Origin: a virus
Reading direction: 5' to 3' (one strand)
IMG/VR virus record: IMGVR_UViG_3300024346_000010
DNA length: 64,000 bases
The translations under genes and the position numbers were made by a program. The notes below the pieces were generated by a model. The model was not told the DNA's origin, made no database searches, and saw nothing but the letters and a program-made list of their open reading frames with translations. This document shows positions 1-64,000 of the stretch, piece after piece (the stretch's first letter is position 1; each line of letters begins with the position of its first letter).

Positions 1-27
1 GATAATGATGTATTTAATACCGGAATT

Positions 28-333
28 ATGGTAGCTGGATCGGATGTTATTAAGAAGTTGGGTTACTTTAGAAATATCAGAGCCAATCTAGATTTTATGA
101 CCGAGCTTAAAGAAGATCCAGTTTCAATGTATCCTCACAACATTCAACGTGTATTTGGATATGATAATGAAACTCTGTTTTCATATTTGGTTCATTCAAA
201 GTCTATCGATATTCAATATCTCAACGGCCCTTGGCATTACATTATTGATGAAAAATTCGATAGTATGAAGCGAGCGGATCCTAGTGCTAAGATGTATCAC
301 TTCATTAATAAGAAAATGGAATGGGTTCTGTGA
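28..333 (+). CDS. C-terminal part of a probable glycosyltransferase-like protein, likely truncated by the window edge
   Basis: Frame is open from the window start (xNTGIM, ...DNET..., HFINK). These resemble C-terminal GT-A motifs. Adjacent to a GT-A gene. Confidence 0.4.
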   Translation: MVAGSDVIKKLGYFRNIRANLDFMTELKEDPVSMYPHNIQRVFGYDNETLFSYLVHSKSIDIQYLNGPWHYIIDEKFDSMKRADPSAKMYHFINKKMEWVL

Positions 334-1001
334 AGATATTCTGCGTAAGAATAGGAAACAAATATGGACCTGAGTACGAAGATTATATTAACTCAAAGCT
401 AAGCAAGCATGAGGTAACCTGGATTCGTGAGCCTTTTCACCCGCACGTTCCTTTGCAGTGGAATAAGCTTCAAGTGTTTAATATGGATATCTATGAACCC
501 GTAATTGTTATGGACATCGATAAACTGCTTATTAACGACTATGAGGACGTAATCAACTATCCATGCGAGAAGAATGAATTTGTTTCTATTCCATACTGGT
601 GGAATTTTAATGGCACCCCATTTAAGATGAGTGGTGGATTCTATAAGTTTTGGCCTTCAAGAACAAAACACATTTATCAAAAGTTTATGAGTGATATATC
701 TTATTATACAAACTACTATATCAAAGCTGGATTAACAAATGGTCCAGTGAATGGCGAGTTTATGTTCGTTCAAGACAGTCTATATGGAATGGATCTAAAA
801 CTCATGCCCGATGCTTGGTTTACCCGCTGGCTAAGTTCAGATGATAAAGAAATGTGCGCTAAACTAACTGATAGATATTATGAGGTTACTGGTAATGAAT
901 ACATCTATAATGGACAGTTTCATCCTGACTTAAAGATTGTTCACTTTACAAATAGTATGAACAAGCCGCATGAATGGAAAGATTATGACAGATTTATCTG
1001 A
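321..1001 (+). CDS. GT-A fold glycosyltransferase (GT8-like)
   Basis: N-terminal CVRIGNKYGPEY, WNKL, DxD motif (MDID) and C-terminal IVHFT...KPH. Confidence 0.7.
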   Translation: MGSVKIFCVRIGNKYGPEYEDYINSKLSKHEVTWIREPFHPHVPLQWNKLQVFNMDIYEPVIVMDIDKLLINDYEDVINYPCEKNEFVSIPYWWNFNGTPFKMSGGFYKFWPSRTKHIYQKFMSDISYYTNYYIKAGLTNGPVNGEFMFVQDSLYGMDLKLMPDAWFTRWLSSDDKEMCAKLTDRYYEVTGNEYIYNGQFHPDLKIVHFTNSMNKPHEWKDYDRFI

Positions 1002-1395
1002 TAATAAATTGGGCATAAAATGCCAATGGATGGAAATTAAACGCGCATTAATAAATCATGAAGGTCAAGTTTTTCCATGCTGTTACTTTGCTAATATAGA
1101 ATATACCATATCAATTTTGGGAGATGATCCGAATGTATGGGATATTGAGCACTACGGCATTTGGCGGAAGGGTGACTATGTTGCTAAAAAAAATTATAAA
1201 ACTTCTCTGCATGAATATATGGAAACTAAAGAAGACCATAATGTTTTTAACCATACGTTAGAAGAAATATTAAACAATGAATGGTTTACTAAAACCCTTC
1301 CAGAGTCTTGGAATGATGAAGATAAATGCCACAGATTATGCAAAAAGTTCTGTTCAGTAAAATCTGATCATAGAGTTGGTTTAAAAAATGAGTAG
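985..1395 (+). CDS. Stand-alone SPASM/twitch Fe-S domain protein
   Basis: C-x(n)-GQVFPCC ... LEEILNNEWF ... CxxxC, with no CxxxCxxC radical SAM motif. Start could be 970 or 985. Confidence 0.7.
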   Translation: MTDLSDNKLGIKCQWMEIKRALINHEGQVFPCCYFANIEYTISILGDDPNVWDIEHYGIWRKGDYVAKKNYKTSLHEYMETKEDHNVFNHTLEEILNNEWFTKTLPESWNDEDKCHRLCKKFCSVKSDHRVGLKNE

Positions 1396-2170
1396 CGGCA
1401 TTTCAAATTTTAATAAACATTATAGCAATAAAGAATCAGTGATATTTTTTGAACTGACAACCCACTGTAATGCGGGATGCCCACAATGCCATAGAACGAA
1501 TAGAGATGGTTTGGGAAAGGCAGAATGGATCCCATTAAAACAGTGGACATTAGATAAATTTAAAAAAGCATTTCCGCCAGAAACGTTAGATAATATTAAA
1601 TGCATGGAGTTTTGTGGAACGTGGGGTGATCCCATGATGTGCAAAGACGTATTTGAAATTACTGAATATATTTTAAATGAATCAAATGCAAATGTATTGT
1701 TCAATACCAATGGTAGCATTAGAAATCCAGATTGGTGGTGGAAATTTGGTTTATTAGGCAAAGATCGTATGACCGTTGTTTGGGCTATCGATGGTTCTAC
1801 TCAAGAAATGCATAACAAATATAGACAAAACACAAATTTAAGCTTAATTATGGAAAATATGCAATCATTCACTGCAGCTGGCGGCATAAGTGTAACATTT
1901 ACCATCGTGTTTAAACATAATCAAGCGCATTTATATGATATAGCAACTCTAGCAAAAAATAATGGCGCAGTGTCAGCAACATTTGTGCAATCAAATCGAT
2001 TCCGGGAGGGAGAGCCCCAATATCATTTTATAGATAGTAAAGGTGAAAGTGATTATTTAGAACAATCTTCGCTGAAAAATGACAGGGATTTTTATTGGCA
2101 AAATTTTAATTTAAATAATGAAGATGACATTAAAAAAATAAAACAAGAATCTAAAGATGGTATATCATGA
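1388..2170 (+). CDS. Radical SAM protein (core domain only)
   Basis: CNAGCPQC motif, GTWGDP, NTNG and AIDG. Confidence 0.9.
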   Translation: MSSGISNFNKHYSNKESVIFFELTTHCNAGCPQCHRTNRDGLGKAEWIPLKQWTLDKFKKAFPPETLDNIKCMEFCGTWGDPMMCKDVFEITEYILNESNANVLFNTNGSIRNPDWWWKFGLLGKDRMTVVWAIDGSTQEMHNKYRQNTNLSLIMENMQSFTAAGGISVTFTIVFKHNQAHLYDIATLAKNNGAVSATFVQSNRFREGEPQYHFIDSKGESDYLEQSSLKNDRDFYWQNFNLNNEDDIKKIKQESKDGIS

Positions 2171-2958
2171 GACTCATATCAGATGAACAATTTTATAACT
2201 ATGATGAGTTATATAATAAAAATGAGTTAAGTCTGTGGCTCGACATTTCTACACACTGTAATGCTAAATGTCCTCAATGCCATAGAACGGATGCTAATGG
2301 CTTACAAAAAGTCGATTGGTTACCTGTTATTCAATGGTCAACTGAAGAGTTTAAAAAAGCGTTTACTCCTAAAAACTTAAGCCATATCGACAGGATTGAT
2401 ATTTGTGGTACATGGGGAGATCCCATGATGAATAAAGATATATTTGAAATTGTAAAATATATCATGAATAATTCTAAATGTAAAATATTAATTAATACCA
2501 ATGGTAGTATTAGGAATGCTGATTGGTGGTGGAAATTTGGTTTATTAGGCAGAGAAAGAATCACCGTTATGTGGGCAATTGATGGTGTTACACAGGATCA
2601 GCATTCACTATATCGACAGGATACTAACTTACAGACAGTTCTAGATAATATGGAAACATTTACTGCTGCCGGAGGTATATCTCAAGTGTTTACCGTTGTG
2701 TTTAAACACAATGAAAAAGATATCTACAATCTAGCTTCATTGGTAAAAGAAAAAGGAGCGCAGGATATTTTTTACGTGCCTTCAAATAGATTTAAGAGAG
2801 ATTCTAATAAATTTGAATTTATCGATAAAGTGGGTGAACTTAAATTTTTAGAAAAATCTTCTTTAGATGAAACTAATTCCCCTGGACTTTTTTGGAAAAC
2901 TCTATTTCTAGAAGAAGAAGATAAAATGGAAGTGATACGTAATGCAACACCAAAATAA
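2167..2958 (+). CDS. Radical SAM protein (core domain only), paralog of 1388..2170
   Basis: CNAKCPQC motif and GTWGDP. Shares NTNGSIRNxDWWWKFGLLG with the upstream gene. Confidence 0.9.
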   Translation: MRLISDEQFYNYDELYNKNELSLWLDISTHCNAKCPQCHRTDANGLQKVDWLPVIQWSTEEFKKAFTPKNLSHIDRIDICGTWGDPMMNKDIFEIVKYIMNNSKCKILINTNGSIRNADWWWKFGLLGRERITVMWAIDGVTQDQHSLYRQDTNLQTVLDNMETFTAAGGISQVFTVVFKHNEKDIYNLASLVKEKGAQDIFYVPSNRFKRDSNKFEFIDKVGELKFLEKSSLDETNSPGLFWKTLFLEEEDKMEVIRNATPK

Positions 2959-3337
2959 ATGTAATATTAAATGTGAATGGATGCAGACAAAAAGGGTATT
3001 AGTAAATCCTGATGGACAAGTTTTGCCGTGTTGTTTTTTTGCTAATGTTATTTACATGTATGATAGAATGGGCGCACCGGAAGAATGGACTCCAAAGGCT
3101 GAATATGGTATTTCAGATCAATTAATGGATGTTCCAAGAGTCGCACACGAAACTAGCCAAGAAACAATTCTTATGGATTATTATAAAAATCGTGAAGAGT
3201 ATAACATATTCGATAATGACCTAGAAGATATTTTGAACAGTGATTGGTTTAAAAAAACATTACCTGAATCATGGGAAGATGAAAGTAAACTAGCCAGACA
3301 GTGCAAAACATATTGCCAAGTAAAAGATGAAGAGTAA
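2942..3337 (+). CDS. Stand-alone SPASM/twitch domain protein, paralog of 985..1395
   Basis: IKCEWM...GQVLPCC...WFKKTLPESW...CKTYC. Confidence 0.7.
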   Translation: MQHQNKCNIKCEWMQTKRVLVNPDGQVLPCCFFANVIYMYDRMGAPEEWTPKAEYGISDQLMDVPRVAHETSQETILMDYYKNREEYNIFDNDLEDILNSDWFKKTLPESWEDESKLARQCKTYCQVKDEE

Positions 3338-4490
3338 CTTTTGTATTATACCGTGGATCTCAATCACATCAGATAATGCTGGATTAGTAAGACCGTGTTG
3401 TAAGTTTGCTGAAAAAGATGTTCAAGGAGAATATCAAACACCTAGCCTTAAAGATTATTCGTATGAGGACATATGGAATGGTCCAGAAATGCAGGCAATT
3501 AGGCAAGCATTTTTAGATGATAAAAAGATTCCAGAGTGTTCCTCGTGCTGGAAAGAAGAAGCGGCTGGATTGACCAGCTATAGAAACCAATATAACTACA
3601 CCTTTCTTCGACAAATTGATCCAAAAGACTATTCTACAACCTATGCTGAACCACCTAGAGTTGTAGATTTAAAACTTAGTAATGTGTGTAATTTTAAATG
3701 CCGTATGTGTGATTTTTCATACAGCAGTCTCATACTAAAAGAAGATAAAGCATTTAGAGGTTATGATATACCAGATGAATCATATTACCTTTCTAATAAA
3801 ATATTAAATACTGAAAATGAAGATTACTTCTTTGAAAAAATAGTTCCGAATCTTATTCAGATCGAGTTTACTGGTGGCGAACCATTTGTAAGTCCCGAAG
3901 CTAGGAAGCTAATTGATATATTATCACAATCAGAATATGCTAAAAATATTGCAATCAATATAACAACAAATGGTAGTAAAGTAAATACATCAATCTTAAG
4001 CCAACTAGAGAAATTTAAATTTGTTAGAATCGGATTAAGTGTTGACGATATTGGCTCTAGAGCGGAATACCAAAGGAAAGGTACTGTTTGGGAAACTGTA
4101 AGTCATAATTGCAAACTCTTTAATGATAACCAAAAGTTTTATGTAAATCTACATCCAACAGTAAACAACTATAGCATATGGAACTTTGATAAAACTTTGG
4201 AATGGGCAAAAGAAAACAACATAAGGGTTGTTACAAATATTTTACATGGGCCTGAACGATTGTGCATAAAAAATCTTAGTGCGTATAGTAAGTCTAAGGT
4301 TTATGAGAAACATAAAGATAATAAATCTATGGTTAACATTCTTTCATATATGATGCAAGATGGCGAGGATCTTACTGAAGATTTTATTCAAGAAACCACA
4401 TTGGTAGATAGTATTAGAAATGAAAGCTTTAAGGAAGTTTTTCCTGATTGGAGTGAGATAATTTATGGCTCTTTGCAAAGCCCCAGTTAA
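3327..4490 (+). CDS. Radical SAM protein with N-terminal SPASM/twitch domain
   Basis: FCIIPW...RPCC...CSSC, then CNFKCRMC, GGEP and TNG. Confidence 0.9.
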   Translation: MKSNFCIIPWISITSDNAGLVRPCCKFAEKDVQGEYQTPSLKDYSYEDIWNGPEMQAIRQAFLDDKKIPECSSCWKEEAAGLTSYRNQYNYTFLRQIDPKDYSTTYAEPPRVVDLKLSNVCNFKCRMCDFSYSSLILKEDKAFRGYDIPDESYYLSNKILNTENEDYFFEKIVPNLIQIEFTGGEPFVSPEARKLIDILSQSEYAKNIAINITTNGSKVNTSILSQLEKFKFVRIGLSVDDIGSRAEYQRKGTVWETVSHNCKLFNDNQKFYVNLHPTVNNYSIWNFDKTLEWAKENNIRVVTNILHGPERLCIKNLSAYSKSKVYEKHKDNKSMVNILSYMMQDGEDLTEDFIQETTLVDSIRNESFKEVFPDWSEIIYGSLQSPS

Positions 4491-5466
4491 CAATATGTAC
4501 TTTACTGTCCATGGAACGGTAGCGCCGTGCTGGTTAACGGTGGGAGCTATTGATCGTTGGAGCCCTACTCATTCTATAAGCGATATTTGGTTTGGTGAAA
4601 AATACCAACAGATTAGAGACAATATTGCTAACGATATTTTTAAAGGTAAATGTGCTGAGTGTAAAAAAGATATTGATAATGGTGTTTGGCCATTAGCTAA
4701 AGCATACGACCAATTTACAGTAAAAAAATATCCAAGCCTGATGGAACTTGAGTTAAGTAATCAATGTAATCTCGAATGTGTAATGTGTTCTGGAACTTTA
4801 AGTTCTGGTATTCGCAAGAACCGTGATAAGCTTCCGCCTCTTCCACAAATTTATACAGATGAATTTAGACAACAGCTTAGGGAGTTTATTCCTCATCTCG
4901 AAGAGCTACGATTTAATGGTGGTGAACCATTTGCACAAAAGATTGTTCTTGATATTTGTGAAGACGTTGCAGAACTAAATCCTGGTCTAAAAGTAAACAT
5001 TGCTACAAATGGTACAGTGTACAATAAGCGTGTTCAAAAAATTATGGATATGTGCAACATTCATATTAATATTTCTATCGACAGTCTCTTACACGACCGC
5101 TATAGCGAAATCAGAATTAATGGTGACCTGTCAGTCCTTATGAAGAACTTTGAAATCTTTAATAAATATTGTAAAGATGGAAATCGAGACTTGTCTATCA
5201 TGGTTAACCCAATGAGACAAAATTGGGATGAAATGGTAGAATTTGTTAAATGGACCGATAAACATCATGTGAAGTTGTGGTATAATACTATTCGTTATCC
5301 TGCCGATTGCGCTATATGGAATTTGCCGTCGGAAAAGTTAAAGGAGATTCATACTAGTCTTCAGGCAGAACTTGATAGCATTCCGATGACAACCTATAAT
5401 TATGATAAAGCTGATCATTTGATCAATAGACAGATAGCCAATTGGTTATTAGAAAGTTATGAGTAG
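4465..5466 (+). CDS. Radical SAM protein with N-terminal SPASM/twitch domain
   Basis: LCKAP...APCW...CAEC, then CNLECVMC, GGEP and TNG. Confidence 0.9.
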   Translation: MALCKAPVNNMYFTVHGTVAPCWLTVGAIDRWSPTHSISDIWFGEKYQQIRDNIANDIFKGKCAECKKDIDNGVWPLAKAYDQFTVKKYPSLMELELSNQCNLECVMCSGTLSSGIRKNRDKLPPLPQIYTDEFRQQLREFIPHLEELRFNGGEPFAQKIVLDICEDVAELNPGLKVNIATNGTVYNKRVQKIMDMCNIHINISIDSLLHDRYSEIRINGDLSVLMKNFEIFNKYCKDGNRDLSIMVNPMRQNWDEMVEFVKWTDKHHVKLWYNTIRYPADCAIWNLPSEKLKEIHTSLQAELDSIPMTTYNYDKADHLINRQIANWLLESYE

Positions 5467-5508
5467 TATACCTCTCCTCCCCCAGAAGTGATACTTCTAT
5501 TATACACA
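5464..5508. repeat. Dispersed 45-nt non-coding repeat, copy 1 (copy 2 at 29019..29063)
   Basis: tagtatacctctcctcccccagaagtgatacttctattatacaca; 42/45 identical to copy 2. Confidence 0.9.
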
Positions 5509-5526
5509 GATTTTTAGGATTGTAAA
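5499..5526 (-). promoter_or_regulatory. Sigma70-type promoter on the minus strand, firing into the repeat
   Basis: Reverse complement reads TTTACA-N16-TATAAT. Confidence 0.7.
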
Positions 5527-5532
5527 CAGAAA

Positions 5533-6621
5533 ATGTTATGTCATGCGCCATTTTTAGGAATTACCGTAGATCCATCTGGATTATTGACATTATGCTGTGC
5601 AACAAGTGATAGGGAATATTTTAAAACACATATAGATGATGTAGATGATTTACAAGAATTCTTTTTGGGTGACAAGTATACTCATGTCAGAAATATTATG
5701 AAATCCGAAGGTATAAAAAAACTTCCTCAGTGTTTGCACTGCTGGAAAGCTATAGATGGATATTGGACAGAAATTAATAATTATAATGAGAAACAAATAC
5801 ATGATACGCTTCAAGTTTCATATCTAGAATTAACCACAAGCAACACATGTAATCAAACATGCGTCACATGTTCCAGTTATTTTAGCTCTAAGTGGAGAAA
5901 GATAGAATCTAAATTTGACAGACAGATTCACTCATCATTTCAATTATCAGATTCGGCTATTGATAAAGTTATTAAAGTCTTACCTGGATTGAAATATCTT
6001 CAAATTAAAGGCGGGGAACCGTTTGCTGATAAAAATAATCTTAAAATTTTAAAAGCGCTATCTAAAGTAAATCCTAAATGCGAAGTTATTATAACAAGCA
6101 ATTTTCAAAGAATATCCGATGAATGGTATGAAGTGTTAAAACTTCTTCCAAATATAAAGGCTGGCGCTAGTATTGATGGTATAGATAAAACTTATGACTG
6201 GATCCGAGGAGGGTCATTTGAAGATACTATACAAAACTTAGAGAATTTCTATAAAAAAACTGGAAATAAAGTTGTTATAAATGTATGCGTTTCTTTGTAT
6301 AACATATTTCTTTTATCTGATATATTAGATTATTTTAAAAATAAAGAATATGTTTCAGTCACAATATTCAATAATATCTTAAACTACCCCAATGAACAAT
6401 CAATACAATCTTTAGATCCTTTAACTTTGAAAAAAATAGCATTTTCTGAACTTCCTTTTTGGCATAACGACTTTGAAAATATAAGAAAAGTAGAATCATT
6501 TCCAGAAGATATTAGATTAGGTCTGACAAATAAGTTTATATCACATACGGAAATAATGAATTCAATTAGAGGTTTTAATATTTTCGATATTCAACCTAAA
6601 TTAGCTAATATTTATAAATAA
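5533..6621 (+). CDS. Radical SAM protein with N-terminal SPASM/twitch domain
   Basis: LCHAPF...LCC...CLHC, then CNQTCVTC, GGEP and SIDG. Confidence 0.9.
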   Translation: MLCHAPFLGITVDPSGLLTLCCATSDREYFKTHIDDVDDLQEFFLGDKYTHVRNIMKSEGIKKLPQCLHCWKAIDGYWTEINNYNEKQIHDTLQVSYLELTTSNTCNQTCVTCSSYFSSKWRKIESKFDRQIHSSFQLSDSAIDKVIKVLPGLKYLQIKGGEPFADKNNLKILKALSKVNPKCEVIITSNFQRISDEWYEVLKLLPNIKAGASIDGIDKTYDWIRGGSFEDTIQNLENFYKKTGNKVVINVCVSLYNIFLLSDILDYFKNKEYVSVTIFNNILNYPNEQSIQSLDPLTLKKIAFSELPFWHNDFENIRKVESFPEDIRLGLTNKFISHTEIMNSIRGFNIFDIQPKLANIYK

Positions 6622-6635
6622 AACTCCTATAAATA
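6613..6635 (+). promoter_or_regulatory. Two T4-type late promoters (TATAAATA)
   Basis: Exact TATAAATA at 6613-6620 and 6628-6635, upstream of structural genes. Confidence 0.8.
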
Positions 6636-6669
6636 AGACTAACACAAACTATTAACGGCGGATAACATT

Positions 6670-7005
6670 ATGGCAATCTATGCAAATCTTACAGTAGACC
6701 AAGGGTCTGAATTCGAAGCGTCTGTAGATGTTATAGATGGCGATGGTAATGCCGTTGACCTGTCGACATTCACATACCACGGACAGATAAGAAAAACCTA
6801 TAACTCCCTTACTGCAGTAGATTTTACTGTAGAATTGGATGTATCACAGCTATATACTTTAAATATTTCTTTATCCGCAGCACAATCGAATGCGATGAAA
6901 GCTGGAAGATATGTTTACGATGTAGAAGTTGTCAGCCCATCCGGAACAGTTACTAGAGTTATTGAAGGCCAAGTTGAATTAACCCCAAGCGTGACTAGAA
7001 TCTGA
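6670..7005 (+). CDS. Virion structural protein, BppU-N/Ig-like
   Basis: ANLTVDQG...GRYVYDVEV...TRVIEG...PSVTR pattern common in T4-like tail regions; late promoter upstream. Confidence 0.6.
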   Translation: MAIYANLTVDQGSEFEASVDVIDGDGNAVDLSTFTYHGQIRKTYNSLTAVDFTVELDVSQLYTLNISLSAAQSNAMKAGRYVYDVEVVSPSGTVTRVIEGQVELTPSVTRI

Positions 7006-7006
7006 T

Positions 7007-7552
7007 ATGGCAAAGTTAACAGGCTCTCTTAGAACTAAAACATCTATACAGGCGAAGTCTGTTACTCTTGGTACAATTTCTGCCAATGACCTAAAGAATG
7101 CTGATCAGGCTTTCTCTATAAATCTGTCGGCTGATCAGGGAACAGATTTACTTAAACTTCTTACTAATAATAACTTATCTATTCTTGGTGCTGATGGTAT
7201 TAGCACAAGTATAGATGCTGATAATAACGCTTTAACAATAACTCTAGTTCCTGCCAGTACTACTGAGCTCGGGGGCGCACAATTCGATGCTACGTATTTT
7301 ATAGTAGATAGTGACGGGATAGTATCAATAAAACCCGGTGGTATTCAAGCTGGTTTGCAGGATAATGCAGAAGCTATATCTCCGGCTAATGGTGGTACAG
7401 GAATAGTATCATATACTAAGGGCGATATGATCTTTGCTTCGGACTCAGACGAAGTGATTGTATTACCTATAGGCACTGCAGGTCAATCTTTAATGGTATC
7501 AGAAGACGGTATACCTTACTGGTCAAATGTTTATGACGGCGGCGAATTCTAA
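7007..7552 (+). CDS. Tail-fibre-associated structural protein
   Basis: ANGGTG, YTKGDM, LPIGTAGQSL and C-terminal DGGEF motifs typical of phage fibre proteins. Confidence 0.55.
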   Translation: MAKLTGSLRTKTSIQAKSVTLGTISANDLKNADQAFSINLSADQGTDLLKLLTNNNLSILGADGISTSIDADNNALTITLVPASTTELGGAQFDATYFIVDSDGIVSIKPGGIQAGLQDNAEAISPANGGTGIVSYTKGDMIFASDSDEVIVLPIGTAGQSLMVSEDGIPYWSNVYDGGEF

Positions 7553-7580
7553 ATACGCCACTTTATATTAGATATATAAT

Positions 7581-7602
7581 CTATATTCTATATAGAATAT
7601 AG
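7581..7602. repeat. Perfect 22-bp palindrome in an AT-rich intergenic region
   Basis: ctatattctatatagaatatag equals its own reverse complement. Confidence 0.85.
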
Positions 7603-7640
7603 TTTTGCAAATAATGAAGTATATACTTTAGGACTAAATC

Positions 7641-8129
7641 ATGTCAGAATTAATTATTAAACTAAAACGTAGTAACGTTCCAGGGAAAATTCCCGACCCA
7701 GAAGTACTAGAAGTCGGGGAAGTAGCGCTTAATATGGCCGACTCCCTACTATATTTCAAGAGGCCAAGCGGGGAAGTTAAACCTTTAACTGCATCCAACG
7801 TTATACAACTAAACAACCAGACCGAATATGCACCTACGGATGACTATCATCCGGCTACTAAAGCCTATGTGGACTTAAAAGTTCTACAAAGTTTAATTAC
7901 TACAAAGACTATTGAAAGAACGGCAATACTTAATAATGAGATTACTCTACCTAGTTCTGCGGTGGGTGATATAATTTTTAATATGGCTCAGATTTATGAT
8001 AGCATTCATACGAATGTTTTTTACGAAGTCACATGTACATTGTCTGAGGATAAAACTAAGGTTTTGTTTGACGCGGAAGATAACTTAGATTATAATTATT
8101 GTGTACTATCTTATATCACTTTAGCTTAG
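7641..8129 (+). CDS. Tail-fibre-associated protein
   Basis: IKLKRS.VPGKIP...L..GEVALN.AD..LY N-terminal fibre module and ATKAYVD motif. Confidence 0.6.
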   Translation: MSELIIKLKRSNVPGKIPDPEVLEVGEVALNMADSLLYFKRPSGEVKPLTASNVIQLNNQTEYAPTDDYHPATKAYVDLKVLQSLITTKTIERTAILNNEITLPSSAVGDIIFNMAQIYDSIHTNVFYEVTCTLSEDKTKVLFDAEDNLDYNYCVLSYITLA

Positions 8130-8142
8130 GTGGTATGATCTT

Positions 8143-8358
8143 ATGATTCTTTTAAGGGATCACTACTTTATTGCATGGCTAAAAGTGGTGAAGAAATATA
8201 ATATAATTAAAAAGAAAGACAAAATTTTTATTGACATAAATAAGACTGAATATGATGAAGCTTTGAATGAATATAATAATAATATGAAGCCTATCATGAA
8301 AGAAATACGTTGTCTGGTTAAGGAATTAGCCATCAATTCCTCTAACTTGAGCAAATAG
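8143..8358 (+). CDS. Hypothetical protein (AT-rich)
   Basis: ORF with SD-like aggtgg upstream. Confidence 0.5.
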   Translation: MILLRDHYFIAWLKVVKKYNIIKKKDKIFIDINKTEYDEALNEYNNNMKPIMKEIRCLVKELAINSSNLSK

Positions 8359-8396
8359 CTCTTGCAGTTAATACAATATTCTTAGGAGAAGAATAA

Positions 8397-9785
8397 ATGG
8401 CCGTTTTACAAAGACATAAGAATACCATCTACGGACTGGTAACAGACCTAGCCCAAATCACTACAAGTGTTACTAATGAAGCAACTGCTCGCGCAGCTGC
8501 TGACGTCGTATTACAGGGTAACATCGATGCAGAAGCCACCCGCGCAACTGCTGCAGAAGGTGTAAATGCTACTGCAATCACCAATGAAGCAACAGCTCGT
8601 GCGGCTGCCGATACTACACTTCAGTCAAACATCACTGCAGAAGCCACCCGCGCGACTGCGGCAGAAGGCGTAAATGCTGCTGCAATTACCGCTGAAGCTT
8701 CTACCGCACGTGCCGCTGAAGCTGCAAATGCCTCTGCAATTACTGCCGAGACTACTCGTGCAACTGCTGCTGAAGGTGTCAATGCAACAGCAATCTCAAC
8801 AGAAACAGCTGCTCGTATTGCTGGTGATACCGCTGCTCAGTCATATGCTGACGGCATTCTTGCTGCCTTCGAAGCAGGTGACTTCCAGACACTTGAAGAC
8901 TTAGTTGCAGTAATCAACTCTGATTCATCTACAGTTGGTTCGTTCCGTAAAGAGATCGCAGACATCATCGATTCTGCACCAGAAGCTCTTAACACACTCA
9001 ACGAAATTGCTACTTACATCAACGTAAATGGCACTGGCGATGACGTTCTTACAGCTATCACTAACAGCGTAACTGCAGCTAAAGCAGAAATTCGCGGTGA
9101 AGTTACTGCTGCATACGATACGCTTGCTGAAGTTGAAGATGCACTTGATATCATTAACGGTTCTGGTGTAGGTTCTATTGCTAAAGTTGCAGCTGACTTC
9201 GCAGCAGCTGATACAACACTGCAGTCCAACATTACTGCAGAAGCAACAGCTCGTGCTGCCGCAGACGTTACATTGCAGTCCAACATCGGTGCAGAAGCAA
9301 CTACTCGTGCTGCCGGCGACGTTACATTGCAGGGCAATATCGATGCAGAAGCAACAGCGCGTGCTGCTGCAGATACTACACTTCAGTCTAACATTACTGC
9401 AGAAGCTACAGCTCGTACGAATGCTGATGAAACACTCACAACTGGCTTAGGTAACCTTTCCGGTGTTACTGATGCTGGTACTGCTCGTACAAACCTTGCT
9501 GTTTACAGTAAAACAGAAATGGATGCGGCGCTGCTCCTTGCCGGTGCAAGATTCATCACTGAGATCCTTACGGTCACAGCCGATGCAATCACGTTGACAC
9601 ATGCTCCTAAAGATGGTGTATTGTTCAACTTCGGTACAGTACGTCACACAGATGCTAACTTTGTATCTTACGACATTCCTGCAACAGTTGGTGGATCTGC
9701 CACTGTATACAACCTTGCCCCGAACGCTTCTGGCGACTTCGACGGTAAAGCAGTTGTTGTACAGTACGCATACACACCTGCATAA
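8397..9785 (+). CDS. Ala/Thr-rich coiled-coil fibre protein
   Basis: Many 18-aa EATARAAADxTLQxNI repeats, APEALNTLNEIA motif, ARTNLxVYSK; SD aggag. Confidence 0.75.
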   Translation: MAVLQRHKNTIYGLVTDLAQITTSVTNEATARAAADVVLQGNIDAEATRATAAEGVNATAITNEATARAAADTTLQSNITAEATRATAAEGVNAAAITAEASTARAAEAANASAITAETTRATAAEGVNATAISTETAARIAGDTAAQSYADGILAAFEAGDFQTLEDLVAVINSDSSTVGSFRKEIADIIDSAPEALNTLNEIATYINVNGTGDDVLTAITNSVTAAKAEIRGEVTAAYDTLAEVEDALDIINGSGVGSIAKVAADFAAADTTLQSNITAEATARAAADVTLQSNIGAEATTRAAGDVTLQGNIDAEATARAAADTTLQSNITAEATARTNADETLTTGLGNLSGVTDAGTARTNLAVYSKTEMDAALLLAGARFITEILTVTADAITLTHAPKDGVLFNFGTVRHTDANFVSYDIPATVGGSATVYNLAPNASGDFDGKAVVVQYAYTPA

Positions 9786-9793
9786 TTGAAGCA

Positions 9794-9821
9794 TTATCAG
9801 GGGGCTTAGGTCCCCTGATAA
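9794..9821. terminator. Stem-loop, probable terminator or processing site
   Basis: ttatcagggg-N8-cccctgataa. Confidence 0.6.
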
Positions 9822-9861
9822 CTCATTGATGAATACCGATGAGGTTAAATAGGATTATAAA

Positions 9862-10176
9862 ATGGCTATAGTAAAAAGACAGGCAGATGTTCAATTAACA
9901 CAGTTGACAACAGGCGCGCCTGTGGAGTATGATACGTTTGCAGAAGTAGCTACAGCACTTTCAAATATTGTGTCAAAACTCGATCTGATTACTGTTACGT
10001 CCGATATAAACCTTGATAATATTAACCTTGATAATCTTACGGAGGCACTTAGCGCAGGTACTGTAGAAGATTTTGAAATAGCTTTGGTTACAGCAGCTTC
10101 TGAATTACCTGATGGGACATTCTCGCTAACCAATATTGGCGACATCGATGATTTTGAAATGTCTTTAATTAACTAA
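9862..10176 (+). CDS. Acidic fibre-associated protein
   Basis: APVEYDTFAEVA motif shared with neighbouring fibre genes. Confidence 0.55.
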   Translation: MAIVKRQADVQLTQLTTGAPVEYDTFAEVATALSNIVSKLDLITVTSDINLDNINLDNLTEALSAGTVEDFEIALVTAASELPDGTFSLTNIGDIDDFEMSLIN

Positions 10177-10187
10177 GGAAAGAAAAA

Positions 10188-10712
10188 ATGGCAGTTATTT
10201 TATACAAAGGCCCAAACAAGACTGTTGCTACCATAGCAGCTAGAAATGCAATTGCAGTTAAACATGACAGTATGGTTGTTACCGTACTTGATGCAATAGC
10301 AGATCCTGCCGCCGGTGCTGGGATTGCAACGTTTCGTTGGGTAGAATCCACATCGGCATGGATTTTAGTTTCAAAGTCTGGTGTCGAAAGTATTAACTTT
10401 GAAACAGAAGAGTTACTAATCTCTAACGGATCGGTAACACCTTCAAACGTTGCTATAAGCGGCAATTACTGGAATATAGTAGTTGTTAATGGCGATGTTA
10501 TTCAGGCAGAACTCAAACTAGAAAATCTCACATCAAATCTAAATAGCATTTCGGGACTAGATGATTACAATGGTTTATCTTTAAGAGTAACGTATGCTTA
10601 CGGTACAGTAGGTCAACAGGTAACTGACTATGTTGATTTTAAAGCAGCGGAAATCCAAGCAAACCTTGACGGCTTTTCAGGTACCGTCGCAGAATTTGAG
10701 GCAGAACTATAA
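10188..10712 (+). CDS. Fibre-associated structural protein
   Basis: VATIAARNAI...VLDAIADP motif; beta-rich domain resembles the C-termini of 7641 and 8397. Confidence 0.55.
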   Translation: MAVILYKGPNKTVATIAARNAIAVKHDSMVVTVLDAIADPAAGAGIATFRWVESTSAWILVSKSGVESINFETEELLISNGSVTPSNVAISGNYWNIVVVNGDVIQAELKLENLTSNLNSISGLDDYNGLSLRVTYAYGTVGQQVTDYVDFKAAEIQANLDGFSGTVAEFEAEL

Positions 10713-11650
10713 TGGTAAATTTAGCACAACGAATTGGTCAAGAATTTAAAAGTGTTCGTGATAACGAAATCACAAATCTCCAGGCAGCAGATGTTACCCT
10801 TCAAGGTAATATTGATACCGAAGCTTCTACAAGAGCAACTGCAGACTCCACACTACAGGCCAACATTGTTGCAGCAGAAGCAGCAGCAATTGCAACAGCA
10901 GCAGCAGATGCAACTTCAAAAGCAAATGCAGCCGAAGCAGCAGCTACAGCAGCAGCAGCAACAGACGCAACTTCAAAAGCAAATGCAGCAGTAGCAGCGG
11001 CAAACAGCAACACAGGGGATCGCGAATCAGCTATCACCACAGCATACCAGACTTACGCAGACGCGGCAGAAGCAGCTGCGAATACGTATGCAGACGGTGC
11101 CGTTGCGACTGAAGCTAGCGCTCGCGCTGCTGCAGATACCGCATTGCAGAACAGCATAGATGCTGAAAATGCAAGAATTGATGCTATCCTCAATGCCTCT
11201 ACTGCTGATAAAGACACCTTTGCAGAAATCGTTTCATTCATCAATGCAGTTGATACAACAAATGATACAGCTCTAGGTACTGAAATTACTACAAGAGCAG
11301 CTGCAGATACTACTCTTCAAGGTAATATTGATGCTGAAGCTAGTGCAAGAGCATCCGCTGATACTACGCTGCAAAATAACATCAACACTGAAGCTAGTGC
11401 AAGAGCATCCGCTGATACTACGCTGCAAAATAATATCAACGCGAAGCTCGCAGCATCTCACGATATGACTTTGACTTTGTCTGGTGATGTTTCTGGATCT
11501 GCAACATTTACTAATATGGCTGATGCCACTCTTAGTGTTGCACTAGGCGCAAATACTGTAACGTCAAGTGAACTATCTGGTGCTACTTCTCTTGTAATTT
11601 ATAACTCTGCTGGTACTGCATTAAAAACTCTGTTCGGCGCAGGATCATAA
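10712..11650 (+). CDS. Ala-rich coiled-coil fibre protein
   Basis: EASARAxADTTLQ repeats, DATSKANAA repeats, DTFAEI and LSGDVSGSATF. Confidence 0.75.
   Translation: MVNLAQRIGQEFKSVRDNEITNLQAADVTLQGNIDTEASTRATADSTLQANIVAAEAAAIATAAADATSKANAAEAAATAAAATDATSKANAAVAAANSNTGDRESAITTAYQTYADAAEAAANTYADGAVATEASARAAADTALQNSIDAENARIDAILNASTADKDTFAEIVSFINAVDTTNDTALGTEITTRAAADTTLQGNIDAEASARASADTTLQNNINTEASARASADTTLQNNINAKLAASHDMTLTLSGDVSGSATFTNMADATLSVALGANTVTSSELSGATSLVIYNSAGTALKTLFGAGS
11334..11433 (+). repeat. Tandem direct repeat with 54-nt period inside the fibre gene
   Basis: ctgaagctagtgcaagagcatccgctgatactacgctgcaaaataa at 11334 and 11388 (46 identical nt). Confidence 0.85.
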
Positions 11651-11673
11651 ATAAAAGAAAATAGGAATTTAAC

Positions 11674-12429
11674 ATGGCAAACCCAACTACCAGACAAGGA
11701 CTTATTGATTATTGTTTAAGACGACTAGGTGAGCCTGTTATAGAAATCAACGTCGACCCTGACCAATTAGAGGATAGGGTCGACGAAGCAATTCAATATT
11801 GGCAAGAGTTTCACGCCGACGCGACATATAGAACATATGTTGCACACCTCGTAGGTGACAGCGATGTATCAAGAGAATACATTGAAACAACCGACGATGT
11901 TCTATTTGTATCAAAATTATTCCGAATTTCTTCTTCATTTAACAATTCAATGAATTTCTTTGATATTAAATATCAAATGATGCTAAACGATATCGCTGAT
12001 ATGCAAAACTTCGCCGGTGATCTTGCATATTACGACCAATTAAATCAATATCTTTCTATGCTTGATATGAAATTAAACGGTGAGCCACAGACTACATATT
12101 CGCGTAGTATGAATCGCCTCTATATTCACGGAGATTTTTCCGATAAAGACATTCAAGCCGGCTCATATATAATTTATGAAGCATATAAAACTGTAGATCC
12201 AGGAACATTTGGTAAAGTTTATAACGACATGTGGCTTAAAGAATATACCACAGAGCTTATTAAACAACAATGGGGATCTAATCTGAGTAAATTTGAAGGC
12301 ATGCAAATGCCTGGAGGTGTCACTCTTAATGGTAGACAATTGTATGATGATGCCACTGCCCAAATAGAAAGACTCAGGGAAAAGATTCGCACTGACTTTG
12401 AAATGCCGACGGATTTCTTTGTAGGATAA
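11674..12429 (+). CDS. gp13: Neck protein gp13
   Basis: LIDYCLRRLGEPVIEINV...KQQWGSNLSKF.G...PGG.TLNG; T4 synteny; CATAAATA upstream. Confidence 0.92.
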   Translation: MANPTTRQGLIDYCLRRLGEPVIEINVDPDQLEDRVDEAIQYWQEFHADATYRTYVAHLVGDSDVSREYIETTDDVLFVSKLFRISSSFNNSMNFFDIKYQMMLNDIADMQNFAGDLAYYDQLNQYLSMLDMKLNGEPQTTYSRSMNRLYIHGDFSDKDIQAGSYIIYEAYKTVDPGTFGKVYNDMWLKEYTTELIKQQWGSNLSKFEGMQMPGGVTLNGRQLYDDATAQIERLREKIRTDFEMPTDFFVG

Positions 12430-12433
12430 TATA

Positions 12434-13315
12434 ATGGCAACTAGTGTATATTTCAGTCAAAGAGTCAAATCCGAACAAAATTTATATGAAGATATAATTA
12501 TTGAATCTTTAAAAATTTACGGCCAAGACGTATATTACCTTCCCAGAACTATCGTCAATGAAGATAAAATTCTCGGTGAAGATGTTCCATCAAAATTTAG
12601 TGCGGCATACCAAATTGAAATGTATGTTGAAAACATTGAAGGCTTTGATGGTGAAGGTGATATTTTTGCCAAGTTCGGCGTTGAAATACGAGATACTGCT
12701 ACATTCGTTGTATCACGAAGACGGTGGGAAAGTACTGTAGCTCGAATTGACAATATCTTAGAAACATCTAGACCAAACGAGGGAGATATCATTTATCTTC
12801 CTCTATCAAATTCAATGTTTCAAATTATGGCAGTCGAGCATGAATCCCCATTTTACCAGTTAAGCAACCTACCTACATATAAGCTACGTTGTGAACTCTT
12901 CGAGTATTCTGGCGAAGATTTTGACACAGCCGTTGCGGCGATTGACGATATTGAGCGTAGGTATGCTTACAAGTATCTTACTACCCTTGATAGTGCATCT
13001 GCAGGTTGGATTGTAGGAGAAACTGTTAATCAAACTCTATCAACCGGTACGGTTATATCAGGAGAAGTTGCTGGATTCTCTGCTTCAGACAATGTCTTAC
13101 AACTTATTCATGTCGGTGCAGATGATGGCAATTATCATAGCTTTATAATAGGTGAGCAGATTACCAGTACTAGGGGATCTACTGCGTTGGTTACTGCAGT
13201 AGCTGAGGATAACCAGTTATCCGAAACTGAAGATAATGACTTTTTTGATACCACTGAAACAGATCTTGAATTCTTAGATTTCAGTGAAACTAATCCGTTT
13301 GGAGATCCACAGTAA
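12434..13315 (+). CDS. gp14: Neck protein gp14
   Basis: EQNLYEDIIIES...G..VYYLPR...KFG.EIRD...RPNEGD; follows gp13. Confidence 0.9.
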   Translation: MATSVYFSQRVKSEQNLYEDIIIESLKIYGQDVYYLPRTIVNEDKILGEDVPSKFSAAYQIEMYVENIEGFDGEGDIFAKFGVEIRDTATFVVSRRRWESTVARIDNILETSRPNEGDIIYLPLSNSMFQIMAVEHESPFYQLSNLPTYKLRCELFEYSGEDFDTAVAAIDDIERRYAYKYLTTLDSASAGWIVGETVNQTLSTGTVISGEVAGFSASDNVLQLIHVGADDGNYHSFIIGEQITSTRGSTALVTAVAEDNQLSETEDNDFFDTTETDLEFLDFSETNPFGDPQ

Positions 13316-14112
13316 TGTTAGGTAATCATTTTTATCACGAACGCATTAGAAAAAGCGTTGCCATGTTTGGCTCTCTTTTTAATAACATTTACGTTGTTCG
13401 TACAGATTCTTCAAATAAGGTTATAAGCCAGGCAAGAGTTCCTTTGTCATATGCTCCTGCTACAAGCTTTTTAGACAGAATAAGAGAAAATCCTGACTTA
13501 GAACAAGATACTAAAGTTGCCATTAAACTTCCTCGTATGTCATTTGAGATTATTTCATATCAGTATGATTCACAGAGGCAGCTTCAAAAAACAAATAATA
13601 TTAACCGAACTTCTGGTGACTCTACTACGCGCAATAAGTTTTATGCGTCTACTCCTTATATAATTGGATTTCAGCTTAACGTCTATACTAAAACCCAAGA
13701 TGATGCTTTACAAATCATTGAACAAATTCTGCCATACTTTGGTCCTCAGTATACGTTAACTATTAAACCATTCGCAGATTTTAGTGATATTAAAGAAGAT
13801 GTTCCTATCACGCTTAACGGTATTTCTTATACTGATGCCTACGAAGGTGCTTTAGATAGTAGACGTATTATTCAGTATACATTAGACTTCCAAATGAATG
13901 CGAACTTCTATGGAGCAGTTCAAGAAGCAAGTATTATTAGGAAACCTATTGTTGATATATATTCTGGTAGAACTGAAATAGATTCCGATGGTGCATTTGA
14001 TCTTTATAGCCCATCAGTAAGAATTGAAGTAAATCCAAACCCTCTTAATGCAAGTCCAGATAGCGACTACGGGTTTACTACTACAATTTATAGTTATGAG
14101 GATAGTGCATAA
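13315..14112 (+). CDS. gp15: Tail sheath stabilizer / tail terminator gp15
   Basis: FYH..IRK....FG.LFN.I...VPLSYAP...LPRMSF; synteny. Confidence 0.9.
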   Translation: MLGNHFYHERIRKSVAMFGSLFNNIYVVRTDSSNKVISQARVPLSYAPATSFLDRIRENPDLEQDTKVAIKLPRMSFEIISYQYDSQRQLQKTNNINRTSGDSTTRNKFYASTPYIIGFQLNVYTKTQDDALQIIEQILPYFGPQYTLTIKPFADFSDIKEDVPITLNGISYTDAYEGALDSRRIIQYTLDFQMNANFYGAVQEASIIRKPIVDIYSGRTEIDSDGAFDLYSPSVRIEVNPNPLNASPDSDYGFTTTIYSYEDSA

Positions 14113-14492
14113 TGGATGAAGAAAAAAACAAACATTATCAAAACGATTATGAATATTCCAGAACCGTTTTATACGATTTAATTTCAAAGGGTACTGATGC
14201 TCTTGAAAATATGATTGAAGTGGCTAGAGAAAGCGAGCATCCTAGAGCTTACGAGGTTCTTGCCACATTAATTAAAAATACGGCTGACGTTAATGATAAA
14301 TTAGTCGACCTAAATAAAAAGCACAAAGATATCAACTCAAAATCAGCTCCTACACCTATTGAAGGTGGATCAACGACTAATAATGTTTTTATCGGCTCAA
14401 CAACAGATCTACAACGTATGCTTCAAGATGTGCATGCTAAACAGGTGGAGAGTAACGTGGTGGATATTACACCACATTTAAAAGATGAATAA
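14112..14492 (+). CDS. gp16: Terminase small subunit gp16
   Basis: DYEYSR...ESEHPRAYEV...NNVFIGSTTDLQ. Confidence 0.9.
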   Translation: MDEEKNKHYQNDYEYSRTVLYDLISKGTDALENMIEVARESEHPRAYEVLATLIKNTADVNDKLVDLNKKHKDINSKSAPTPIEGGSTTNNVFIGSTTDLQRMLQDVHAKQVESNVVDITPHLKDE

Positions 14493-16092
14493 TATTGTAA
14501 ATGGCAATGAGGGCTACTTAGGTAATCCGAATGTGAAACGTGACGGAATTGTTCAAGGTTGGACTCAAGAAAATATTCTTGAATACCAAAAGTGCATGAA
14601 CGATCCCGCATATTTTGCTATAACATATTGTAAGGTTATTTCACTTGATAAAGGTCTAGTTCCTTTTAAGCTTTATCCGTATCAAGAAGAAATGTTCGAC
14701 CACTTTAACGAGAATCGATTTTCTATCGTTCTTGCTTGCCGGCAATCAGGTAAATCTATTTCATCGGTAGCGTATCTCCTTTGGTACGCAGTATTCCATT
14801 CTGAAAAGAATATTGCTATTCTAGCAAATAAAGGTGCTACTGCTAGAGAGATGCTAGCCCGCGTTACATTGATGTTGGAAAACCTACCGTTCTTTCTACA
14901 ACCAGGGACTAAAGCGCTAAACAAAGGTTCTATTGAGTTTAGTAACAACTCTAAGATTCTTGCTGCAGCAACATCTGGTTCATCTATTCGTGGTTTGTCT
15001 ATTAACCTTCTATTCCTTGACGAATTTGCTTTTGTTGAAAATGCAACACAATTCTATACGTCGACATATCCGGTTGTTTCATCAGGTAAAGATACAAAGG
15101 TTATTATTACTTCAACGGCTAATGGTATTGGTAACCAATTCTATAGTATTTGGCAAGGTGCTTTACAAAGCACAAATGCATATAAACCATTTCGCGTCGA
15201 TTGGTGGGATGTTCCAGGCCGTGATGAAGCTTGGAAAATAGAAACAATTGGCAATACATCACAATTGCAGTTTGACCAAGAATTTGGTAATGCGTTTTTT
15301 GGACGAGGTGATACTCTAATCAACGCCGAAACCCTTATGAGGTTAAAGGCTGTAGAACCTATTCGAATTCTTGAAGCCGGTGATATGCTTGTTTATGAGG
15401 AAACAAAGGATGATCACCAATATATTATTTTAGTTGATGTTGCGAAGGGAAGAGGACAGGACTATTCTACTTTTAATGTGATCGACATAACTGAGCATCC
15501 ATTTAAGCAAGTTGCAGTTTATCGATGTAATACTATCTCGCCTATTCTCTTCCCCGATATTATTTATAAGTATGCGATTTCCTATAATAATGCGTATGTT
15601 ATTGTTGAATCAAATGATCAGGGCACTCTAGTAACAAGAGGGTTATATCACGACTTAGAATATGAGAATATTCACGTCAGTTCCGTAAGTAAATCGGATG
15701 GTGTTGGTATTAGTATGGATCGTAAAGTGAAAAGACTTGGCTGTTCTGGTATTAAAGATATTATTGAAAATGATAAATTAGTTATTAATGATACTAATAC
15801 AATTATGGAAATTTCTACCTTTATAGCTAAAGGACAATCATATGAAGCGAGTGACGGAAACCATGATGACTTAATGATGAACTTAGTAATGTTTGGATAT
15901 TTTGCGCTATCAGAAATGTTCCAAGACATGACTGACATTAATTTAAAGCAAATGTTACATAATGAAAGAATGAGATCAATTGAGGATGACTTGGTGCCAT
16001 TTGGCTTCATTGATGATGGTAGTGACGCTATAAATACGATTGAAAGGGAAGATCATCCATGGGCAGTCGACTACGCCCATCAAGACTTCTAA
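14485..16092 (+). CDS. gp17: Terminase large subunit gp17
   Basis: RQSGKS Walker A, LFLDEFAF Walker B, nuclease motifs DVAKGRGQDYS and HDDL. Confidence 0.97.
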   Translation: MNNIVNGNEGYLGNPNVKRDGIVQGWTQENILEYQKCMNDPAYFAITYCKVISLDKGLVPFKLYPYQEEMFDHFNENRFSIVLACRQSGKSISSVAYLLWYAVFHSEKNIAILANKGATAREMLARVTLMLENLPFFLQPGTKALNKGSIEFSNNSKILAAATSGSSIRGLSINLLFLDEFAFVENATQFYTSTYPVVSSGKDTKVIITSTANGIGNQFYSIWQGALQSTNAYKPFRVDWWDVPGRDEAWKIETIGNTSQLQFDQEFGNAFFGRGDTLINAETLMRLKAVEPIRILEAGDMLVYEETKDDHQYIILVDVAKGRGQDYSTFNVIDITEHPFKQVAVYRCNTISPILFPDIIYKYAISYNNAYVIVESNDQGTLVTRGLYHDLEYENIHVSSVSKSDGVGISMDRKVKRLGCSGIKDIIENDKLVINDTNTIMEISTFIAKGQSYEASDGNHDDLMMNLVMFGYFALSEMFQDMTDINLKQMLHNERMRSIEDDLVPFGFIDDGSDAINTIEREDHPWAVDYAHQDF

Positions 16093-16103
16093 ATAAGCTT
16101 TAG

Positions 16104-16111
16104 TATAAATA
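16104..16111 (+). promoter_or_regulatory. T4-type late promoter
   Basis: TATAAATA upstream of the sheath gene. Confidence 0.8.
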
Positions 16112-16175
16112 CACATAGTATTTGAAAATAAACGTATTATGACAAGCTTATAATTTAACTCAAAGGAAAAGAGTC

Positions 16176-17909
16176 ATGGCAGTATCAGAATCTCCAGCGA
16201 TTACCGTTAAAGAGATCGATCTTACCGGCGTTGTCCCAAATGTCGGATCCACTACTGGTGCTTTTGTAGGTAATTTCAACTGGGGTCCAGTTGATAGTGT
16301 TACATTAGTATCGGATGAGGCAGGATTGGTATCGGTCTTCGGTAGTCCAGATAAAACAAATTCAATTGATTTTCACTCAGCAGCATACTTCTTACGTTAT
16401 GCAAGCTCTCTCTATATTGTACGAGAAGCAACACAAGGTTCAGGCGAAAGCTTAAATGGTGGTGATTCCGACGCAACATTCACAGCTAGAGTAAAAAATC
16501 AGGTTTCATTCGATTTCCAAGAAGATGCTTTGGATTCAGATGGACACACATTCATCGCTAAATATCCAGGAGCTCTTGGCAATTCATTAAAAGTTTCATT
16601 CTTAGGCGCAGTTGATAGCGCTGATGATGTTGCGTTTACTGGTTGGACGTACGAAGATAACTTTGACGCGGCTCCAACAACATCCGCGTATGCTGCAGCC
16701 AGAAATGCTTCTGGTGATGAAATGCACGTAGTAGTTATTGATCAAGACGGTGCTTTCACGGGCGCACGTGGAACTGTTCTAGAAACATTCCCATTCGTTT
16801 CTCTTGCGGCAGATGCAAAAGCTGCTGATGGAACTTCAAACTACATTAAAGACGTAATCAATTCAAGATCTAACTACGTGTGGTTAGCTGGTTTTGGTAC
16901 AGCAAGTAAGTTTGATGCCGATGCAGGTACAAATGCTACTTCGGGTAAAGACTATAAATTGGCTTCTCCGGCGGCTGTAGAAATTTCGTTTGTTAATGGC
17001 TCAAATTCTGCGGCACTAACAACATCAGAATATGCAACAGGCTTTGATAGATTTGAAGACGCTGATAATATTCAGGTAGATTTCTTAATTGCGCCTGGCA
17101 TGGTAAGCCGAACAGATCAAACGGCAGTAGTTAATGATCTTATTGCAATTGCTCAAGGCACTCGTAAAGACTGTGTTGTTGTTGCATCCCCTGCTCGTTC
17201 TGATGTTGTTACATCAAATGATGTTAATAACGATATTATCACAACAGCTAAAACGTTTACATACTCTTCTTACTTATTCATGGATAACAACTATCTTAAA
17301 GTATATGATAAGTATAACGATCAATACATCAAAATTCCTGCTGCTTCTTCAACTGCCGGTATTATGGCGGCATCTGACAATGATCAAGCTGCGTGGTATT
17401 CACCAGCCGGTCAGAGACGTGGTGTTTATTTAGGTGTAACCGGTCTAGAGTACTCACCAAATAAATCCGAGCGCGATCTGTTATATCGTAATAGCATTAA
17501 CCCAATTGCTAACCTTCCTGGTCAAGGTATCCTACTTTACGGTGATAAAACACACATGGCTCGTCCAAGTGCATTTGATCGTATCAACGTACGTAGACTC
17601 TTCCTCGTCCTTGAAAGAGCAATTGCTCTTGCCGCACGTAACGTGATGTTCGAATTCAACGATGAGTTTACTCGCGCAGAATTCACGAACATTGTTGAGC
17701 CATTCCTTAGAGAAATCCAAGGTAGACGTGGTATCACTGACTTCCGTGTTGTATGTGACGAAACAAATAACACAGCAGCAGTCATTGATAGAAACGAATT
17801 CATCGCAAGCATCTTCATCAAACCAGCACGTTCAATTAACTTCGTAACGCTTAACTTCGTTGCAGTTAGAACCGGTGTTGAATTTGAAGAAGTTGTTGGC
17901 TCAGTATAA
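16176..17909 (+). CDS. gp18: Tail sheath protein gp18
   Basis: SP.I.VKEIDLT...F.WGP...WYSPAG..RG...AFDRINVRRLF...KPARSINF. Confidence 0.97.
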   Translation: MAVSESPAITVKEIDLTGVVPNVGSTTGAFVGNFNWGPVDSVTLVSDEAGLVSVFGSPDKTNSIDFHSAAYFLRYASSLYIVREATQGSGESLNGGDSDATFTARVKNQVSFDFQEDALDSDGHTFIAKYPGALGNSLKVSFLGAVDSADDVAFTGWTYEDNFDAAPTTSAYAAARNASGDEMHVVVIDQDGAFTGARGTVLETFPFVSLAADAKAADGTSNYIKDVINSRSNYVWLAGFGTASKFDADAGTNATSGKDYKLASPAAVEISFVNGSNSAALTTSEYATGFDRFEDADNIQVDFLIAPGMVSRTDQTAVVNDLIAIAQGTRKDCVVVASPARSDVVTSNDVNNDIITTAKTFTYSSYLFMDNNYLKVYDKYNDQYIKIPAASSTAGIMAASDNDQAAWYSPAGQRRGVYLGVTGLEYSPNKSERDLLYRNSINPIANLPGQGILLYGDKTHMARPSAFDRINVRRLFLVLERAIALAARNVMFEFNDEFTRAEFTNIVEPFLREIQGRRGITDFRVVCDETNNTAAVIDRNEFIASIFIKPARSINFVTLNFVAVRTGVEFEEVVGSV

Positions 17910-17929
17910 TAGACGTTAGGAGAAAATAA

Positions 17930-18457
17930 ATGGCTATTCTTGGAGTAGACGATTTTAAAGCCAAATTAAAAGGTGGTGGCGCACGTCCTAACCTCTTTAA
18001 GGCGACAATCAACTTTCCGGCTTATGCAGGTGGAGATGTAGAACTTACATCTTTCATGTGTGAAGCTGCACAACTTCCTGGATCAATTATGGGTGTAGTT
18101 ACTATCCCATTCCGCGGAAGACAACTTAAAATTGCTGGCGATCGTACGTTTGATACGTGGACGCCAACAATCATTAACGATACTGATTTTGCAGTTCGTA
18201 ACGCGATGGAGCGTTGGATGAATGGTATTAATGCCCACAAGGCAAATACCGGTCTTACAGCTCCAGTAGATTACAATGCCGACCTATTGGTTGAGCAATT
18301 GGATAGAGACGAAAGTGTTCTGAAGACATACAACTTCCGTGGTTGCTTCCCAACAAACATCTCGCCAGTTGATTTGAGCTATGGCGCAAACGACGATATC
18401 GAAAGATTCCAAGTTGAGTTCCAAGTTCAGTATTGGGAATCAAACACGACTTCTTAA
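17930..18457 (+). CDS. gp19: Tail tube protein gp19
   Basis: GGARPNLF...LPG...PFRGR.LK.AGDRTF..W. Confidence 0.95.
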   Translation: MAILGVDDFKAKLKGGGARPNLFKATINFPAYAGGDVELTSFMCEAAQLPGSIMGVVTIPFRGRQLKIAGDRTFDTWTPTIINDTDFAVRNAMERWMNGINAHKANTGLTAPVDYNADLLVEQLDRDESVLKTYNFRGCFPTNISPVDLSYGANDDIERFQVEFQVQYWESNTTS

Positions 18458-18477
18458 TAAGATCATATATACTACTG

Positions 18478-18503
18478 GACCAGGCCTTAATTGGCCTGGT
18501 CTT
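18478..18503 (+). terminator. Stem-loop after gp19
   Basis: gaccaggcc-ttaatt-ggcctggtc followed by tt. Confidence 0.55.
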
Positions 18504-18523
18504 AACTAATAATAGGATTTAAT

Positions 18524-20104
18524 ATGGCCGATAATTCGTTGAAACTTTTTGGGTTTGAGATTGCAAGATCTAAAACTAAAGAGAAAGAAGAAAAGAAACT
18601 GAAGTCTATTGTACCAACAGTAGATGAGGACGGAGCAGGATATGTTTCGGCCGCAGGTGCTCATTACGGTCAATATGTAGATTTAGATGGCGATAAGTCT
18701 AAAGACAACGCAACATTAATTCACAAATATCGTGGCGTGGCAATGCATCCTGAAGTTGATGCGGCTATCGAAGATATTGTGAATGAAGCGGTATCGGGTG
18801 GAGATGAGATTGCTGTTAGCCTTAATATGGATAACATTGAGGTCTCAAAGGGAATTAAAAGTAAAGTAATTGAAGAATTCGACCATATTTTGTATATGCT
18901 CAAATTTAATGATTTGGGTCATGATATTTTTAGAAAATGGTATGTTGATGGAAGATTAAACTTTCACGCTGTAGTTGATGAGTCAAACTTAAAGGCCGGT
19001 ATTCAAGATATTAGACCTATTGATTCCGCTAAAATGCGTAAAGTAAAAGAAGTTAAAAAGACAAAAGATCCTATTACAGGCGCAAGCTTAGTTGAAGGTT
19101 CTACGGAATACTACATTTATCAAGAAAAACCTGGAGAACAGAATAGCGGAATCAAATTAACAAAAGATTCAGTTGTTTACGTCACATCGGGTTTGCTAGA
19201 TGCTACTCAAAAGAAAGTAGTATCTTATATACATAAAGCTCTTAAACCAATTAATCAATTGCGGATGATGGAAGATTCTCTTGTAATCTATCGTCTAGCA
19301 AGAGCACCAGAACGCAGAATTTTCTATATCGATGTAGGCAATATGCCTAAGGGCAAATCTGAAGAGTATATGAAAGGTATCATGGCAAGATACCGTAATA
19401 AACTTGTATATGATGCTTCAACTGGTGAAGTTAAAGATGATCGTAAGCATATGTCTATGCTTGAGGATTTTTGGCTACCTCGTAAAGAGGGTGGAAGAGG
19501 AACTGAGATTAGTACTCTTCCGGGAGGTGAAAACCTCGGTCAGATTGATGATATTATTTATTTCCAAAAACGTCTTTATAGATCACTTAACGTTCCGATT
19601 GCTAGATTAGAACAGGAACAACAGTTTTCATTAGGAAGATCTACTGAAATTTCTAGAGATGAACTTAAGTTCCAAAAGTTTATTGATAGATTGCGTAAAC
19701 GTTTCTCTATGTTATTTAGAGAACTTCTTAAGAAACAACTTCTTCTTAAAAATATCATTACCGAAGATGATTGGGAAACCTGGTCAAATGATATTATTTT
19801 TGAATTTGCTAGAGATAACCATTTCTCAGAATTAAAAGATGCAGAAATGTTAAGAGAAAAACTACAATCTCTAGATCAAGTACAAAATTATGTTGGCGAG
19901 TACTTTTCTAAAGAGTGGGTAATGAAAAACATTCTTAAATTTGATGATGATGAAATTTCACTTATGACAAAGCAAATCAACAAAGAGATGCCTGAAAATG
20001 ATGAAGTTGAGGCTCACAACACTGAAGTTAATGACCAAATTCAAGCCGATCGAGATGCCGCTGCGGCTGACCGTGAAGCTAAAGCTGCAAAGTCAGCTCA
20101 ATAA
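18524..20104 (+). CDS. gp20: Portal protein gp20
   Basis: NQLRMMED...IYRLARAPERRIFYIDVGN; EDFWLPR.EGGRGTEI.TLPGG. Confidence 0.97.
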   Translation: MADNSLKLFGFEIARSKTKEKEEKKLKSIVPTVDEDGAGYVSAAGAHYGQYVDLDGDKSKDNATLIHKYRGVAMHPEVDAAIEDIVNEAVSGGDEIAVSLNMDNIEVSKGIKSKVIEEFDHILYMLKFNDLGHDIFRKWYVDGRLNFHAVVDESNLKAGIQDIRPIDSAKMRKVKEVKKTKDPITGASLVEGSTEYYIYQEKPGEQNSGIKLTKDSVVYVTSGLLDATQKKVVSYIHKALKPINQLRMMEDSLVIYRLARAPERRIFYIDVGNMPKGKSEEYMKGIMARYRNKLVYDASTGEVKDDRKHMSMLEDFWLPRKEGGRGTEISTLPGGENLGQIDDIIYFQKRLYRSLNVPIARLEQEQQFSLGRSTEISRDELKFQKFIDRLRKRFSMLFRELLKKQLLLKNIITEDDWETWSNDIIFEFARDNHFSELKDAEMLREKLQSLDQVQNYVGEYFSKEWVMKNILKFDDDEISLMTKQINKEMPENDEVEAHNTEVNDQIQADRDAAAADREAKAAKSAQ

Positions 20105-20142
20105 TAATTTATATATAATCACAGCGAAATACAGGAGTTATT

Positions 20143-20406
20143 ATGTCTGAAGTAGAAGAAAGAAATCCATTAGAGAATATGATTGACTTTGCATCAAACG
20201 CAGAGTTTAATAAAGCTAATGACGTTTTTGATGATGTTCTGAGACAAAAAGTATCAGATGCACTTGAACAAGAAAAGGTTGCATTATCACAAGAAATGTG
20301 GGGCAATGCATCTGCTGAACAAGAAGCTATGGAAGTTGATTTAGATATTACCGATGAAGATCTAGATGCAGCTGCTGAAGAATATGTTGAAGAAGACGAA
20401 GATTAA
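20143..20406 (+). CDS. Acidic prohead core protein (gp67 position)
   Basis: Small, very acidic ORF between the portal and protease genes. Confidence 0.6.
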   Translation: MSEVEERNPLENMIDFASNAEFNKANDVFDDVLRQKVSDALEQEKVALSQEMWGNASAEQEAMEVDLDITDEDLDAAAEEYVEEDED

Positions 20407-20423
20407 GTTAAAAGTTTAAAACA

Positions 20424-20431
20424 TATAAATA
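20424..20431 (+). promoter_or_regulatory. T4-type late promoter
   Basis: TATAAATA. Confidence 0.8.
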
Positions 20432-20455
20432 CATTAGAATATAAAAAGTGTATCC

Positions 20456-20671
20456 ATGAAAACATTTAGACAAATACGTGAAGCTAAAAATACTATGCCA
20501 CCTGGTGAGCACGTGTTTGACGCTAAAGTAAAAGGCTATAAGGTCATGGTGCATAAACAAAAGAATAAGTTTGTAGCTTATGTAGACAATGAGAAACTAG
20601 ACGAATATTCGTCACTCAATGACGCTAAAAGGGCTGCTAACGAGTTTATAAAAATGGCAGGGGCTAAGTAA
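20456..20671 (+). CDS. Small basic head-associated protein (gp68 position)
   Basis: N-terminal MKTFRQIRE resembles the T4 capsid-targeting/gp21-cleaved leader; synteny. Confidence 0.55.
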   Translation: MKTFRQIREAKNTMPPGEHVFDAKVKGYKVMVHKQKNKFVAYVDNEKLDEYSSLNDAKRAANEFIKMAGAK

Positions 20672-21327
20672 TGAAGCTTATTACAGAGTATACCGAGACA
20701 GACGTTCAATGTCTTGTTGAGAAAAAAGAAGACGGTTCGAAGAACTATGTCATTGAAGGTATCTTTGCCCAGGCTGAAGGTAAAAACAGAAATGGTCGCA
20801 TCTATCCAAAGAACGTTATGGAAGGTGCAGTAAACAAGTATTACACAGACCAAGTTAAAACTAAGCGCGCAGTTGGGGAACTAAATCATCCCGATGGTCC
20901 AACTGTAAACTTAGATAAAGTATCCCATCTTATCACAGACCTCAGAATTGAGGGAAATGATGTGATGGGTAAAGCACGTATTTTGGATACTCCAATGGGT
21001 CAAATTGTAAAAGGTTTGCTTGAGGGCGGTGTTCAACTAGGTGTTTCAACTCGTGGTATGGGAAGCCTTGAGAATAGAAACGGCGTTATGTATGTCAAAG
21101 AAGACTTTATGTTAAACACGATTGACATCGTCCAAGATCCATCTGCACCGAATGCTTTTGTTAATGGTATTATGGAAGGCGTAGACTGGGTATGGAATAA
21201 TGGCGTTATCGAATCTAGGGAAATTGAAAGAATAGAGACTGAAATTAAGAAAGCTCCGAGAACTGATCTTTATGAGACACAGGTTCGCGAGTTCAAGAAT
21301 TTCCTCTCGTTGATGAAAAACAAATAA
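20671..21327 (+). CDS. gp21: Prohead protease gp21
   Basis: NRNGRIYP, GELNHP, GVSTRGMGS, DIVQDPSAP. Confidence 0.96.
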   Translation: MKLITEYTETDVQCLVEKKEDGSKNYVIEGIFAQAEGKNRNGRIYPKNVMEGAVNKYYTDQVKTKRAVGELNHPDGPTVNLDKVSHLITDLRIEGNDVMGKARILDTPMGQIVKGLLEGGVQLGVSTRGMGSLENRNGVMYVKEDFMLNTIDIVQDPSAPNAFVNGIMEGVDWVWNNGVIESREIERIETEIKKAPRTDLYETQVREFKNFLSLMKNK

Positions 21328-21337
21328 GGAGTCAATT

Positions 21338-22276
21338 ATGACTGATCAAGTAAATCAGGATATTGAGCTCGATGATGACGAGAATGTTGTTGAGGCTCAC
21401 GATCCGAAAAATGCAGAAGATCAATCTGTTAAATCTGTAAAAGGCGCAGAAGCCGCAGGTAAAACAGCTCCAGCTCGCAAGGGTGACAAGAAAAACTCTG
21501 ATAAATCAGATCTAACAGCTACTGCTAAACCATCTGGTTTACAAGCTGAAGATTACGATTTCTCGGGCGATCTTGACGCACTTGTAAACGAAGAAGCTAC
21601 TCTTTCAGAGGGTTTCAGAAATAAAGCTGGTATAATCTTCGAAGCTGCACTTAAGTCTAAGTTAAGTGAAGAAGTTGAACGCATGGAAGCAAATTATGCT
21701 GAAGCGCTTCAAGAGGAAATCGAAACAACTAAAGCCGACCTAGTCGAAAAAGTTGATGGTTACCTAAACTACGTAGTTGAAAATTGGATGGAAGAAAACC
21801 GTCTTGCAATTCACAACGGTCTCCGTACTGAAATTGCAGAAGGTTTCATGGAAAAGCTTAAAGATCTCTTCACAGAATCTTATATTGAAGTTCCAGATTC
21901 CAAAGTCGACCTAGTTGACGATTTAGCTGAACAAGTTGCATCTCTTGAAGAGAAACTTGACGCAACTACAGCTAATGCAATCGAAATGGCAGAAGAGCTT
22001 AACTTGTATAAGCGCTACGACGTCATTCGTGAAGCCGCGCGCGGCCTCGCAGAAACAGAAATTGAAAAGCTAGCAAATCTAGCTGAAGATCTTGACTTTG
22101 AATCAGAAGAAGCTTTCGCTGCGAAAGTGAAAACTATCAAAGAATCATACTTCACTAAAAAATCATCTTCTGAATCTATCGCAGAATCATTTGAAGAAGA
22201 TACTGACGACGATACAGTCGAAGTTTCTGGCGCAATGGCTGCATATGTTAATGCAATTAAGAAAAACCAAAAATAA
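21338..22276 (+). CDS. gp22: Prohead core scaffold gp22
   Basis: Acidic coiled coil, IFEAAL, VD.YL.YVVE.W..EN; lies between gp21 and gp23. Confidence 0.92.
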   Translation: MTDQVNQDIELDDDENVVEAHDPKNAEDQSVKSVKGAEAAGKTAPARKGDKKNSDKSDLTATAKPSGLQAEDYDFSGDLDALVNEEATLSEGFRNKAGIIFEAALKSKLSEEVERMEANYAEALQEEIETTKADLVEKVDGYLNYVVENWMEENRLAIHNGLRTEIAEGFMEKLKDLFTESYIEVPDSKVDLVDDLAEQVASLEEKLDATTANAIEMAEELNLYKRYDVIREAARGLAETEIEKLANLAEDLDFESEEAFAAKVKTIKESYFTKKSSSESIAESFEEDTDDDTVEVSGAMAAYVNAIKKNQK

Positions 22277-22288
22277 GGAAATCCAATT

Positions 22289-23605
22289 ATGGAAACATAT
22301 GATCGTTTAACAGAGAAATGGGCTCCAGTTCTCAACGAAGGCGCAGACATCAAAGATGCTCACCGTCGTGCCGTAACGGCTGTTGTTCTTGAGAACCAAG
22401 AAAAAGAGTTTGCTTCACAAGCTGCTCAAAACAACATGCTCACAGAAGCTGCTCCAGGCAACAACACTGGTTCAGCGTCTAACTGGAACCCAGTTCTTAT
22501 CTCACTTGTTCGCCGCGCTATGCCGAACATGATGGCGTATGACGTTGCTGGTGTTCAGCCGATGACTGGCCCAACAGGCTTGATCTTCGCAATGAAATCA
22601 CGCTACGGTGCTGGTTCAACTGGTTCGACTGAAGCTCTCTTCAACGAAGCAAACACAGCATTCTCAGGTGACTCATCTGTAACACAAACTGGCGGTCCAT
22701 CAGGTCTTGCTGGTCTTACAGACGCTGGCGCAGATAGCTCGATCGACAACGACCGTACAGGTCCATCGGTTGCTTCTGGTATGCCAACTGCAGATGCTGA
22801 AGCACTTGGTTCAACAGGTGGTTCGTCTTTCAATGAAATGGGTTTCACCATCGAAAAAGCGACCGTGACTGCGAAATCACGCGCGTTGAAAGCTGAGTAC
22901 AGCCTTGAGCTTGCACAAGACCTTAAAGCGATTCACGGTCTTGACGCTGAAACAGAGCTTGCGAACATCCTTTCAACTGAGATCCTTGCGGAAATCAACC
23001 GTGAAGTTATTCGCACAATCAATAGCCAAGCTAAGACTGGTGCTTCTACTGCAAACACAGCAATCAACGGTATCTTTGACCTTTCAACAGATGCTGATGG
23101 TCGTTGGAGCGTAGAGAAGATCAAAGGTCTTATTCTTCAGCTCGAGCGTGAAGCGAACGTAATCGCAAAAGAAACACGTCGTGGTAAAGGTAACTTTGCT
23201 ATCGTGTCTTCAGACGTAGCTTCTGCACTTGCAGCTTCAGGTATGCTTGACTATGCTCCTGCAATGTCAACTGCTCTTAACGTAGACGACACAGGCAACA
23301 CATTCGCTGGTGTACTTAACGGTCGCATGAAGATCTACATCGACCCATATGCTGCTACAGACTACATCAACGTTGGTTATAAGGGCACAAACCCATATGA
23401 CGCCGGTGTGTTCTACTGCCCATATGTACCGCTTACAATGGTTCGCGCCGTTTCTGAGGACACGTTCCAGCCTAAAATTGGTTTCAAGACACGCTACGGC
23501 ATGGCTTCTAACCCATTCGTTGGTTCAACTCCTGCTGATGGTCTTGCAACTGCTAAGACTAACCAGTACTACAGAATCTTCCGCGTGGATAATATCCTGG
23601 CGTAA
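22289..23605 (+). CDS. gp23: Major capsid protein gp23
   Basis: GVQPMTGPTGLIFA, KSRALKAEY, ELAQDLKAIHGLDAE, FQPKIGFKTRYG. Confidence 0.98.
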   Translation: METYDRLTEKWAPVLNEGADIKDAHRRAVTAVVLENQEKEFASQAAQNNMLTEAAPGNNTGSASNWNPVLISLVRRAMPNMMAYDVAGVQPMTGPTGLIFAMKSRYGAGSTGSTEALFNEANTAFSGDSSVTQTGGPSGLAGLTDAGADSSIDNDRTGPSVASGMPTADAEALGSTGGSSFNEMGFTIEKATVTAKSRALKAEYSLELAQDLKAIHGLDAETELANILSTEILAEINREVIRTINSQAKTGASTANTAINGIFDLSTDADGRWSVEKIKGLILQLEREANVIAKETRRGKGNFAIVSSDVASALAASGMLDYAPAMSTALNVDDTGNTFAGVLNGRMKIYIDPYAATDYINVGYKGTNPYDAGVFYCPYVPLTMVRAVSEDTFQPKIGFKTRYGMASNPFVGSTPADGLATAKTNQYYRIFRVDNILA

Positions 23606-23612
23606 GTCATAT

Positions 23613-23640
23613 AAAAAAGGGAGGGGAACCAACCCCTCCC
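23613..23640 (-). terminator. Rho-independent terminator for the minus-strand cassette
   Basis: A6 followed by gggagggg-aaccaa-cccctccc, i.e. hairpin plus U-tract on the minus strand. Confidence 0.7.
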
Positions 23641-23645
23641 AACTT

Positions 23646-23677
23646 AAGGAGCACTGGAGGACGGTGCTCCTTTTTTT
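23646..23677 (+). terminator. Rho-independent terminator after gp23
   Basis: ggagcactg-loop-cggtgctcc followed by T7. Confidence 0.85.
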
Positions 23678-23972
23678 ATGCGATCCTCCAAGGATCTAGA
23701 TCTTCAGTAACCAAACTTTCAGATCCATCGTATTCGTCAATGCGAAACTTAGTCCCTTCCGGCACCCAACGAATAACAACATCGTAAGCACCGTTGGCGT
23801 AACCCAAACCCAATTGCTCACAGAGATCTGCGGCTTTTTTATACTCTTCATCCAGAAACAGCTGGTTGAACCGAGCATCCATAGGATCAACATCATTCCA
23901 GGTTGACCAACCAGCGCCGAAGCCAGACGATACTGCCACTGCTACCATTTCATCACGAACAATCTTTTCCAT
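23676..23972 (-). CDS. Hypothetical phage protein
   Basis: S.GFGAGWSTW ... FRIDEYDGSE pattern; SD ggag before ATG 23972. Confidence 0.7.
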   Translation of the reverse strand: MEKIVRDEMVAVAVSSGFGAGWSTWNDVDPMDARFNQLFLDEEYKKAADLCEQLGLGYANGAYDVVIRWVPEGTKFRIDEYDGSESLVTEDLDPWRIA

Positions 23973-23986
23973 TTTATATCTCCATT

Positions 23987-24196
23987 TCAATCAGTGTATT
24001 GACTAGGAACTGCACTTGCATCCCAAACATATTTGTTATAAGTTGGATCATCAACGACTACCACATCGTCAGGACCAACCTCAGTCCAAACCCGGTCGTC
24101 CATCCACCTGTGGTAGTATGCAGGACCACCCCAAACGCGTCGTGCACGTTCGTAAGTGGCCTGATCCATACCTACATAGTGGATAGTGCGATTCAT
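23987..24196 (-). CDS. Hypothetical protein
   Basis: Tightly packed minus-strand operon. Confidence 0.6.
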   Translation of the reverse strand: MNRTIHYVGMDQATYERARRVWGGPAYYHRWMDDRVWTEVGPDDVVVVDDPTYNKYVWDASAVPSQYTD

Positions 24197-24435
24197 TAAA
24201 AATCTTCCCAGTTCATCTTCATGCCTACGTTCATTTCTGCGTTACGCTTAGCCGATTCGAAATCTACGAAAGGACCAGCAGAAGTGAAGTCATCCAAGAG
24301 GCGGCCTTCAGGTGTATAAACCATCCAGTGATTACGATCAAAATTGATGGTATCAACAAACCGTTCAATGCGCACCTCTTTGATCGAGTTGGTGGCGATT
24401 GCGATGATTTCGTTAATAGCGTTGAACTGCATCAT
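24196..24435 (-). CDS. Hypothetical protein
   Basis: SD aaggag; stop overlaps the next start. Confidence 0.65.
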   Translation of the reverse strand: MMQFNAINEIIAIATNSIKEVRIERFVDTINFDRNHWMVYTPEGRLLDDFTSAGPFVDFESAKRNAEMNVGMKMNWEDF

Positions 24436-24448
24436 AGCGTATATCTCC

Positions 24449-24643
24449 TTAGTTAGTTACTGGGAAGTTGTGAAAGTGGACGCCAGCTTGTAATGCTTCT
24501 TCTCCAATGAAGATTGGATAAAAACGGCCTTCTTCTGTTACAGACACCACATAGCGACATTCTTCGAATTTTTCAACTGCTTTTTTGAGGTTCTTGATGG
24601 TTGAGTATGATTTGATGTAGCGAGTATCGAATGTGATTTGCAT
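24449..24643 (-). CDS. Hypothetical protein (early)
   Basis: SD aaggag before ATG 24643; promoter upstream. Confidence 0.65.
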   Translation of the reverse strand: MQITFDTRYIKSYSTIKNLKKAVEKFEECRYVVSVTEEGRFYPIFIGEEALQAGVHFHNFPVTN

Positions 24644-24667
24644 TGTGTATCTCCTTTTGATGTATTC

Positions 24668-24696
24668 TTTATACGAATAAACCAAACCCATGTAAA
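24668..24696 (-). promoter_or_regulatory. Sigma70-type early promoter for the minus-strand cassette
   Basis: TTTACA-N17-TATAAA on the minus strand, with two A7 tracts upstream (24707-24728). Confidence 0.75.
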
Positions 24697-24729
24697 CAGC
24701 TAATTTAGATTTTTTTCAGATTTTTTTCA

Positions 24730-24737
24730 TATAAATA
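24730..24737 (+). promoter_or_regulatory. T4-type late promoter
   Basis: TATAAATA upstream of the gp3-like gene. Confidence 0.8.
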
Positions 24738-24761
24738 CACGTAAGCAACAGAGGATTAGTT

Positions 24762-25274
24762 ATGGCTACCACAGAATCTACATTAGAATCCCAGAACTTC
24801 TTACAACCTAATGGGTTTAAACTTGTAATTTTAAGGAAGCGTTTCAAGAACTTAGAGTTCTTTGCGCAATCAGTCCAGCATCCAGATGTATCAGTAGCGC
24901 CTACGATTGTACAATTCCGTGGAACAAACTTACTAACTCCAGGAGACAAAATTGAATATGGTCAATTGACTGTAGATGCTATTGTAGATGAGAATATGAA
25001 TGTATACAAAGAAATGCTCAATTGGGTCAAATCTGGCGCTACTATGAAAAACAAGTTAGCAAGCGGAGTTAGAGACGCCGATGAAGATTTGCCGATGTAT
25101 GATATCACGCTATCAGTCTTGAGTAGCCATAATAATCAGATAGATAAGATTGTATATCAGGGAGCATTCCCGATCAACGTAGGAACTATCAACTTCCAAT
25201 CTACGGTTGATAATGTACAGTACATCACATTCCCAGTCACGTTTGCTTATACGACATTTACAATCACTGACTAA
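24762..25274 (+). CDS. gp3: Tail tube terminator / tail completion protein (gp3-like)
   Basis: NFLQP.GF...EFF.QSV..P...PGDKIEY..L.....VDE; synteny before uvsY. Confidence 0.8.
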   Translation: MATTESTLESQNFLQPNGFKLVILRKRFKNLEFFAQSVQHPDVSVAPTIVQFRGTNLLTPGDKIEYGQLTVDAIVDENMNVYKEMLNWVKSGATMKNKLASGVRDADEDLPMYDITLSVLSSHNNQIDKIVYQGAFPINVGTINFQSTVDNVQYITFPVTFAYTTFTITD

Positions 25275-25285
25275 TTTGATATAAT
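25257..25285 (+). promoter_or_regulatory. Sigma70-type early/middle promoter of uvsY
   Basis: TTTACA-N17-TATAAT. Confidence 0.75.
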
Positions 25286-25310
25286 GCTATAAAAGCATTA
25301 GGAGTATACT

Positions 25311-25757
25311 ATGAAATACCTTGAACCAGTTATTACTATGTGGGAAAAAGACTGTATTATCAATAATGCGTCATTAGATGAGGCATCTAGGCAGACACCT
25401 ATGCTTCATGCAAAATACCTTCCCATGCACGCTGAAGCTAAAATGATGCTTCGTCGAGCACAAATGTCGCAAAAAACTCTATTGAAAGACAAGTGGCTTT
25501 ACTATAACGGTAAAATGACTAAAGAAGAAATTGAAGCTAAAGGCTGGGAATTTGATCCGTTTAAAGGACTTAAAGTTCTTAAAGGGGAAATGGATTACTA
25601 CTATGATGCTGATACTGATATTCAGAAATCAGAAGACGAAATTCAGCAATTAAAAGTGTTAGTAGAGACACTACAGGAAATTGTAGATAATATAAAATGG
25701 CGCCACCAAACCATAGGTAATATGATTAAGTGGCGCATGTTTGAAGCTGGGGGTTAA
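25311..25757 (+). CDS. uvsY: Recombination mediator UvsY
   Basis: WEKDC.I...P.LHAKYL...KWLYY.GK...D.D...I.NMI.WR.FEAG. Confidence 0.88.
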   Translation: MKYLEPVITMWEKDCIINNASLDEASRQTPMLHAKYLPMHAEAKMMLRRAQMSQKTLLKDKWLYYNGKMTKEEIEAKGWEFDPFKGLKVLKGEMDYYYDADTDIQKSEDEIQQLKVLVETLQEIVDNIKWRHQTIGNMIKWRMFEAGG

Positions 25758-26122
25758 ACCTGTTCCGCAAAATAATACTTACTTAAGTACTCGTGGTTTT
25801 GCTGTAGGTTTGCGTAGTTTACACAACTAGAATATTCATACCACTGATCAAAACTTTCCCAAGTTCTGGTAACAGTGTATTCTTTTGTCACATCATCAAA
25901 AGATTCAGTTTTATTACTTCTGGCTGCAATGAAGCCGGCCTCTTTTTCATTCCAACCAGGGATATTGGCAGCTCTTAACAGTTCGATATAATAATCTTCA
26001 CCCCTTTCGCCATTAGCGCCCTGTTGTAATACATGTGCTTTGAACTCTTCTATAGTCGAGTGGGGAATTTCATCCACATACTGGGGTTTGATTCTAAATA
26101 TTTTAGTTACGGCATAAGTCAT
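25754..26122 (-). CDS. Hypothetical protein, late-expressed
   Basis: SD aaggag; TATAAATA on the minus strand at 26140-26147. Confidence 0.7.
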   Translation of the reverse strand: MTYAVTKIFRIKPQYVDEIPHSTIEEFKAHVLQQGANGERGEDYYIELLRAANIPGWNEKEAGFIAARSNKTESFDDVTKEYTVTRTWESFDQWYEYSSCVNYANLQQNHEYLSKYYFAEQV

Positions 26123-26142
26123 TAATTTCTCCTTTTATATAT

Positions 26143-27030
26143 TTATAGTCTTTGCAAATCTAATGTTACGCAGTGGTGACCACCCATAAACATTTTTGCA
26201 TGCGGCAAATTAACGCCTATTGTTTCTATTCCATATTTATCAAATTTTTTTCTTAGAATGGTCTGATTAGAATCGCAGAATATAGTATTTTCATCATAGC
26301 TTAAAACATTCATTCCTATCCAATTACTAGTCATATGATCCCAACCCTTCGGTTGAATCAAGTCTTCTTGTTTTATCCAAATCTTATCCCAAGATTTCAT
26401 AAAATCTGGTAACTGATATTCTTTAATTCTTTCTGAATTTAACATGACTAAACCATCTCTAAGAGGAACTATAGTACTATCTAGATGCATTCCCTGATAT
26501 ACTGCATTTAGTCGATGCACAATATATTCTGGTCCCAAATAATTTTCTAGCCAATCCGCTCCAGCTTCATTTCCAGAATAGCTTATTAGATATAAAATAT
26601 CCTTTCCGCATCTAATTATATTGGCAGCATCAAATACTGCCGCTGGATCATCAACAGTTGTGACATTGTCTCCTAAAGCAGCGCGGATCGCTTTCCATTC
26701 AATTCGGCGATTTGGCCATACAGTAGGCGTAAGAATTACTTTATCGCCAATAACTAATGTGGTATCTCTAGGGCAATAACATCCAAAACCGTCTTCTTTT
26801 ACATAATCAATAGGCTTTGGTCTAATAACCTCTACTCCTAATTTTTCTAATTCAGCTTGAAATAAATTTAAAGCTTCTTGAGTTTCATGTATGGCGATTG
26901 GAGACGCAGGACCAATAGGTGCCTCATCCCAAGTAGAGTATTCTGGATCATTTTTTGGAAAATTAAAATTTTCGGCTGAACCAAGTATTACTCTTTTTAA
27001 CCGTGACCATTCGTTATCGCTACGGATCAT
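26143..27030 (-). CDS. Amidinotransferase (glycine/inosamine-phosphate amidinotransferase family)
   Basis: NEWSRLKRVILG, CPRD, FDAAN, HLDST and C-terminal GGHHCVTLDLQR with catalytic Cys; SD before ATG 27030. Confidence 0.88.
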   Translation of the reverse strand: MIRSDNEWSRLKRVILGSAENFNFPKNDPEYSTWDEAPIGPASPIAIHETQEALNLFQAELEKLGVEVIRPKPIDYVKEDGFGCYCPRDTTLVIGDKVILTPTVWPNRRIEWKAIRAALGDNVTTVDDPAAVFDAANIIRCGKDILYLISYSGNEAGADWLENYLGPEYIVHRLNAVYQGMHLDSTIVPLRDGLVMLNSERIKEYQLPDFMKSWDKIWIKQEDLIQPKGWDHMTSNWIGMNVLSYDENTIFCDSNQTILRKKFDKYGIETIGVNLPHAKMFMGGHHCVTLDLQRL

Positions 27031-27086
27031 ATTATCTCCTATTTCCAACATATATATCTATGAATATAATTTAATAGAGTATTGTT

Positions 27087-28589
27087 ATGGAAATCATTAA
27101 AGTTAAAAATAAAAACCACTCTTTTATGGAAATTACCTGCGATTATGGTATTGCCAATGAGCTTACTGATTTCTTTTCATTTTTTGTGCCTGGCTATAAA
27201 TTTATGCCGGCGTACAAAAATAAAGTCTGGGACGGTAAGATCCGACTATTTAATATTCATAAAATGGAACTACCTGTTGGATTATTTCCATTCTTAGCTG
27301 AATTCTCCAAACCTAGAAAATATACTATTGAAGTAGAACATAATAATTTTTATGGTCGACCGGATAGTCAAATAGATATTGATCCAAATGAAATTAAAGC
27401 ATTTGTTGATAGACTAGAGTTACAATCAAGAGGTAAACCAATTGAAATACGAGACTACCAATTTGACGCAGTTTGCGAAGGACTCCACAGAAAAAGAGCA
27501 GTACTTATTTCACCAACGGGCTCTGGCAAGTCTCTTATCATCTACACACTCGTCCAAAGATATTTACTTTCTCTTAGGAAGGCAAACAGGAAAGTCTTGG
27601 TTATTGTACCAACGACTTCGCTGGTTGAGCAAATGTATAACGACTTCGCAGATTATGGAATGCCTGTCGAAGACTGCGTCCACAGGATTTATTCTGGACG
27701 AGATAAAGAGACCGATAAAGAAATTATCATTTCAACCTGGCAGTCAATTTACAAACTGCCACCGAAATGGTTTGAACAATTCGGTGCTGTCATTGGTGAC
27801 GAATGTCATGGCTTTAAATCAAAGTCTCTCACCACTATTATGGATAAATGCAAAGAAGCCGAATATCGTTGGGGAACAACAGGTACACTTGACGGTTCTC
27901 AAACCCATGAACTCGTATTACAAGGGCTTTTTGGGAAGATATATAATGTAACAACAACAAAGAAACTTCAAGATGAAGATACACTTGCTAAACTCAAGAT
28001 CTCTATACTTTTACTCAAATATGATGAAGAGATCCGTCGAAATTGGGGTAAACAAGATTATCAAGCTGAACTGGATTTCATTGTTCGAAACGAGTCTCGT
28101 AATAAGCTCATTTCTAATCTCGCTTTGGATCTTGATGGCAATACTCTCGTACTATTTAATTTTGTAGAAAAACATGGTAAACCTTTGTTTGAAATGATTC
28201 GAGACAAAGCCCATGAAAACAGAAAAATCTTTTTTGTATCTGGTGAAACCGCCACGAGTGACCGTGAAGCAATTCGTAAGATCGTAGAAGGACAAAAGAA
28301 TGCTATCATTGTTGCTAGTCTTGGCACTTTCTCCACTGGGATTAATATTAGGAATTTGCATAATATCGTATTTGCATCCCCATCCAAGTCTCAAATCAGA
28401 GTTCTCCAATCAATTGGACGAGGACTCAGAAAATCAGACGACGGATCTATAGCACAACTTTACGATATTGCTGATGACTTACATTGGGGACATAGGAAGA
28501 ATTACACATTAGAACACTCAGCAGAACGTGTTAAGATGTATGCTAAACAAGAATTTGACTACAAAATTTACGAGATAGATATAAAGTAA
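27087..28589 (+). CDS. uvsW: SF2 DNA/RNA helicase UvsW
   Basis: PTGSGKS, DECH, TGT, QSIGRGLR; synteny. Confidence 0.95.
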   Translation: MEIIKVKNKNHSFMEITCDYGIANELTDFFSFFVPGYKFMPAYKNKVWDGKIRLFNIHKMELPVGLFPFLAEFSKPRKYTIEVEHNNFYGRPDSQIDIDPNEIKAFVDRLELQSRGKPIEIRDYQFDAVCEGLHRKRAVLISPTGSGKSLIIYTLVQRYLLSLRKANRKVLVIVPTTSLVEQMYNDFADYGMPVEDCVHRIYSGRDKETDKEIIISTWQSIYKLPPKWFEQFGAVIGDECHGFKSKSLTTIMDKCKEAEYRWGTTGTLDGSQTHELVLQGLFGKIYNVTTTKKLQDEDTLAKLKISILLLKYDEEIRRNWGKQDYQAELDFIVRNESRNKLISNLALDLDGNTLVLFNFVEKHGKPLFEMIRDKAHENRKIFFVSGETATSDREAIRKIVEGQKNAIIVASLGTFSTGINIRNLHNIVFASPSKSQIRVLQSIGRGLRKSDDGSIAQLYDIADDLHWGHRKNYTLEHSAERVKMYAKQEFDYKIYEIDIK

Positions 28590-28607
28590 TCAACAGGAAA
28601 ATAATTA

Positions 28608-29018
28608 ATGGTAGCTAACGTAAAACAAATGAAGCTTATCACTGGAGAAGAAATTCTTTGCGATTTGACTGAAGCTTTATACGATGAGGAAGATGGAATT
28701 GAGCATACGTTACTTCTCAGATCAGCTTATACATTAGTATCCCACGAAGATTTTGAGAATCAAATAAGGTATTATACCTTTAAACCTTTCATGATGCATT
28801 TGTATGAGCCAAATAAAGTATTAGCTCTTAATGCACATTCAGTTATTTGTATGGTTCAGCCGGATAAAAAAGTGATTGATCAGTATGATGAACATATTTC
28901 ACAGTTTAATTTCGATGAAAGCGCTGAAGAAGACGAAGATCCATTAGCGGTACCGGAAGATGATGAACCGACGAATAATAAAGTCCTAAAGTTTAAGCCA
29001 AAGGATAAGCTGCATTAA
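28608..29018 (+). CDS. T4-like hypothetical protein (possible Sm-like fold)
   Basis: KLITGEEILC N-terminus; located between uvsW and gp55. Confidence 0.6.
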   Translation: MVANVKQMKLITGEEILCDLTEALYDEEDGIEHTLLLRSAYTLVSHEDFENQIRYYTFKPFMMHLYEPNKVLALNAHSVICMVQPDKKVIDQYDEHISQFNFDESAEEDEDPLAVPEDDEPTNNKVLKFKPKDKLH

Positions 29019-29063
29019 TAGTATACTTCTCCTCCCCCAGAAGTATTACTTCTATTATACACA
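29019..29063. repeat. Dispersed 45-nt non-coding repeat, copy 2
   Basis: tagtatacttctcctcccccagaagtattacttctattatacaca; minus-strand TGTACA-N16-TATAAT at 29054-29081. Confidence 0.9.
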
Positions 29064-29114
29064 CATTACCAGATATGTACACATAAAAATGCGCATATCA
29101 TTAAAATAATTTGA

Positions 29115-29143
29115 TTTACTTACCCTAAGAGCTGATGTATAAT
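29115..29143 (+). promoter_or_regulatory. Sigma70-type promoter of gp55
   Basis: TTTACT-N17-TATAAT. Confidence 0.75.
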
Positions 29144-29168
29144 CAGTAATATATGCTAGGAATATAAT

Positions 29169-29774
29169 ATGAAACCTAAAGATAGACCACACTACGTTAA
29201 TAATAAAGAGTTTTCACTTGCAGTCGTTGACTATGTCAAGAGTGTAACTGAAGCAAAGGAAGCTGGAACAGAGATTCCGAAGGTGACTAACTACATTGCA
29301 CAGTCATTTCTACGAATAGCTGAAGGACTTTCACACAGGGCAAATTTCATCAGATACACATACCGAGATGAGATGGTAATGGATGCTGTTGAAAATTGTC
29401 TTAAAGCAATTAATAACTATAATATTGATGCACCTACACGCACGGGTATGCCTAATGCGTTTTCCTATTTTACACAAATTTCTTGGTATGCTTTCTTGCA
29501 TCGTATTGCAAAGGAAAAGAAGCAACAAGATATTAAGATGAAATACATTTCACAATCCCCATTTGAAGACTTTGCAGTTGAAGGCGCTGATGAAGCCAGT
29601 ATTCAAGCAGGGCATGCTTTCATCGATCAGCTAAAAGGCAAGATTGATCAGTTGAAAGAAAAAGATACTTACTTTGATGTGAAGTATAAAGAAGAGGCCA
29701 AAGCAGCAAAGTTGCGCAAAAAGCGCGTGGTGAGCTCTAACGACTCTGATCTTAGCACCATTTTTGGAGACTAA
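29169..29774 (+). CDS. gp55: Late-transcription sigma factor gp55
   Basis: HYVNNKEF...IAEGLS...NF..YTYR.EM..DA.ENC...NAFSYFTQI...AF..RI.KEKKQ. Confidence 0.95.
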   Translation: MKPKDRPHYVNNKEFSLAVVDYVKSVTEAKEAGTEIPKVTNYIAQSFLRIAEGLSHRANFIRYTYRDEMVMDAVENCLKAINNYNIDAPTRTGMPNAFSYFTQISWYAFLHRIAKEKKQQDIKMKYISQSPFEDFAVEGADEASIQAGHAFIDQLKGKIDQLKEKDTYFDVKYKEEAKAAKLRKKRVVSSNDSDLSTIFGD

Positions 29775-29777
29775 ATT

Positions 29778-30530
29778 ATGAGAATTTTGATGACAGGTGA
29801 AGAAGGTATGGTTGGCACCTACCTTACAAAATATCTTACTGACCGTGGATATGATATTATTCCATTTGGCGGCGAATTTGGCAAAGGTAGTGATATTACC
29901 AAAGCTGAAGATTGGAATAAGCTACTTGATTTGACTCCTTTTGATGGCATTATTCATCTAGCCGCATTAGCTGGTGTAAGGCCATCTATTGAAGATCCTG
30001 AGCTTTATTACAATAATAATGTCGGCGGAACGAAACTTATGTTGGAGTTTGCTGAACGATGTGGGATTAAAAGAGTTCTATATGCATCCTCATCTAATGC
30101 CGCTGAATGGTGGACTAATCCATATGGCACGACTAAAAAGATGAATGAAATTCAAGCTGAAAATTATAGCTCCATCGGTATGCGTTTCCATACTATATGG
30201 CCAGGTCGTGATGATATGCTTTATAAAAAGCTTGAACGAGGTGAAGTTTCTTTTATCAATGCTAATCACTTTCGTGATATGATTCATGTTGAAGATATCT
30301 CAAGCGCTATTAAACTTTTACTTGAGAACTTCGAAGCACTTGCTTTCCTTAAAGCTGTTGATATTGGCACAGGTGAAACTATTTCTGTTGCTGATATTGC
30401 AAAGGCATATGGATACGAAGGTGAGTATATTGAAGAAAATCCTGAAGGGGAACGTGTAGTCACTAAAGCTGATATTAAGTGGCTTACAGATCTCGGTTGG
30501 AAACCTAAGTGGAATATTTTGGATGTCTAA
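29778..30530 (+). CDS. NAD-dependent epimerase/dehydratase
   Basis: TGxxGMVG, HLAALAGVRPS, ASSS, YxxTK. Confidence 0.88.
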   Translation: MRILMTGEEGMVGTYLTKYLTDRGYDIIPFGGEFGKGSDITKAEDWNKLLDLTPFDGIIHLAALAGVRPSIEDPELYYNNNVGGTKLMLEFAERCGIKRVLYASSSNAAEWWTNPYGTTKKMNEIQAENYSSIGMRFHTIWPGRDDMLYKKLERGEVSFINANHFRDMIHVEDISSAIKLLLENFEALAFLKAVDIGTGETISVADIAKAYGYEGEYIEENPEGERVVTKADIKWLTDLGWKPKWNILDV

Positions 30531-31587
30531 AGTTGCTATTATTAATGATACTCATTGTGGTGTTAGGAATTCTTCTGACATTTTTGCCGATAATGCTGAC
30601 CTTTTTTATAACGATGTTTTCTTTCCTTATCTCGTTGATAATGGAATTAAGCGTATTATTCATTTGGGTGACGTGTTTGATAATCGTAAGTTTATTAATT
30701 TTAAATCTCTACATAAGTTCAGGAAATCTTTTCTTGCCAATCTGAGAAAACACCACATCCATATGGATGTAATTCCAGGTAATCACGATACATTCTATAA
30801 GAATACTAATGATCTAAATGCTTTGAAAGAGTTGCTCGGCCACTATATGGGTGAAGTTACTATCCATATGGATCCTACTGTTCTTAATCTAAATGGATTT
30901 AAGCTTGCGTTGTTGCCATGGGTTTGTTCCGAAAACTATGATAAATCTCTTGAGTTTATTAAGACATGTAAAGCTGATTGGCTTGGAGGTCACCTAGAAC
31001 TTCAGGGATTTGATGTTCTTAAAGGCGTGCAAGCACATGCTGGTATGGATCATAAAATCTTTTCACGGTTTGAAAAGGTTATTTCAGGTCACTTCCATAC
31101 AGCATCTCAACAAGATAACGTAGAATATCTTGGAACTCAACTTGAGTTTACTTGGTCAGATGCTCATGATCCTAAGAAATTTCATATCCTCGATACAGCT
31201 ACACGTGAACTAACCTCTGTTACAAATCCCCATACATTGTTCGAACGTATTAACTACGACGATACAAAAATGGATTATCAAATGTATGATACCACGCATT
31301 TGGATGGTAAGTTTGTTAAAGTGGTTGTAATTAATAAAACTGACCTGTTTACATTTGACAAGTTTATTGATAGAATACAATCACAGAAGATCCACGAACT
31401 CAAGATCGCTGAAAACTTCAATGAATTCTTAGGTGAAAACGTAGAAGATGAAGCAGTATCAGTCGAAGAAACGACTGAGCTACTTGATAGTTACGTGGAT
31501 GCTGTTGACACTGATTTGGATAAAGACAAACTAAAAGTCTCTATGCGTAATCTTCTCACTGAAGCCCAAGCTATGGAAATTGCATGA
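30523..31587 (+). CDS. gp47: Recombination endonuclease subunit gp47 (Mre11/SbcD-like)
   Basis: DTHCG, GDVFD, GNHD, GHFH. Confidence 0.95.
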   Translation: MSKVAIINDTHCGVRNSSDIFADNADLFYNDVFFPYLVDNGIKRIIHLGDVFDNRKFINFKSLHKFRKSFLANLRKHHIHMDVIPGNHDTFYKNTNDLNALKELLGHYMGEVTIHMDPTVLNLNGFKLALLPWVCSENYDKSLEFIKTCKADWLGGHLELQGFDVLKGVQAHAGMDHKIFSRFEKVISGHFHTASQQDNVEYLGTQLEFTWSDAHDPKKFHILDTATRELTSVTNPHTLFERINYDDTKMDYQMYDTTHLDGKFVKVVVINKTDLFTFDKFIDRIQSQKIHELKIAENFNEFLGENVEDEAVSVEETTELLDSYVDAVDTDLDKDKLKVSMRNLLTEAQAMEIA

Positions 31588-33320
31588 TCAGGTTTAAAAC
31601 CCTTCGCTGGAAAAACTTTATGTCTACCGGCGATACCTTCACCAAAATTGAATTAAATAAAACTAGTTCCACTTTGATCGTAGGTCAGAATGGTGCTGGT
31701 AAATCTACTATGTTGGATGCAATGTCATTTGTTCTATTTGGCAAGCCTCACCGTAATATCAATAAACCACAACTTGTTAATAGTATTAATAATAAAGCAT
31801 GTCTGGTTGAAATTGAATTTGGTGTTGGTTCATCACAATATAAGGTTGTTCGTGGTATCAAGCCTCAGGTATTTGAGATCTGGAAAAATGGTATTATGAT
31901 TAACCAAGACTCGCATGCTAAAGAATATCAGAAGCTATTAGAACAAAATATTATTAAGCTTAATCATAAAAGCTTTCACCAAATTGTTGTTCTAGGCTCT
32001 TCGTCGTTTATTCCGTTTATGCAGTTACCAGCACAACATCGTCGTGATGTTATCGAAGATCTTCTGGATATTAATGTGTTTTCTAAAATGAATACACTTA
32101 TCAAAGAGAAGAATTCTGTCCTCAAAGATCGGCTTAAAGATATTGCATATCAACTTGATTTGAAAAAGAATTCTGTTGAATCTCAGAAGAAGTATATTCG
32201 TGATATCACTCAGATGAATGAAGAAGAAATCAATTCTAAGCATACGCAAATCAAAGCTATCGAAGAAGAGATTTCTCAAATCCAATCTGAAAATGGTATT
32301 GCTAGTGCCTTTATTGAAGCACAAAGCGAAAAAACGCAAGCTGGACTAAATGCGGCACTTGATAAACGTCAAGCGTTGCTTCAGTATAAAGCACAATTTA
32401 ATGCTCAGATTAAAGGTGTAGTAGGTGATGCTAAGTTCTATGAAGAGAATGACAATTGCCCTACATGCACGCAATCGATTGAAGAAGATCTCAGAGCTAC
32501 TAAACTTCAAGCTGCAAAGTCTAAAGCATCTGAACTTCAAAGTGCATTGAATAAGATTGCGGACGAAGCTTCAGGTATTGAAGAATCTATTGCTAAATTT
32601 ACAGATGCATATGAACTTATTCGTCAGCGTCAATCTGAAATTAATAGCAATAACCAGACTATCAATAGACTTCATAGCAGTATTTCTTCGTTGAATACCG
32701 ACATTAGTAGATTGACTGCCCGTGAAGGCGATCTTGGTAGAGCTAATGAAGAATTATCTGAGATGAAATCTGAGCAAAATGCTTTGATGGAAAACAGACT
32801 TATCCTAAATGAAGAAATGTCATATAATGCTGTTATGGGAGAGATGCTAAAAGATACCGGCATTAAAACTAAAGTTATTAAACAGTATATTCCTATTATC
32901 AACAACCTTGTTAATCAGTATTTACAAATCCTTGACTTCTTTGTACACTTCAACTTGGATGAAGAGTTTAGAGAGACTATTCGTTCACGCCACCGTGATG
33001 CTTTCTCATATGACTCATTCTCTGAGGGTGAGAAGCAGCGCATTGACTTGGCGCTTCTATTCACATGGCGTCAAATTGCTAAGATGAAAAATAGCGTTGC
33101 GACTAATCTTTTGGTTCTTGATGAAACGTTTGATTCATCTCTTGATCACGATGGTGTTGATAACCTTATGAAAATCCTTTATACACTAGGCGATGATACT
33201 AATGTATTTGTTATCAGTCATAAGGGTGAAATTCTTGAAGGCAAATTCAAAAACAAGATTGAATTCTACAAAGATAAAAACTTTTCAAAGATGAAAGATT
33301 TTAGTTTACAATCTGCTTAA
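31584..33320 (+). CDS. gp46: Recombination ATPase gp46 (Rad50/SbcC-like)
   Basis: GQNGAGKS, CPTC zinc hook, FSEGEK, LDE. Confidence 0.96.
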   Translation: MIRFKTLRWKNFMSTGDTFTKIELNKTSSTLIVGQNGAGKSTMLDAMSFVLFGKPHRNINKPQLVNSINNKACLVEIEFGVGSSQYKVVRGIKPQVFEIWKNGIMINQDSHAKEYQKLLEQNIIKLNHKSFHQIVVLGSSSFIPFMQLPAQHRRDVIEDLLDINVFSKMNTLIKEKNSVLKDRLKDIAYQLDLKKNSVESQKKYIRDITQMNEEEINSKHTQIKAIEEEISQIQSENGIASAFIEAQSEKTQAGLNAALDKRQALLQYKAQFNAQIKGVVGDAKFYEENDNCPTCTQSIEEDLRATKLQAAKSKASELQSALNKIADEASGIEESIAKFTDAYELIRQRQSEINSNNQTINRLHSSISSLNTDISRLTAREGDLGRANEELSEMKSEQNALMENRLILNEEMSYNAVMGEMLKDTGIKTKVIKQYIPIINNLVNQYLQILDFFVHFNLDEEFRETIRSRHRDAFSYDSFSEGEKQRIDLALLFTWRQIAKMKNSVATNLLVLDETFDSSLDHDGVDNLMKILYTLGDDTNVFVISHKGEILEGKFKNKIEFYKDKNFSKMKDFSLQSA

Positions 33321-33333
33321 TATTATGTACAAT
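33305..33333 (+). promoter_or_regulatory. Sigma70-type promoter of gp45
   Basis: TTTACA-N17-TACAAT. Confidence 0.7.
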
Positions 33334-33362
33334 ATACAAATGCGAAACGAAAGCGAGACATT

Positions 33363-34052
33363 ATGAAACTATCTGACTCAACCACACAAATCCTTAAGAA
33401 CTATGCTGGTATTAATTCCAACATCGTTTTCAATGCAGGTTCACGTATCTGCACCATCTCTGAAGCACGTAATATTCTATCTGCTGCTTCTGTTGACGCT
33501 GAATTTCCATCTACATTCGGCGTATATGACTTGAATGAATTCTTGGGTGTTCTTTCACTTGTTGATGAACCTCAAGTTAAATTTGAAGAAAAGTTTGCTG
33601 TTATTGCTGACTCAACTGGTCGTTCAAAGATTAAATACTTCTTCACTGATACTGATATGCTCACATCGCCTAATGGTACTATGCTAGATAAAGCTATGGA
33701 AATGAATAGCTTCCAAGTAGAGTTTGAGTTTGATCAGGATACACTAAACAAAATCAAACGTGCAGCATCAGCTCTTGGACATTCTCTTGTGTCAGTTACT
33801 GCGGCTAATGGATCATTGGTTCTTACCGTGTTTGACCCAGAAAATCCAACATCAAATACATTCAGCCTTGATATTGCTGGAACGTATGAGCATGAAAACT
33901 TCTCATTGGTATTTGGTATCCCAAACCTAAAAATCATTCCAGGCACGTACAAGGTCGGGCTTTCATCTAAACTCATGTCTCGCTTTACTCATACTGAGCA
34001 AGATATCGTTTACTGGATTGCACTAGAAAAATCCTCAACTTACGGAGCCTAA
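33363..34052 (+). CDS. gp45: Sliding clamp gp45
   Basis: MKLS..T..ILKNYA.IN...FGVYDLNEFL...YWIALE. Confidence 0.93.
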   Translation: MKLSDSTTQILKNYAGINSNIVFNAGSRICTISEARNILSAASVDAEFPSTFGVYDLNEFLGVLSLVDEPQVKFEEKFAVIADSTGRSKIKYFFTDTDMLTSPNGTMLDKAMEMNSFQVEFEFDQDTLNKIKRAASALGHSLVSVTAANGSLVLTVFDPENPTSNTFSLDIAGTYEHENFSLVFGIPNLKIIPGTYKVGLSSKLMSRFTHTEQDIVYWIALEKSSTYGA

Positions 34053-34053
34053 A

Positions 34054-34242
34054 ATGGACAAACAAATTATTGAAATCTCTGCACGAGTAGCACGTAGCAC
34101 AATGGCAGTAATCGACACTGTTGTACAACGTGGCGGATTCCGCGGTGAAGAACTTACTACAATCGGCCAGCTCCGTGACCAATGTGTTCAACTCATTGCT
34201 ATGTCAGAAGCCTCCGCCCAAGAGGCTGCAGCACAGGAATAA
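34054..34242 (+). CDS. Hypothetical protein
   Basis: ID...QRGGFRGEEL..IG.LR; SD ggag. Confidence 0.7.
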   Translation: MDKQIIEISARVARSTMAVIDTVVQRGGFRGEELTTIGQLRDQCVQLIAMSEASAQEAAAQE

Positions 34243-34245
34243 TAG

Positions 34246-34274
34246 TTTACATTATACTCCTAATATATTATAAT
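34246..34274 (+). promoter_or_regulatory. Sigma70-type promoter of gp44
   Basis: TTTACA-N17-TATAAT. Confidence 0.75.
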
Positions 34275-34299
34275 GAACAAACCTTGAATTGGAGTTATT

Positions 34300-35238
34300 A
34301 TGTCTAAAGACTTTCTATGGGTAGAGAAATATCGCCCAAAAACAATCTCTGAAACTATTCTGCCTACGGCACTCAAGAAGACACTTCAGAATATGGTAGA
34401 TACCGGTGAATTGCAGAATATGCTTTTCACCGGTACTGCTGGATTAGGCAAGACCACGGCAGCTAAGGCTTTGTGTAATGAGTTGGGTCTTGACTATATC
34501 GTAATCAATGGATCTGAAGAAGGTAACATTGATACGCTTCGTGGTAAAATTAAACAGTTTGCTTCTACTGTCAGCTTTGCCGGTGGATATAAAGTTGTTA
34601 TTCTAGACGAAGCTGACTATATGAATGCTCAGTCCACACAACCTGCGTTGCGTGGTTTTATTGAGCAATTCTCTGATAACTGTCGCTTTATTCTCACTTG
34701 TAACTTTAAGAACCGTATTATTGAACCACTTCATTCACGTTGTGGTGTATACGAATTCAACACGACCAAAAAGGATACTGCGCCACTTGCTGCTCAGATG
34801 ATGAAGCGTCTTCAAACTATTCTTGATACTGAGAACGTTACATATCAGGATAAAGATCTTGCAGAAGTCATTATGAAATACACTCCAGACTGGCGTCGTG
34901 TTATTAATGAAATCCAACGTAATAGTAATGGCGGTGAACTTAATATTGCTACGGCTATGGCAGGAACTGCTGGACAATTTGATGAACTCTTTAATCACAT
35001 CAAAGCCAAAGACTTTAAGAATATGCGGCAATGGATCGTAAACAATATGGATCTTGATACAACAGCTATTATTCGTGGCGTATATGATCGCATTTACGAT
35101 AAAGTTGCCCCTGCTAGCATTCCACAAATCGTTCTTATCCTTGCTGACTATCAGTATAAAGCAGCATTCGTTGCAGACCATGAACTCAATCTTGTGGCTT
35201 GTATGACCGAAATTATGTCTGAGGTACAAATCCAATGA
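34300..35238 (+). CDS. gp44: Clamp loader large subunit gp44
   Basis: LWVEKYRP, GTAGLGKT, DEAD, SRC. Confidence 0.96.
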   Translation: MSKDFLWVEKYRPKTISETILPTALKKTLQNMVDTGELQNMLFTGTAGLGKTTAAKALCNELGLDYIVINGSEEGNIDTLRGKIKQFASTVSFAGGYKVVILDEADYMNAQSTQPALRGFIEQFSDNCRFILTCNFKNRIIEPLHSRCGVYEFNTTKKDTAPLAAQMMKRLQTILDTENVTYQDKDLAEVIMKYTPDWRRVINEIQRNSNGGELNIATAMAGTAGQFDELFNHIKAKDFKNMRQWIVNNMDLDTTAIIRGVYDRIYDKVAPASIPQIVLILADYQYKAAFVADHELNLVACMTEIMSEVQIQ

Positions 35239-35825
35239 ATACAATCTATGACTTTGAGACTATGTCACAGGATCCCGTTAACGGTGTAGTGGTATCCTTT
35301 GCTATGCTTAACTTTGACCCTAAACGTTTTACATCAAATCCGTATACATATAACGAGTTGGTTGATAATGCCAAGTTTATGAAGTTTGATGTTGTAGATC
35401 AGGTTAAAAATTACGGCCGTACAATTTGTAAAGATACCGTTGAGTGGTGGGGTAATCAGAGTAAAGAAGCCCAAAAGTCTATTGCTCCTAACCCATCACT
35501 TGACCGACCTATCTCTGAACTGTATTCGTTTTATAGAGAAAATATGCCGGATTATCCCGGATTAACATATACACGCCGAAATACATTTGATCCGGTGTTT
35601 ATGACTTCTCTTATGAAAGCAACTGGTAACCCAGAGCCATATGCGTGGTGGGATGTTCGTGATACAATCAGTTACATCGAAGGTCTAGCTATTACTGGCT
35701 ATATCAAAAACAACTTTGTTCCAGATGATTTGGCTGAACACTTTATTGCTCACGATCCTCGTCATGATATTGCTATGGACACTATGCGTCTTCAAATTCT
35801 GGTAGACGCAGTAACATCATTTTAG
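35235..35825 (+). CDS. dexA: DEDD 3'-5' exonuclease (DexA-like)
   Basis: DFET, FD, RDT, HDPRHDIAMD. Confidence 0.75.
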   Translation: MNTIYDFETMSQDPVNGVVVSFAMLNFDPKRFTSNPYTYNELVDNAKFMKFDVVDQVKNYGRTICKDTVEWWGNQSKEAQKSIAPNPSLDRPISELYSFYRENMPDYPGLTYTRRNTFDPVFMTSLMKATGNPEPYAWWDVRDTISYIEGLAITGYIKNNFVPDDLAEHFIAHDPRHDIAMDTMRLQILVDAVTSF

Positions 35826-35833
35826 GAGATAAT

Positions 35834-36121
35834 ATGCTAACAATTTATACTAAAGATGAATGCTTTTACTGTAAGAACCTAAAGAAGAACCTTGAAAAGT
35901 GGGGTTTCTCTTATCAAGAGGTTAACATTTCTAATAGTGATACTGCTATGGAATGGTTTAAAAAACAAGGTTATAAAACAGTCCCTCAGCTTTACTTTGA
36001 TACCGTTAATGTTCAGAAGGGGGAATCTACAGCTCTTACTAAACAAAAACTTGAAGAGAGAATTGAACGCGTTATGTGGCCTTCTATTGATGGTGGTATC
36101 GAATGTGATGAAATGGGATAG
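35834..36121 (+). CDS. Glutaredoxin (NrdH/NrdC-like)
   Basis: CFYC and TVPQ motifs. Confidence 0.9.
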   Translation: MLTIYTKDECFYCKNLKKNLEKWGFSYQEVNISNSDTAMEWFKKQGYKTVPQLYFDTVNVQKGESTALTKQKLEERIERVMWPSIDGGIECDEMG

Positions 36122-36647
36122 GTTTGTACATCCGGATCCTAACATTGGAAGAGTTGCTTCGGTTTATTTAAGCGAAGACAGAAGATTTATAAAAAAATAC
36201 TATAATCCCGATAACATTACTGTTTCGGGAGAACAGACTATACAAACGCCTGAATATATAAATCAGAAATGGGAAGCTGAAGTCGCTAGTCAAATACAAT
36301 TGCATGGTTTGCCTTGGGTGCCAAAACTCGTTGAAATTAATGTGAATGAGAAATCCGTTACTCAAGAATATTACGGTCCGGATCTTTTAATTCAAGGTTA
36401 TGATGACATACCGGATATTGAAGATCAAATAGTTGAGATATATAAGTATTTCAAAGAGATTGATGTGTATAAATTGAATGGCGCGTTATCGAATATGACT
36501 AAGCTTGACGGTAAAGTTATTATGTTTGATTTTAAATATATGCGCCGCAGGACCGATGATCTTAAACCATATGCTTTATATGAAATTAACGAATGGCTTT
36601 CAAAGATTAGTCCTACACTTGCTCCTAGATTGAAAGAACTGATATGA
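36108..36647 (+). CDS. Protein-kinase-like fold protein with atypical catalytic loop
   Basis: FIKKYY, helix-C Glu, VPKL, EYYG, KLNGALSN, MFDF. Start reassigned to ATG 36108. Confidence 0.55.
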   Translation: MKWDRFVHPDPNIGRVASVYLSEDRRFIKKYYNPDNITVSGEQTIQTPEYINQKWEAEVASQIQLHGLPWVPKLVEINVNEKSVTQEYYGPDLLIQGYDDIPDIEDQIVEIYKYFKEIDVYKLNGALSNMTKLDGKVIMFDFKYMRRRTDDLKPYALYEINEWLSKISPTLAPRLKELI

Positions 36648-37480
36648 CGGTGTATAGTTTTTTACCATACCAAATCTCTGAGGTTTTGGCAAAAACACCT
36701 ATAAAAAATAAAGGCAATTTTGACGATTTAGTTGAGTGTAAAGAAGCTTGGGTTGAATGGATATCAAAGTTTTCAGGTGCTGAAAATAAAAAAGAGTGGG
36801 CAATTACTAATGGCATCCATGAGGCTTTAACGCACCAGTTAGCACATGTATATAACAAGTATGATAAAATATACTGGTTTGATACTGATTATAAATTTTA
36901 CAAAGTGCTCTGTATGTCGTATAATAACGTAGGTATCAGTAGCGCTAGATTGGATTTGATTGAGCCAAACAGTTATGTTATAGTTAGTCAACCTAATCAC
37001 GAAGGTGGTATTACTCCATGGCTAAAAGATCTTATTTCCATATGTCAAAATAATGGATCTAAGATCTTTTTAGATTGCGCTTTTTATGGAACTACATTCG
37101 ATACACTTGACACAAGCCTAGAAGTATTTGATGCTGTTGCATTCAGTATGAGTAAGAATTTTCTTTTAGGTGGTATCAGGTCGGGTATAGTGTTTTCGGA
37201 TAGTCTGCCGATGACATTAACTGTTCCTATATCAGAACATTTTGGATATAGTTATTACAATATATTTGCAACAGAAGTAGCCAAAAATATCCTTCCTCTT
37301 TTTGATTGCAACTATATAACTCGTCACGCGAAACCTATTCAGGCACAGTATTGCCTAGAGAATAATCTTAAACCTGCTGATATATGGATGTGGGCTTTTG
37401 ATAATGATGGAAACAAAATTTGTATAACTGATGAGATATCTCACCTTATACAAAAGGAATTAGATAATGAACCCATTTGA
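36644..37480 (+). CDS. PLP-dependent aminotransferase-like protein
   Basis: TNG..EA, SQP, LDCAF, FSMSKNF (PLP Lys), RSG. Confidence 0.75.
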   Translation: MTVYSFLPYQISEVLAKTPIKNKGNFDDLVECKEAWVEWISKFSGAENKKEWAITNGIHEALTHQLAHVYNKYDKIYWFDTDYKFYKVLCMSYNNVGISSARLDLIEPNSYVIVSQPNHEGGITPWLKDLISICQNNGSKIFLDCAFYGTTFDTLDTSLEVFDAVAFSMSKNFLLGGIRSGIVFSDSLPMTLTVPISEHFGYSYYNIFATEVAKNILPLFDCNYITRHAKPIQAQYCLENNLKPADIWMWAFDNDGNKICITDEISHLIQKELDNEPI

Positions 37481-37850
37481 ATATGTGAACTCTATTAATA
37501 CCACTAAACAAGATTTAATGATAGATGATTTGGCAGAAAAGGCATACATTCCTTTTACTGTAAATCGTTCACTCTCATACTTTAATGATACCGTATTAAT
37601 GGTCAATGAGATGAATAAACATGCCAGTTTAGACAAAAAACTACAATATCATTTTCTCATAAATATTGTCAGAAAGCGAAAACGCTTTTCTAAATGGAAT
37701 AAACCTGAATTGGTTAATGATGTTGAAGTGGTAAAAGAATATTATGGCTATAGTAATGAAAAAGCCCGACAAGTTTTGCCCCTTCTCTCATCCGACCAAA
37801 TAATGAATTTGAGAGAAAAGGTGAACAAAGGTGGTAGAACAAAAAAATAA
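37467..37850 (+). CDS. gp62: Clamp loader small subunit gp62
   Basis: NPFEY.NSIN..K...Y.PF..NR.LS...NEMN...RKRFSKW.K...YYGYS. Confidence 0.92.
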   Translation: MNPFEYVNSINTTKQDLMIDDLAEKAYIPFTVNRSLSYFNDTVLMVNEMNKHASLDKKLQYHFLINIVRKRKRFSKWNKPELVNDVEVVKEYYGYSNEKARQVLPLLSSDQIMNLREKVNKGGRTKK

Positions 37851-38244
37851 TGTCCAATGGACACCATCTGACATGCTTGAAGTTACATTGAATGAACCCG
37901 ATGACTTCCTAAAGGTTAGAGAAACACTAACACGAATCGGTGTAGCATCCCGTAAAGATAAGAAATTGTATCAATCTTGCCATATCTTGCATAAGCAGGG
38001 TAGGTATTTTATTGTGCATTTTAAAGAGTTATTTCTTCTCGATGGTAAAAAATCCAATCTTGAAGTAAATGATATCCAACGTAGAAATAGTATTGCTATG
38101 CTTTTAAGTGACTGGGGGCTAATTCAGTTTGCTAAAAAGGGTGATACATTACAATTGGCGCCTCTTCGTCAAATTAAAATTATCCCATTCAAAGAAAAAG
38201 AGCAATGGGAACTCTGCCCGAAATATAACATCGGTAATAAATAA
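37831..38244 (+). CDS. regA: Translational repressor RegA
   Basis: DDFLKVRETLTRIG...LYQSCHILHKQG.Y.IVHFKELF. Confidence 0.96.
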   Translation: MVEQKNNVQWTPSDMLEVTLNEPDDFLKVRETLTRIGVASRKDKKLYQSCHILHKQGRYFIVHFKELFLLDGKKSNLEVNDIQRRNSIAMLLSDWGLIQFAKKGDTLQLAPLRQIKIIPFKEKEQWELCPKYNIGNK

Positions 38245-38245
38245 T

Positions 38246-38311
38246 TTTATCCTAAAAGGTAATACCAGGTATTCTGTAATGGTATAGCTTATTTTTGCCT
38301 TTTAGGATAAA
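38246..38311. repeat. 17-bp imperfect inverted repeat upstream of hsp20
   Basis: tttatcctaaaaggtaa (38246-38262) versus ttgccttttaggataaa (38295-38311), 16/17 complementary. Confidence 0.8.
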
Positions 38312-38318
38312 TACACTT

Positions 38319-38373
38319 GAGCGCAGGAGAACCTGGCTCTTAATATTCTTGCTTGAAAAAGGAGAACACAATG
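38319..38373 (+). promoter_or_regulatory. ROSE-like RNA thermometer in the hsp20 5' UTR
   Basis: UUCUUGCUU-GAAA-AAGGAGAA hairpin sequesters the SD with a bulged G in UUGCU; a second hairpin lies upstream. Confidence 0.7.
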
Positions 38374-38847
38374 ACAAGCAGACGAATCAACACAACTTCA
38401 TTTCCACCTGCAGCCTTTGTAGGATTTGATCACCTCTTTAAAGAACTTGATCACGTTACAAAGCATGCCTACGATAACTATCCTCCTCATAATATCCTTA
38501 AAACAGGTGAATCGGATTATCTAATTGAACTGGCAGTAGCTGGTTTCAGTAAAGATGGTATCGATATTGAGCTACACGATAGAACCCTTACCGTAACAGG
38601 TGATCATGTTTCCAAAGGTCGCGAGTATATTCACCGTGGTATTTCTACGAAGAAATTCAAACGCACCTTTAGATTGTCTGAACACGTGCAAGTGCACGGA
38701 GCAGATATTCAAGACGGCATACTAGCAATTGAGTTGAAGTATGTAGTCCCAGAAGATCAGCGTCCTCGTAAAATTTCAATTGGAAACAACGAGGTCTCAA
38801 ATGACACACTTAATACACAAACTAAACAGTTTCTTACAGAAGATTAA
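38371..38847 (+). CDS. Small heat-shock protein Hsp20 (IbpA-like)
   Basis: VGFD, NYPPHNI, IELAVAGF, YIHRGIS..F.R.F.L, PRKISI; SD before ATG 38371. Confidence 0.95.
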   Translation: MTSRRINTTSFPPAAFVGFDHLFKELDHVTKHAYDNYPPHNILKTGESDYLIELAVAGFSKDGIDIELHDRTLTVTGDHVSKGREYIHRGISTKKFKRTFRLSEHVQVHGADIQDGILAIELKYVVPEDQRPRKISIGNNEVSNDTLNTQTKQFLTED

Positions 38848-39019
38848 AGAACTAAAAGATATTAGAATTACCGAAAACTCGTTATACAAACTATCCGATA
38901 GAGAGTTAAACGATATTGGTATTTCTAGAGGTGATATTCACGCTTTAGCAAGAGGTGATAAAGATCATAAAAGATCCTATAAATTAGAGATTAACCCGAA
39001 CTTGAAAGGGTGGATCTGA
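38801..39019 (+). CDS. DUF1127 (YjiS-like) small protein
   Basis: LYKLSDRELNDIGISRGDI motif; SD gagg before ATG 38801. Confidence 0.85.
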   Translation: MTHLIHKLNSFLQKIKELKDIRITENSLYKLSDRELNDIGISRGDIHALARGDKDHKRSYKLEINPNLKGWI

Positions 39020-39195
39020 TGAATGTTATGGTGCTTAACACTACTACTAGTATTGGGTCTTGGTTTAATGATCTTTTTGCAAAAGTTAATCGTAGTTTCT
39101 ATAAAATCGGATATTACCGAGCTGCAACAGAACTTACGAGACTTGGGTACGTCGAAGAAGCCAGACAATGTTTAAAAGAGCTTAATCGCTCATAA
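39019..39195 (+). CDS. Small hypothetical protein
   Basis: IGYYRAATELTRLGYVEEA; coupled to the DUF1127 stop; exact start uncertain. Confidence 0.6.
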   Translation: MNVMVLNTTTSIGSWFNDLFAKVNRSFYKIGYYRAATELTRLGYVEEARQCLKELNRS

Positions 39196-39200
39196 AAAAG

Positions 39201-39222
39201 TCCTAGCCACAAGTGGCTAGGA
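39201..39222. terminator. Perfect hairpin (terminator or processing site)
   Basis: tcctagccac-aa-gtggctagga, preceded by A6 and followed by ttt. Confidence 0.6.
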
Positions 39223-39242
39223 TTTACATACTAGAAGATGAA

Positions 39243-39494
39243 ATGGTAAAGCCTAATACAAGTTTTAACTTAACTGTTAATGATGTTTATTTAATTGAAG
39301 AGGCTTTAAATCACTATATCGGTAGATTACAGGAACGTAGAAAAACACACGTTGAAAGTACTATTATTCCTGAAAGCCAATTGGAACCAGTTCGTCAAAT
39401 TGATAATGAAATTCGTAAGGTAATTAGTTTACTTGGTAGTTTACACAATCAGAAAAACTGGTATAGACCTAATGGAATATACATTTCTGGATAA
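39243..39494 (+). CDS. Hypothetical protein, paralog of 49450..49677
   Basis: KPNT.F.LTVND...IE.AL ... LLG..HNQK.WYRP....Y..G shared. Confidence 0.75.
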   Translation: MVKPNTSFNLTVNDVYLIEEALNHYIGRLQERRKTHVESTIIPESQLEPVRQIDNEIRKVISLLGSLHNQKNWYRPNGIYISG

Positions 39495-39512
39495 CACACA
39501 CAGGAGAAGAAA

Positions 39513-39722
39513 ATGAATAACGATTATATGACAAACATGTTTATTGACACAATCCAAAACGCAAAGAAAACTTGGGTTGACACATGGGTTAAAGATGAGG
39601 CGATTAGCAAACCGCTTAATGACTTCATTAAAACACAAACAGAATATACAAAAGATGTAATGAAGCAAACCAACGCATTTGCCAATGCAGTAGGTGAAGC
39701 TATGGCAAAGGTGACAAAATGA
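39513..39722 (+). CDS. Small helical protein (possibly phasin-like)
   Basis: SD aggag; amphipathic helical pattern. Confidence 0.6.
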   Translation: MNNDYMTNMFIDTIQNAKKTWVDTWVKDEAISKPLNDFIKTQTEYTKDVMKQTNAFANAVGEAMAKVTK

Positions 39723-39952
39723 GCAATAAGAATCCATTCGAAATCCGTGCAGATATGTTGCAACTAGCCAAAGAATATTTGGATCAGCAATATCATATGA
39801 ACATCCAGTTCTATGAAAACATGGTTGCTGAAGGCAACAAAGCTCGTACGGACATTGAAGATAAGTTGAAAGAAGCTTATAAGATGTATTCCACTGAAGA
39901 TCTAATGGCAAAAGCCAAAGAGATGTATTCATTCGTTTCTACAAAAGATTAA
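39719..39952 (+). CDS. Hypothetical protein
   Basis: NPFEIR..ML.LAK.Y...Q ... AKEMYSFVS. Confidence 0.75.
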   Translation: MSNKNPFEIRADMLQLAKEYLDQQYHMNIQFYENMVAEGNKARTDIEDKLKEAYKMYSTEDLMAKAKEMYSFVSTKD

Positions 39953-39965
39953 GTAAAATATAATA

Positions 39966-39997
39966 AATACCTCTGTAGCAATACGGAGGTATTTTTT
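39966..39997 (+). terminator. Rho-independent terminator
   Basis: aatacctctgta-gcaa-tacggaggtatt followed by a T-tract. Confidence 0.75.
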
Positions 39998-40234
39998 ATG
40001 GCTAAAGAGAACGAAGACGATCTTTACGGCGACCTAACCGAATTTGATTTCATGATGGCGGCAATGTCAATATATTGCATGACTTCTATGGATAAAGAAC
40101 AATTCTGGACAATTATTAATCACGTCAATGACGGTTTTGAGTTTGATACAGCAGTAGCAGCTCAAGAAGAACTCATGAATATTGTTGAGAGGCATAACGA
40201 TATGAATAGGTATTTTAATAATGGCAAACTTTGA
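39998..40234 (+). CDS. Hypothetical acidic protein
   Basis: SD ggaggt lies in the 3' arm of the preceding hairpin. Confidence 0.6.
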   Translation: MAKENEDDLYGDLTEFDFMMAAMSIYCMTSMDKEQFWTIINHVNDGFEFDTAVAAQEELMNIVERHNDMNRYFNNGKL

Positions 40235-40751
40235 AGAATTATACGACCTTCCAGTATATGAAAATCTTCTAGAAGAATTAAAGTCCATATGTGAATATGA
40301 TAATGTGTGCTTAAATTATCCTGTTGGATATGAAGACAATTGTCAGATTGGCGTGGGAAGCATGGTATGGGATTGGGTATTATGTGATAATGGCGAAAAA
40401 ATTAAAACGCCAAAACCAAACAGGTTACACGAAAAAGATTTTACTGAATTATGTGCTATATTTAAAGGCACATCATTTGAGAAAATATATAATGCTCTTT
40501 CTGAAAAATATAGTTTAGGAAGGGTTAGAATTATGAAATCTAAACCTCATACATGTTTATCCTGGCATACCGACTTTAGTAAAAGAATACATTTTCCAAT
40601 AAAAACGCAAGAGGGGTGCTTTATGGTAATCGATGATGAGATTAAGCACCTAAAACAAAATCAATGGTATATGACAGATACATCTAAAATGCATACCGCA
40701 TTTAATGCATCCAGCGAAACTAGATACCATTTGGTAGGAGTGATTAGATGA
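40221..40751 (+). CDS. 2OG-Fe(II) oxygenase / aspartyl beta-hydroxylase-like protein
   Basis: RVRIM...WHTD (HxD)...RIHFPI.T...HTAFN...R.HLV. Confidence 0.78.
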   Translation: MANFEELYDLPVYENLLEELKSICEYDNVCLNYPVGYEDNCQIGVGSMVWDWVLCDNGEKIKTPKPNRLHEKDFTELCAIFKGTSFEKIYNALSEKYSLGRVRIMKSKPHTCLSWHTDFSKRIHFPIKTQEGCFMVIDDEIKHLKQNQWYMTDTSKMHTAFNASSETRYHLVGVIR

Positions 40752-41422
40752 TTTTAGAATATGATGGGGTTGTAGTAGACTTCTTTGAAAAATTTCCAGC
40801 TCATTGGAAAAATATTGGAATTCACGTTTCAGGCGGAGCTGATTCCGCCTTAATTTTGTATTGTACGGCTCTTATGATACATAGTAGGGATCAATTGAAT
40901 GAAGTAAAAATTTGGCCAACTATATCATACGATGCAGCTGCGCCCAATTGCAAAGTTCACAATATCGGAAAGGATGTTGTAAAATATATCCAAGACTTGC
41001 CTATAGGAAAAAGTATTCAAAATCCGTACTTACATACCTATCACCAAACGGATATTGACACCGAAAGTAAAAACACTTATCTTAGAGAAGCCAGAAAATA
41101 CTTATTTAATATTATCGGTTGTGATACCGTTTTAGATGGAACTACTCGCGGCATGCCAGGACTTCCTCGACCTACCGGATCGTATGATCCAAATGAGGAA
41201 GAGCTAATTGCAATGACTAAACAACCTGGTATAGAATTTGTTTTTCCCTTTGCCACAGTTAATAAAAAATTCATAGCAGCTCAATATAACCATTTTGGTT
41301 TAAAAGACTTATCTAATATGACATCTAGTTGTGTTATAAGTTCAGCGTCTCCTTGTAAAGAATGCTGGTGGTGCAAAGAAAGATATTGGGCATTTGGCTC
41401 TTACGATGGGGGTGTACAATAA
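40748..41422 (+). CDS. QueC-like PP-loop ATPase
   Basis: SGGADS PP-loop; C-terminal SC...CKECWWCKER. Confidence 0.7.
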   Translation: MILEYDGVVVDFFEKFPAHWKNIGIHVSGGADSALILYCTALMIHSRDQLNEVKIWPTISYDAAAPNCKVHNIGKDVVKYIQDLPIGKSIQNPYLHTYHQTDIDTESKNTYLREARKYLFNIIGCDTVLDGTTRGMPGLPRPTGSYDPNEEELIAMTKQPGIEFVFPFATVNKKFIAAQYNHFGLKDLSNMTSSCVISSASPCKECWWCKERYWAFGSYDGGVQ

Positions 41423-41441
41423 CCTCAAACTGTGATACTAT
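41413..41441 (+). promoter_or_regulatory. Sigma70-type promoter of gp43
   Basis: TGTACA-N17-TACTAT. Confidence 0.6.
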
Positions 41442-41462
41442 ATTTTAGATTATGGAGGTAAT

Positions 41463-43967
41463 ATGAGCTTTTACACAAACGTTTCCCGTTATGGGAATAG
41501 TATCCTATATCGTGGATACACTGACAACGGCACTGCTGTTGAACACCGATACAAATTTAAACCCACAATGTATGTCACGTCTCAGATAGACACCGGCTGG
41601 AAAACCCTACAAGGTCGACCAGTTGCTCCTGTCAAGTTTGACTCTATGTCCGAAGCACTTGACTTTTGTAAGCGTTATGAAGAAATTGATAACGCTGAAG
41701 TATATGGCACGTCCAATTTCATTCATCAGTTTATTACTGATAAGTTTCCAGGTGATATTAAATTTGACCGCTCAATGGTCAATGTCGCTAATATCGATAT
41801 CGAAGTCCATTCTGAAGATGGTTTCCCTCTTCCTGATGAAGCTGCACATCCTATCACAGCTATTACGCATAAGTCAAGTAAGTCTGCCGTATATCACGTT
41901 TTCCACTTCGGTGACTGGGATAAAGATAAATCTATCCTGAAAGACGTGATTGTCCAAGAGCATCGTGGTAAAAGCGAAGTAGAAATGCTTGCGATGTATA
42001 TCAAGTTCTGGAAAGACAATTACCCAGACATTATTACAGGCTGGAATATCAGATTCTTCGACGTTCCTTATATTTTAAATCGCATTGCTCGACTCGGTGC
42101 TGAAGAAGCGGTTAAAGCTTTCTCTCCATGGAATATGGTAGATCGCCAAGAAATTACCGTAAATGGTTCACCACAGTGTGCTTTTGATATCAAAGGTATT
42201 ACTCAGATGGACTACATCGAGCTGTTTAAAAAGTTTGGTTATTCATACGGCGCTCAAGAGTCATATAAACTTGATCATATTGCATATGTAGTTCTTGGAG
42301 AACGTAAGCTATCATATGAAGAATATGGTAACCTACAAAACCTTTATAAAGAAAACTATCAGCTTTATATCGATTATAACATCAAAGACGTTATGCTTGT
42401 GGAACGTATTGACGAAAAGATGGATCTTATTACACTTGCTATGACTATGGCATATCGTGGAGGTGTTAACTATCAAGACACAATGGGAACCACTGCAATC
42501 TGGGACTCAATCATTTACCGTGAGTTGAGTAAATCCAAGATCGCAGTTCCGCCGAATGATCCAAAGGTTAAGAACCCCTATCCAGGCGGATACGTGAAAG
42601 AACCTCATGTTGGAGCACACGATTGGGTCGTATCATTTGACCTTAACTCGCTGTATCCTAACTTGATTGTTCAATATAATATGTCACCCGAGACTTTGGT
42701 CACATCTATGGAAGGTCGTTTCCAAGAAGGCGTTGAGCATTATATGAACACGCCAGTTGATCCTCGCGCTAGAGATATGAATGTCGCTGTTGCTATTAAC
42801 GGATCTTCATATCGTAAAGATAAGCAAGGATTCTTGCCTAAGCTTATTGTCGATTACTATAGTGAACGTAAAGCTGTCAAGAAAGAAATGCTTGCGCGTG
42901 AACAAGAGTATCAAAAGAATAAAACAGTAGAACTCGAACGGCAAATTAACCAGCTTGAAAACCGTCAGATGGCTATTAAAATTCTTCTTAACTCTTTGTA
43001 TGGAGCTTTGGGTAATAAGTATTTCCGTTACTTTGATATGCGTATGGCAGAAGGCATCACACTGTCAGGTCAGCTTACTATCCAATGGGCAGAACGTGCT
43101 ATCAATGCTGAGATGAACCGTATTCTTCAGACTAACGACCGTGATTATGTTATTGCTATCGATACTGACTCGGTTTATGTTAACTTTGGCGCGTTTGTTA
43201 AAAAGCTTAAACCTGAAGATCCGGTCAAAGCACTTGATAAGATTTGTGAAGAACATTTCATCCCATTGCTAGAGAAATCATATGACAACTTGTATGATCA
43301 CATGAACGCATTTGACAAACGTATGGTTATGGCACGTGAGGTTATTGCTGACCGTGGTATTTGGACTGCTAAGAAACGATACATTCTCAATGTTCATAAC
43401 TCTGAAGGTGTGCAATACGCAGAGCCTAAGATGAAGATTATGGGCATTGAAGCTATCAAGTCTTCTACTCCTGAGGTTGTTCGTGACAAGTTTAAGGCGG
43501 CGTTTAAGATGATGCTTACTGGCGATCGTCATGGTACTCAAGACTTTATTGCAAGGTTTAAGAAAGACTTTAAACAGCTTCCTCCCGAGAAAGTTGCCTT
43601 CCCTCGTGGAGTAAGTGATCTTAAGAAATGGGAACGTCGTAAAACCGTCTATGCAAAAGGCACGCCCATTCACGTACGTGGGAGTTTGCTTTATAATCAC
43701 CATCTAAAGATAAACGGGTTGTCTTCAACATATGAAACTATTAAGGCTGGTGAGAAAGTAAAATTCTGTTATCTTAAGATGCCTAATCCAGTCAAAGAGA
43801 ATGTCATTGCATTTCCAGAGTATTTGCCTGAAGAATTGAAGCTACATAAGCATGTCAATTATGACCTTCAGTTTCAAAAAACATTCCTAGATCCACTTGA
43901 GCCAATTCTGGATGCTATCGGCTGGAGTGCTGAAGAGAAAATTACAATGGATGATATTTTCGGATGA
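41463..43967 (+). CDS. gp43: Family B DNA polymerase gp43
   Basis: [19 protein letters not shown]...NS.YG, DTDS, KKRY. Confidence 0.98.
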
Positions 43968-44626
43968 TACCAAAAAACATATTAATATATGCTAATCCTA
44001 GAACAGCATCATCAAATCTACAGAAATTGCTATCGCAGGACAGCAATTTCTTATTTGAAGAATTGTTTACATATATGAAACCAGAAGATACTGAAAAAAT
44101 AAACATGTATATTAATTATTGTAGAAAAAAAGCAAGATCTAATGATAATGTTGTTTTTAAAGTTCTGCATACCGATATAGCAAATAATTTAAATTTAGAC
44201 GATATTGAAAAATTTAAATGCATGTTAATAGAAGAAAATTTTTATGTTATTAGATTAAGTAGGAATAATTTCAAAGATCAATTATTTAGTACTGTTATAG
44301 CTGAAACTTCTAAGGAATACGGTGTCCAATCTAGCAAATCAATAACGATTGATTATAATAATTTTAAAGATCATTTTTATTACTGTTATGATAAAAATGC
44401 TGAACATAATAATAACATTTATGGATTCCCAATCCATCAGGATATAAAATTTGAAGATGTTATAAATGATGATGTTGTAATTTGCGGCCAAAAAATTCTC
44501 CGTGATACAAATAAAATAACAATAAATGTATCTGCTAACAAAACAGATAAGGTTATCAACTTGTTTGATATGAACGCGTGGTATGATGAATTAATACATT
44601 TACAAAATAAGAAATATGAAGTATAA
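43964..44626 (+). CDS. Sulfotransferase-like protein (Stf0-like P-loop)
   Basis: [10 protein letters not shown] (5'-PSB-like), FK, L.R....Q..S (3'-PB-like), FED; AT-rich. Confidence 0.6.
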
Positions 44627-44627
44627 T
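44599..44627 (+). promoter_or_regulatory. Sigma70-type promoter
   Basis: TTTACA-N17-TATAAT. Confidence 0.7.
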
Positions 44628-44653
44628 AATGAAGTTAACAATTGGAGTATAAT

Positions 44654-45067
44654 ATGAGCGACTGGCCTAATGATATCCGCATGATGCACCACAAGTTTGG
44701 TGTTACTGATTGGATGGAAAAGAATAAACACGATAAAGAACTTATGCAGAAGTATCTACGCTTCCGTCTTAAAATGTGTATGGAAGAAATGAATGAAACT
44801 ATTGATGCTGCACTCTTTGACCGTGATGCTGAAGAAGTTGTTGATGGCCTGATTGACCTTTGCGTCTTTGCGATTGGAACACTAGATGTATTCGGCGTAG
44901 ATCCTAATGAAGCATGGGATCGTGTATACGAAGCGAATATGACAAAATCGCCTGGTGTAAAGCCTGGCCGGCCAAACCCATTTGGACTTCCAGATCTTCT
45001 TAAGCCATCTGGATGGACACCACCAACACATAAGGATAATCACGGTGCTATCCCTAACGCTGTTTAA
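44654..45067 (+). CDS. MazG-like/HisE-type nucleotide pyrophosphohydrolase
   Basis: EE..E ... EEVVDGLID all-alpha NTP-PPase motif; ANMTK...DLLKP.GW.PP. Confidence 0.8.
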   Translation: MSDWPNDIRMMHHKFGVTDWMEKNKHDKELMQKYLRFRLKMCMEEMNETIDAALFDRDAEEVVDGLIDLCVFAIGTLDVFGVDPNEAWDRVYEANMTKSPGVKPGRPNPFGLPDLLKPSGWTPPTHKDNHGAIPNAV

Positions 45068-46004
45068 ACCACCTCGCTGGTGGGAAGAACAACAAAGATA
45101 TGCCTATGACAACAAAACTCATCGGCGAATGGATTTCTCTAGCTTTGACGAGCTAGAGAAACTCCTGTATGAATTGTCTAAGCAACCTAAGAAAGGAAAA
45201 GTAGATGCTGAATTATTTTCGCCAGCTATATATAAACCAGATACTACTCGAGCCAATAAGAATGTTGTTGCTTGGGCAGGTTGGGCAGCTGTTGACGTTG
45301 ATGACATTGAGATTGATGGAAACCTAAATGATTTTGTACGTAAACTTGCTGGTGATTGGCGCTTTGTTTGCTACAGCACTGCAAGCAGTCGCCCTACTAA
45401 GAAAAAGTTCCGACTCGTATTCGAACTTGATCGCCATATACCAGTGGCAGAAATCAAACACTTTTGGTTCGCACTCCAATCTCACCTTGACGAGTCAGGA
45501 GATAAACAATGTAAAGACCTCAGCCGAATGTATTACATCCCTGCAACATATGACGAGGCTGATAATTTTATATTCAGTGGGAGTGGCAATCCTATTGATG
45601 TTGACAATCTTCTTGCCCGTTACCCCTACGTAGATAGGGCTAAGAGTGGTAACACGTTTCTCGATCGACTACCTCCTGAACTCGTAGAACAAGTAGTCAA
45701 TCATCGTAAGTCGATGATGCAAAATACCAACATTATTTGGTCAAGTTATCATGATTGCCCGTTTTGGCCTAAGAAGCTTGCTGCTGAATATTCTACTATT
45801 ACCGAAACCGGTTGGTATCATAAGATGTATCAAATCATGGTAGCAATATCGGCTAGAGCAATTGATAAGGAATATCCTATTCAAGCTTCTCAAATCGCTG
45901 AACTATGTAAGCAATTTGATATGGAAAATGGTGGTTGGTATGAAAACCGACCAATTGAAATCGAGGCTGACAGAGCCTTGGAATATGCTTATAAAAAGGT
46001 ATGA
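45045..46004 (+). CDS. Archaeo-eukaryotic-type primase (PrimPol-like)
   Basis: FSPA.Y, R...NV, AAVDVDD (DxD), YSTASS, KFRLVF, D....D.SR.YY.P; GTG start 45045 with SD. Confidence 0.75.
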   Translation: MLSLTLFKPPRWWEEQQRYAYDNKTHRRMDFSSFDELEKLLYELSKQPKKGKVDAELFSPAIYKPDTTRANKNVVAWAGWAAVDVDDIEIDGNLNDFVRKLAGDWRFVCYSTASSRPTKKKFRLVFELDRHIPVAEIKHFWFALQSHLDESGDKQCKDLSRMYYIPATYDEADNFIFSGSGNPIDVDNLLARYPYVDRAKSGNTFLDRLPPELVEQVVNHRKSMMQNTNIIWSSYHDCPFWPKKLAAEYSTITETGWYHKMYQIMVAISARAIDKEYPIQASQIAELCKQFDMENGGWYENRPIEIEADRALEYAYKKV

Positions 46005-46126
46005 ACATGGCAAAACAATCTAGACTAGTAAAAACTAAATCTGGTGCAATTCGTGAAAACAAAAGCTTAAAGAAAAAAGCAAAGGCTCTTAAGCCGATCA
46101 AATATAAGGCAAGTGGAAAAAAATGA
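46001..46126 (+). CDS. Tiny Lys-rich protein (41 aa)
   Basis: MNMAKQSRLVKTKSGAIRENKSLKKKAKALKPIKYKASGKK; overlaps the primase stop (ATGA); below the ORF-track cutoff. Confidence 0.5.
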   Translation: MNMAKQSRLVKTKSGAIRENKSLKKKAKALKPIKYKASGKK

Positions 46127-46240
46127 GACTTAATTTTAGACTAGGCTGGTTTAGAATTGAAATTCTTCCACTATTTAAAATAGTTTTTGATGTTCGTCGA
46201 ACAGTTAATAAAAAACGTAGACGTAAAAAATAGGATAAAC

Positions 46241-46660
46241 ATGAAAGTTGGATTTACTTGTAGCACATTTGACTTGCTTCACGCCGGGCATATTATGATG
46301 CTGCGCGAAGCCAAGGCTCAATGTGATTATCTTATTTGCGGACTACAGGTCGATCCGAGTTACGATAGACCTGAGAAGAATAAACCCGTTCAGACTATTG
46401 TAGAAAGATACGCACAACTATCGGCAGTGAAATATGTTGATGAGATTGTAGTATATCATTCTGAACAAGATCTCCTAGATATTCTAGAAATGTATCCAAT
46501 TAATATTCGTATTCTAGGAGAAGAATATAAAGAAAAAGAGTTTACAGGCAAAGATATTTGTCGTAAAATAGGTATTGAGTTCCACTTCAACAAACGGAAC
46601 CATAGATTTTCATCATCTGGACTTAGAAAGAGAGTAGCTGATAATGCTAAAAGTGACTGA
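46241..46660 (+). CDS. Cytidylyltransferase (TagD-like)
   Basis: STFDLLHAGH (HxGH) and R...FSSS; SD before ATG 46241. Confidence 0.88.
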   Translation: MKVGFTCSTFDLLHAGHIMMLREAKAQCDYLICGLQVDPSYDRPEKNKPVQTIVERYAQLSAVKYVDEIVVYHSEQDLLDILEMYPINIRILGEEYKEKEFTGKDICRKIGIEFHFNKRNHRFSSSGLRKRVADNAKSD

Positions 46661-47318
46661 TATTCGTGACCACTTCTTTGACGAACTGGACGCCCAGCGA
46701 TATACCATTGATAAAACTGGTGCCAAGACTATTGAGATGCTAGGTGCATCATTCATCGCCGATGAACCATCCATCTTCGGCATTCCTAATCAAGAATACA
46801 TTGATAAAGAGATTGCTTGGTACGAGTCTCAGTCTACTAACATCTACGATATTAACACAGAGTCCGGTGCTGATGCTCCTGCTGCTTGGAAGTATTCAGC
46901 AGATAAGTATGGTAATATCAATTCAAACTACGGATATCTTGTAGACTCTCCAAAGTTTTATAATCAGTACTATAACGCCATTGCCGAGTTGATTGCGAAT
47001 CCAGATAGCCGGCGTGCTCAGATGATTTATAATCGTCCCTCTATTTGGGCTGAGTACAACGAAAATGGTAAATCTGATTTTATCTGTACTAATGCTCAAA
47101 CATTTTATATTCGTGATAATAAACTGCATATGGTATCGCAAATGCGTTCTAATGATGTAGTATTTGGCTATAAGAATGATTACGCTTGGGCACAACATCT
47201 TATGGATCGTGCTATTGATAATCTAAATGAAGAAGGTTATGAACTTACAAAAGGTGACCTGATCTGGCAAGTAATGAACTTGCATGTATATGAAAGACAT
47301 TTTAATTTAGTAGTTTAA
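46644..47318 (+). CDS. gp42: dCMP hydroxymethylase-like thymidylate synthase homolog (T4 gp42-like)
   Basis: SRRA.MIY.RPS, DFICTN, MRSNDVVFGYKNDYAW (Asp at the base-specificity position), LHVYERHF. Confidence 0.8.
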   Translation: MLKVTDIRDHFFDELDAQRYTIDKTGAKTIEMLGASFIADEPSIFGIPNQEYIDKEIAWYESQSTNIYDINTESGADAPAAWKYSADKYGNINSNYGYLVDSPKFYNQYYNAIAELIANPDSRRAQMIYNRPSIWAEYNENGKSDFICTNAQTFYIRDNKLHMVSQMRSNDVVFGYKNDYAWAQHLMDRAIDNLNEEGYELTKGDLIWQVMNLHVYERHFNLVV

Positions 47319-47331
47319 GGGGATTTATATT

Positions 47332-48279
47332 ATGGCAAGGATAGTTGGAACATTTGCTAAAATACCTAAAAAAGAAACGAGCCACAGCTTTGGCTATGCT
47401 CGTACGTGGTCAGAGAACCTTGAGATTGATTTAGACCATAAAAATTCATTTCATAAGGATATTTACGTATTACCTGGCGCTAACTTTGGTGGTACAATTA
47501 ATCTTATGGGTGGGTTTAATGACTTTCTGAAATCAAGCGTAGATAATTTTCTTAATGCAGAAAATATTACTTTTCTAGATGGTCCTCCTGTTGCTTATGG
47601 TGAACAGCTAAAAAAGAGAAAAGACGTAGAAGATAAGGGCTGGTGTGATGCCATTACTCAAAAACTGTCTGAAGCAAAAAGCATAGTAGGTTCTGATCTT
47701 AAGCATGAATGGTTAGCTATTGGTGATAGTCACACGTGTGCCTATGCACCTTTAAATAGTTCAACTGTCAAACAAGATGGAACTACTCTAAATAATCAAA
47801 TTAATACGGATTTTGAATATATTCGTTCTCATATTAAATCTTATCATAAAGGCTTAACTATATCACTTGGTAATATTGATATTCGCCATCATATTGTTCG
47901 TCTCAATGCTGATGTTGAGACCATGATAAGTAGCCTTAACGATTTTGGTAAAAGCACTGGTCTTGAAGTAGAGTATGGATTGCCATGGCCTATCGAGTTT
48001 GAAGGTCGCAAGTTGCCAAAGACTGGATACTATGACAAGCGCCCATTTACGGGTTCTAGAGAAGAACGTTCTGCTGTAGTCAAGCTTATGGAGCGATGCA
48101 TGACTGATCTTGGCATGAGCATTGTCAAATGTCCTAACCAATGGTACGATATGGATCCAGAAATCTATGCAACTGGAAACATGGAACGACCACAATCGGT
48201 TCACCTAAATCCTATGAAGTATCGTAGGAAGAATTGGGGTGAGCTAACACACGACCCACTGGAGATATTCATGTCATGA
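47332..48279 (+). CDS. Hypothetical protein with C-terminal SGNH-like domain
   Basis: AIGDSH, LGNIDIRHH, SVHL; lies inside the DNA-modification cluster. Confidence 0.5.
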   Translation: MARIVGTFAKIPKKETSHSFGYARTWSENLEIDLDHKNSFHKDIYVLPGANFGGTINLMGGFNDFLKSSVDNFLNAENITFLDGPPVAYGEQLKKRKDVEDKGWCDAITQKLSEAKSIVGSDLKHEWLAIGDSHTCAYAPLNSSTVKQDGTTLNNQINTDFEYIRSHIKSYHKGLTISLGNIDIRHHIVRLNADVETMISSLNDFGKSTGLEVEYGLPWPIEFEGRKLPKTGYYDKRPFTGSREERSAVVKLMERCMTDLGMSIVKCPNQWYDMDPEIYATGNMERPQSVHLNPMKYRRKNWGELTHDPLEIFMS

Positions 48280-49358
48280 CAGCACTTGAAACAAGACCAA
48301 ACTATGATTGTTACGTAAATTACTTCTGGCCAAAGTCCGCTTGGCTAGAAGAGAACTGTCTAATCGGCGACCTAGATTATCTTGGCCCTGAGGCCAATAA
48401 GCATGTCAACGACCCGCTGATGCAAAACATTCCTGCTTACAATTGTGTATCTCGTACGTATGAAGGTTTCAATAATGTCAATCAGGATTTAAATTACGGC
48501 ACTGATCAGCGAGTATTTAAGAAGCGACCAGTAGCCGTGCAAGAACGCGTTAAAAAATATGTGACAGATAAGTGGTCTTTATTAGAACACGTTTATGCCT
48601 ACTACGTTCATCGTAGTACTGGTTCAGGGTTTTATGCTGGCAAGGATTGGCACGGTTATCACCATTCAGTGGTAACGCATTTTGGGTTATATGAGACTGC
48701 AGATGAAATGGCTAACCTTATGAAGGAATGGAAAGCCGCAGACCGCAAAATGTTTTCTACTATCGGAAACCAAAATCCTACACCGATAAAGGGCTTGAAT
48801 CTGACACAGCACATTACTACCTTTGGTCTAGAGTTGATGAAGGAATTGACTGGCTGGTTAGAAGAAAATCTTGCTATGAATAACGCCGCGCCTTTAGATC
48901 AAAAGAAATTGACTGACAGGCTTAATCAAAAGAATATTGATAGAGGTGTACGTCGCTGGAACTTTCCTTATGCACAAATGATTGCTGACATCGCTACGTA
49001 CCATCCACAGTATGTTGATCCAAATTCTAGTTTGTATTGTGGCAATAATGCAAGACAGGCAATCGAGCAAATGTTTCGCAGACCTAAGGGCATGAGCGAA
49101 CACGAATATCATGACGCGGCATTAGCAAATCTTACTGAACGCCTAGGTACTAATGCTGTTGCACATGAAGATACATTATGCATCTATGTTAGATTTTTGA
49201 ATAACCTTGACCGTTCAGGTCGTGGTCTTACTAATGCTTCTGGTTATTATATGATGAACGAAGATGATACGCCTATGTATCCAGATATTTGGAGGCCTGT
49301 TGCATATCAAAAGAAAGTAAATAATAGTACACACTCACTAACGGAGCTACTAGCATGA
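48276..49358 (+). CDS. aGPT-Pplase-like (HhH-fold) DNA base hypermodification protein
   Basis: F..AQ..AD.....P..VD.......G.NA...I..F ... ED.LC...RF pattern. Confidence 0.55.
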   Translation: MTALETRPNYDCYVNYFWPKSAWLEENCLIGDLDYLGPEANKHVNDPLMQNIPAYNCVSRTYEGFNNVNQDLNYGTDQRVFKKRPVAVQERVKKYVTDKWSLLEHVYAYYVHRSTGSGFYAGKDWHGYHHSVVTHFGLYETADEMANLMKEWKAADRKMFSTIGNQNPTPIKGLNLTQHITTFGLELMKELTGWLEENLAMNNAAPLDQKKLTDRLNQKNIDRGVRRWNFPYAQMIADIATYHPQYVDPNSSLYCGNNARQAIEQMFRRPKGMSEHEYHDAALANLTERLGTNAVAHEDTLCIYVRFLNNLDRSGRGLTNASGYYMMNEDDTPMYPDIWRPVAYQKKVNNSTHSLTELLA

Positions 49359-49453
49359 CAAAGACATTCGCGCAAGTTGTACAAGAATACAGACAACATA
49401 GGCTTTATATTCTTGCGGCCTTAAGAGCACAAAAGGAAAAAGAAACCCGATGA
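49355..49453 (+). CDS. Small hypothetical protein (32 aa)
   Basis: SD ggag; ATGA overlaps at both ends. Confidence 0.5.
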   Translation: MTKTFAQVVQEYRQHRLYILAALRAQKEKETR

Positions 49454-49677
49454 AACCTAATACAAACTTCACTCTTACTGTAAATGATATCTCACATATT
49501 GAGAAGGCACTATATACTCGTCTTGCTGAACTATCGGGGCTGTGTCAGACTCCTAGCACTGCTAAAAAGATTCTAGAGCTATCAGAAGAAACATCGCAAA
49601 TTTATAACCTGCTTGGTCGTATTCATAATCAAAAAGTTTGGTATCGTCCAGAAATGGATGTTTACATTGGCGGATAA
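49450..49677 (+). CDS. Hypothetical protein, paralog of 39243..39494
   Basis: Shared KPNT...HNQKxWYRP motifs. Confidence 0.75.
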   Translation: MKPNTNFTLTVNDISHIEKALYTRLAELSGLCQTPSTAKKILELSEETSQIYNLLGRIHNQKVWYRPEMDVYIGG

Positions 49678-49689
49678 CTTTGTTATAAT
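49661..49689 (+). promoter_or_regulatory. Sigma70-type promoter
   Basis: TTTACA-N17-TATAAT. Confidence 0.75.
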
Positions 49690-49716
49690 TAATCATCCAC
49701 AACATTAGGAAAAGAT

Positions 49717-50154
49717 ATGTCTCGCAAATGGGATCTTCGCTATATTAAGATGGCACAACAGGTTAGTTCCTGGTCTAAAGATCCATCAACACAGGTAGGT
49801 GCAGTGGCGGTTAGCGATAAAGGCCAAGTCTTATGCACTGGTTATAATGGCTTTCCTCGTGGTATAGATGATGCTGATTATCGCTATAATAATCGTGAAC
49901 TTAAATATGAATTAATCGTTCATGCAGAAATGAATGCTATTTACAACGCTACATATAATGGAGTATCACTTGATGGTGCTACAATGTACGTATCGGGATT
50001 GCCTTGCTGCAACAGGTGTGCACTTGGTTTAATTCAAACTGGAATAAAACGTGTAGTCATGCAAGGTAATCCTGATGATCCACGTTGGGCTGACTCATGG
50101 AAAATGTCTATGGATCTGTTTAATGAAACAAATATCGAATGGGAATTTATTTAA
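49717..50154 (+). CDS. cd: dCMP deaminase
   Basis: SKDPSTQVG, GYNG.PRG, HAEMNA, PCxxC. Confidence 0.93.
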   Translation: MSRKWDLRYIKMAQQVSSWSKDPSTQVGAVAVSDKGQVLCTGYNGFPRGIDDADYRYNNRELKYELIVHAEMNAIYNATYNGVSLDGATMYVSGLPCCNRCALGLIQTGIKRVVMQGNPDDPRWADSWKMSMDLFNETNIEWEFI

Positions 50155-51212
50155 TGTCTTCAATTATGGACAGATTGAAAAAGAACTCTAAGCTTAAGAC
50201 GACTGAAGTATTGTCTGAGTCAAAGTTCTTCAATGAAAAAGATATGGTGCAAACTGACGTTCCGATGGTGAACGTTGCACTATCAGGTGATCCAGATGGA
50301 GGTCTTACTCCTGGACTTACTGTTCTCGCTGGCCCTTCAAAGCACTTTAAGACTTCATTTGCTCTTCTTATGGCAGGTGCATATCTAAAGAAATACGATG
50401 ATGCAGTGATTCTATTCTATGACTCAGAATTTGGCTCACCTCAGTCATACTTCAAGCAGTTTGGTATTGATCCTGCTCGGGTTCTTCATACTCCTATTAT
50501 GAATGTTGAAGAACTTAAGTTTGATCTTATTGGCCAGCTCGAGCAACTTGATCGTAAGGATAATGTAATTGTTGTTATTGACTCTATTGGTAACCTTGCA
50601 TCGAAGAAAGAAATGGAAGATGCTCTGAATGAAAAGTCAGTAGCAGATATGTCACGAGCCAAAGCATTGAAAGGTTTGTTCCGTATGGCAACACCATATC
50701 TTGCTATGAAGAATATTCCTATGTTGGCTATTAACCATACATATCAAGAAATTGGGCTGTTTCCTAAAGCTATTGTATCTGGTGGCACTGGGATTTATTA
50801 CTCTGCAGATAATATCTGGATCCTCGGTCGTCAACAAGATAAAGTTGGTACTGAGATTAAAGGTTATCACTTTGTTATCAATGTTGAGAAGTCTCGCTTT
50901 GTTAAAGAAAAGTCCAAGATCCCTATTTCGGTATCATGGGAAGGTGGCGTAGAGAAATGGTCAGGTCTTCTTGATGTTGCTCTTGCTGGTAACTATGCTG
51001 CTAAACCGTCGAATGGATGGTTCTGTCATGTAGATCAAGAAACAGGCGAATTGGTAGATACTAAATATCGTGCAAAGGATACACTAACAGAAGAATTCTG
51101 GAAACCTATCTTTGAGAACACCGACTTTAAAGAATTCTTGAAAAAACAATATCAAATTGGACATGAGTCTCTTGTTAATATGGATGATATTGTACTAGAA
51201 AGCGAGGAATAA
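50154..51212 (+). CDS. uvsX: RecA-like recombinase UvsX
   Basis: AGPSKHFKT, YDSEFG, DSIGNLAS, NHTY. Confidence 0.96.
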   Translation: MSSIMDRLKKNSKLKTTEVLSESKFFNEKDMVQTDVPMVNVALSGDPDGGLTPGLTVLAGPSKHFKTSFALLMAGAYLKKYDDAVILFYDSEFGSPQSYFKQFGIDPARVLHTPIMNVEELKFDLIGQLEQLDRKDNVIVVIDSIGNLASKKEMEDALNEKSVADMSRAKALKGLFRMATPYLAMKNIPMLAINHTYQEIGLFPKAIVSGGTGIYYSADNIWILGRQQDKVGTEIKGYHFVINVEKSRFVKEKSKIPISVSWEGGVEKWSGLLDVALAGNYAAKPSNGWFCHVDQETGELVDTKYRAKDTLTEEFWKPIFENTDFKEFLKKQYQIGHESLVNMDDIVLESEE

Positions 51213-51215
51213 CAA

Positions 51216-52136
51216 TTGGCATTAGAATATTCGTTTTTGGAAAATGGTTGGGTTGTTAGAATACATAACCGAATTCAGGATATGTCTTTAGAAGATAAGC
51301 TTGAAGCACTTGAATTGTTGCGCAAAAACGTTGTTGTTGTGTGGAAAAATCAAAAGCTAACTCCCAGAGAGGAGTTAGACTTTTGTGGATCATTTGGTAG
51401 TTATGATTTTGCAGATGTTGCCGAATATTGGGATAATCTACCGTCCGATCAACAGGATATCTTTATTAAAGAATATCCGGGAATTTTAAGAGTTACAGCA
51501 AAACCTGGTACAAATGGTGGACCTGGACATTTTAGTCATAAAACTGAATTAAAATGGCACAGTGATAGGATTGGGCATCCTGATAGAAGACCTTGTGTTT
51601 GGCTGTATGGCATTACTGATACTACTGGATCAGTAACAAATTTTACCAATAATTTTCTTGCATATAATGCCCTTTCTGAAGAAGAAAAGAATTTCTATGG
51701 CGGATTAAGGGTTTCCCATTATAATACACGATACCAACAAGATAGCGATAGGAGCACTCATGCATGGCGCATCGAAGAAAATCTTATCATAAAAAATATG
51801 GGTATATGGGACAATATTATCGTAGAAAACGATTTTGGGGATAAATCATTTTTCTTTTCCCCATTGCAAGTCGGTTGCATTGAAGGTATGAGCGAAGAAA
51901 AATCTTTAGAAATCGCTGATGAGCTTTTACAATATCTGACTCAACCACAATTCGTGTATTCTCACCAATGGGAAGATGGAGATGTGGTTATTAGTGAACA
52001 AACGTTTAGCATGCATTCTAGAGACGCTTTTAATGATATGGAAAAACGATATTTACACCATATACAATTTAACGTAGAAAAAATTCTGCCAGATTTAAAA
52101 TATCCTGGCTACAACGATAGAGGGCATTTAGTATGA
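51216..52136 (+). CDS. TauD/TfdA-family 2OG dioxygenase
   Basis: WHSD (HxD), T.F.N...AY..LS, Y.HQWEDGD.V....MHSR; TTG start. Confidence 0.85.
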   Translation: MALEYSFLENGWVVRIHNRIQDMSLEDKLEALELLRKNVVVVWKNQKLTPREELDFCGSFGSYDFADVAEYWDNLPSDQQDIFIKEYPGILRVTAKPGTNGGPGHFSHKTELKWHSDRIGHPDRRPCVWLYGITDTTGSVTNFTNNFLAYNALSEEEKNFYGGLRVSHYNTRYQQDSDRSTHAWRIEENLIIKNMGIWDNIIVENDFGDKSFFFSPLQVGCIEGMSEEKSLEIADELLQYLTQPQFVYSHQWEDGDVVISEQTFSMHSRDAFNDMEKRYLHHIQFNVEKILPDLKYPGYNDRGHLV

Positions 52137-52435
52137 GCGCATTTGATTTAGAAGGTAAACCGTTGCTTAATGAAAACGTAGATTATGAACTTGTTCCCTC
52201 AGAAGGTGAAAATTGGGATATTCGTATTCTATCTGGAGCTTTTACTGAAACGATTCTCAAGTTCACTAAACTTAAAGTGTCAGATGATGAAGAATATATG
52301 ACATTTAACTTTGACGTCGTATCATCCCCTGACGATGAATTGAGTGATTCAAATACTGATTTACAAGACCATGCAAGTATGATATTAGATTCAATATTAG
52401 AGAATGCAGCGCGCGCGCTTGAAAATAAAAAATAA
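52133..52435 (+). CDS. T4-like hypothetical protein (gp40 position)
   Basis: Acidic ORF between uvsX and gp41. Confidence 0.6.
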   Translation: MSAFDLEGKPLLNENVDYELVPSEGENWDIRILSGAFTETILKFTKLKVSDDEEYMTFNFDVVSSPDDELSDSNTDLQDHASMILDSILENAARALENKK

Positions 52436-52854
52436 TGAAAATCTTGATCTGCGGTCTACCAGGCAGTGGTAAGACCTATCTAGCCCAGCGACTACAGAAA
52501 CAGCTAGAGTGTGCGTGGTACAACGCAGACAGTATTCGTAACATGGCGAACGACTGGGACTTCAGTGGTCCTGGTCGCCGCCGGCAGGCGGAACGTATGA
52601 ACACCTTCGCTAACTTCGAACACAAGCGGGGGCGAACAGTTATCTGTGACTTCGTGTGCCCTACGTGTGAAACCCGTAAAGAGTTTGACGCGGATATTAC
52701 TATTTGGATGGACACTATTACCACCGGGCGATTTGAAGACACAAACAAGATCTTCGAGAATCCCAAGGACTGGGATATTCGCGTGGATAAGTTTGAAACA
52801 GAAGAAGCGATCGAAGAAATAGCAAGAGTGCTAAAGGAAGAATATAATGTTTGA
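52435..52854 (+). CDS. Adenylylsulfate-kinase-like P-loop kinase
   Basis: GLPGSGKT, NAD.IR, DFS..GR.RQ, FVCP, FE.P. Confidence 0.75.
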   Translation: MKILICGLPGSGKTYLAQRLQKQLECAWYNADSIRNMANDWDFSGPGRRRQAERMNTFANFEHKRGRTVICDFVCPTCETRKEFDADITIWMDTITTGRFEDTNKIFENPKDWDIRVDKFETEEAIEEIARVLKEEYNV

Positions 52855-53257
52855 TTGGAAGAAGCCCACAGCAGAAATGCTTGGTCGTTGGCAGCCATGG
52901 CATGACGGGCACACCGAGCTATTTAAGAAAGCGCATGCAGATGTAGGCCAAGTGGTTATTATGGTACGTGACGTCGAAGGCATTGTTGGTGAAGATGCCG
53001 GAGGTGGACGTACTGCAACCCAAGATGATAATCCATTTTATTACGATTATGTTTGTGATGCTATTGAAGATGGATTGCGAGAAGAGGGGTTTACACCGGG
53101 CTCTGAATATGTTATTATGAAAGTACCAAACATCGTAGACATTAGCTACGGTCGAGGTGTTGGTTACACATTCACGCAACACGATCTTGGAGAAGAGACA
53201 CATAGTATCTCAGCAACTAAGATCCGTGCTGCAATGCGAGAAAAGGGTGAACTTTGA
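52847..53257 (+). CDS. HxGH nucleotidyltransferase (cytidylyltransferase/NMNAT/ATP-sulfurylase-like)
   Basis: GRWQPWHDGH, NPF, GRGVGY, ISATKIR. Confidence 0.8.
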   Translation: MFDWKKPTAEMLGRWQPWHDGHTELFKKAHADVGQVVIMVRDVEGIVGEDAGGGRTATQDDNPFYYDYVCDAIEDGLREEGFTPGSEYVIMKVPNIVDISYGRGVGYTFTQHDLGEETHSISATKIRAAMREKGEL

Positions 53258-54630
53258 TTAATGCAAACATAGAACAAACTGTTCTAAGAAACCTATTGGT
53301 GAATGATGAGTATATGAGGCGTGTACTCCCTTTCATCCAACCCGAATATTTTGAAGGAGTATATCAACAACTATTTCGTGAAGTAGCCAAGTTTGTTGCC
53401 AAGTATAATAAACTGCCTACAGCTGAAGCATTTAAGATTGAACTTGATGATAATCAAACTATGTCTGATGAGCACTATCGTCATGCAGTAGAAATCATCC
53501 CAGAAATCTTTAAGATTGAAGATATTGATGATGAATGGCTTTATAATAAAACAGAGAAGTGGTGTCAAGATCGTGCACTATTCAATGCTGTTATGGAGTC
53601 TATTAGCATTATTGATGGTAAGCATAAGACCCTCACAAAAAATGCTTTGCCTGATATCCTACAAAAAGCTTTGGCGGTTACATTTGATACAAATATTGGT
53701 CATGACTATCTTGAGAATGTTAATGAACGATATGAATTTTATCATTCACAGGAAGAAAAGATCCCATTTGATATCGAATATTTCAATCTAATTACTAAAG
53801 GCGGCCTTGCTAATAAATCACTGAACATTGCTCTTGCTGGCACTGGCGTAGGTAAGTCTCTGTTTATGTGCCATGTTGCAGCTGCAGCCTTGAATGAAGG
53901 CAGAAATGTTCTATATATATCCATGGAGATGAGTGAAGAACGTGTAGCTGAACGTATCGACGCCAACTTGCTTGACATTCCTATCGAACAAATTGATAGT
54001 ATGGATGAGCAGATGTTTAAAGATCGTGTAAACAGTCTTAAGACTAAAACTAATGGTAAACTTATTGTTAAAGAGTATCCAACCGGTTCGGCTAATGCTA
54101 ATCACTTCAGAGCATTGTTGAATGAATTGAAACTTAAAAAAGCCTTTGTTCCAGATATTATCTTTGTAGATTATCTTAATATCTGTGCATCAGCAAGAAT
54201 GAAAATGGGAGGATCAGTAAACAGCTATGCATACATTAAAGCCATTGCTGAAGAACTACGTGGCCTTGCCGTCGAATTCGACTTACCGATCGTCTCTGCA
54301 ACCCAAACGACTCGTACTGGTTATTCTAGTTCGGATCCTGGGCTTGAAGATACCTCCGAGTCTTTTGGACTACCCGCTACCGCAGACCTAATGTTCGCTT
54401 TGGTATCCAGCGAAGAGTTAGATGCACAAGGCCAGATTATGGTCAAACAATTGAAGAATAGATACAACGACCCAAATAAAAACAAACGCTTTGTTGTTGG
54501 TATTGATAGATCTAAGATGAGATTGTTTGATGCTGATGATACTAGCCAAAACTTAATGAAAGACACACCAATGTTTGATCGAACCAATCAGGGTGAAGAT
54601 CAGAAAAAATTTGAAGACTTTAAATTCTAG
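53254..54630 (+). CDS. gp41: Replicative helicase gp41
   Basis: LAGTGVGKS, SMEM, VDYLNIC, ATQ, SESFGLPATAD, QLKNRY. Confidence 0.96.
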   Translation: MINANIEQTVLRNLLVNDEYMRRVLPFIQPEYFEGVYQQLFREVAKFVAKYNKLPTAEAFKIELDDNQTMSDEHYRHAVEIIPEIFKIEDIDDEWLYNKTEKWCQDRALFNAVMESISIIDGKHKTLTKNALPDILQKALAVTFDTNIGHDYLENVNERYEFYHSQEEKIPFDIEYFNLITKGGLANKSLNIALAGTGVGKSLFMCHVAAAALNEGRNVLYISMEMSEERVAERIDANLLDIPIEQIDSMDEQMFKDRVNSLKTKTNGKLIVKEYPTGSANANHFRALLNELKLKKAFVPDIIFVDYLNICASARMKMGGSVNSYAYIKAIAEELRGLAVEFDLPIVSATQTTRTGYSSSDPGLEDTSESFGLPATADLMFALVSSEELDAQGQIMVKQLKNRYNDPNKNKRFVVGIDRSKMRLFDADDTSQNLMKDTPMFDRTNQGEDQKKFEDFKF

Positions 54631-54639
54631 GAGAATATT

Positions 54640-54924
54640 ATGGGAAAGAAAAGACAGAGCACTGGCAACGTATCAAAGGGTGAGCGTCGTTCATCCATTG
54701 GATACGGCAGTCAAGGCGTAACAAACGCAGACAAAATGCTTCGGAAGCTCGATGCACTTGCAAAGGGTAAAGATATTACTATTACCCTCGAAAATCCTAA
54801 CAAAGAGGAAACCAATCGTAGGTTTATTAAATATAAAGTTAGCGGTAAGGCCTATGTGAAATACATTCAAGGCGGGTCTGAAATGAAAGGCGCTCGTAAT
54901 CCTCTTCTTTCGCTGGGAGAATAA
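54640..54924 (+). CDS. Basic hypothetical protein
   Basis: SD aggag; VSKGER...T.ENPNK.ETN..FIK. Confidence 0.7.
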   Translation: MGKKRQSTGNVSKGERRSSIGYGSQGVTNADKMLRKLDALAKGKDITITLENPNKEETNRRFIKYKVSGKAYVKYIQGGSEMKGARNPLLSLGE

Positions 54925-54925
54925 T

Positions 54926-55618
54926 ATGAAATTTGCAAATGAGGCTATGAAAGCCTATTTGGTTGTGCAACCAGCACCAGCAGAAGAATTTAAGGAGCAC
55001 TTCAATGACGCACTCGAGCTTATTGCCTACTGTGCCAGAGTATCTAACCCAGCTAACCAGTTCAACAAAGACACCGGAGAAAGACTTGTCCGATATCTCG
55101 TCAAGCACAAACACTGGTCACCACTCGAAATGTGCAACGCCACAATCGGGATCGACACAACGCGGGACATCGCGCGGCAAATCCTCCGACACAGAAGCTT
55201 CTACTTTCAGGAATTTAGCCAGCGCTACGCCGATCCTAACGACCTTGATGTTTCCTTTGTTCTAAGAGAAGCGCGTCTACAAGATCCGAAGAATCGTCAG
55301 AATAGTATTGAAAGTGACGATCTTGAATTGCAAAAAGCTTGGGTAATGAAACAAACCCAGATTATTCATGAAGCAAAACTAGCGTATCAATGGGCAATTA
55401 TGAATGGTATTGCAAAAGAACAGGCACGTTGTGTTCTTCCTGAAGGCAATACTGTAAGCAAGGTGTATATGAATGGAACACTTCGTTCTTGGGTTCATTA
55501 CATTGAACTACGCTCAGGTAACGGAACACAGAAAGAACACATTGAAGTTGCGCGTGAAGTTGCTAAGGCAATCGCTAAGATCTTCCCAATGGTAGAGGAA
55601 TTTGTACATGATGAATAG
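54926..55618 (+). CDS. thyX: Flavin-dependent thymidylate synthase ThyX
   Basis: ARVS, H.SPLE, QILRHRSFYFQEFSQRY (RHRx7S), EQAR..LP. Confidence 0.95.
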   Translation: MKFANEAMKAYLVVQPAPAEEFKEHFNDALELIAYCARVSNPANQFNKDTGERLVRYLVKHKHWSPLEMCNATIGIDTTRDIARQILRHRSFYFQEFSQRYADPNDLDVSFVLREARLQDPKNRQNSIESDDLELQKAWVMKQTQIIHEAKLAYQWAIMNGIAKEQARCVLPEGNTVSKVYMNGTLRSWVHYIELRSGNGTQKEHIEVAREVAKAIAKIFPMVEEFVHDE

Positions 55619-55820
55619 AAAAATCTCAACGTATTATGCTGATCCTCCTGGCCGAGGTCATTGTGAAGTCCATATGGATTTAAAAGAAGAAATGACCTAT
55701 ATCAAGTACTTTGATGATAACGGTAGAATGTTTTTTACAGAGGATTTCCCTAACAAATCTTTGCGGTATGTCGAGGATGCTGCAGAGAACTGGGCCCTTG
55801 GCATAAAAAAACTAGATTAA
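55608..55820 (+). CDS. Hypothetical protein
   Basis: SD gagg; KSLRYVEDAAENW. Confidence 0.7.
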   Translation: MMNRKISTYYADPPGRGHCEVHMDLKEEMTYIKYFDDNGRMFFTEDFPNKSLRYVEDAAENWALGIKKLD

Positions 55821-55833
55821 GCGAAAATAGTTG

Positions 55834-55862
55834 TTTACACTCCTTTTCATATATGGTATAAC
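55834..55862 (+). promoter_or_regulatory. Sigma70-type promoter
   Basis: TTTACA-N17-TATAAC. Confidence 0.7.
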
Positions 55863-55897
55863 AGTTGTAATAATGTAATAATTAATGAGGCAGAACA

Positions 55898-56365
55898 ATG
55901 AAAATCACTAACGCACTATCATTTATGATGACAGTAGCTATAGTAGTTGGTTTTATTATAGGCTGTACATCAGAAGAAGCAAAGGCCAAGGCAGTAAAGG
56001 ATAAAACCTGCCTCGCGCTTAACATCTACCACGAAGCACGTGGTGAACCAATTGCTGGCCAAATCGCAGTTGCACAGGTTACGATGAACCGTGTAGCGCA
56101 TAAAAGCTGGCCAAATAATGTATGTAAAGTAGTATATCAGCGTAAGCAATTTAGCTGGACCCATACGATTAAAGACCATACTCCAAAAGAAACCGAGCAG
56201 TGGGAAATTGCCAAAGATATTGCTGAAAGGGTATATAAAAATGAAGAAGATGACTTTGTACACGGTGCAGTGTTTTACCACGCTGACTACGTAAATCCTT
56301 CGTGGGCAAATGCTTATACTGAAGTAACTAAAATTGGCGCTCACATTTTTTATAAGAAAGACTAA
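55898..56365 (+). CDS. Cell wall hydrolase, SleB/Hydrolase_2 family
   Basis: CLALNIYHEARGE, VAQVTMNRV, QFSW, FYHADYV.P.W, IG.H.FY; N-terminal hydrophobic segment ending IIGC. Confidence 0.92.
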   Translation: MKITNALSFMMTVAIVVGFIIGCTSEEAKAKAVKDKTCLALNIYHEARGEPIAGQIAVAQVTMNRVAHKSWPNNVCKVVYQRKQFSWTHTIKDHTPKETEQWEIAKDIAERVYKNEEDDFVHGAVFYHADYVNPSWANAYTEVTKIGAHIFYKKD

Positions 56366-56367
56366 TA

Positions 56368-56901
56368 ATGAAACTATTGATTGTCGGACATGCTCGACAC
56401 GGTAAAGATACTGTAGCAGAATACTTTGAATCAAAATACGGATTGCAGTTTGCATCTTCAAGTATGCATAATGCAGAGCATACTGTATTTCCTGTATTGG
56501 CACCACTATATGGTTATAAGACTGTACAAGAATGTTTTGAAGATCGTGGTAACCATAGATCAGAATGGTATGATCTTATTGCTGCACGCTGTAAAGACGA
56601 TCCTGCTACCATTGGCCGTGAGATCTTTGAGATTTCTGACATCTATGCAGGTCTTCGTAATAAACGTGAATTCCATGGTATCAAGAATGCTGGCTTGATT
56701 GATTGTGCTATTTGGGTAGATCGCTCAGACCATCTTCCACCTGAAGATAAGTCGTCTATGAGTCTAGAACCATGGATGACTGATTATGTTATTGATAATA
56801 ATGGCACTCTAGAACAATTGTATCAAGCCATTGATGCTTTGTATTACACTCTAGCCTATCGTTTTGACGGCTTAGGTCATGAATATGAAATGTATCCTTA
56901 A
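56368..56901 (+). CDS. Deoxynucleoside monophosphate kinase-like protein
   Basis: GHARHGKDT P-loop; G.R...EF; D.VIDNNG. Confidence 0.7.
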   Translation: MKLLIVGHARHGKDTVAEYFESKYGLQFASSSMHNAEHTVFPVLAPLYGYKTVQECFEDRGNHRSEWYDLIAARCKDDPATIGREIFEISDIYAGLRNKREFHGIKNAGLIDCAIWVDRSDHLPPEDKSSMSLEPWMTDYVIDNNGTLEQLYQAIDALYYTLAYRFDGLGHEYEMYP

Positions 56902-56922
56902 AAAAGCTATTAATTGGTGGCG

Positions 56923-57133
56923 GATGACTGACCACAAGAATAAGATGGAACAGCGTCAAAAAGAGGTAGAATCTATCTATGAAAAAACCAATAATATACG
57001 GAAAAGAATCTCCGCTCTTAGAAGCAGCCATGGATGGGATAAGAAACCCACTGAAGCTGTACCGGTACCGGAATCCAAACCGTACGTCAAACCCGGACTC
57101 GAGGATATCAAAGCAAAGCTTCGTAAAAAGTGA
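56923..57133 (+). CDS. Hypothetical basic protein
   Basis: ORF in the operon; start uncertain (56879 or a later ATG). Confidence 0.45.
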
Positions 57134-57169
57134 TTTAAAAGTCACAGTATTAAAACTATAATATAGGGG

Positions 57170-57198
57170 TTTACTTAATCCATCCTTTATGTTAATAT
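57170..57198 (+). promoter_or_regulatory. Probable tmRNA promoter
   Basis: TTTACT-N17-TAATAT immediately before the acceptor piece. Confidence 0.55.
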
Positions 57199-57202
57199 AT
57201 AA

Positions 57203-57592
57203 CCTGTAAACGTTGAAGCAACGTGGACACATTCTGGACCTGGGGGCGGTACCCAGCGACTCCACCATAAGGATACACAATGAAACAATATTCAAAAGAA
57301 TATTTAGAGTTTGAACTGAAACACACTAAAGAGTTGGTAGAACTTCATCATAACACAAGAGATGAAGAATTGAGACTTCAAATTTTAGAAGTTAGAAAAA
57401 CTCTTGAGCGTATCTTTTTGATGGGGTCGAAATTAGGATCGACAGGTGTGAAAGTGAAAGTGGAGTTTACCGGATGACTGCGTTATTGGTCAATTAAACT
57501 AAATGCAAATGAAAATTTCGCACCTACAGGTTACGCCCTAGCGGCATAATGCTGGTGGGTATGAGCACCACCTAGAAACAGAACGGACTCGC
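57203..57592 (+). ncRNA. ssrA: Circularly permuted two-piece tmRNA: acceptor piece about 57203-57267, intervening segment 57268-57422, coding piece 57423 to about 57592
   Basis: T-arm ctggg-ggcggta-cccag then CGACTCC-A-CCA (57257-57267), which pairs with downstream GGGGTCG (57423-57429) including G3.U70. D-loop-like AAATTAGGATCGAC. Tag GCA AAT GAA...GCG GCA TAA = ANENFAPTGYALAA* (57505-57549). Outer ends are approximate. Confidence 0.93.
57280..57477 (+). CDS. Putative small protein starting in the tmRNA intervening segment and ending inside the coding piece
   Basis: SD-like aagga before ATG; 47 stop-free codons in the AT-rich intervening segment; charged helical composition. Confidence 0.45.
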   Translation: MKQYSKEYLEFELKHTKELVELHHNTRDEELRLQILEVRKTLERIFLMGSKLGSTGVKVKVEFTG

Positions 57593-57619
57593 AACAACTT
57601 TAATTTTATAGGACTAAAA

Positions 57620-57955
57620 ATGAAAAATATTCTCTTGGCAACAGCCGCAACATTCGCTCTTACAACTTCTGCATTTGCAGCTGATCTAGGCTATGCCGGT
57701 GACGTTGAATATGATATTGAAACAGAAACAGCTGCACTTGAATTTGGACCAGCACTTTCAATGGCCGGTTTCCTAGTTGAACCAAAAATGCACGCAGGTG
57801 CTACATTTACAGACGGCGCAACAGTAAACTTTACTGGTGTATCTGCAAAAGCAACATACGGCGTAACTGCTAATGTTTCTGTATATGGTACAGTATCAGC
57901 TGACAAAGACTTTAAATACGACACAGCAACAGTTGGTGTTGGCTTTAACTTCTAA
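57620..57955 (+). CDS. Small outer-membrane beta-barrel-type protein
   Basis: Sec signal peptide (SAFA-AD), alternating beta-strands, C-terminal VGFNF beta-signal. Confidence 0.75.
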   Translation: MKNILLATAATFALTTSAFAADLGYAGDVEYDIETETAALEFGPALSMAGFLVEPKMHAGATFTDGATVNFTGVSAKATYGVTANVSVYGTVSADKDFKYDTATVGVGFNF

Positions 57956-57998
57956 TAACTGCCTTTGGCACAGGGATAGGCTATACGCCATCCGAATT

Positions 57999-58028
57999 AA
58001 AAGAGCGTCCTTGTGGCGCTCTTTTTTT
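57999..58028 (+). terminator. Rho-independent terminator
   Basis: aaaagagcgtc-cttgt-ggcgctc followed by T7. Confidence 0.8.
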
Positions 58029-58029
58029 A

Positions 58030-58037
58030 CATAAATA
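58030..58037 (+). promoter_or_regulatory. Late-promoter-like site
   Basis: CATAAATA, the same variant as upstream of gp13 (11646-11653). Confidence 0.55.
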
Positions 58038-58066
58038 TGAATGTTATTATATTATAGGACTATGCT

Positions 58067-58624
58067 ATGTTTAAAAAATTACTAATTGCAGTGCCATTGA
58101 TTCTTGCTTACTCTTTAGCAGTTGCTGAACCAATTGTTACTGAATCCACAACTGATAGTACTGTTACTTCGAATTCGAATTCAACTACAACTGTCAAAAC
58201 TGCACCACCATCAGCAATTTCACCTTCGATCAATACATCGAATAGTGACACATGTACGATCGGTGTTTCAGGCGCGGTTCAAACACAAATTCTTGGTATC
58301 TCTGCTGGTAAAACAGTTCGTGATATGAATTGTGAACGACTCAAAAATGCAAAAACTTTATATGACATGGGCATGAAAGTTGCTGCCGTGTCTGTTATGT
58401 GTCAAGATTCTAGAATCTTTGATGCTATGATGGATGCTGGCACACCTTGCCCATATGATGGAATGATTGGCGATGCTGCTAAGGAAGCTTGGAAACTAGA
58501 TGAGGGTAAACAACCATCAAATGTAAAACGAAGCACTATTCTGAAAGATATGGATGAAGATGATAAAAGCACTCTTAAAGGTGCCGCTGGTGTTGGTGGC
58601 CTCTTACTCTTATTGCTACTCTGA
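58067..58624 (+). CDS. Exported protein with Ser/Thr linker, Cys pairs and C-terminal hydrophobic tail
   Basis: Signal peptide AVA-EP; PPSAISP; four Cys; ends GGLLLLLLL. Confidence 0.75.
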   Translation: MFKKLLIAVPLILAYSLAVAEPIVTESTTDSTVTSNSNSTTTVKTAPPSAISPSINTSNSDTCTIGVSGAVQTQILGISAGKTVRDMNCERLKNAKTLYDMGMKVAAVSVMCQDSRIFDAMMDAGTPCPYDGMIGDAAKEAWKLDEGKQPSNVKRSTILKDMDEDDKSTLKGAAGVGGLLLLLLL

Positions 58625-59447
58625 AGTCATAACCGGACAAACCAATAACGCTACTAGCAATGGTTACAGTTGGAATATGGCTGATATATTACCGCCCGAG
58701 GCTGGTATAGAGGTTAGTGGTGTATTTCATCGTTATACTATAACGAAAGATCCATCTACTGATGCCACTGTTGTTATTCGTAATGAAGACGCAATAAATG
58801 GTGGTTATGTATACGAGAGAAACGATAGCTGGGATCAGTTACCCGGAAATACTAAAGTTGGATTTGATCCGATGATTACTAACATTCCAGGTAATAGATG
58901 GGGGCCTGGGGAAATATTTGTGAATGGTGATGGCACAATTAGTGATGCCAATATATCATACACATATCAGTTTGATACTTGTTACAATCCTTTATTAGAT
59001 CCAAGCTGTGATGGATATTTTGATTCTATGTATCAATATTTGTTAGATAATGGGCTTTTAGGCACTATTGATTATGATGATCCATATTATGATGAATTCG
59101 TACAAAGATATTTAGAAGAAAATGCAGAAACCGACCTTGAAGAAACTGAAATTCAAGAAGAAGTGATTACCGAAGAAGAAGAAACTGAAGAAAGATCGTT
59201 GGAAGAGGTGTTAGCTATTACAGGCGCTGCAGAATCGATCGGCGATGCAGCTCAGCAACAAGCTGCTATGGCACAATTAACTAATAGTATTCAATTTACT
59301 CCTTATTATAGCGTCACTATTCAAGGAGGAAAATACGAAGATTCTTTATCATTTGAAGATAAAGATATTCCCGACAACAGAAAAGCATTGAGCAATTTGG
59401 CAAGTCAACAATTGCATAGGGATATGGTTCGTTTACAATATGATTAA
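58554..59447 (+). CDS. Exported protein with beta-rich N-domain and Glu-rich linker
   Basis: Signal-like N-terminus; CxxPLxDPSC; Glu-rich tract; overlaps the upstream gene. Confidence 0.7.
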   Translation: MKMIKALLKVPLVLVASYSYCYSEVITGQTNNATSNGYSWNMADILPPEAGIEVSGVFHRYTITKDPSTDATVVIRNEDAINGGYVYERNDSWDQLPGNTKVGFDPMITNIPGNRWGPGEIFVNGDGTISDANISYTYQFDTCYNPLLDPSCDGYFDSMYQYLLDNGLLGTIDYDDPYYDEFVQRYLEENAETDLEETEIQEEVITEEEETEERSLEEVLAITGAAESIGDAAQQQAAMAQLTNSIQFTPYYSVTIQGGKYEDSLSFEDKDIPDNRKALSNLASQQLHRDMVRLQYD

Positions 59448-59472
59448 TAAGATAAACAATCGGAGAACTAAA

Positions 59473-59970
59473 ATGTTCAATACAAAAACACTTACAGTGG
59501 CGTTTTCGCTATTAGCATCTGCAAGCTTTGCAAATGTTAATATTACGGGCACAGTTCAGTCTAAATGTTCTGTTCATACTGAAACTCAGGGCGTATATGG
59601 TAACCCTACCGCCGACAAACTAAGCACTGCATCTGCAGATGGCGGCGTTGTTCCTCGTATTCGCTACGATGTTTCATTAGCTGATAGCTATATCGCAAAA
59701 ATCTCGTACCCGACATCATTCTCATCATCACCAACTTTGAATGATGTTGTTAACTGGACTGGTACTGTTGCGGTAGATAAAGTTACAGATCCATTAATGT
59801 CAGCATATGAAACAAATAAAGTCGTATACGATAGCACAACCGAATACGATATGACAATTGCCGGTAGCACATGGTTCACTATTGAATCCTCTGCCGAATA
59901 CGGATATAATCAGGCTCTTCCAGGCGGTAACTATACTGCTATCGTAGAAGCCGAATGTATCGCAAAGTAA
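59473..59970 (+). CDS. Exported pilin/fimbrial-subunit-like protein
   Basis: Signal peptide ASFA-N; N-terminal VNITGTVQSKCSV; C-terminal LPGGNYTAIVEAEC; SD ggag before ATG 59473. Confidence 0.6.
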   Translation: MFNTKTLTVAFSLLASASFANVNITGTVQSKCSVHTETQGVYGNPTADKLSTASADGGVVPRIRYDVSLADSYIAKISYPTSFSSSPTLNDVVNWTGTVAVDKVTDPLMSAYETNKVVYDSTTEYDMTIAGSTWFTIESSAEYGYNQALPGGNYTAIVEAECIAK

Positions 59971-59971
59971 T

Positions 59972-60343
59972 ATGAAGTATGTGATAGGGATATTGTTGGG
60001 GCTGTCTGGTGCAGCAAATGCTCATGAGATGGTTCCAGCTTATCCTACTATGAAACCGTCTTATATATCAGGCGTGTCAGTAACAAGTATGAAATTATTT
60101 AATAGAAGAGATGATGTTAGATATTATGAGATTGGTGTGTTTACGAGTGAATGGAAGCCAATTGCGTTTGCTTCAGAAGAAAAGATTATAAAGTTAGAGT
60201 ATTTAGGAAAAAAGACCTTTGAGGTTTATATCCGCAATAGTGATTTAGATGATGCTACCTATATTTGCACCTTATCTAAATTAGAAAAGGACAATGTTCG
60301 AACTACAGGAGTATCCTCTAAAATATGTTCGAAAATAAAGTGA
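59972..60343 (+). CDS. Exported protein resembling a single-domain PapD-like pilus chaperone
   Basis: Signal peptide ANA-HE; P........S....LFN.......Y.I.V pattern; two Cys. Confidence 0.5.
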   Translation: MKYVIGILLGLSGAANAHEMVPAYPTMKPSYISGVSVTSMKLFNRRDDVRYYEIGVFTSEWKPIAFASEEKIIKLEYLGKKTFEVYIRNSDLDDATYICTLSKLEKDNVRTTGVSSKICSKIK

Positions 60344-60352
60344 GGCAAAAAT

Positions 60353-60739
60353 GTGAGATATTTTATTATTTTTATGTTAATGGCAACATGCGCATATGGT
60401 GATTCAAGTTCAATAAGTTTAGGCTTACCTTCAATGCCACAAAACTATCAATCTGATAAGTTTAGGGCCGGAGAACTTGATTGCTCAAATGCTATTGGGT
60501 CAGCAACTAATATGGAATTTGGCGTGACTGGTACTGTTGAACAAGGCGGAGCCTTTGGAAATGATACGCCCGGTGATGTTGGAGTCTATGCCAGAATTGT
60601 CATACCTCTTGGCAAAAGAGTTAAGAGTAGAATTGATTGTAATAGACTATATGAATTAGAACTAAAAAAGAAACAACTCGAAGTTTTAAAACTCGAAGCA
60701 GAGTTAAAACAACTTAGAGAATTACAATTTGAAAATTAA
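60353..60739 (+). CDS. Exported protein with beta-hairpin and C-terminal coiled coil
   Basis: Signal peptide; MEFGVTG...VGVYARIVIPLG; Cys pair; LELKKKQLE..KLE.EL..L. Confidence 0.65.
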   Translation: MRYFIIFMLMATCAYGDSSSISLGLPSMPQNYQSDKFRAGELDCSNAIGSATNMEFGVTGTVEQGGAFGNDTPGDVGVYARIVIPLGKRVKSRIDCNRLYELELKKKQLEVLKLEAELKQLRELQFEN

Positions 60740-60787
60740 TTATTAAAATAGTGACATATATCATGGAAACCAAACAAAGGGTTAGAC

Positions 60788-61504
60788 ATGACTATAGATC
60801 GCTCAGCACACTTTGCCCATATGGCAGAGCTTGCGTATAAAGATGGTAAAGAAGCCAAACCTAATTTTAAAAAGTTAGGCTACACCTATCATAAGTTCAT
60901 CGACATTGACTGCGCACAGGTACATGTGTGCTGGAACAAAACTGAAATGGTTCTTGCTTTCCGTGGCACAGAACCGGGCGAGTTTTCTGATATTAAAGCA
61001 GATCTCAACGCATTCCCAGACCGAGCCCAAGTTGGTGGTTGGGTACACAACGGATTTCAAACTGAATTAGAAAAAGTATGGCAAGATGTTTTAAAAGTTA
61101 TGGGTGACAAACTTGGTTCCCGTAAACTATACATCTGTGGACATTCGTTAGGCGGCGCAATGGCAACTATTGCGGCTTCTCGACTAAATCCACATGCGTT
61201 GTACACATATGGATCACCTAGAGTGGGAACTAAAAAGTTCGTTAAGAATATTACATGCAAGCATTACAGGCATGTTAATAATAATGATATTGTTCCAAAG
61301 GTTCCATTTGCTTTTCTTGGTTATAGACATCATGGAGAGCTTCAATATATTAATTTCTACGGTAACATCCGTAAAATGACATCATGGCAGAGATTCAAAG
61401 ACGGTTTCAGAGGACGTCGCGCTGCTTGGAAAAATAAACAACCATTTGATGGCGCCCGTGATCACGGCATGTCCAATTATATAAAATACTTGGAGAAAGA
61501 ATAA
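60788..61504 (+). CDS. Lipase class 3 (alpha/beta hydrolase)
   Basis: AFRGT, VHNGF, GHSLGGA, TYGSPRVG, NDIVPKVP. Confidence 0.93.
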   Translation: MTIDRSAHFAHMAELAYKDGKEAKPNFKKLGYTYHKFIDIDCAQVHVCWNKTEMVLAFRGTEPGEFSDIKADLNAFPDRAQVGGWVHNGFQTELEKVWQDVLKVMGDKLGSRKLYICGHSLGGAMATIAASRLNPHALYTYGSPRVGTKKFVKNITCKHYRHVNNNDIVPKVPFAFLGYRHHGELQYINFYGNIRKMTSWQRFKDGFRGRRAAWKNKQPFDGARDHGMSNYIKYLEKE

Positions 61505-61956
61505 TGCCTAACGAGTATAAAGTAAAAGTTTTAAAGATCGTCGACGGCGACACTGTAGACGTGGATATTGATCTTGGGTTCGGTATCGTGCTCACGGACG
61601 AGCGCGTACGAATAGTTGGCATCGACACCCCAGAATCACGTACGTCAAATAAAGTTGAGAAGATCTTTGGACTTGTATCAAAGAATAGATTGAAGCAGCT
61701 ATTAGAAAAAGAAGCAATCCTAATCACATTCGATGATAAGAATGGTGAAGACATGAAGGGTAAGTTTGGTCGTGTGCTCGGTGACTTTAAATGCGGTGAC
61801 ACTACTGTATCTAAAGTGCTGATTGAAGAAGGACACGCTGTTCCATATCACGGTCAAAACAAAGCAGATGTTGAAATTGCTCACCTTGCAAACCGTAACA
61901 GACTAATGCAAGAAGGTGTAGTTGATCCTGCGGAAGTACAGGCGGCTGACAAATGA
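61504..61956 (+). CDS. Thermonuclease (SNase-like)
   Basis: IVDGDT, RVRIVGIDTPE, GKFGRVLG. Confidence 0.9.
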   Translation: MPNEYKVKVLKIVDGDTVDVDIDLGFGIVLTDERVRIVGIDTPESRTSNKVEKIFGLVSKNRLKQLLEKEAILITFDDKNGEDMKGKFGRVLGDFKCGDTTVSKVLIEEGHAVPYHGQNKADVEIAHLANRNRLMQEGVVDPAEVQAADK

Positions 61957-62234
61957 TTTGGGATATGGTAGAAAGGATGGCTAGTGACAGATTATGGATC
62001 TATACAAGCATTGCTGGCAGTATTGCTGGTGCTATGGTATTGGCTTATCTTAGCACTACACGAATCGGGTTATGGGGATATGCTCAATTCGATAGAGCAG
62101 TGGATTATCTCGTGGATCGTTGGGGACTAACTTGGTTAGAACAACCTGAAGATGCATGGAGAAAGAAATACCCAAAGATAACAAAGAAAATAGATGAATT
62201 GGAGGCAAGAATCAATGAACTGGATAAAAAGTAG
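61953..62234 (+). CDS. Membrane protein with C-terminal coiled coil
   Basis: One hydrophobic segment; KIDELEARINELDKK. Confidence 0.7.
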   Translation: MIWDMVERMASDRLWIYTSIAGSIAGAMVLAYLSTTRIGLWGYAQFDRAVDYLVDRWGLTWLEQPEDAWRKKYPKITKKIDELEARINELDKK

Positions 62235-62370
62235 ATTAGTAGAAAGAACGTCTCTGGATGGCGTAGTGTTGATCGGATGTGGTATCGCTATGATCCTAGC
62301 ACCCCTTAATCTTATCGCGTATGGCATGATCGCATACGGCGCTTGGACACTGTTGAAAGGTGAGAAGTAA
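62215..62370 (+). CDS. Small membrane protein (51 aa, holin-like)
   Basis: MNWIKSRLVERTSLDGVVLIGCGIAMILAPLNLIAYGMIAYGAWTLLKGEK; SD ggagg; stop overlaps the next ATG. Confidence 0.65.
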   Translation: MNWIKSRLVERTSLDGVVLIGCGIAMILAPLNLIAYGMIAYGAWTLLKGEK

Positions 62371-62714
62371 TGACTGAGGAAACAAAGGTCGCAAAAGAAT
62401 ATCATCCGGCTGACACCAACGGAGACGGTCATGTGTCTGCTGAAGAAGAAGCAATGTATCTTGAGTTCAAACGAAAGGAACTTGAAGATGCTGATGCTAT
62501 GCGTGATGCCCAAAGAAACATGACATGGTTTGCTCTAGGCGGACTATTACTATATCCATTTGCTGTTGTTCTTGCTTACATGGTGGGACTTGACTCGGCT
62601 GGTCAAATATTAGGCAATATGGCAGCAACATACTTTGTTTCGGTTGCTGGTATCGTGGCAGCATTCTTTGGCTCACAAGCATATGCTAAAAGCTCAGCTT
62701 CAAAACCTAAGTAA
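62370..62714 (+). CDS. EF-hand-like loop plus two-TM membrane protein (holin-like)
   Basis: DTNGDGHVSAEE loop and two TM segments. Confidence 0.7.
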   Translation: MTEETKVAKEYHPADTNGDGHVSAEEEAMYLEFKRKELEDADAMRDAQRNMTWFALGGLLLYPFAVVLAYMVGLDSAGQILGNMAATYFVSVAGIVAAFFGSQAYAKSSASKPK

Positions 62715-62723
62715 GGAAAGAAC

Positions 62724-63278
62724 ATGGCAGAGTTTGAATTTGGCGGAATGACTTTTCGAGGTGGTAAGATGGCGGTTGTACTAACGGCGCTGTCTACTGC
62801 AGGTGGAGCTTTGTGGGGTGGTTTTGAGTTCTATAAAGACTATGTTGATATGAAAGAAGTCGTACAGAATATCGACATAGATAAAATTAAAGCAGAGAAT
62901 GCATTAGTGCAAACAAAACTTGACGGAGCAATTGACTATACTCGCGATATTAAAGATGGCTTGCGTGATGATTTACTTAAGCTTGAACAAGCAGTAGATC
63001 GCATGGAAGATAAAGTAGACGAATCTGAAAATCGCGTTAAAGATGCCCAAGATAATATTGAACAAACGCTTGAAGGTATTCGCACTGAAATGAATCAGGT
63101 ACAAAAAGATGTAACAGCATCTATACGAGAAGTAGAAAAGACTATTAGAGAGTCAGAAAAAGATGTTCGTGACACAATGCGTGAGACGGAAACTCGTATA
63201 GATACTGATATGAGACAGCTTGATAAAGATATAAAAGAAGTCTTACAGGAAGCATTAGATAACCCATTGAACAATTAA
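62724..63278 (+). CDS. Membrane-anchored coiled-coil protein
   Basis: N-terminal hydrophobic segment followed by long helical repeats. Confidence 0.75.
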   Translation: MAEFEFGGMTFRGGKMAVVLTALSTAGGALWGGFEFYKDYVDMKEVVQNIDIDKIKAENALVQTKLDGAIDYTRDIKDGLRDDLLKLEQAVDRMEDKVDESENRVKDAQDNIEQTLEGIRTEMNQVQKDVTASIREVEKTIRESEKDVRDTMRETETRIDTDMRQLDKDIKEVLQEALDNPLNN

Positions 63279-63281
63279 CTG

Positions 63282-63309
63282 TTTACAAATGGGTATATAG
63301 TGGTATAAT
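63282..63309 (+). promoter_or_regulatory. Sigma70-type promoter
   Basis: TTTACA-N16-TATAAT. Confidence 0.7.
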
Positions 63310-63342
63310 ATAAAAGATTCTTTTATCAATGGGTAGTATACT

Positions 63343-64000
63343 ATGAGAATTTTGGGTGTTAGTGAAGGTTTCCATGATGCAGGTGTTGCATTAGTGGATA
63401 AAGGTGAGATCTTATATGCTGGTCATTCTGAGCGGTATTCTAAGATTAAGAATGACCCTAGGATTCATCCTGATCAGTATTTTGATCATGATCTATACGC
63501 ATATTATGAAAAGAATTGGCTTAAGAATACTCGAAGAGTTCTATTCGGACAAGAAGCCATAAAATCATATAAATGTGATTGGTGCTTTGATATGTGTAAA
63601 AAGAAAACATTCTATCACCATCAGTCACATGCTGCAGCTGGATTCCATACATCTCCGTTTGATAAAGCTAATGTATTAGTTATTGATTCCATTGGAGAAT
63701 GGGATACAATTTCTGTATGGGAAGCTTGGACGGATCATTATAATCACGCGCAGATGAGAAAGATCAAAAGCTGGAAGTATCCGTACTCTCTTGGTCTATT
63801 TTATTCTGCGGTCACACAACGTGTCGGATTAAAACCTAATGAAGACGAATATATTCTTATGGGCATGGCTGCGTATGGCGAACCTATCTATGATATGTCT
63901 GAACTACTACATCGCAATAATCATAAAGGCATTGGCGACTATTTGCCGAATGCAAAGAACGAAGACCTAGCTGCATCAGCCCAAGCTACGTTTGAAAAAG
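63343..64000 (+). CDS. Carbamoyltransferase (NodU/CmcH family), truncated by the window end
   Basis: MRILGVSEGFHDAGVAL...SERYSKIKND...HHQSHAAAGF..SPF...IDSIGEW...YPYSLGLFYS...EYILMGMAAYG; absent from the ORF track because it has no stop in the window. Confidence 0.9.
   Translation, partial: MRILGVSEGFHDAGVALVDKGEILYAGHSERYSKIKNDPRIHPDQYFDHDLYAYYEKNWLKNTRRVLFGQEAIKSYKCDWCFDMCKKKTFYHHQSHAAAGFHTSPFDKANVLVIDSIGEWDTISVWEAWTDHYNHAQMRKIKSWKYPYSLGLFYSAVTQRVGLKPNEDEYILMGMAAYGEPIYDMSELLHRNNHKGIGDYLPNAKNEDLAASAQATFEK

Follow-up and report, generated by a model that had tools for sequence, protein, structure and literature searches.

A duplicated, predicted gene-less promoter pointing backwards in a T4-like viral genome, with counterparts beside gp55 in many marine relatives

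G-rich transcripts that form replication primers are known from ColE1 (RNA II) and from mitochondria (CSB II), and the T4 origin oriE has iterons. According to Kreuzer and Brister (2010, PMC3016281), the T4 origins oriF (uvsY) and oriG (34) combine MotA-dependent middle promoters with an A+T-rich unwinding element, oriE is described as having "different sequence elements", and ColE1 and mitochondrial transcript priming are mentioned in the same text. For marine T4-like phages, the available text of a review (PMC2984593) gives no experimentally determined origin and a single theta origin that was merely predicted, for Syn9. The only antisense RNA described in that text is CfrI of cyanophage S-PM2 (Millard et al. 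2010, as reviewed there), a defined RNA of ~225 nt that is antisense to psbA and to a homing endonuclease gene. PeSLs (promoter-early stem-loops) are DNA cassettes in which a sigma70 promoter and an A+T-rich upstream region are combined with a stem-loop, which can sit just past the -10 hexamer, and a 3' Shine-Dalgarno (SD) sequence (Arbiol et al. 2010, PMC2839356); they are known from the T4-type phages RB49/phi1, PST and nt-1 (PMC2839356; Comeau et al. 2014, PMC4122927). Here, we describe an element that resembles each of these systems in part. We found no published description of such an element in a search whose coverage of subscription journals was limited, and tables of transcription start sites could list it.

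Two copies of one element at the ends of plus-strand genes

We analyzed a 64,000-nt stretch (hereafter, the window) of a 114,213-bp viral contig, IMG/VR record IMGVR_UViG_3300024346_000010. An earlier note on this DNA had reported a 45-nt duplication with 42 matches, and this was borne out: the segments at 5464-5508 (copy 1) and 29019-29063 (copy 2) are identical at 42 of 45 positions and are the sole two copies in the contig. A repeat search extended the pair to 75 nt at 81% identity (5459-5533 and 29014-29088, repeat family D7). Chance repetition was ruled out by pattern scans with shuffled and backward-read controls. A 36-nt degenerate pattern with up to three mismatches found two sites in the window, namely the two copies, and matched none of 100 shuffles; a 32-nt pattern found two forward and no reverse sites in the whole contig, and none when read backwards. 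On the minus strand, each copy runs from a near-consensus sigma70 promoter through a 6-bp hairpin, a 13-nt purine tract and GTATACTA to the stop codon of a plus-strand gene. The parts and the genes around them are:

4465..5466, plus strand: radical SAM/SPASM gene, the target of copy 1 (gene and domain annotation)
5464..5471, minus strand: GTATACTA of copy 1, whose complement contains the TAG stop (5464-5466) of the plus-strand ORF 4465-5466
5471..5483, minus strand: purine tract of copy 1, GGGGGAGGAGAGG, with 10 G in the best 14-nt window
5484..5498, minus strand: inverted repeat of copy 1, AGAAGT-ATC-ACTTCT, immediately past the -10 hexamer (sequence reading)
5499..5504, minus strand: -10 hexamer of copy 1, TATAAT, 16-nt spacer from the -35 hexamer; the promoter scores 12/12 if TTTACA is taken as the clade -35 consensus
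5521..5526, minus strand: -35 hexamer of copy 1, TTTACA, the same as in seven of the nine plus-strand T[TG]TAC[AT]-N16/17-TATAAT promoters of the phage
5533..6621, plus strand: radical SAM gene, starting 7 nt past the -35 hexamer of copy 1
27087..28589, plus strand: UvsW helicase gene (PF21241 UvsW_N, ResIII, Helicase_C), second in the path of transcription from copy 2
28608..29018, plus strand: 136-aa gene of the phrog_431/471 family, the target of copy 2; its K-L-H C-terminus is conserved in relatives
29019..29026, minus strand: GTATACTA of copy 2, immediately adjoining the TAA stop (29016-29018) of the plus-strand ORF 28608-29018
29026..29038, minus strand: purine tract of copy 2, GGGGGAGGAGAAG, with 9 G in the best 14-nt window
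29039..29053, minus strand: inverted repeat of copy 2, AGAAGT-AAT-ACTTCT (sequence reading)
29054..29059, minus strand: -10 hexamer of copy 2, TATAAT, 16-nt spacer from the -35 hexamer (promoter pattern)
29076..29081, minus strand: -35 hexamer of copy 2, TGTACA (promoter pattern)
29115..29143, plus strand: divergent early-type promoter of gp55, TTTACT-N17-TATAAT; the ATG of gp55 (late sigma factor) is at 29169

The minus-strand layout given in the earlier note (-35, N16, TATAAT, then AGAAGT-NNN-ACTTCT) is present in both copies, and each copy abuts a plus-strand stop codon and points into that gene, as had been stated. So, too, with the differences: two of the three mismatches (copy 1/copy 2: 5472 C/T; 5490-5491 GA/AT), those at 5490-5491, fall in the hairpin loop, and the 16-nt promoter spacers have diverged at about half of their positions. 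The -35 hexamers differ by one base (TTTACA versus TGTACA). Two radical SAM genes flank copy 1, which is part of an accessory radical SAM island, and megablast of window 4400-6700 against named phages gave no match. Copy 2 adjoins the late sigma factor gene gp55, between core genes (the uvsW block and gp55).

Within the contig, T[TG]TAC[AT]-N16/17-TATAAT occurs at nine plus-strand sites, eight of them just before gene starts, and at only two minus-strand sites, copies 1 and 2. A third minus-strand promoter match, at window coordinates 64775-64802, was set aside as coding sequence without a G tract. A plus-strand sigma70 promoter inside the element was also rejected, as TATTAT at 5498-5503 has TCCTCC at the -35 position, and the plus-strand late promoter (TATAAATA) is absent from both copies. 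The predicted promoter architecture of both copies agrees with that of early gene promoters and ribosome sites elsewhere in the phage.

The claim that no ORF follows the purine tract likewise held. Past the tract, the only ATG frame of copy 2 has nine codons, and the first start codon of copy 1, 57 nt downstream, opens a frame of eight. Among 42 relatives (40 hand-picked loci plus the duplicates L008 and L054, without C48C1, S-SSM4, strain L003 and both copies), the frames behind the tract span 1-64 codons and are mutually unrelated, with two longer exceptions, a real 299-codon gene in L009 and an apparently spurious 138-codon frame in L045; a conserved small antisense ORF was rejected on this comparison. 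In the cultured phage C48C1, the 21 kb upstream carry no annotated minus-strand gene. Nor was a credible minus-strand gene found for copy 1: the only frame of at least 100 aa in 1-5499 is a 113-aa, TTG-start frame (1420-1761, minus strand) that sits within the plus-strand ORF 1388-2170. Both copies are predicted strong host-type (sigma70) promoters that point backwards and have no gene behind them.

Conservation beside gp55 and composition of the leader

The earlier note had made its proposal depend on conservation in relatives, and such conservation was found. We considered 76 of the 80 gp55 loci, those that offer 360 nt or more of upstream sequence. In 47 of these 76 related contigs, a minus-strand promoter scoring at least 11/12 lies within 350 nt upstream of gp55; shuffles reached this score in 13 of 380 cases and control windows in 12 of 284 (3-4%). 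At the other 29 loci no minus-strand promoter reached 11, and G007 has none of at least 11 anywhere. The cultured Kyanoviridae C48C1, S-SSM4, S-RIM2, S-SSM7 and S-CAM1 score 11/12 and P-RSM6 scores 10/12; in T2 and one Vibrio phage, the element is not kept upstream of gp55. The clade profile was built from the 47 loci (45 distinct) that score 11 or more and have 460 nt or more upstream; it contains a -35 hexamer, an extended -10, a -10 hexamer, an upstream region rich in A+T and, from +14 to +25, a G-rich block. Its C+G fraction does not exceed ~0.2 in the intervals -33 to -37 and -40 to -47, position -41 excepted. In the 50 nt upstream of the -35 hexamer, A+T is 74% in copy 2 (92nd percentile) and 62% in copy 1, where this region is coding sequence. 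Judged by these comparisons, copy 2 is a member of a conserved class beside gp55 in many marine T4-like phages.

Copy 1 is specific to its lineage: an element at that junction was seen only in a close strain and in the relative G001. Exact-pattern scans of viral contigs gave matches only in two contigs of one close strain. At both junctions, G001 (gp55 75% and radical SAM 47% identical) carries minus-strand promoters with no gene behind them. Copy 1 is under constraint: in a strain that shares 91.7% and 92.5% identity with the window in the flanking genes, it is identical at 63 of 63 positions. Between copy 2 and gp55, the intergenic segment 29082-29168 matches strain L003 at 87 of 87 positions. 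Between strains, the 136-aa gene is 90.8% identical, below uvsW at 97.5%, and the body of the would-be antisense RNA is, on these figures, not specially conserved. The leaders are homogenized within the genome, while the spacers retain orthology to G001; the near-identity of the two leaders is probably best explained by gene conversion between the sites. That the leader evolves in concert within the genome points to a sequence-dependent role of the first ~35 nt of the transcript or of the DNA.

The G-rich tract noted earlier proved to be a real feature beyond an ordinary ribosome site. At 62 loci, the best-window G count averages 7.1 in the minus-strand leaders versus 3.9 in gp55 leaders. Behind the strong plus-strand promoters of seven genomes, at least 8 G were found in 5 of 169 cases and at least 9 G in 2 of 169; copies 1 and 2 have 10 and 9. 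We counted SD cores and hairpins in 43 distinct leaders picked by eye and drawn from 40 loci in which promoter and tract were clear, C48C1, S-SSM4, strain L003 and both copies; this set excludes the duplicates L008 and L054, and also L022, L035, L044, L047, L051, L053, L056, L058, L059, L068, L070, L071, L077 and L084. SD cores are present in 35 of the 43, versus 18.1 ± 3.0 in shuffles (maximum 27), and a hairpin of the same type in 12 of the 43 (31 are without it), versus 0.85% of shuffles; both counts lean to the G-rich, SD-like type, since the clade described next is among the excluded loci. In this clade of five relatives, a C-rich block replaces the G-rich block, so that neither ribosome loading nor a G-rich RNA fits there. 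Purine enrichment is only mild in cyanophage leaders. In the real early genes at 25304, 63336 and 90493, the ATG likewise follows an SD and then GTATAC(T/C). The leader is far richer in G than the real early leaders of these phages and is enriched in SD cores over shuffles, and the SD-core enrichment, together with GTATAC as in real early genes, favors a promoter-plus-ribosome-site cassette over a pure R-loop G-cluster.

In both copies, a 6-bp stem with a 3-nt loop directly follows the -10 hexamer; the stem is invariant across copy 1, copy 2 and strain L003, and the loop occurs in three variants. Given the count above, the hairpin is recurrent but not universal, which weakens this part of the earlier interpretation. 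It lies right behind the -10 hexamer, and its 5' arm would be missing from a transcript whose start has the usual spacing. An alternative hairpin, H2 (ACUUCU-GGGGGAGG-AGARGU), was discarded as lineage-specific. Thermodynamic z-scores, a weak signal, are -0.26 (copy 1) and -2.50 (copy 2) on the minus strand, and +1.47 and -2.77 on the plus strand. A plus-strand intrinsic terminator was not supported: the 6-bp A+T-rich stem is followed by AUUAUA, with no U run, a terminator scan was empty at both sites, and the hairpin is missing from 31 of the 43 leaders; canonical terminators occur elsewhere in the phage, for example at 23646-23672. The scan also found no minus-strand terminator downstream of either copy, hence no defined RNA can be named. 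At gathering score, Rfam families matched only a tmRNA (57167-57593) and none matched at the element.

Possible roles of the element

We tentatively prefer a reading in which each copy is an early transcription unit without an ORF that fires backwards into co-directional genes and acts as an antisense or convergent brake on the genes upstream. Early ORF-less antisense transcription against these genes is the most likely role that the predicted features suggest. Host sigma70 polymerase would read the strong promoter at the start of infection. Copy 2 would then oppose the 136-aa gene and uvsW, and copy 1 the radical SAM and glycosyltransferase island. For as long as host-type promoters work, convergent transcription and antisense RNA would reduce the output of the upstream genes or stop it, backward transcription would also block rightward read-through at the module border, and early promoter shut-off would release the brake. 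Through its SD-like tract, the untranslated RNA would bind 30S subunits or have its 5' end shielded in some other way. The uvsW gene of the window lacks a TATAAATA late promoter and has a sigma70-like one that is weak, which leaves an "anti-late" logic unproven for copy 2. Of the features expected of a cis-antisense RNA, a promoter opposite the coding strand is present; a 3' end or terminator and a conserved body were not found. Like CfrI, the element would have a marine T4-like phage make an RNA antisense to protein-coding genes, although here the RNA is predicted only; unlike CfrI, it lies at another locus and has no predictable 3' end.

The predicted architecture is PeSL-like: an early promoter, a stem-loop and an SD cassette match the parts described for PeSLs (PMC2839356). 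The element could accordingly be a mobile cassette of that type, mainly recombinational, that marks exchange points of accessory genes and has lost its gene, the two copies being a recombination footprint. Like PeSLs, it pairs a strong early sigma70-type promoter and a short stem-loop with a 3' SD, is repeated in the genome at points of variable gene content, and has copies that could recombine. At the gp55 junction, relatives carry the 136-aa gene, an ORF on the plus strand that extends across the element (L016/L026), additional small plus-strand genes, with the element 260-310 nt upstream, or an amidinotransferase-like minus-strand gene right behind the promoter (L009/L010). Copy 1 sits in an accessory island that few relatives share (10 loci recovered, most 31-47% identical), and homogenized leaders, the sole indirect sign of recombination, beside spacers orthologous to those of G001 would also fit. 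We nevertheless consider this origin of the element unlikely. There are two copies per genome rather than the dozens described for RB49/phi1, one of them between core genes and kept in position across a family-level clade. The element points against genome flow, its leader is much richer in G than real ribosome sites, and most lineages have no start codon or gene behind it; we found neither an SD with the start codon of a downstream gene nor many copies in hyperplastic regions flanking ORFans. Recombination of the direct copies would delete 23.5 kb that include capsid, tail and terminase-type genes. Moreover, the hexamers stay consensus over large distances with no gene behind them, and this speaks for a promoter that is functional in its own right. 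For copy 2 only, the promoter might serve to express distant genes, through a ~2-kb antisense transcript that crosses the 136-aa gene and uvsW to reach an amidinotransferase-like gene (26143-27051, minus strand, ~2 kb downstream) and ORF 25754-26122. In L009 and L010, the homologous gene (50% and 49% identical) immediately follows the equivalent promoter, L008 shares the split arrangement of the window, and the minus strand between 29081 and 27051 has no strong promoter (best 9/12). However, in C48C1 the promoter is retained with 21 kb free of annotated minus-strand genes, no credible gene follows copy 1 on that strand, and ORF 25754-26122 comes with a TATAAATA late promoter of its own (26147), making this explanation very improbable.

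The earlier note had raised the idea of an R-loop replication origin. In such an origin, the early promoter would make a G-rich RNA that stays on its C-rich template and is processed to a leading-strand primer, the two copies being two origins. Part of its basis stood: a strong promoter with no gene behind it, conservation over the clade, and a non-template strand that is G-rich from ~+9 to +25, far above real leaders. Copy 2 adjoins uvsW, and in C48C1 the element adjoins uvsY-uvsW; in T4, oriE is also early-promoter-dependent, oriF lies in uvsY and UvsW removes origin R-loops (PMC3016281). With oriF, oriG and oriE, the element thus shares a promoter whose transcript, not a protein, could be the output, as well as the uvsY/uvsW neighborhood. 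Other expected parts were not found. The -35 of the element is a sigma70 hexamer, unlike the MotA-type promoters of oriF and oriG, and Pfam MotA_activ and AsiA had no match in the contig; however, the contig is 67% complete, and these models did not match the control genomes either. Nor did we find the A+T-rich unwinding element of those origins: A+T in the 50 nt past the tract is 70% for copy 1 (82nd percentile) and 66% for copy 2 (65th percentile), where the genome averages 62% and has its 90th percentile at 72%, and the clade profile has only ~20 A+T-rich positions downstream, at +26 to +45. The early-mode promoter is as in oriE, but a repeat search found no iterons or direct repeats near either copy. 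Cumulative GC skew has no switch; the curve is dominated by gene orientation and rises monotonically, and is thus uninformative as an origin test. With neither an unwinding element nor iterons, nothing origin-specific was found. As in ColE1 RNA II and CSB II, the RNA segment past the promoter would be G-rich and its template is C-rich; unlike in those systems, the tract is SD-ordered, not merely G-rich, and lies only ~10-25 nt past the predicted start. The C-rich tract of five relatives and the just mildly purine-rich cyanophage leaders also count against an origin, and we doubt that the copies serve as such. A more specific version is slightly more doubtful still: the gp55-side promoter would be a conserved early-promoter origin of marine T4-like phages (Kyanoviridae and heterotroph-infecting relatives) whose G-rich transcript seeds an R-loop beside uvsW, and this lineage would have gained a second origin in the radical SAM island, with leaders kept identical by gene conversion. 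If true, the R-loop would form next to the gene of UvsW, the helicase that later erases such loops.

Significance for marine T4-like phages

The cultured carriers S-SSM4, S-RIM2, S-SSM7 and S-CAM1 make the element easy to test. The duplicate suggests that it can be copied into another site and yet remain under constraint. A strong promoter without a gene that is kept at one junction in cyanophages and in phages of heterotrophs must do something important; it may serve as a brake that times repair and virion-decoration genes, as a module-border insulator, or as a replication primer.

Layout of the two copies and their genomic setting

The earlier note reported that two 45-nt stretches of this DNA are alike, and the observation is real. 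The stretches are identical at 42 of 45 positions (81% over 75 nt), the whole contig holds only these two copies of the element, and not one match came from any shuffled sequence. Copy 1 (5464–5526) lies between two radical SAM/SPASM genes and copy 2 (29019–29081) upstream of gp55. On the minus strand, both copies read:

−35 hexamer, minus strand: TTTACA or TGTACA
16 nt, minus strand: spacer between −35 and −10
−10 hexamer, minus strand: TATAAT
After the −10, minus strand: inverted repeat AGAAGT-nnn-ACTTCT
13 nt, minus strand: purine tract GGGGGAGGAGA(G/A)G
After the purine tract, minus strand: segment GTATACTA
3' border, minus strand: complement of a plus-strand stop codon

The window (positions 892–64891 of a 114,213-bp source contig, G+C 38%) belongs to a T4-like phage with nearly all of its genes on the plus strand. 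Judged by gp55, its nearest named relative is Phage C48C1 (Kyanoviridae, 60% identity), with cyanomyoviruses next at about 45%; its tmRNA type hints at an alphaproteobacterial host.

27087–28589, plus strand: UvsW
28608–29018, plus strand: 136-aa protein
29169–29774, plus strand: gp55, late sigma factor
30523–31587, plus strand: gp47
57167–57593, plus strand: two-piece (permuted, alpha-type) tmRNA gene (RF01849, 93.4 bits; RF04321, 97.8 bits)

Two fibre-like genes contain long arrays of 54-nt (18-aa) repeats of the EATARAAAD..LQ.NI type at 8450–11450. A weak sigma70-like promoter (TTTCCA-17-TATAAT, 27042–27070, plus strand, leader TTAATAGAG) stands ahead of uvsW, and a TATAAATA late promoter was not found in the DNA upstream of this gene, unlike T4 uvsW, which is late according to PMC3016281.

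The pattern T[TG]TAC[AT]-N16/17-TATAAT occurs at nine plus-strand sites of the contig, eight of them immediately upstream of gene starts, and at two minus-strand sites only, namely copies 1 and 2. Several real early leaders end in Shine-Dalgarno (SD)-GTATAC(T/C)-ATG (AGGAGTATACTATG at 25304, GGGTAGTATACTATG at 63336, GGGACAGTATACCATG at 90493). In its promoter, SD and spacer the element thus resembles the start of an early gene. As the earlier note had it, no gene is evident behind the tract: copy 1 lacks a start codon, and the frame in copy 2 has 9 codons only.

Conservation at the gp55 junction

We read the DNA upstream of gp55 in 80 contigs encoding relatives of this protein (57–73% identity). 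In most, a consensus promoter on the minus strand precedes a short leader, which gives way to a G-rich tract, then (G)TATAC and, immediately next, the complement of the upstream gene's stop codon, whichever gene that is. Promoters were scored by their match to the sigma70 hexamers (maximum 12) in a 350-nt search window, at the 76 loci where 360 nt or more of DNA precede gp55. The earlier note had made its proposal depend on conservation in relatives, and the element class is indeed kept: the best minus-strand promoter scored at least 11 at 47 of the 76 loci (31 of them scoring 12), versus 13 of 380 shuffles of the same DNA; minus-strand control windows within downstream genes gave 12 of 284. 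Aligned on the −10, 45 distinct elements showed conserved −35 and −10 hexamers, frequent T-G immediately 5' of the −10, an A+T-rich upstream region, and, after a stretch from +14 to +25 in which G frequency is 0.5–0.7, a TATAC block rich in A+T.

Among named phages, the junction scored 11 in C48C1, S-SSM4, S-RIM2, S-SSM7 and S-CAM1, 10 in P-RSM6 and 8 in T2; in Vibrio phage K491 the intergenic DNA is 8 nt, so there is no room for the element. C48C1 has no annotated minus-strand gene across 21 kb upstream, so in this phage the promoter really has no gene behind it. In relatives, the frames that follow the tract span 1–64 codons and are mutually unrelated, except at two loci: L045, whose 138-codon frame looks like the strand opposite a genuine gene, and L009, discussed below. 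One clade of five contigs (L053, L059, L077, L068, L084) carries a C-rich block (CCGCCCCCCGC or CGCCCCCGCC) in place of the G-rich tract and retains a backward TTGACA-17-TATAAT promoter.

Between copy 2 and the divergent gp55 promoter lies an 8-bp palindrome, ATGCGCAT (29089–29096), which may be a regulator site; the intergenic stretch that holds it (29082–29168) is identical at 87 of 87 positions in the close strain L003. Relatives show AAAACGCA-type motifs and a G-run immediately upstream of the −35. About 12 kb upstream of the junction, two long contigs share a minus-strand TTGACA-17-TATACT site (G005, about 68700; G006, about 6765, in gp55-plus orientation; leader GATGCTCT...) that lacks a G tract and could be nothing more than conserved coding sequence.

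The leader and the second site

The G-rich tract is a real feature. Where it is richest, 14 nt contain 10 G in copy 1 and 9 in copy 2; among 169 strong plus-strand promoters of seven genomes, 5 reach at least 8 G and 2 at least 9. The mean over 62 gp55-junction elements was 7.1 G, compared with 3.9 in the leaders of gp55 itself at those loci, and the tract therefore exceeds an ordinary ribosome site. In a hand-picked set of 43 leaders, from which the C-rich clade was omitted, 35 contained an SD core (GGAG, GAGG or AGGA), versus 18.1 ± 3.0 in composition-matched shuffles (maximum 27 in 500).

The hairpin proved recurrent but not universal. A perfect stem of 5 bp or longer, starting at most 4 nt from the −10, was present in 12 of these 43 hand-picked leaders (9 of 40 without this phage), versus 0.85% of shuffles. 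Stems vary in sequence (for example AAAGC/GCTTT, AAGGC/GCCTT, CATAGA/TCTATG and CTAAG/CTTAG), and cyanophage leaders show, by eye, a similar pairing, AACnC...GnGTT. The hairpin covers the expected transcription start, so the minus-strand RNA would be without its 5' arm. Only in this lineage can ACUUCU also pair with AGARGU, which would give an alternative hairpin around a GGGGGAGG loop.

Copy 1 is, as judged from the contigs compared, a lineage-specific second site. The downstream radical SAM gene has relatives in 10 contigs only, and two of these carry an element there: the close strain (L004/L087) and L088 on contig G001, whose radical SAM protein and gp55 are 47% and 75% identical to those of this phage. 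G001 also has a gp55-junction element; its two copies share one design, but by eye only about two-thirds of their sequence agrees. Seven long contigs were scanned for G-rich, gene-less minus-strand promoters. Both junctions carry one in G000 and G001; G004, G005, G006 and G008 have it at the gp55 junction alone, and G007 has none anywhere that scores 11 or more. The spacers are orthologous to those of G001 (copy 1 ATCCTA..., copy 2 ...GTAAT... in both genomes), unlike the −10 and leader, which are near-identical between the two sites; this indicates that, after the split from G001, either gene conversion or selection favouring one shared leader was at work. Constraint on the element is visible at strain level: in the close strain copy 1 is identical at 63 of 63 positions, with flanking genes at 91.7% and 92.5%, and copy 2 at 60 of 63.

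Candidate roles

The earlier note had proposed a replication-priming R-loop origin, an sRNA or antisense RNA, or an anti-SD sponge. PMC3016281 states that T4 oriF and oriG require an unwinding element rich in A+T as well as a middle promoter of the MotA type, that oriE needs an early promoter, and that origin R-loops are unwound by UvsW. An R-loop primer would suit the uvsW gene adjoining copy 2, the G-rich tract and the promoter with no gene behind it. However, the promoter here is an early one of sigma70 type, in contrast to oriF and oriG, and no origin-specific feature emerged: A+T in the 50 nt 3' of the tract (70% in copy 1, 66% in copy 2) is unremarkable for this genome, iterons were absent near either copy, and GC skew did not switch. 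MotA and AsiA domains were not found in the contig, which is incomplete, by a domain search lacking a positive control. We regard an R-loop origin as unlikely.

The nearest architecture is that of the promoter-early stem-loop (PeSL) cassettes of T4-type coliphages, and the hairpin is positioned as in one subclass described in PMC2839356. The element departs from PeSL cassettes in downstream gene and copy number, and a PeSL-type cassette with a mainly recombinational role seems doubtful. For copy 2 alone, the promoter might serve a distant minus-strand gene, though such long-range expression is a very improbable role. The gp55-junction promoter of L009 and L010 is directly followed by an amidinotransferase-like gene of 299 aa (so labelled from its GGHHC motif; L009 516–1415, minus strand). 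The homologue in the window (26143–27051, minus strand) lies on the far side of uvsW, an arrangement shared with L008 (18–908, minus strand). The L010 homologue seemingly starts with ATA instead of ATG.

As for an antisense RNA, no minus-strand terminator was found downstream of either copy, no Rfam family matches the element, and the region such an RNA would span has no special conservation; any function would thus reside in transcription as such or in roughly the first 35 nt. Canonical terminators are used elsewhere by the phage, as seen in a strong back-to-back intrinsic pair, one per strand, at 23619–23672, 3' of the ORF 22289–23605.

A literature search, with most subscription journals outside its scope, returned no description of such an element. 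By sequence comparison, it is a member, duplicated in this genome, of a conserved class of putative early promoter cassettes that lie next to gp55 in marine T4-like phages, point backwards and have no gene behind them. We tentatively read it as an early antisense transcription unit without an ORF, whose minus-strand transcription may act in cis on the genes upstream and on read-through.

Follow-up and report, generated by a model that had tools for sequence, protein, structure and literature searches.

In the chaperone-usher pathway a periplasmic chaperone, whose N-terminal domain has the PapD-like Ig fold and whose second, C-terminal Ig domain forms the subunit-binding cleft, acts with an outer-membrane usher of about 800 aa (PF00577) on subunits that bear an N-terminal extension and have an incomplete Ig fold, missing the G strand, which is completed by a donated strand. 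The chaperones of the FGL type (Caf1M/Caf1, SafB/SafA, DraB/DraE) have as their hallmark a disulfide between the F1 and G1 strands (PMC4133393, Table 2). Fibres assembled by strand donation without an usher are also found, namely the archaeal cannulae (CanA) and TasA-type fibres. Among marine T4-like phages, pelagimyophages such as HTVC008M and the methylophage Melnitz carry curli (type VIII secretion) operons, with CsgF/CsgG and curlin-repeat genes, near thyX and ssrA (PMC7029224, PMC9004378). A further class of phage-encoded envelope proteins is represented by the two-component and unimolecular spanins, such as lambda Rz/Rz1, T4 PseT.3/PseT.2 and T1 gp11. Here we describe a locus of an uncultured marine T4-like phage that can be compared with each of these systems, and in which one of a block of exported-type proteins is predicted to have the fold of a pilus-assembly chaperone domain.

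The locus lies in a 64,000-nucleotide stretch (hereinafter the window) of the IMG/VR virus record IMGVR_UViG_3300024346_000010. A sequence-only reading had pointed to five tightly coupled genes, all with signal-like N-termini and paired cysteines, behind a late-promoter-like element, and our analysis confirms this observation. The five ORFs (P2 to P6; Table 1) are separated by junctions of -71, +25, +1 and +9 nt; P4 could also be read as part of a longer ORF starting at 59440, and P6 has a GTG start. A crude signal-peptide rule found 9 signal-like N-termini among about 79 ORFs of the window, of which six are contiguous at 57620-60739. Family alignments showed that the cysteine pairs are invariant, namely C32 and C162 in P4, C99 and C119 in P5 and C44 and C96 in P6, along with C63, C89, C112 and C128 in P2.

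Table 1. Features of the exported-protein locus and its surroundings (positions in the window)
Position	Strand	Feature	Description
55898..56365	+	SleB-type cell-wall hydrolase	N-terminal hydrophobic segment; candidate endolysin about 2 kb upstream
57620..57955	+	P1	Small exported OMP-like protein ending in GVGFNF; a neighbour conserved only in closer relatives
57999..58029	+	Intrinsic terminator (approximate limits)	GC stem-loop followed by a U-run; closes the upstream small OMP-like gene and marks the start of a separate transcription unit
58030..58037	+	CATAAATA	T4-type late-promoter-like motif (NATAAATA), 37 nt before the P2 ATG
58067..58624	+	P2	Signal peptide, Ser/Thr-rich spacer, four-Cys domain (residues about 47-145), conserved C-terminal hydrophobic tail; probably a periplasmic domain tethered to the inner membrane
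58554..59447	+	P3	Signal peptide ending in SYSYS, beta-rich N-domain (about 25-160) with a Cys pair, acidic linker, conserved C-terminal helix motif LHxxMVxxQY
59473..59970	+	P4	Predicted secreted Ig-like beta-sandwich subunit; conserved 11-residue N-terminal extension (xVPIxGxVxSK-C) and C-terminal FPGGxYxAxVxAECIA strand
59972..60343	+	P5	Predicted single-domain PapD-like (MSP-fold) periplasmic protein, 106 aa when mature; invariant N-terminal His and inferred F-G strand disulfide
60353..60739	+	P6	Signal peptide, long beta-hairpin (residues 50-62 and 74-86) clamped by C44 and C96 with a length-variable tip, 30-residue C-terminal coiled-coil helix; candidate oligomeric outer-membrane insert
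60788..61504	+	Class-3 lipase	Inserted between P6 and g184
62370..62714	+	g114	Two-TM, holin-like membrane protein that accompanies g184
62724..63278	+	g184	Sixth conserved member; N-terminal transmembrane helix, long periplasmic coiled coil, conserved C-terminal DNPL motif (i-spanin-like architecture)

To investigate the conservation of this gene order we examined related loci in IMG/VR. The order P2-P3-P4-P5-P6 is kept in all 48 loci found through P4 and in 63 of 63 loci found through P6 that have enough upstream DNA, which is far beyond chance. Further analysis showed that the conserved unit includes a sixth gene, g184, which follows P6 within 400 nt in 55 of 76 loci and lies nearby in 20 more; in the window it is separated from P6 by an insertion of lipase, nuclease and small membrane proteins. 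Relatives of P6 are carried by at least 571 IMG/VR contigs and occur in at least 5078 protein clusters, but megablast and tblastn searches found no P4 or P6 in cultured phages.

The terminator upstream of P2 is strong and dominates the -27 kcal/mol fold of 57956-58040. In L001, a near-identical relative, the canonical TATAAATA is present at the position of CATAAATA, and NATAAATA lies 37-62 nt upstream of the P2 start in 12 of 27 other distinct upstream sequences. However, TATAAATA as an 8-mer is not enriched in the window (9 found against 8.2 expected), and hence the promoter reading rests on positional conservation; some lineages appear to have instead a sigma-70-like, early-type promoter. 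As the late-type promoter is shared with structural genes, it could be argued that the products are virion or assembly proteins, or that the signal peptides are chance hydrophobic stretches. We consider this very unlikely, given that signal-like N-termini are conserved in every homologue despite sequence divergence, that invariant cysteine pairs fit an oxidizing compartment, that the PapD-like fold is periplasmic in bacteria and that the module lies outside the structural gene block.

Sequence searches with the components of the module against Pfam, PHROGs, NCBIfam and PADLOC recovered only PHROG families of unknown function (phrog_20531 for P2, E 6e-14; phrog_37374 for P6, E 9e-9), and sequence and profile searches of the PDB with P2-P6 found nothing. 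Specifically, PapD_N (PF00345) gave no hit at E<=1 by hmmscan or at E<=10 in six frames, and hhalign of P5 against FimC gave a probability of 0.1%. For P4 there was no Pfam hit, including Fimbrial (PF00419), SCPU (PF05229) was absent at E<=10, and hhalign against FimA, or against FimA/I/F/G together, aligned only 20-30 columns. We then turned to structure prediction. The AlphaFold2 model of P5 (pLDDT 92-97 over residues 21-100) retrieved 29 Foldseek hits at E<=1e-3, nearly all belonging to the PapD-like superfamily, and superposed by VIA-align on the whole of domain 1 of the chaperones Caf1M, SafB, FimC, DraB, SfaE, PapD, CfaA and CsuC, with Z 9.7-11.0 and rmsd 2.6-3.4 Å over 100-115 residues (model 17-129 aligned to chain 1-120). 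This bears out the suggestion of the sequence-only reading that this protein is one Ig domain of a PapD-type chaperone, although the same seven-stranded s-type Ig sandwich is shared with MSP/VAP domains at nearly equal scores (Z 9.6-11.0 against both groups). The invariant C99 and C119 lie in strands 97-104 and 117-121, the last two of the model, and are inferred to form a disulfide comparable to that of the FGL chaperones. The chaperones have a conserved basic anchor residue in the A1 strand (R8 in PapD, R20 in Caf1M); in P5 no invariant basic residue is found in the N-terminal strand, the invariant R46 lies in the B-C loop, and a conserved R/K is seen in the last strand, SS(R/K)ICSK. The invariant N-terminal His prompted us to consider a copper-binding histidine brace, but no second conserved His exists. 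In contrast to the classical chaperones, P5 has no second domain, being 123 aa in all 19 aligned homologues, and a search for longer relatives found none, though this is weak evidence. Likewise, no usher was detected: PF00577 gave no match at E<=10 in the 114-kb record, which is 67% complete, and the largest ORF in the module is of 297 aa.

The AlphaFold2 model of P4 (pLDDT 90.1) is a confident and apparently complete Ig-like sandwich of a secreted subunit of about 145 aa, preceded by a highly conserved but unstructured segment (residues 21-31). Its top Foldseek hits are chaperone-usher pilins and cannulae, namely CfaB, FimF/G, CS17, the PapG pilin domain, CsuA/B, Caf1 and cannulae (E 6e-4 to 3e-2, TM 0.4-0.5), and it shares with the subunits of the FGL type a G-x-V-x3-C start, a GxYxAxVxA end and its position next to a chaperone-like gene. 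By VIA-align, however, it is closer to complete Ig domains of MSCRAMM (N3, Z 7.6, the background level) and integrins than to pilins (below 5.9), so that an incomplete Ig fold, which the sequence-only reading would have taken as support for its model, is not shown, and P4 is not measurably closer to pilins than to other Ig domains. Further, the P4 cysteine pair links the first and last strands. Alignment to the CanA cannula subunits is also at background level (Foldseek TM 0.47-0.51; VIA Z 5.7-5.9 over 132-134 residues). With hhalign only the N-terminal motif aligned to FimA/I/F/G (E 1e-3, probability 21%). A divergent sister family of P4 has the same end motifs; all its members are metagenome proteins in clusters of one to three sequences on short contigs, and scans of viral and metagenomic sequences for their genomic context found nothing.

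In the model of P6 the helix is confident (pLDDT 95-96) but the hairpin is poorly modelled (51-59); between its conserved amphipathic strands the tip is hypervariable, differing in length by 0 to about 25 residues. For P3, a low-confidence ESM Atlas model of the N-domain resembles CBM/Ig sandwiches at TM about 0.55, which is only a lead, whereas for P2 the Atlas returned only viral hypothetical clusters. The variability between lineages of the P6 tip and the P3 N-domain would be expected for parts that meet variable host or phage surfaces. Together with the exported-type nature of all members and their synthesis by a lytic phage, this raises the possibility that the proteins act singly or as a non-polymeric complex in the periplasm or outer membrane, blocking superinfection or masking receptors without building a fibre, as T4 Imm/Sp or T5 Llp do; co-infection avoidance has been proposed for neighbouring island genes by Zaragoza-Solas et al. 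We regard this as unlikely, as six genes in invariant order with a chaperone-fold member are more than known exclusion systems need, there is no PADLOC match, and late-type promoters are late for exclusion.

A more serious rival, if still a doubtful one, emerges from phages that carry only part of the module. P2 homologues occur in Pelagibacter podophages, Mosig, roseophages and Ralstonia RSP15; the architecture of P3 is also seen in HTVC115P gp53, HTVC023P gp46, HTVC202P gp25 and Mosig 201; and homologues or architectural counterparts of g184 include HTVC115P gp49, HTVC023P gp48, HTVC202P gp26, Mosig 200, CRP-207 gp73 and CRP-810 gp51. P2-like, P3-like and g184-like genes occur without P4-P6 in pelagiphage and roseophage podoviruses. 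They lie together in HTVC023P directly upstream of a peptidase M15 endolysin, and also together in HTVC202P, HTVC115P, Mosig, CRP-207 and CRP-810. In architecture, though without sequence similarity, g184 has the layout of an i-spanin, and P2, with its signal peptide and C-terminal anchor, that of a u-spanin. In addition, g184 pairs with the holin-like g114 both in the window and in CRP-207, where gp72, 52% identical to g114, also abuts the g184-like gene; g114 is found near the module in many loci. A SleB-type hydrolase, a lipase and a nuclease sit in the same island, and no T4 holin T was found in the genome. These observations point to a possible lysis or envelope role, not considered in the sequence-only reading, wherein g184 would act like an i-spanin or class-III-type holin spanning the periplasm by its coiled coil, P6, P2 and P3 would provide the outer-membrane or peptidoglycan end, P4 and P5 would be periplasmic spacers or regulators, and the complex would help break the envelope or time its breaking. 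A lysis-timing role was argued by Buchholz et al. for the curli pore in the same neighbourhood. On the other hand, none of P2-P6 keeps a Cys at the signal-peptide cleavage site across homologues, which leaves no lipobox-bearing o-spanin candidate and also led us to reject P6 or P2 as lipoproteins. Moreover, known spanins need no Ig-like or PapD-like parts, whereas four extra exported proteins, including Ig-like ones, are present here; adjacency to an endolysin is seen in one podovirus only, the "lysozyme" labels in the roseophages belonging to the g184-like protein itself; and some lineages appear to use the early-type promoter noted above.

The module sits in the thyX/tmRNA neighbourhood, the variable region where Melnitz carries its curli operon; like that operon it is a cluster of exported-type proteins of unknown function, proposed here to serve an outer-membrane pore or fibre system, carried by marine T4-like phages and absent from the hosts. 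We rejected the idea that it is the published pelagimyophage curli operon, because CsgG and CsgF (PF03783 and PF10614) are absent from the phage's own record and from 16 related records, none of the 17 module-carrying records having CsgG, though both are present in HTVC008M and Melnitz. The parts are unrelated to curli in sequence and fold, and the module has not been described in those papers.

Taken together, the interpretation of the sequence-only reading, a minimal pilus-like assembly system on the infected cell, is partly supported. The analysis itself establishes the invariant gene order, the signal-like N-termini or membrane anchors of all members (those of P2 and g184 being anchors), the predicted chaperone domain 1 fold of P5 with cysteines placed as in an F-G disulfide, the predicted Ig-like sandwich of P4 with its conserved extension, and the disulfide-clamped hairpin with coiled coil predicted for P6. 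What these proteins do together is inferred, as are fibre formation, channel formation and the proposed ecological roles. Our preferred, though tentative, explanation is that these phages, in most lineages from a late-type promoter, place a set of interacting proteins in the periplasm and outer membrane of the infected cell. In this view P5 would cap and escort P4 in the periplasm by beta-strand complementation, P4 would then self-associate through its N-terminal extension, P6 would oligomerize into an outer-membrane hairpin barrel whose coiled coil meets g184 from the inner membrane, and P3, as a lectin-like domain on an acidic tether, and P2 would complete a trans-envelope assembly. The result would be an usher-less, chaperone-subunit-type envelope or surface structure, a functional alternative to the curli operon that related phages carry in the same neighbourhood. 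The lack of an usher, of a second chaperone domain and of any sequence-level link to pilus proteins, the sharing of the P5 fold with MSP/VAP domains, the apparently complete sandwich of the P4 model, the poorly modelled hairpin of P6, the occurrence of P2-, P3- and g184-like genes without P4-P6 in podoviruses, and the sigma-70-like promoters of some lineages speak against it.

A further-reaching possibility, which we hold to be unlikely, is that of a phage-encoded, usher-independent donor-strand assembly system, in which a one-domain PapD-like chaperone (P5), an Ig-like subunit (P4) and an oligomeric hairpin-plus-coiled-coil pore (P6) tied to the inner membrane (g184, P2) would replace the two-domain chaperone and the 800-residue usher and build fibres or a coat on infected marine bacteria; this would be a second, independent fibre system in marine T4-like phages besides curli. 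Chaperone-usher assembly is thought to need a two-domain chaperone and a large usher, and we know of no report of one in a lytic phage. A working minimal version would show how little is needed for donor-strand assembly across an outer membrane, and that abundant ocean phages remodel the surface of the cells they infect, with a bearing on aggregation, grazing, superinfection and carbon export. If the module is instead the missing lysis machinery of marine T4-like phages and pelagiphages, it would fill a long-standing gap, as no spanins or holins are known for these viruses. Either way the module is common and entirely unannotated.

P1 gave a weak NCBIfam hit to an outer-membrane beta-barrel family, covering the signal peptide only. 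The SleB-type hydrolase (Pfam Hydrolase_2, E 2e-28; PHROG endolysin) recurs beside the module in relatives. The lipase (Pfam Lipase_3, E 2.5e-22) is not separated from P6 by a terminator, as judged from the predicted fold of the junction, and is present after g184 in other lineages.

The window is part of a 114-kb, about 67% complete IMG/VR record of a marine T4-like myovirus, whose major capsid protein is 61-66% identical to those of phage C48C1, methylophage Melnitz and pelagiphage HTVC008M. Just upstream of the gene block under study it carries a permuted, alphaproteobacterial-type two-piece tmRNA gene with the tag ANENFAPTGYALAA, which scores 93 bits against Rfam RF01849 and 98 bits against RF04321. 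Phage tmRNAs of this kind have already been reported for Melnitz-like phages (PMC9004378).

The sequence-only reading had described five consecutive, tightly coupled genes for exported proteins (their products are here termed P2 to P6), and this observation held, with the five ORFs being as described. The junctions between them are -71, +25, +1 and +9 nt, and plausible ribosome-binding sites precede P2, P4 and P6. In the 71-nt out-of-frame overlap of P2 and P3 the same DNA encodes the C-terminal hydrophobic anchor of P2 (GVGGLLLLLLL) and the signal peptide of P3. An overlap of 65-75 nt is kept in most relatives, whereas in one relative, L005, it is only 4 nt and both features still exist, indicating that both are real. 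A strong terminator ends the preceding gene and is followed by CATAAATA. The near-identical relative L001 has the canonical TATAAATA at the same spot, and NATAAATA lies 37-62 nt upstream of the first gene in 12 of 27 other distinct upstream sequences. As the 8-mer alone is not enriched in the window, this positional conservation is the real evidence for the promoter. One lineage (loci L014, L016 and L043) has a sigma-70-like TTGACA-N17-TATAGT upstream of the P2 homologue in place of the NATAAATA late motif, suggesting that the timing of expression of the module may differ between lineages. A crude signal-peptide rule marks 9 of about 79 ORFs, of which six are contiguous, and signal-like N-termini persist in every homologue although their sequences drift. 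The Cys pairs are likewise invariant. The protein encoded just before P2 is small and exported (91 aa when mature), with amphipathic strands and a C-terminal GVGFNF; it is too short for a monomeric 8-strand barrel and is conserved only in closer relatives of the phage.

Coordinates of features in the window and in the retrieved loci of related phages (locus handle before the colon; empty cells, not stated)
Feature	Position	Strand
thyX	54926	
SleB-type hydrolase	55898	
Permuted two-piece tmRNA gene	57167-57593 (about)	+
Six contiguous ORFs with signal-like N-termini	57620-60739	
Small exported protein ending in GVGFNF	57620-57955	+
Terminator of the preceding gene	57999-58029 (about)	
CATAAATA	58030-58037	
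P2	58067	
Overlap of P2 and P3	58554-58624	
P5 residues 18-25	60023-60046	
Class-3 lipase and SNase-like nuclease	60788-61956	
g114, two-TM holin-like protein	62370-62714	
g184, TM helix plus coiled coil	62724-63278	
CRP-207 gp73	L060:3292-3873	
CRP-207 region with neighbouring g114-like (gp72) and g184-like genes	L060:3292-4226	
CRP-810 gp51	L055:5204-5626	
HTVC008M, genes after CsgG	L054:7639-8964	
Melnitz, genes after CsgG	L063:8016-10810	

To determine the true extent of the unit we compared loci retrieved in two independent ways. The 48 loci fetched through P4 (50-63% identity) all show P2-P3-P4-P5-P6 in that order. A retrieval through P6 showed that at least 571 IMG/VR stretches encode relatives, of which 80 were kept, and 63 of the 63 among these with enough upstream DNA have all four upstream genes in order. 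A further protein, g184, with an N-terminal transmembrane helix, a long coiled coil and a conserved DNPL end, lies within 400 nt after P6 in 55 of 76 loci and nearby in 20 more. Hence, the conserved unit comprises six genes. In the window a class-3 lipase, an SNase-like nuclease and small membrane proteins have been inserted between P6 and g184, with no terminator after P6, while in other lineages the lipase follows g184; together with the upstream SleB-type hydrolase the lipase and the nuclease form an envelope and degradation island. The families are large and unnamed, with 604 clusters for P5 and at least 5078 for P6, all of them "hypothetical" and devoid of Pfam domains.

Searches with P2-P6, as single sequences or as profiles, recovered no match in Pfam, NCBIfam, PADLOC or among PDB chains. 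Six-frame searches of the record likewise showed that PapD_N, SCPU, Usher and T4 holin T are absent even at E<=10, and CsgG and CsgF at E<=1. P4, folded with a 20-sequence alignment, gives a confident model (pLDDT 90.1) of a multi-stranded beta-sandwich beginning at Cys32, in which the conserved residues 21-31 are left without structure. The best PDB hits recovered by Foldseek are chaperone-usher pilins (CfaB at E 6e-4, FimF/G, CS17, the PapG pilin domain, CsuA/B and Caf1) and archaeal cannulae, albeit with TM-scores of only 0.4-0.5. VIA-align instead ranks MSCRAMM N3 and integrin Ig domains first, at Z 7.6, which is the stated background level, with pilins scoring below 5.9. A profile search of 1.84 billion representatives with P4 found only 124 hits, including about ten divergent full-length proteins that share its layout of a signal peptide, a V-x-F-x-G-x-V-x3-C start and an FPxGxYxAxVxVxC end. 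These have no Pfam domains and are metagenome proteins in clusters of one to three sequences. An hhalign comparison against FimA/I/F/G aligns only the N-terminal motif (E 1e-3, probability 21%), which is a resemblance and not membership.

As P5 and P6 lie in one reading frame, they were folded as a read-through chain (TGA read as Trp) with a checked alignment. The P5 part is very confident (pLDDT 92-97), and Foldseek gives 29 hits at E<=1e-3, almost all from the PapD-like superfamily. VIA-align superposes model residues 17-129 on residues 1-120 of Caf1M, SafB, FimC, DraB, SfaE, PapD, CfaA and CsuC at Z 9.7-11.0 and rmsd 2.6-3.4 A, although MSP/VAP domains score within about one Z unit. The invariant Cys99 and Cys119 of P5 sit in the last two strands of the model, and an F1-G1 disulfide is a defining trait of FGL chaperones (PMC4133393). 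The first residue of mature P5 is an invariant His in the motif H-E-x-T-P-T-Y-P, directly after the predicted A-x-A cleavage site; as no second conserved His exists, a metal-binding histidine brace is not supported. The P6 part has a long hairpin (P6 residues 50-62 and 74-86), modelled at low confidence, followed by a confident 30-residue helix. In the P6 alignment the hairpin tip varies by 0 to about 25 residues between conserved amphipathic strands, which are flanked by the invariant Cys pair.

Comparison with related phages provided further contextual information. Curli operons have been described in pelagimyophages and in Melnitz by Zaragoza-Solas et al. and Buchholz et al., and we confirmed bona fide CsgG in both HTVC008M and Melnitz, along with curlin-repeat genes. 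The "hypothetical" genes after CsgG carry curlin-type repeats, and Melnitz annotates two curlin-repeat proteins and a FecR-domain protein, suggesting that the phage curli operons may encode their own fibre subunits. In Melnitz the operon lies about 2 kb after thyX and about 4.3 kb after the tmRNA gene, and thyX and the tmRNA gene also lie close to P2 in the window (see table). None of the 17 module-carrying records, all of which are partial genome fragments, has CsgG, and conversely HTVC008M and Melnitz lack P2 and P4. The two modules therefore look like alternative occupants of one genomic neighbourhood.

The predicted fold of P5, its inferred FGL-like disulfide, its position beside an Ig-like subunit with a conserved free N-terminal extension, and the curli precedent make a chaperone-subunit-type envelope or surface assembly the best single explanation, though only a tentative one. 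The gene order, the persistence of signal-like N-termini and the invariant cysteines are established directly by the sequence comparisons, and the folds of P4 and P5 are predicted by confident models, whereas the assembly of a structure and any function in the infected cell are inferred. The module fails several defining tests of the chaperone-usher family, in that no usher, no second chaperone domain and no sequence membership were found, and we therefore do not file it as a member. The proposal from sequence alone that these genes resemble a minimal pilus or fimbria assembly system is only partly supported. Superinfection exclusion without polymerisation is a third, unlikely option, ranking behind a role in lysis.

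This role in lysis or outer-membrane disruption, itself doubtful but nearly as likely as the assembly, is raised by a wider distribution of some of the components. Proteins with a P2-like domain, followed by a P3-like protein (with a signal peptide, a variable beta N-domain, a long acidic linker and a conserved C-terminal helix) and a g184-like protein, occur in pelagiphage podoviruses and in the myophage Mosig. The respective trios are gp45, gp46 and gp48 of HTVC023P, which are followed by the peptidase M15 endolysin gp49; gp24, gp25 and gp26 of HTVC202P; gp54, gp53 and gp49 of HTVC115P; and genes 202, 201 and 200 of Mosig. In the roseophages CRP-207 and CRP-810 a P2-like gene and a g184-like gene flank a gene without the P3 layout. 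P4-P5-P6 therefore look like an insertion into an older envelope cassette, which may be tied to lysis. CRP-207 gp73 and CRP-810 gp51 are both annotated as "lysozyme", but their sequences show an N-terminal TM helix plus a coiled coil ending in NPL, the same layout as g184, and the annotation is probably wrong. CRP-207 gp72 is a homologue (52% identical) of g114, the two-TM holin-like protein that abuts g184 in the window, and the g114-type and g184-type genes are neighbours both in this T4-like phage and in the roseophage, suggesting that they may constitute a holin-type pair.
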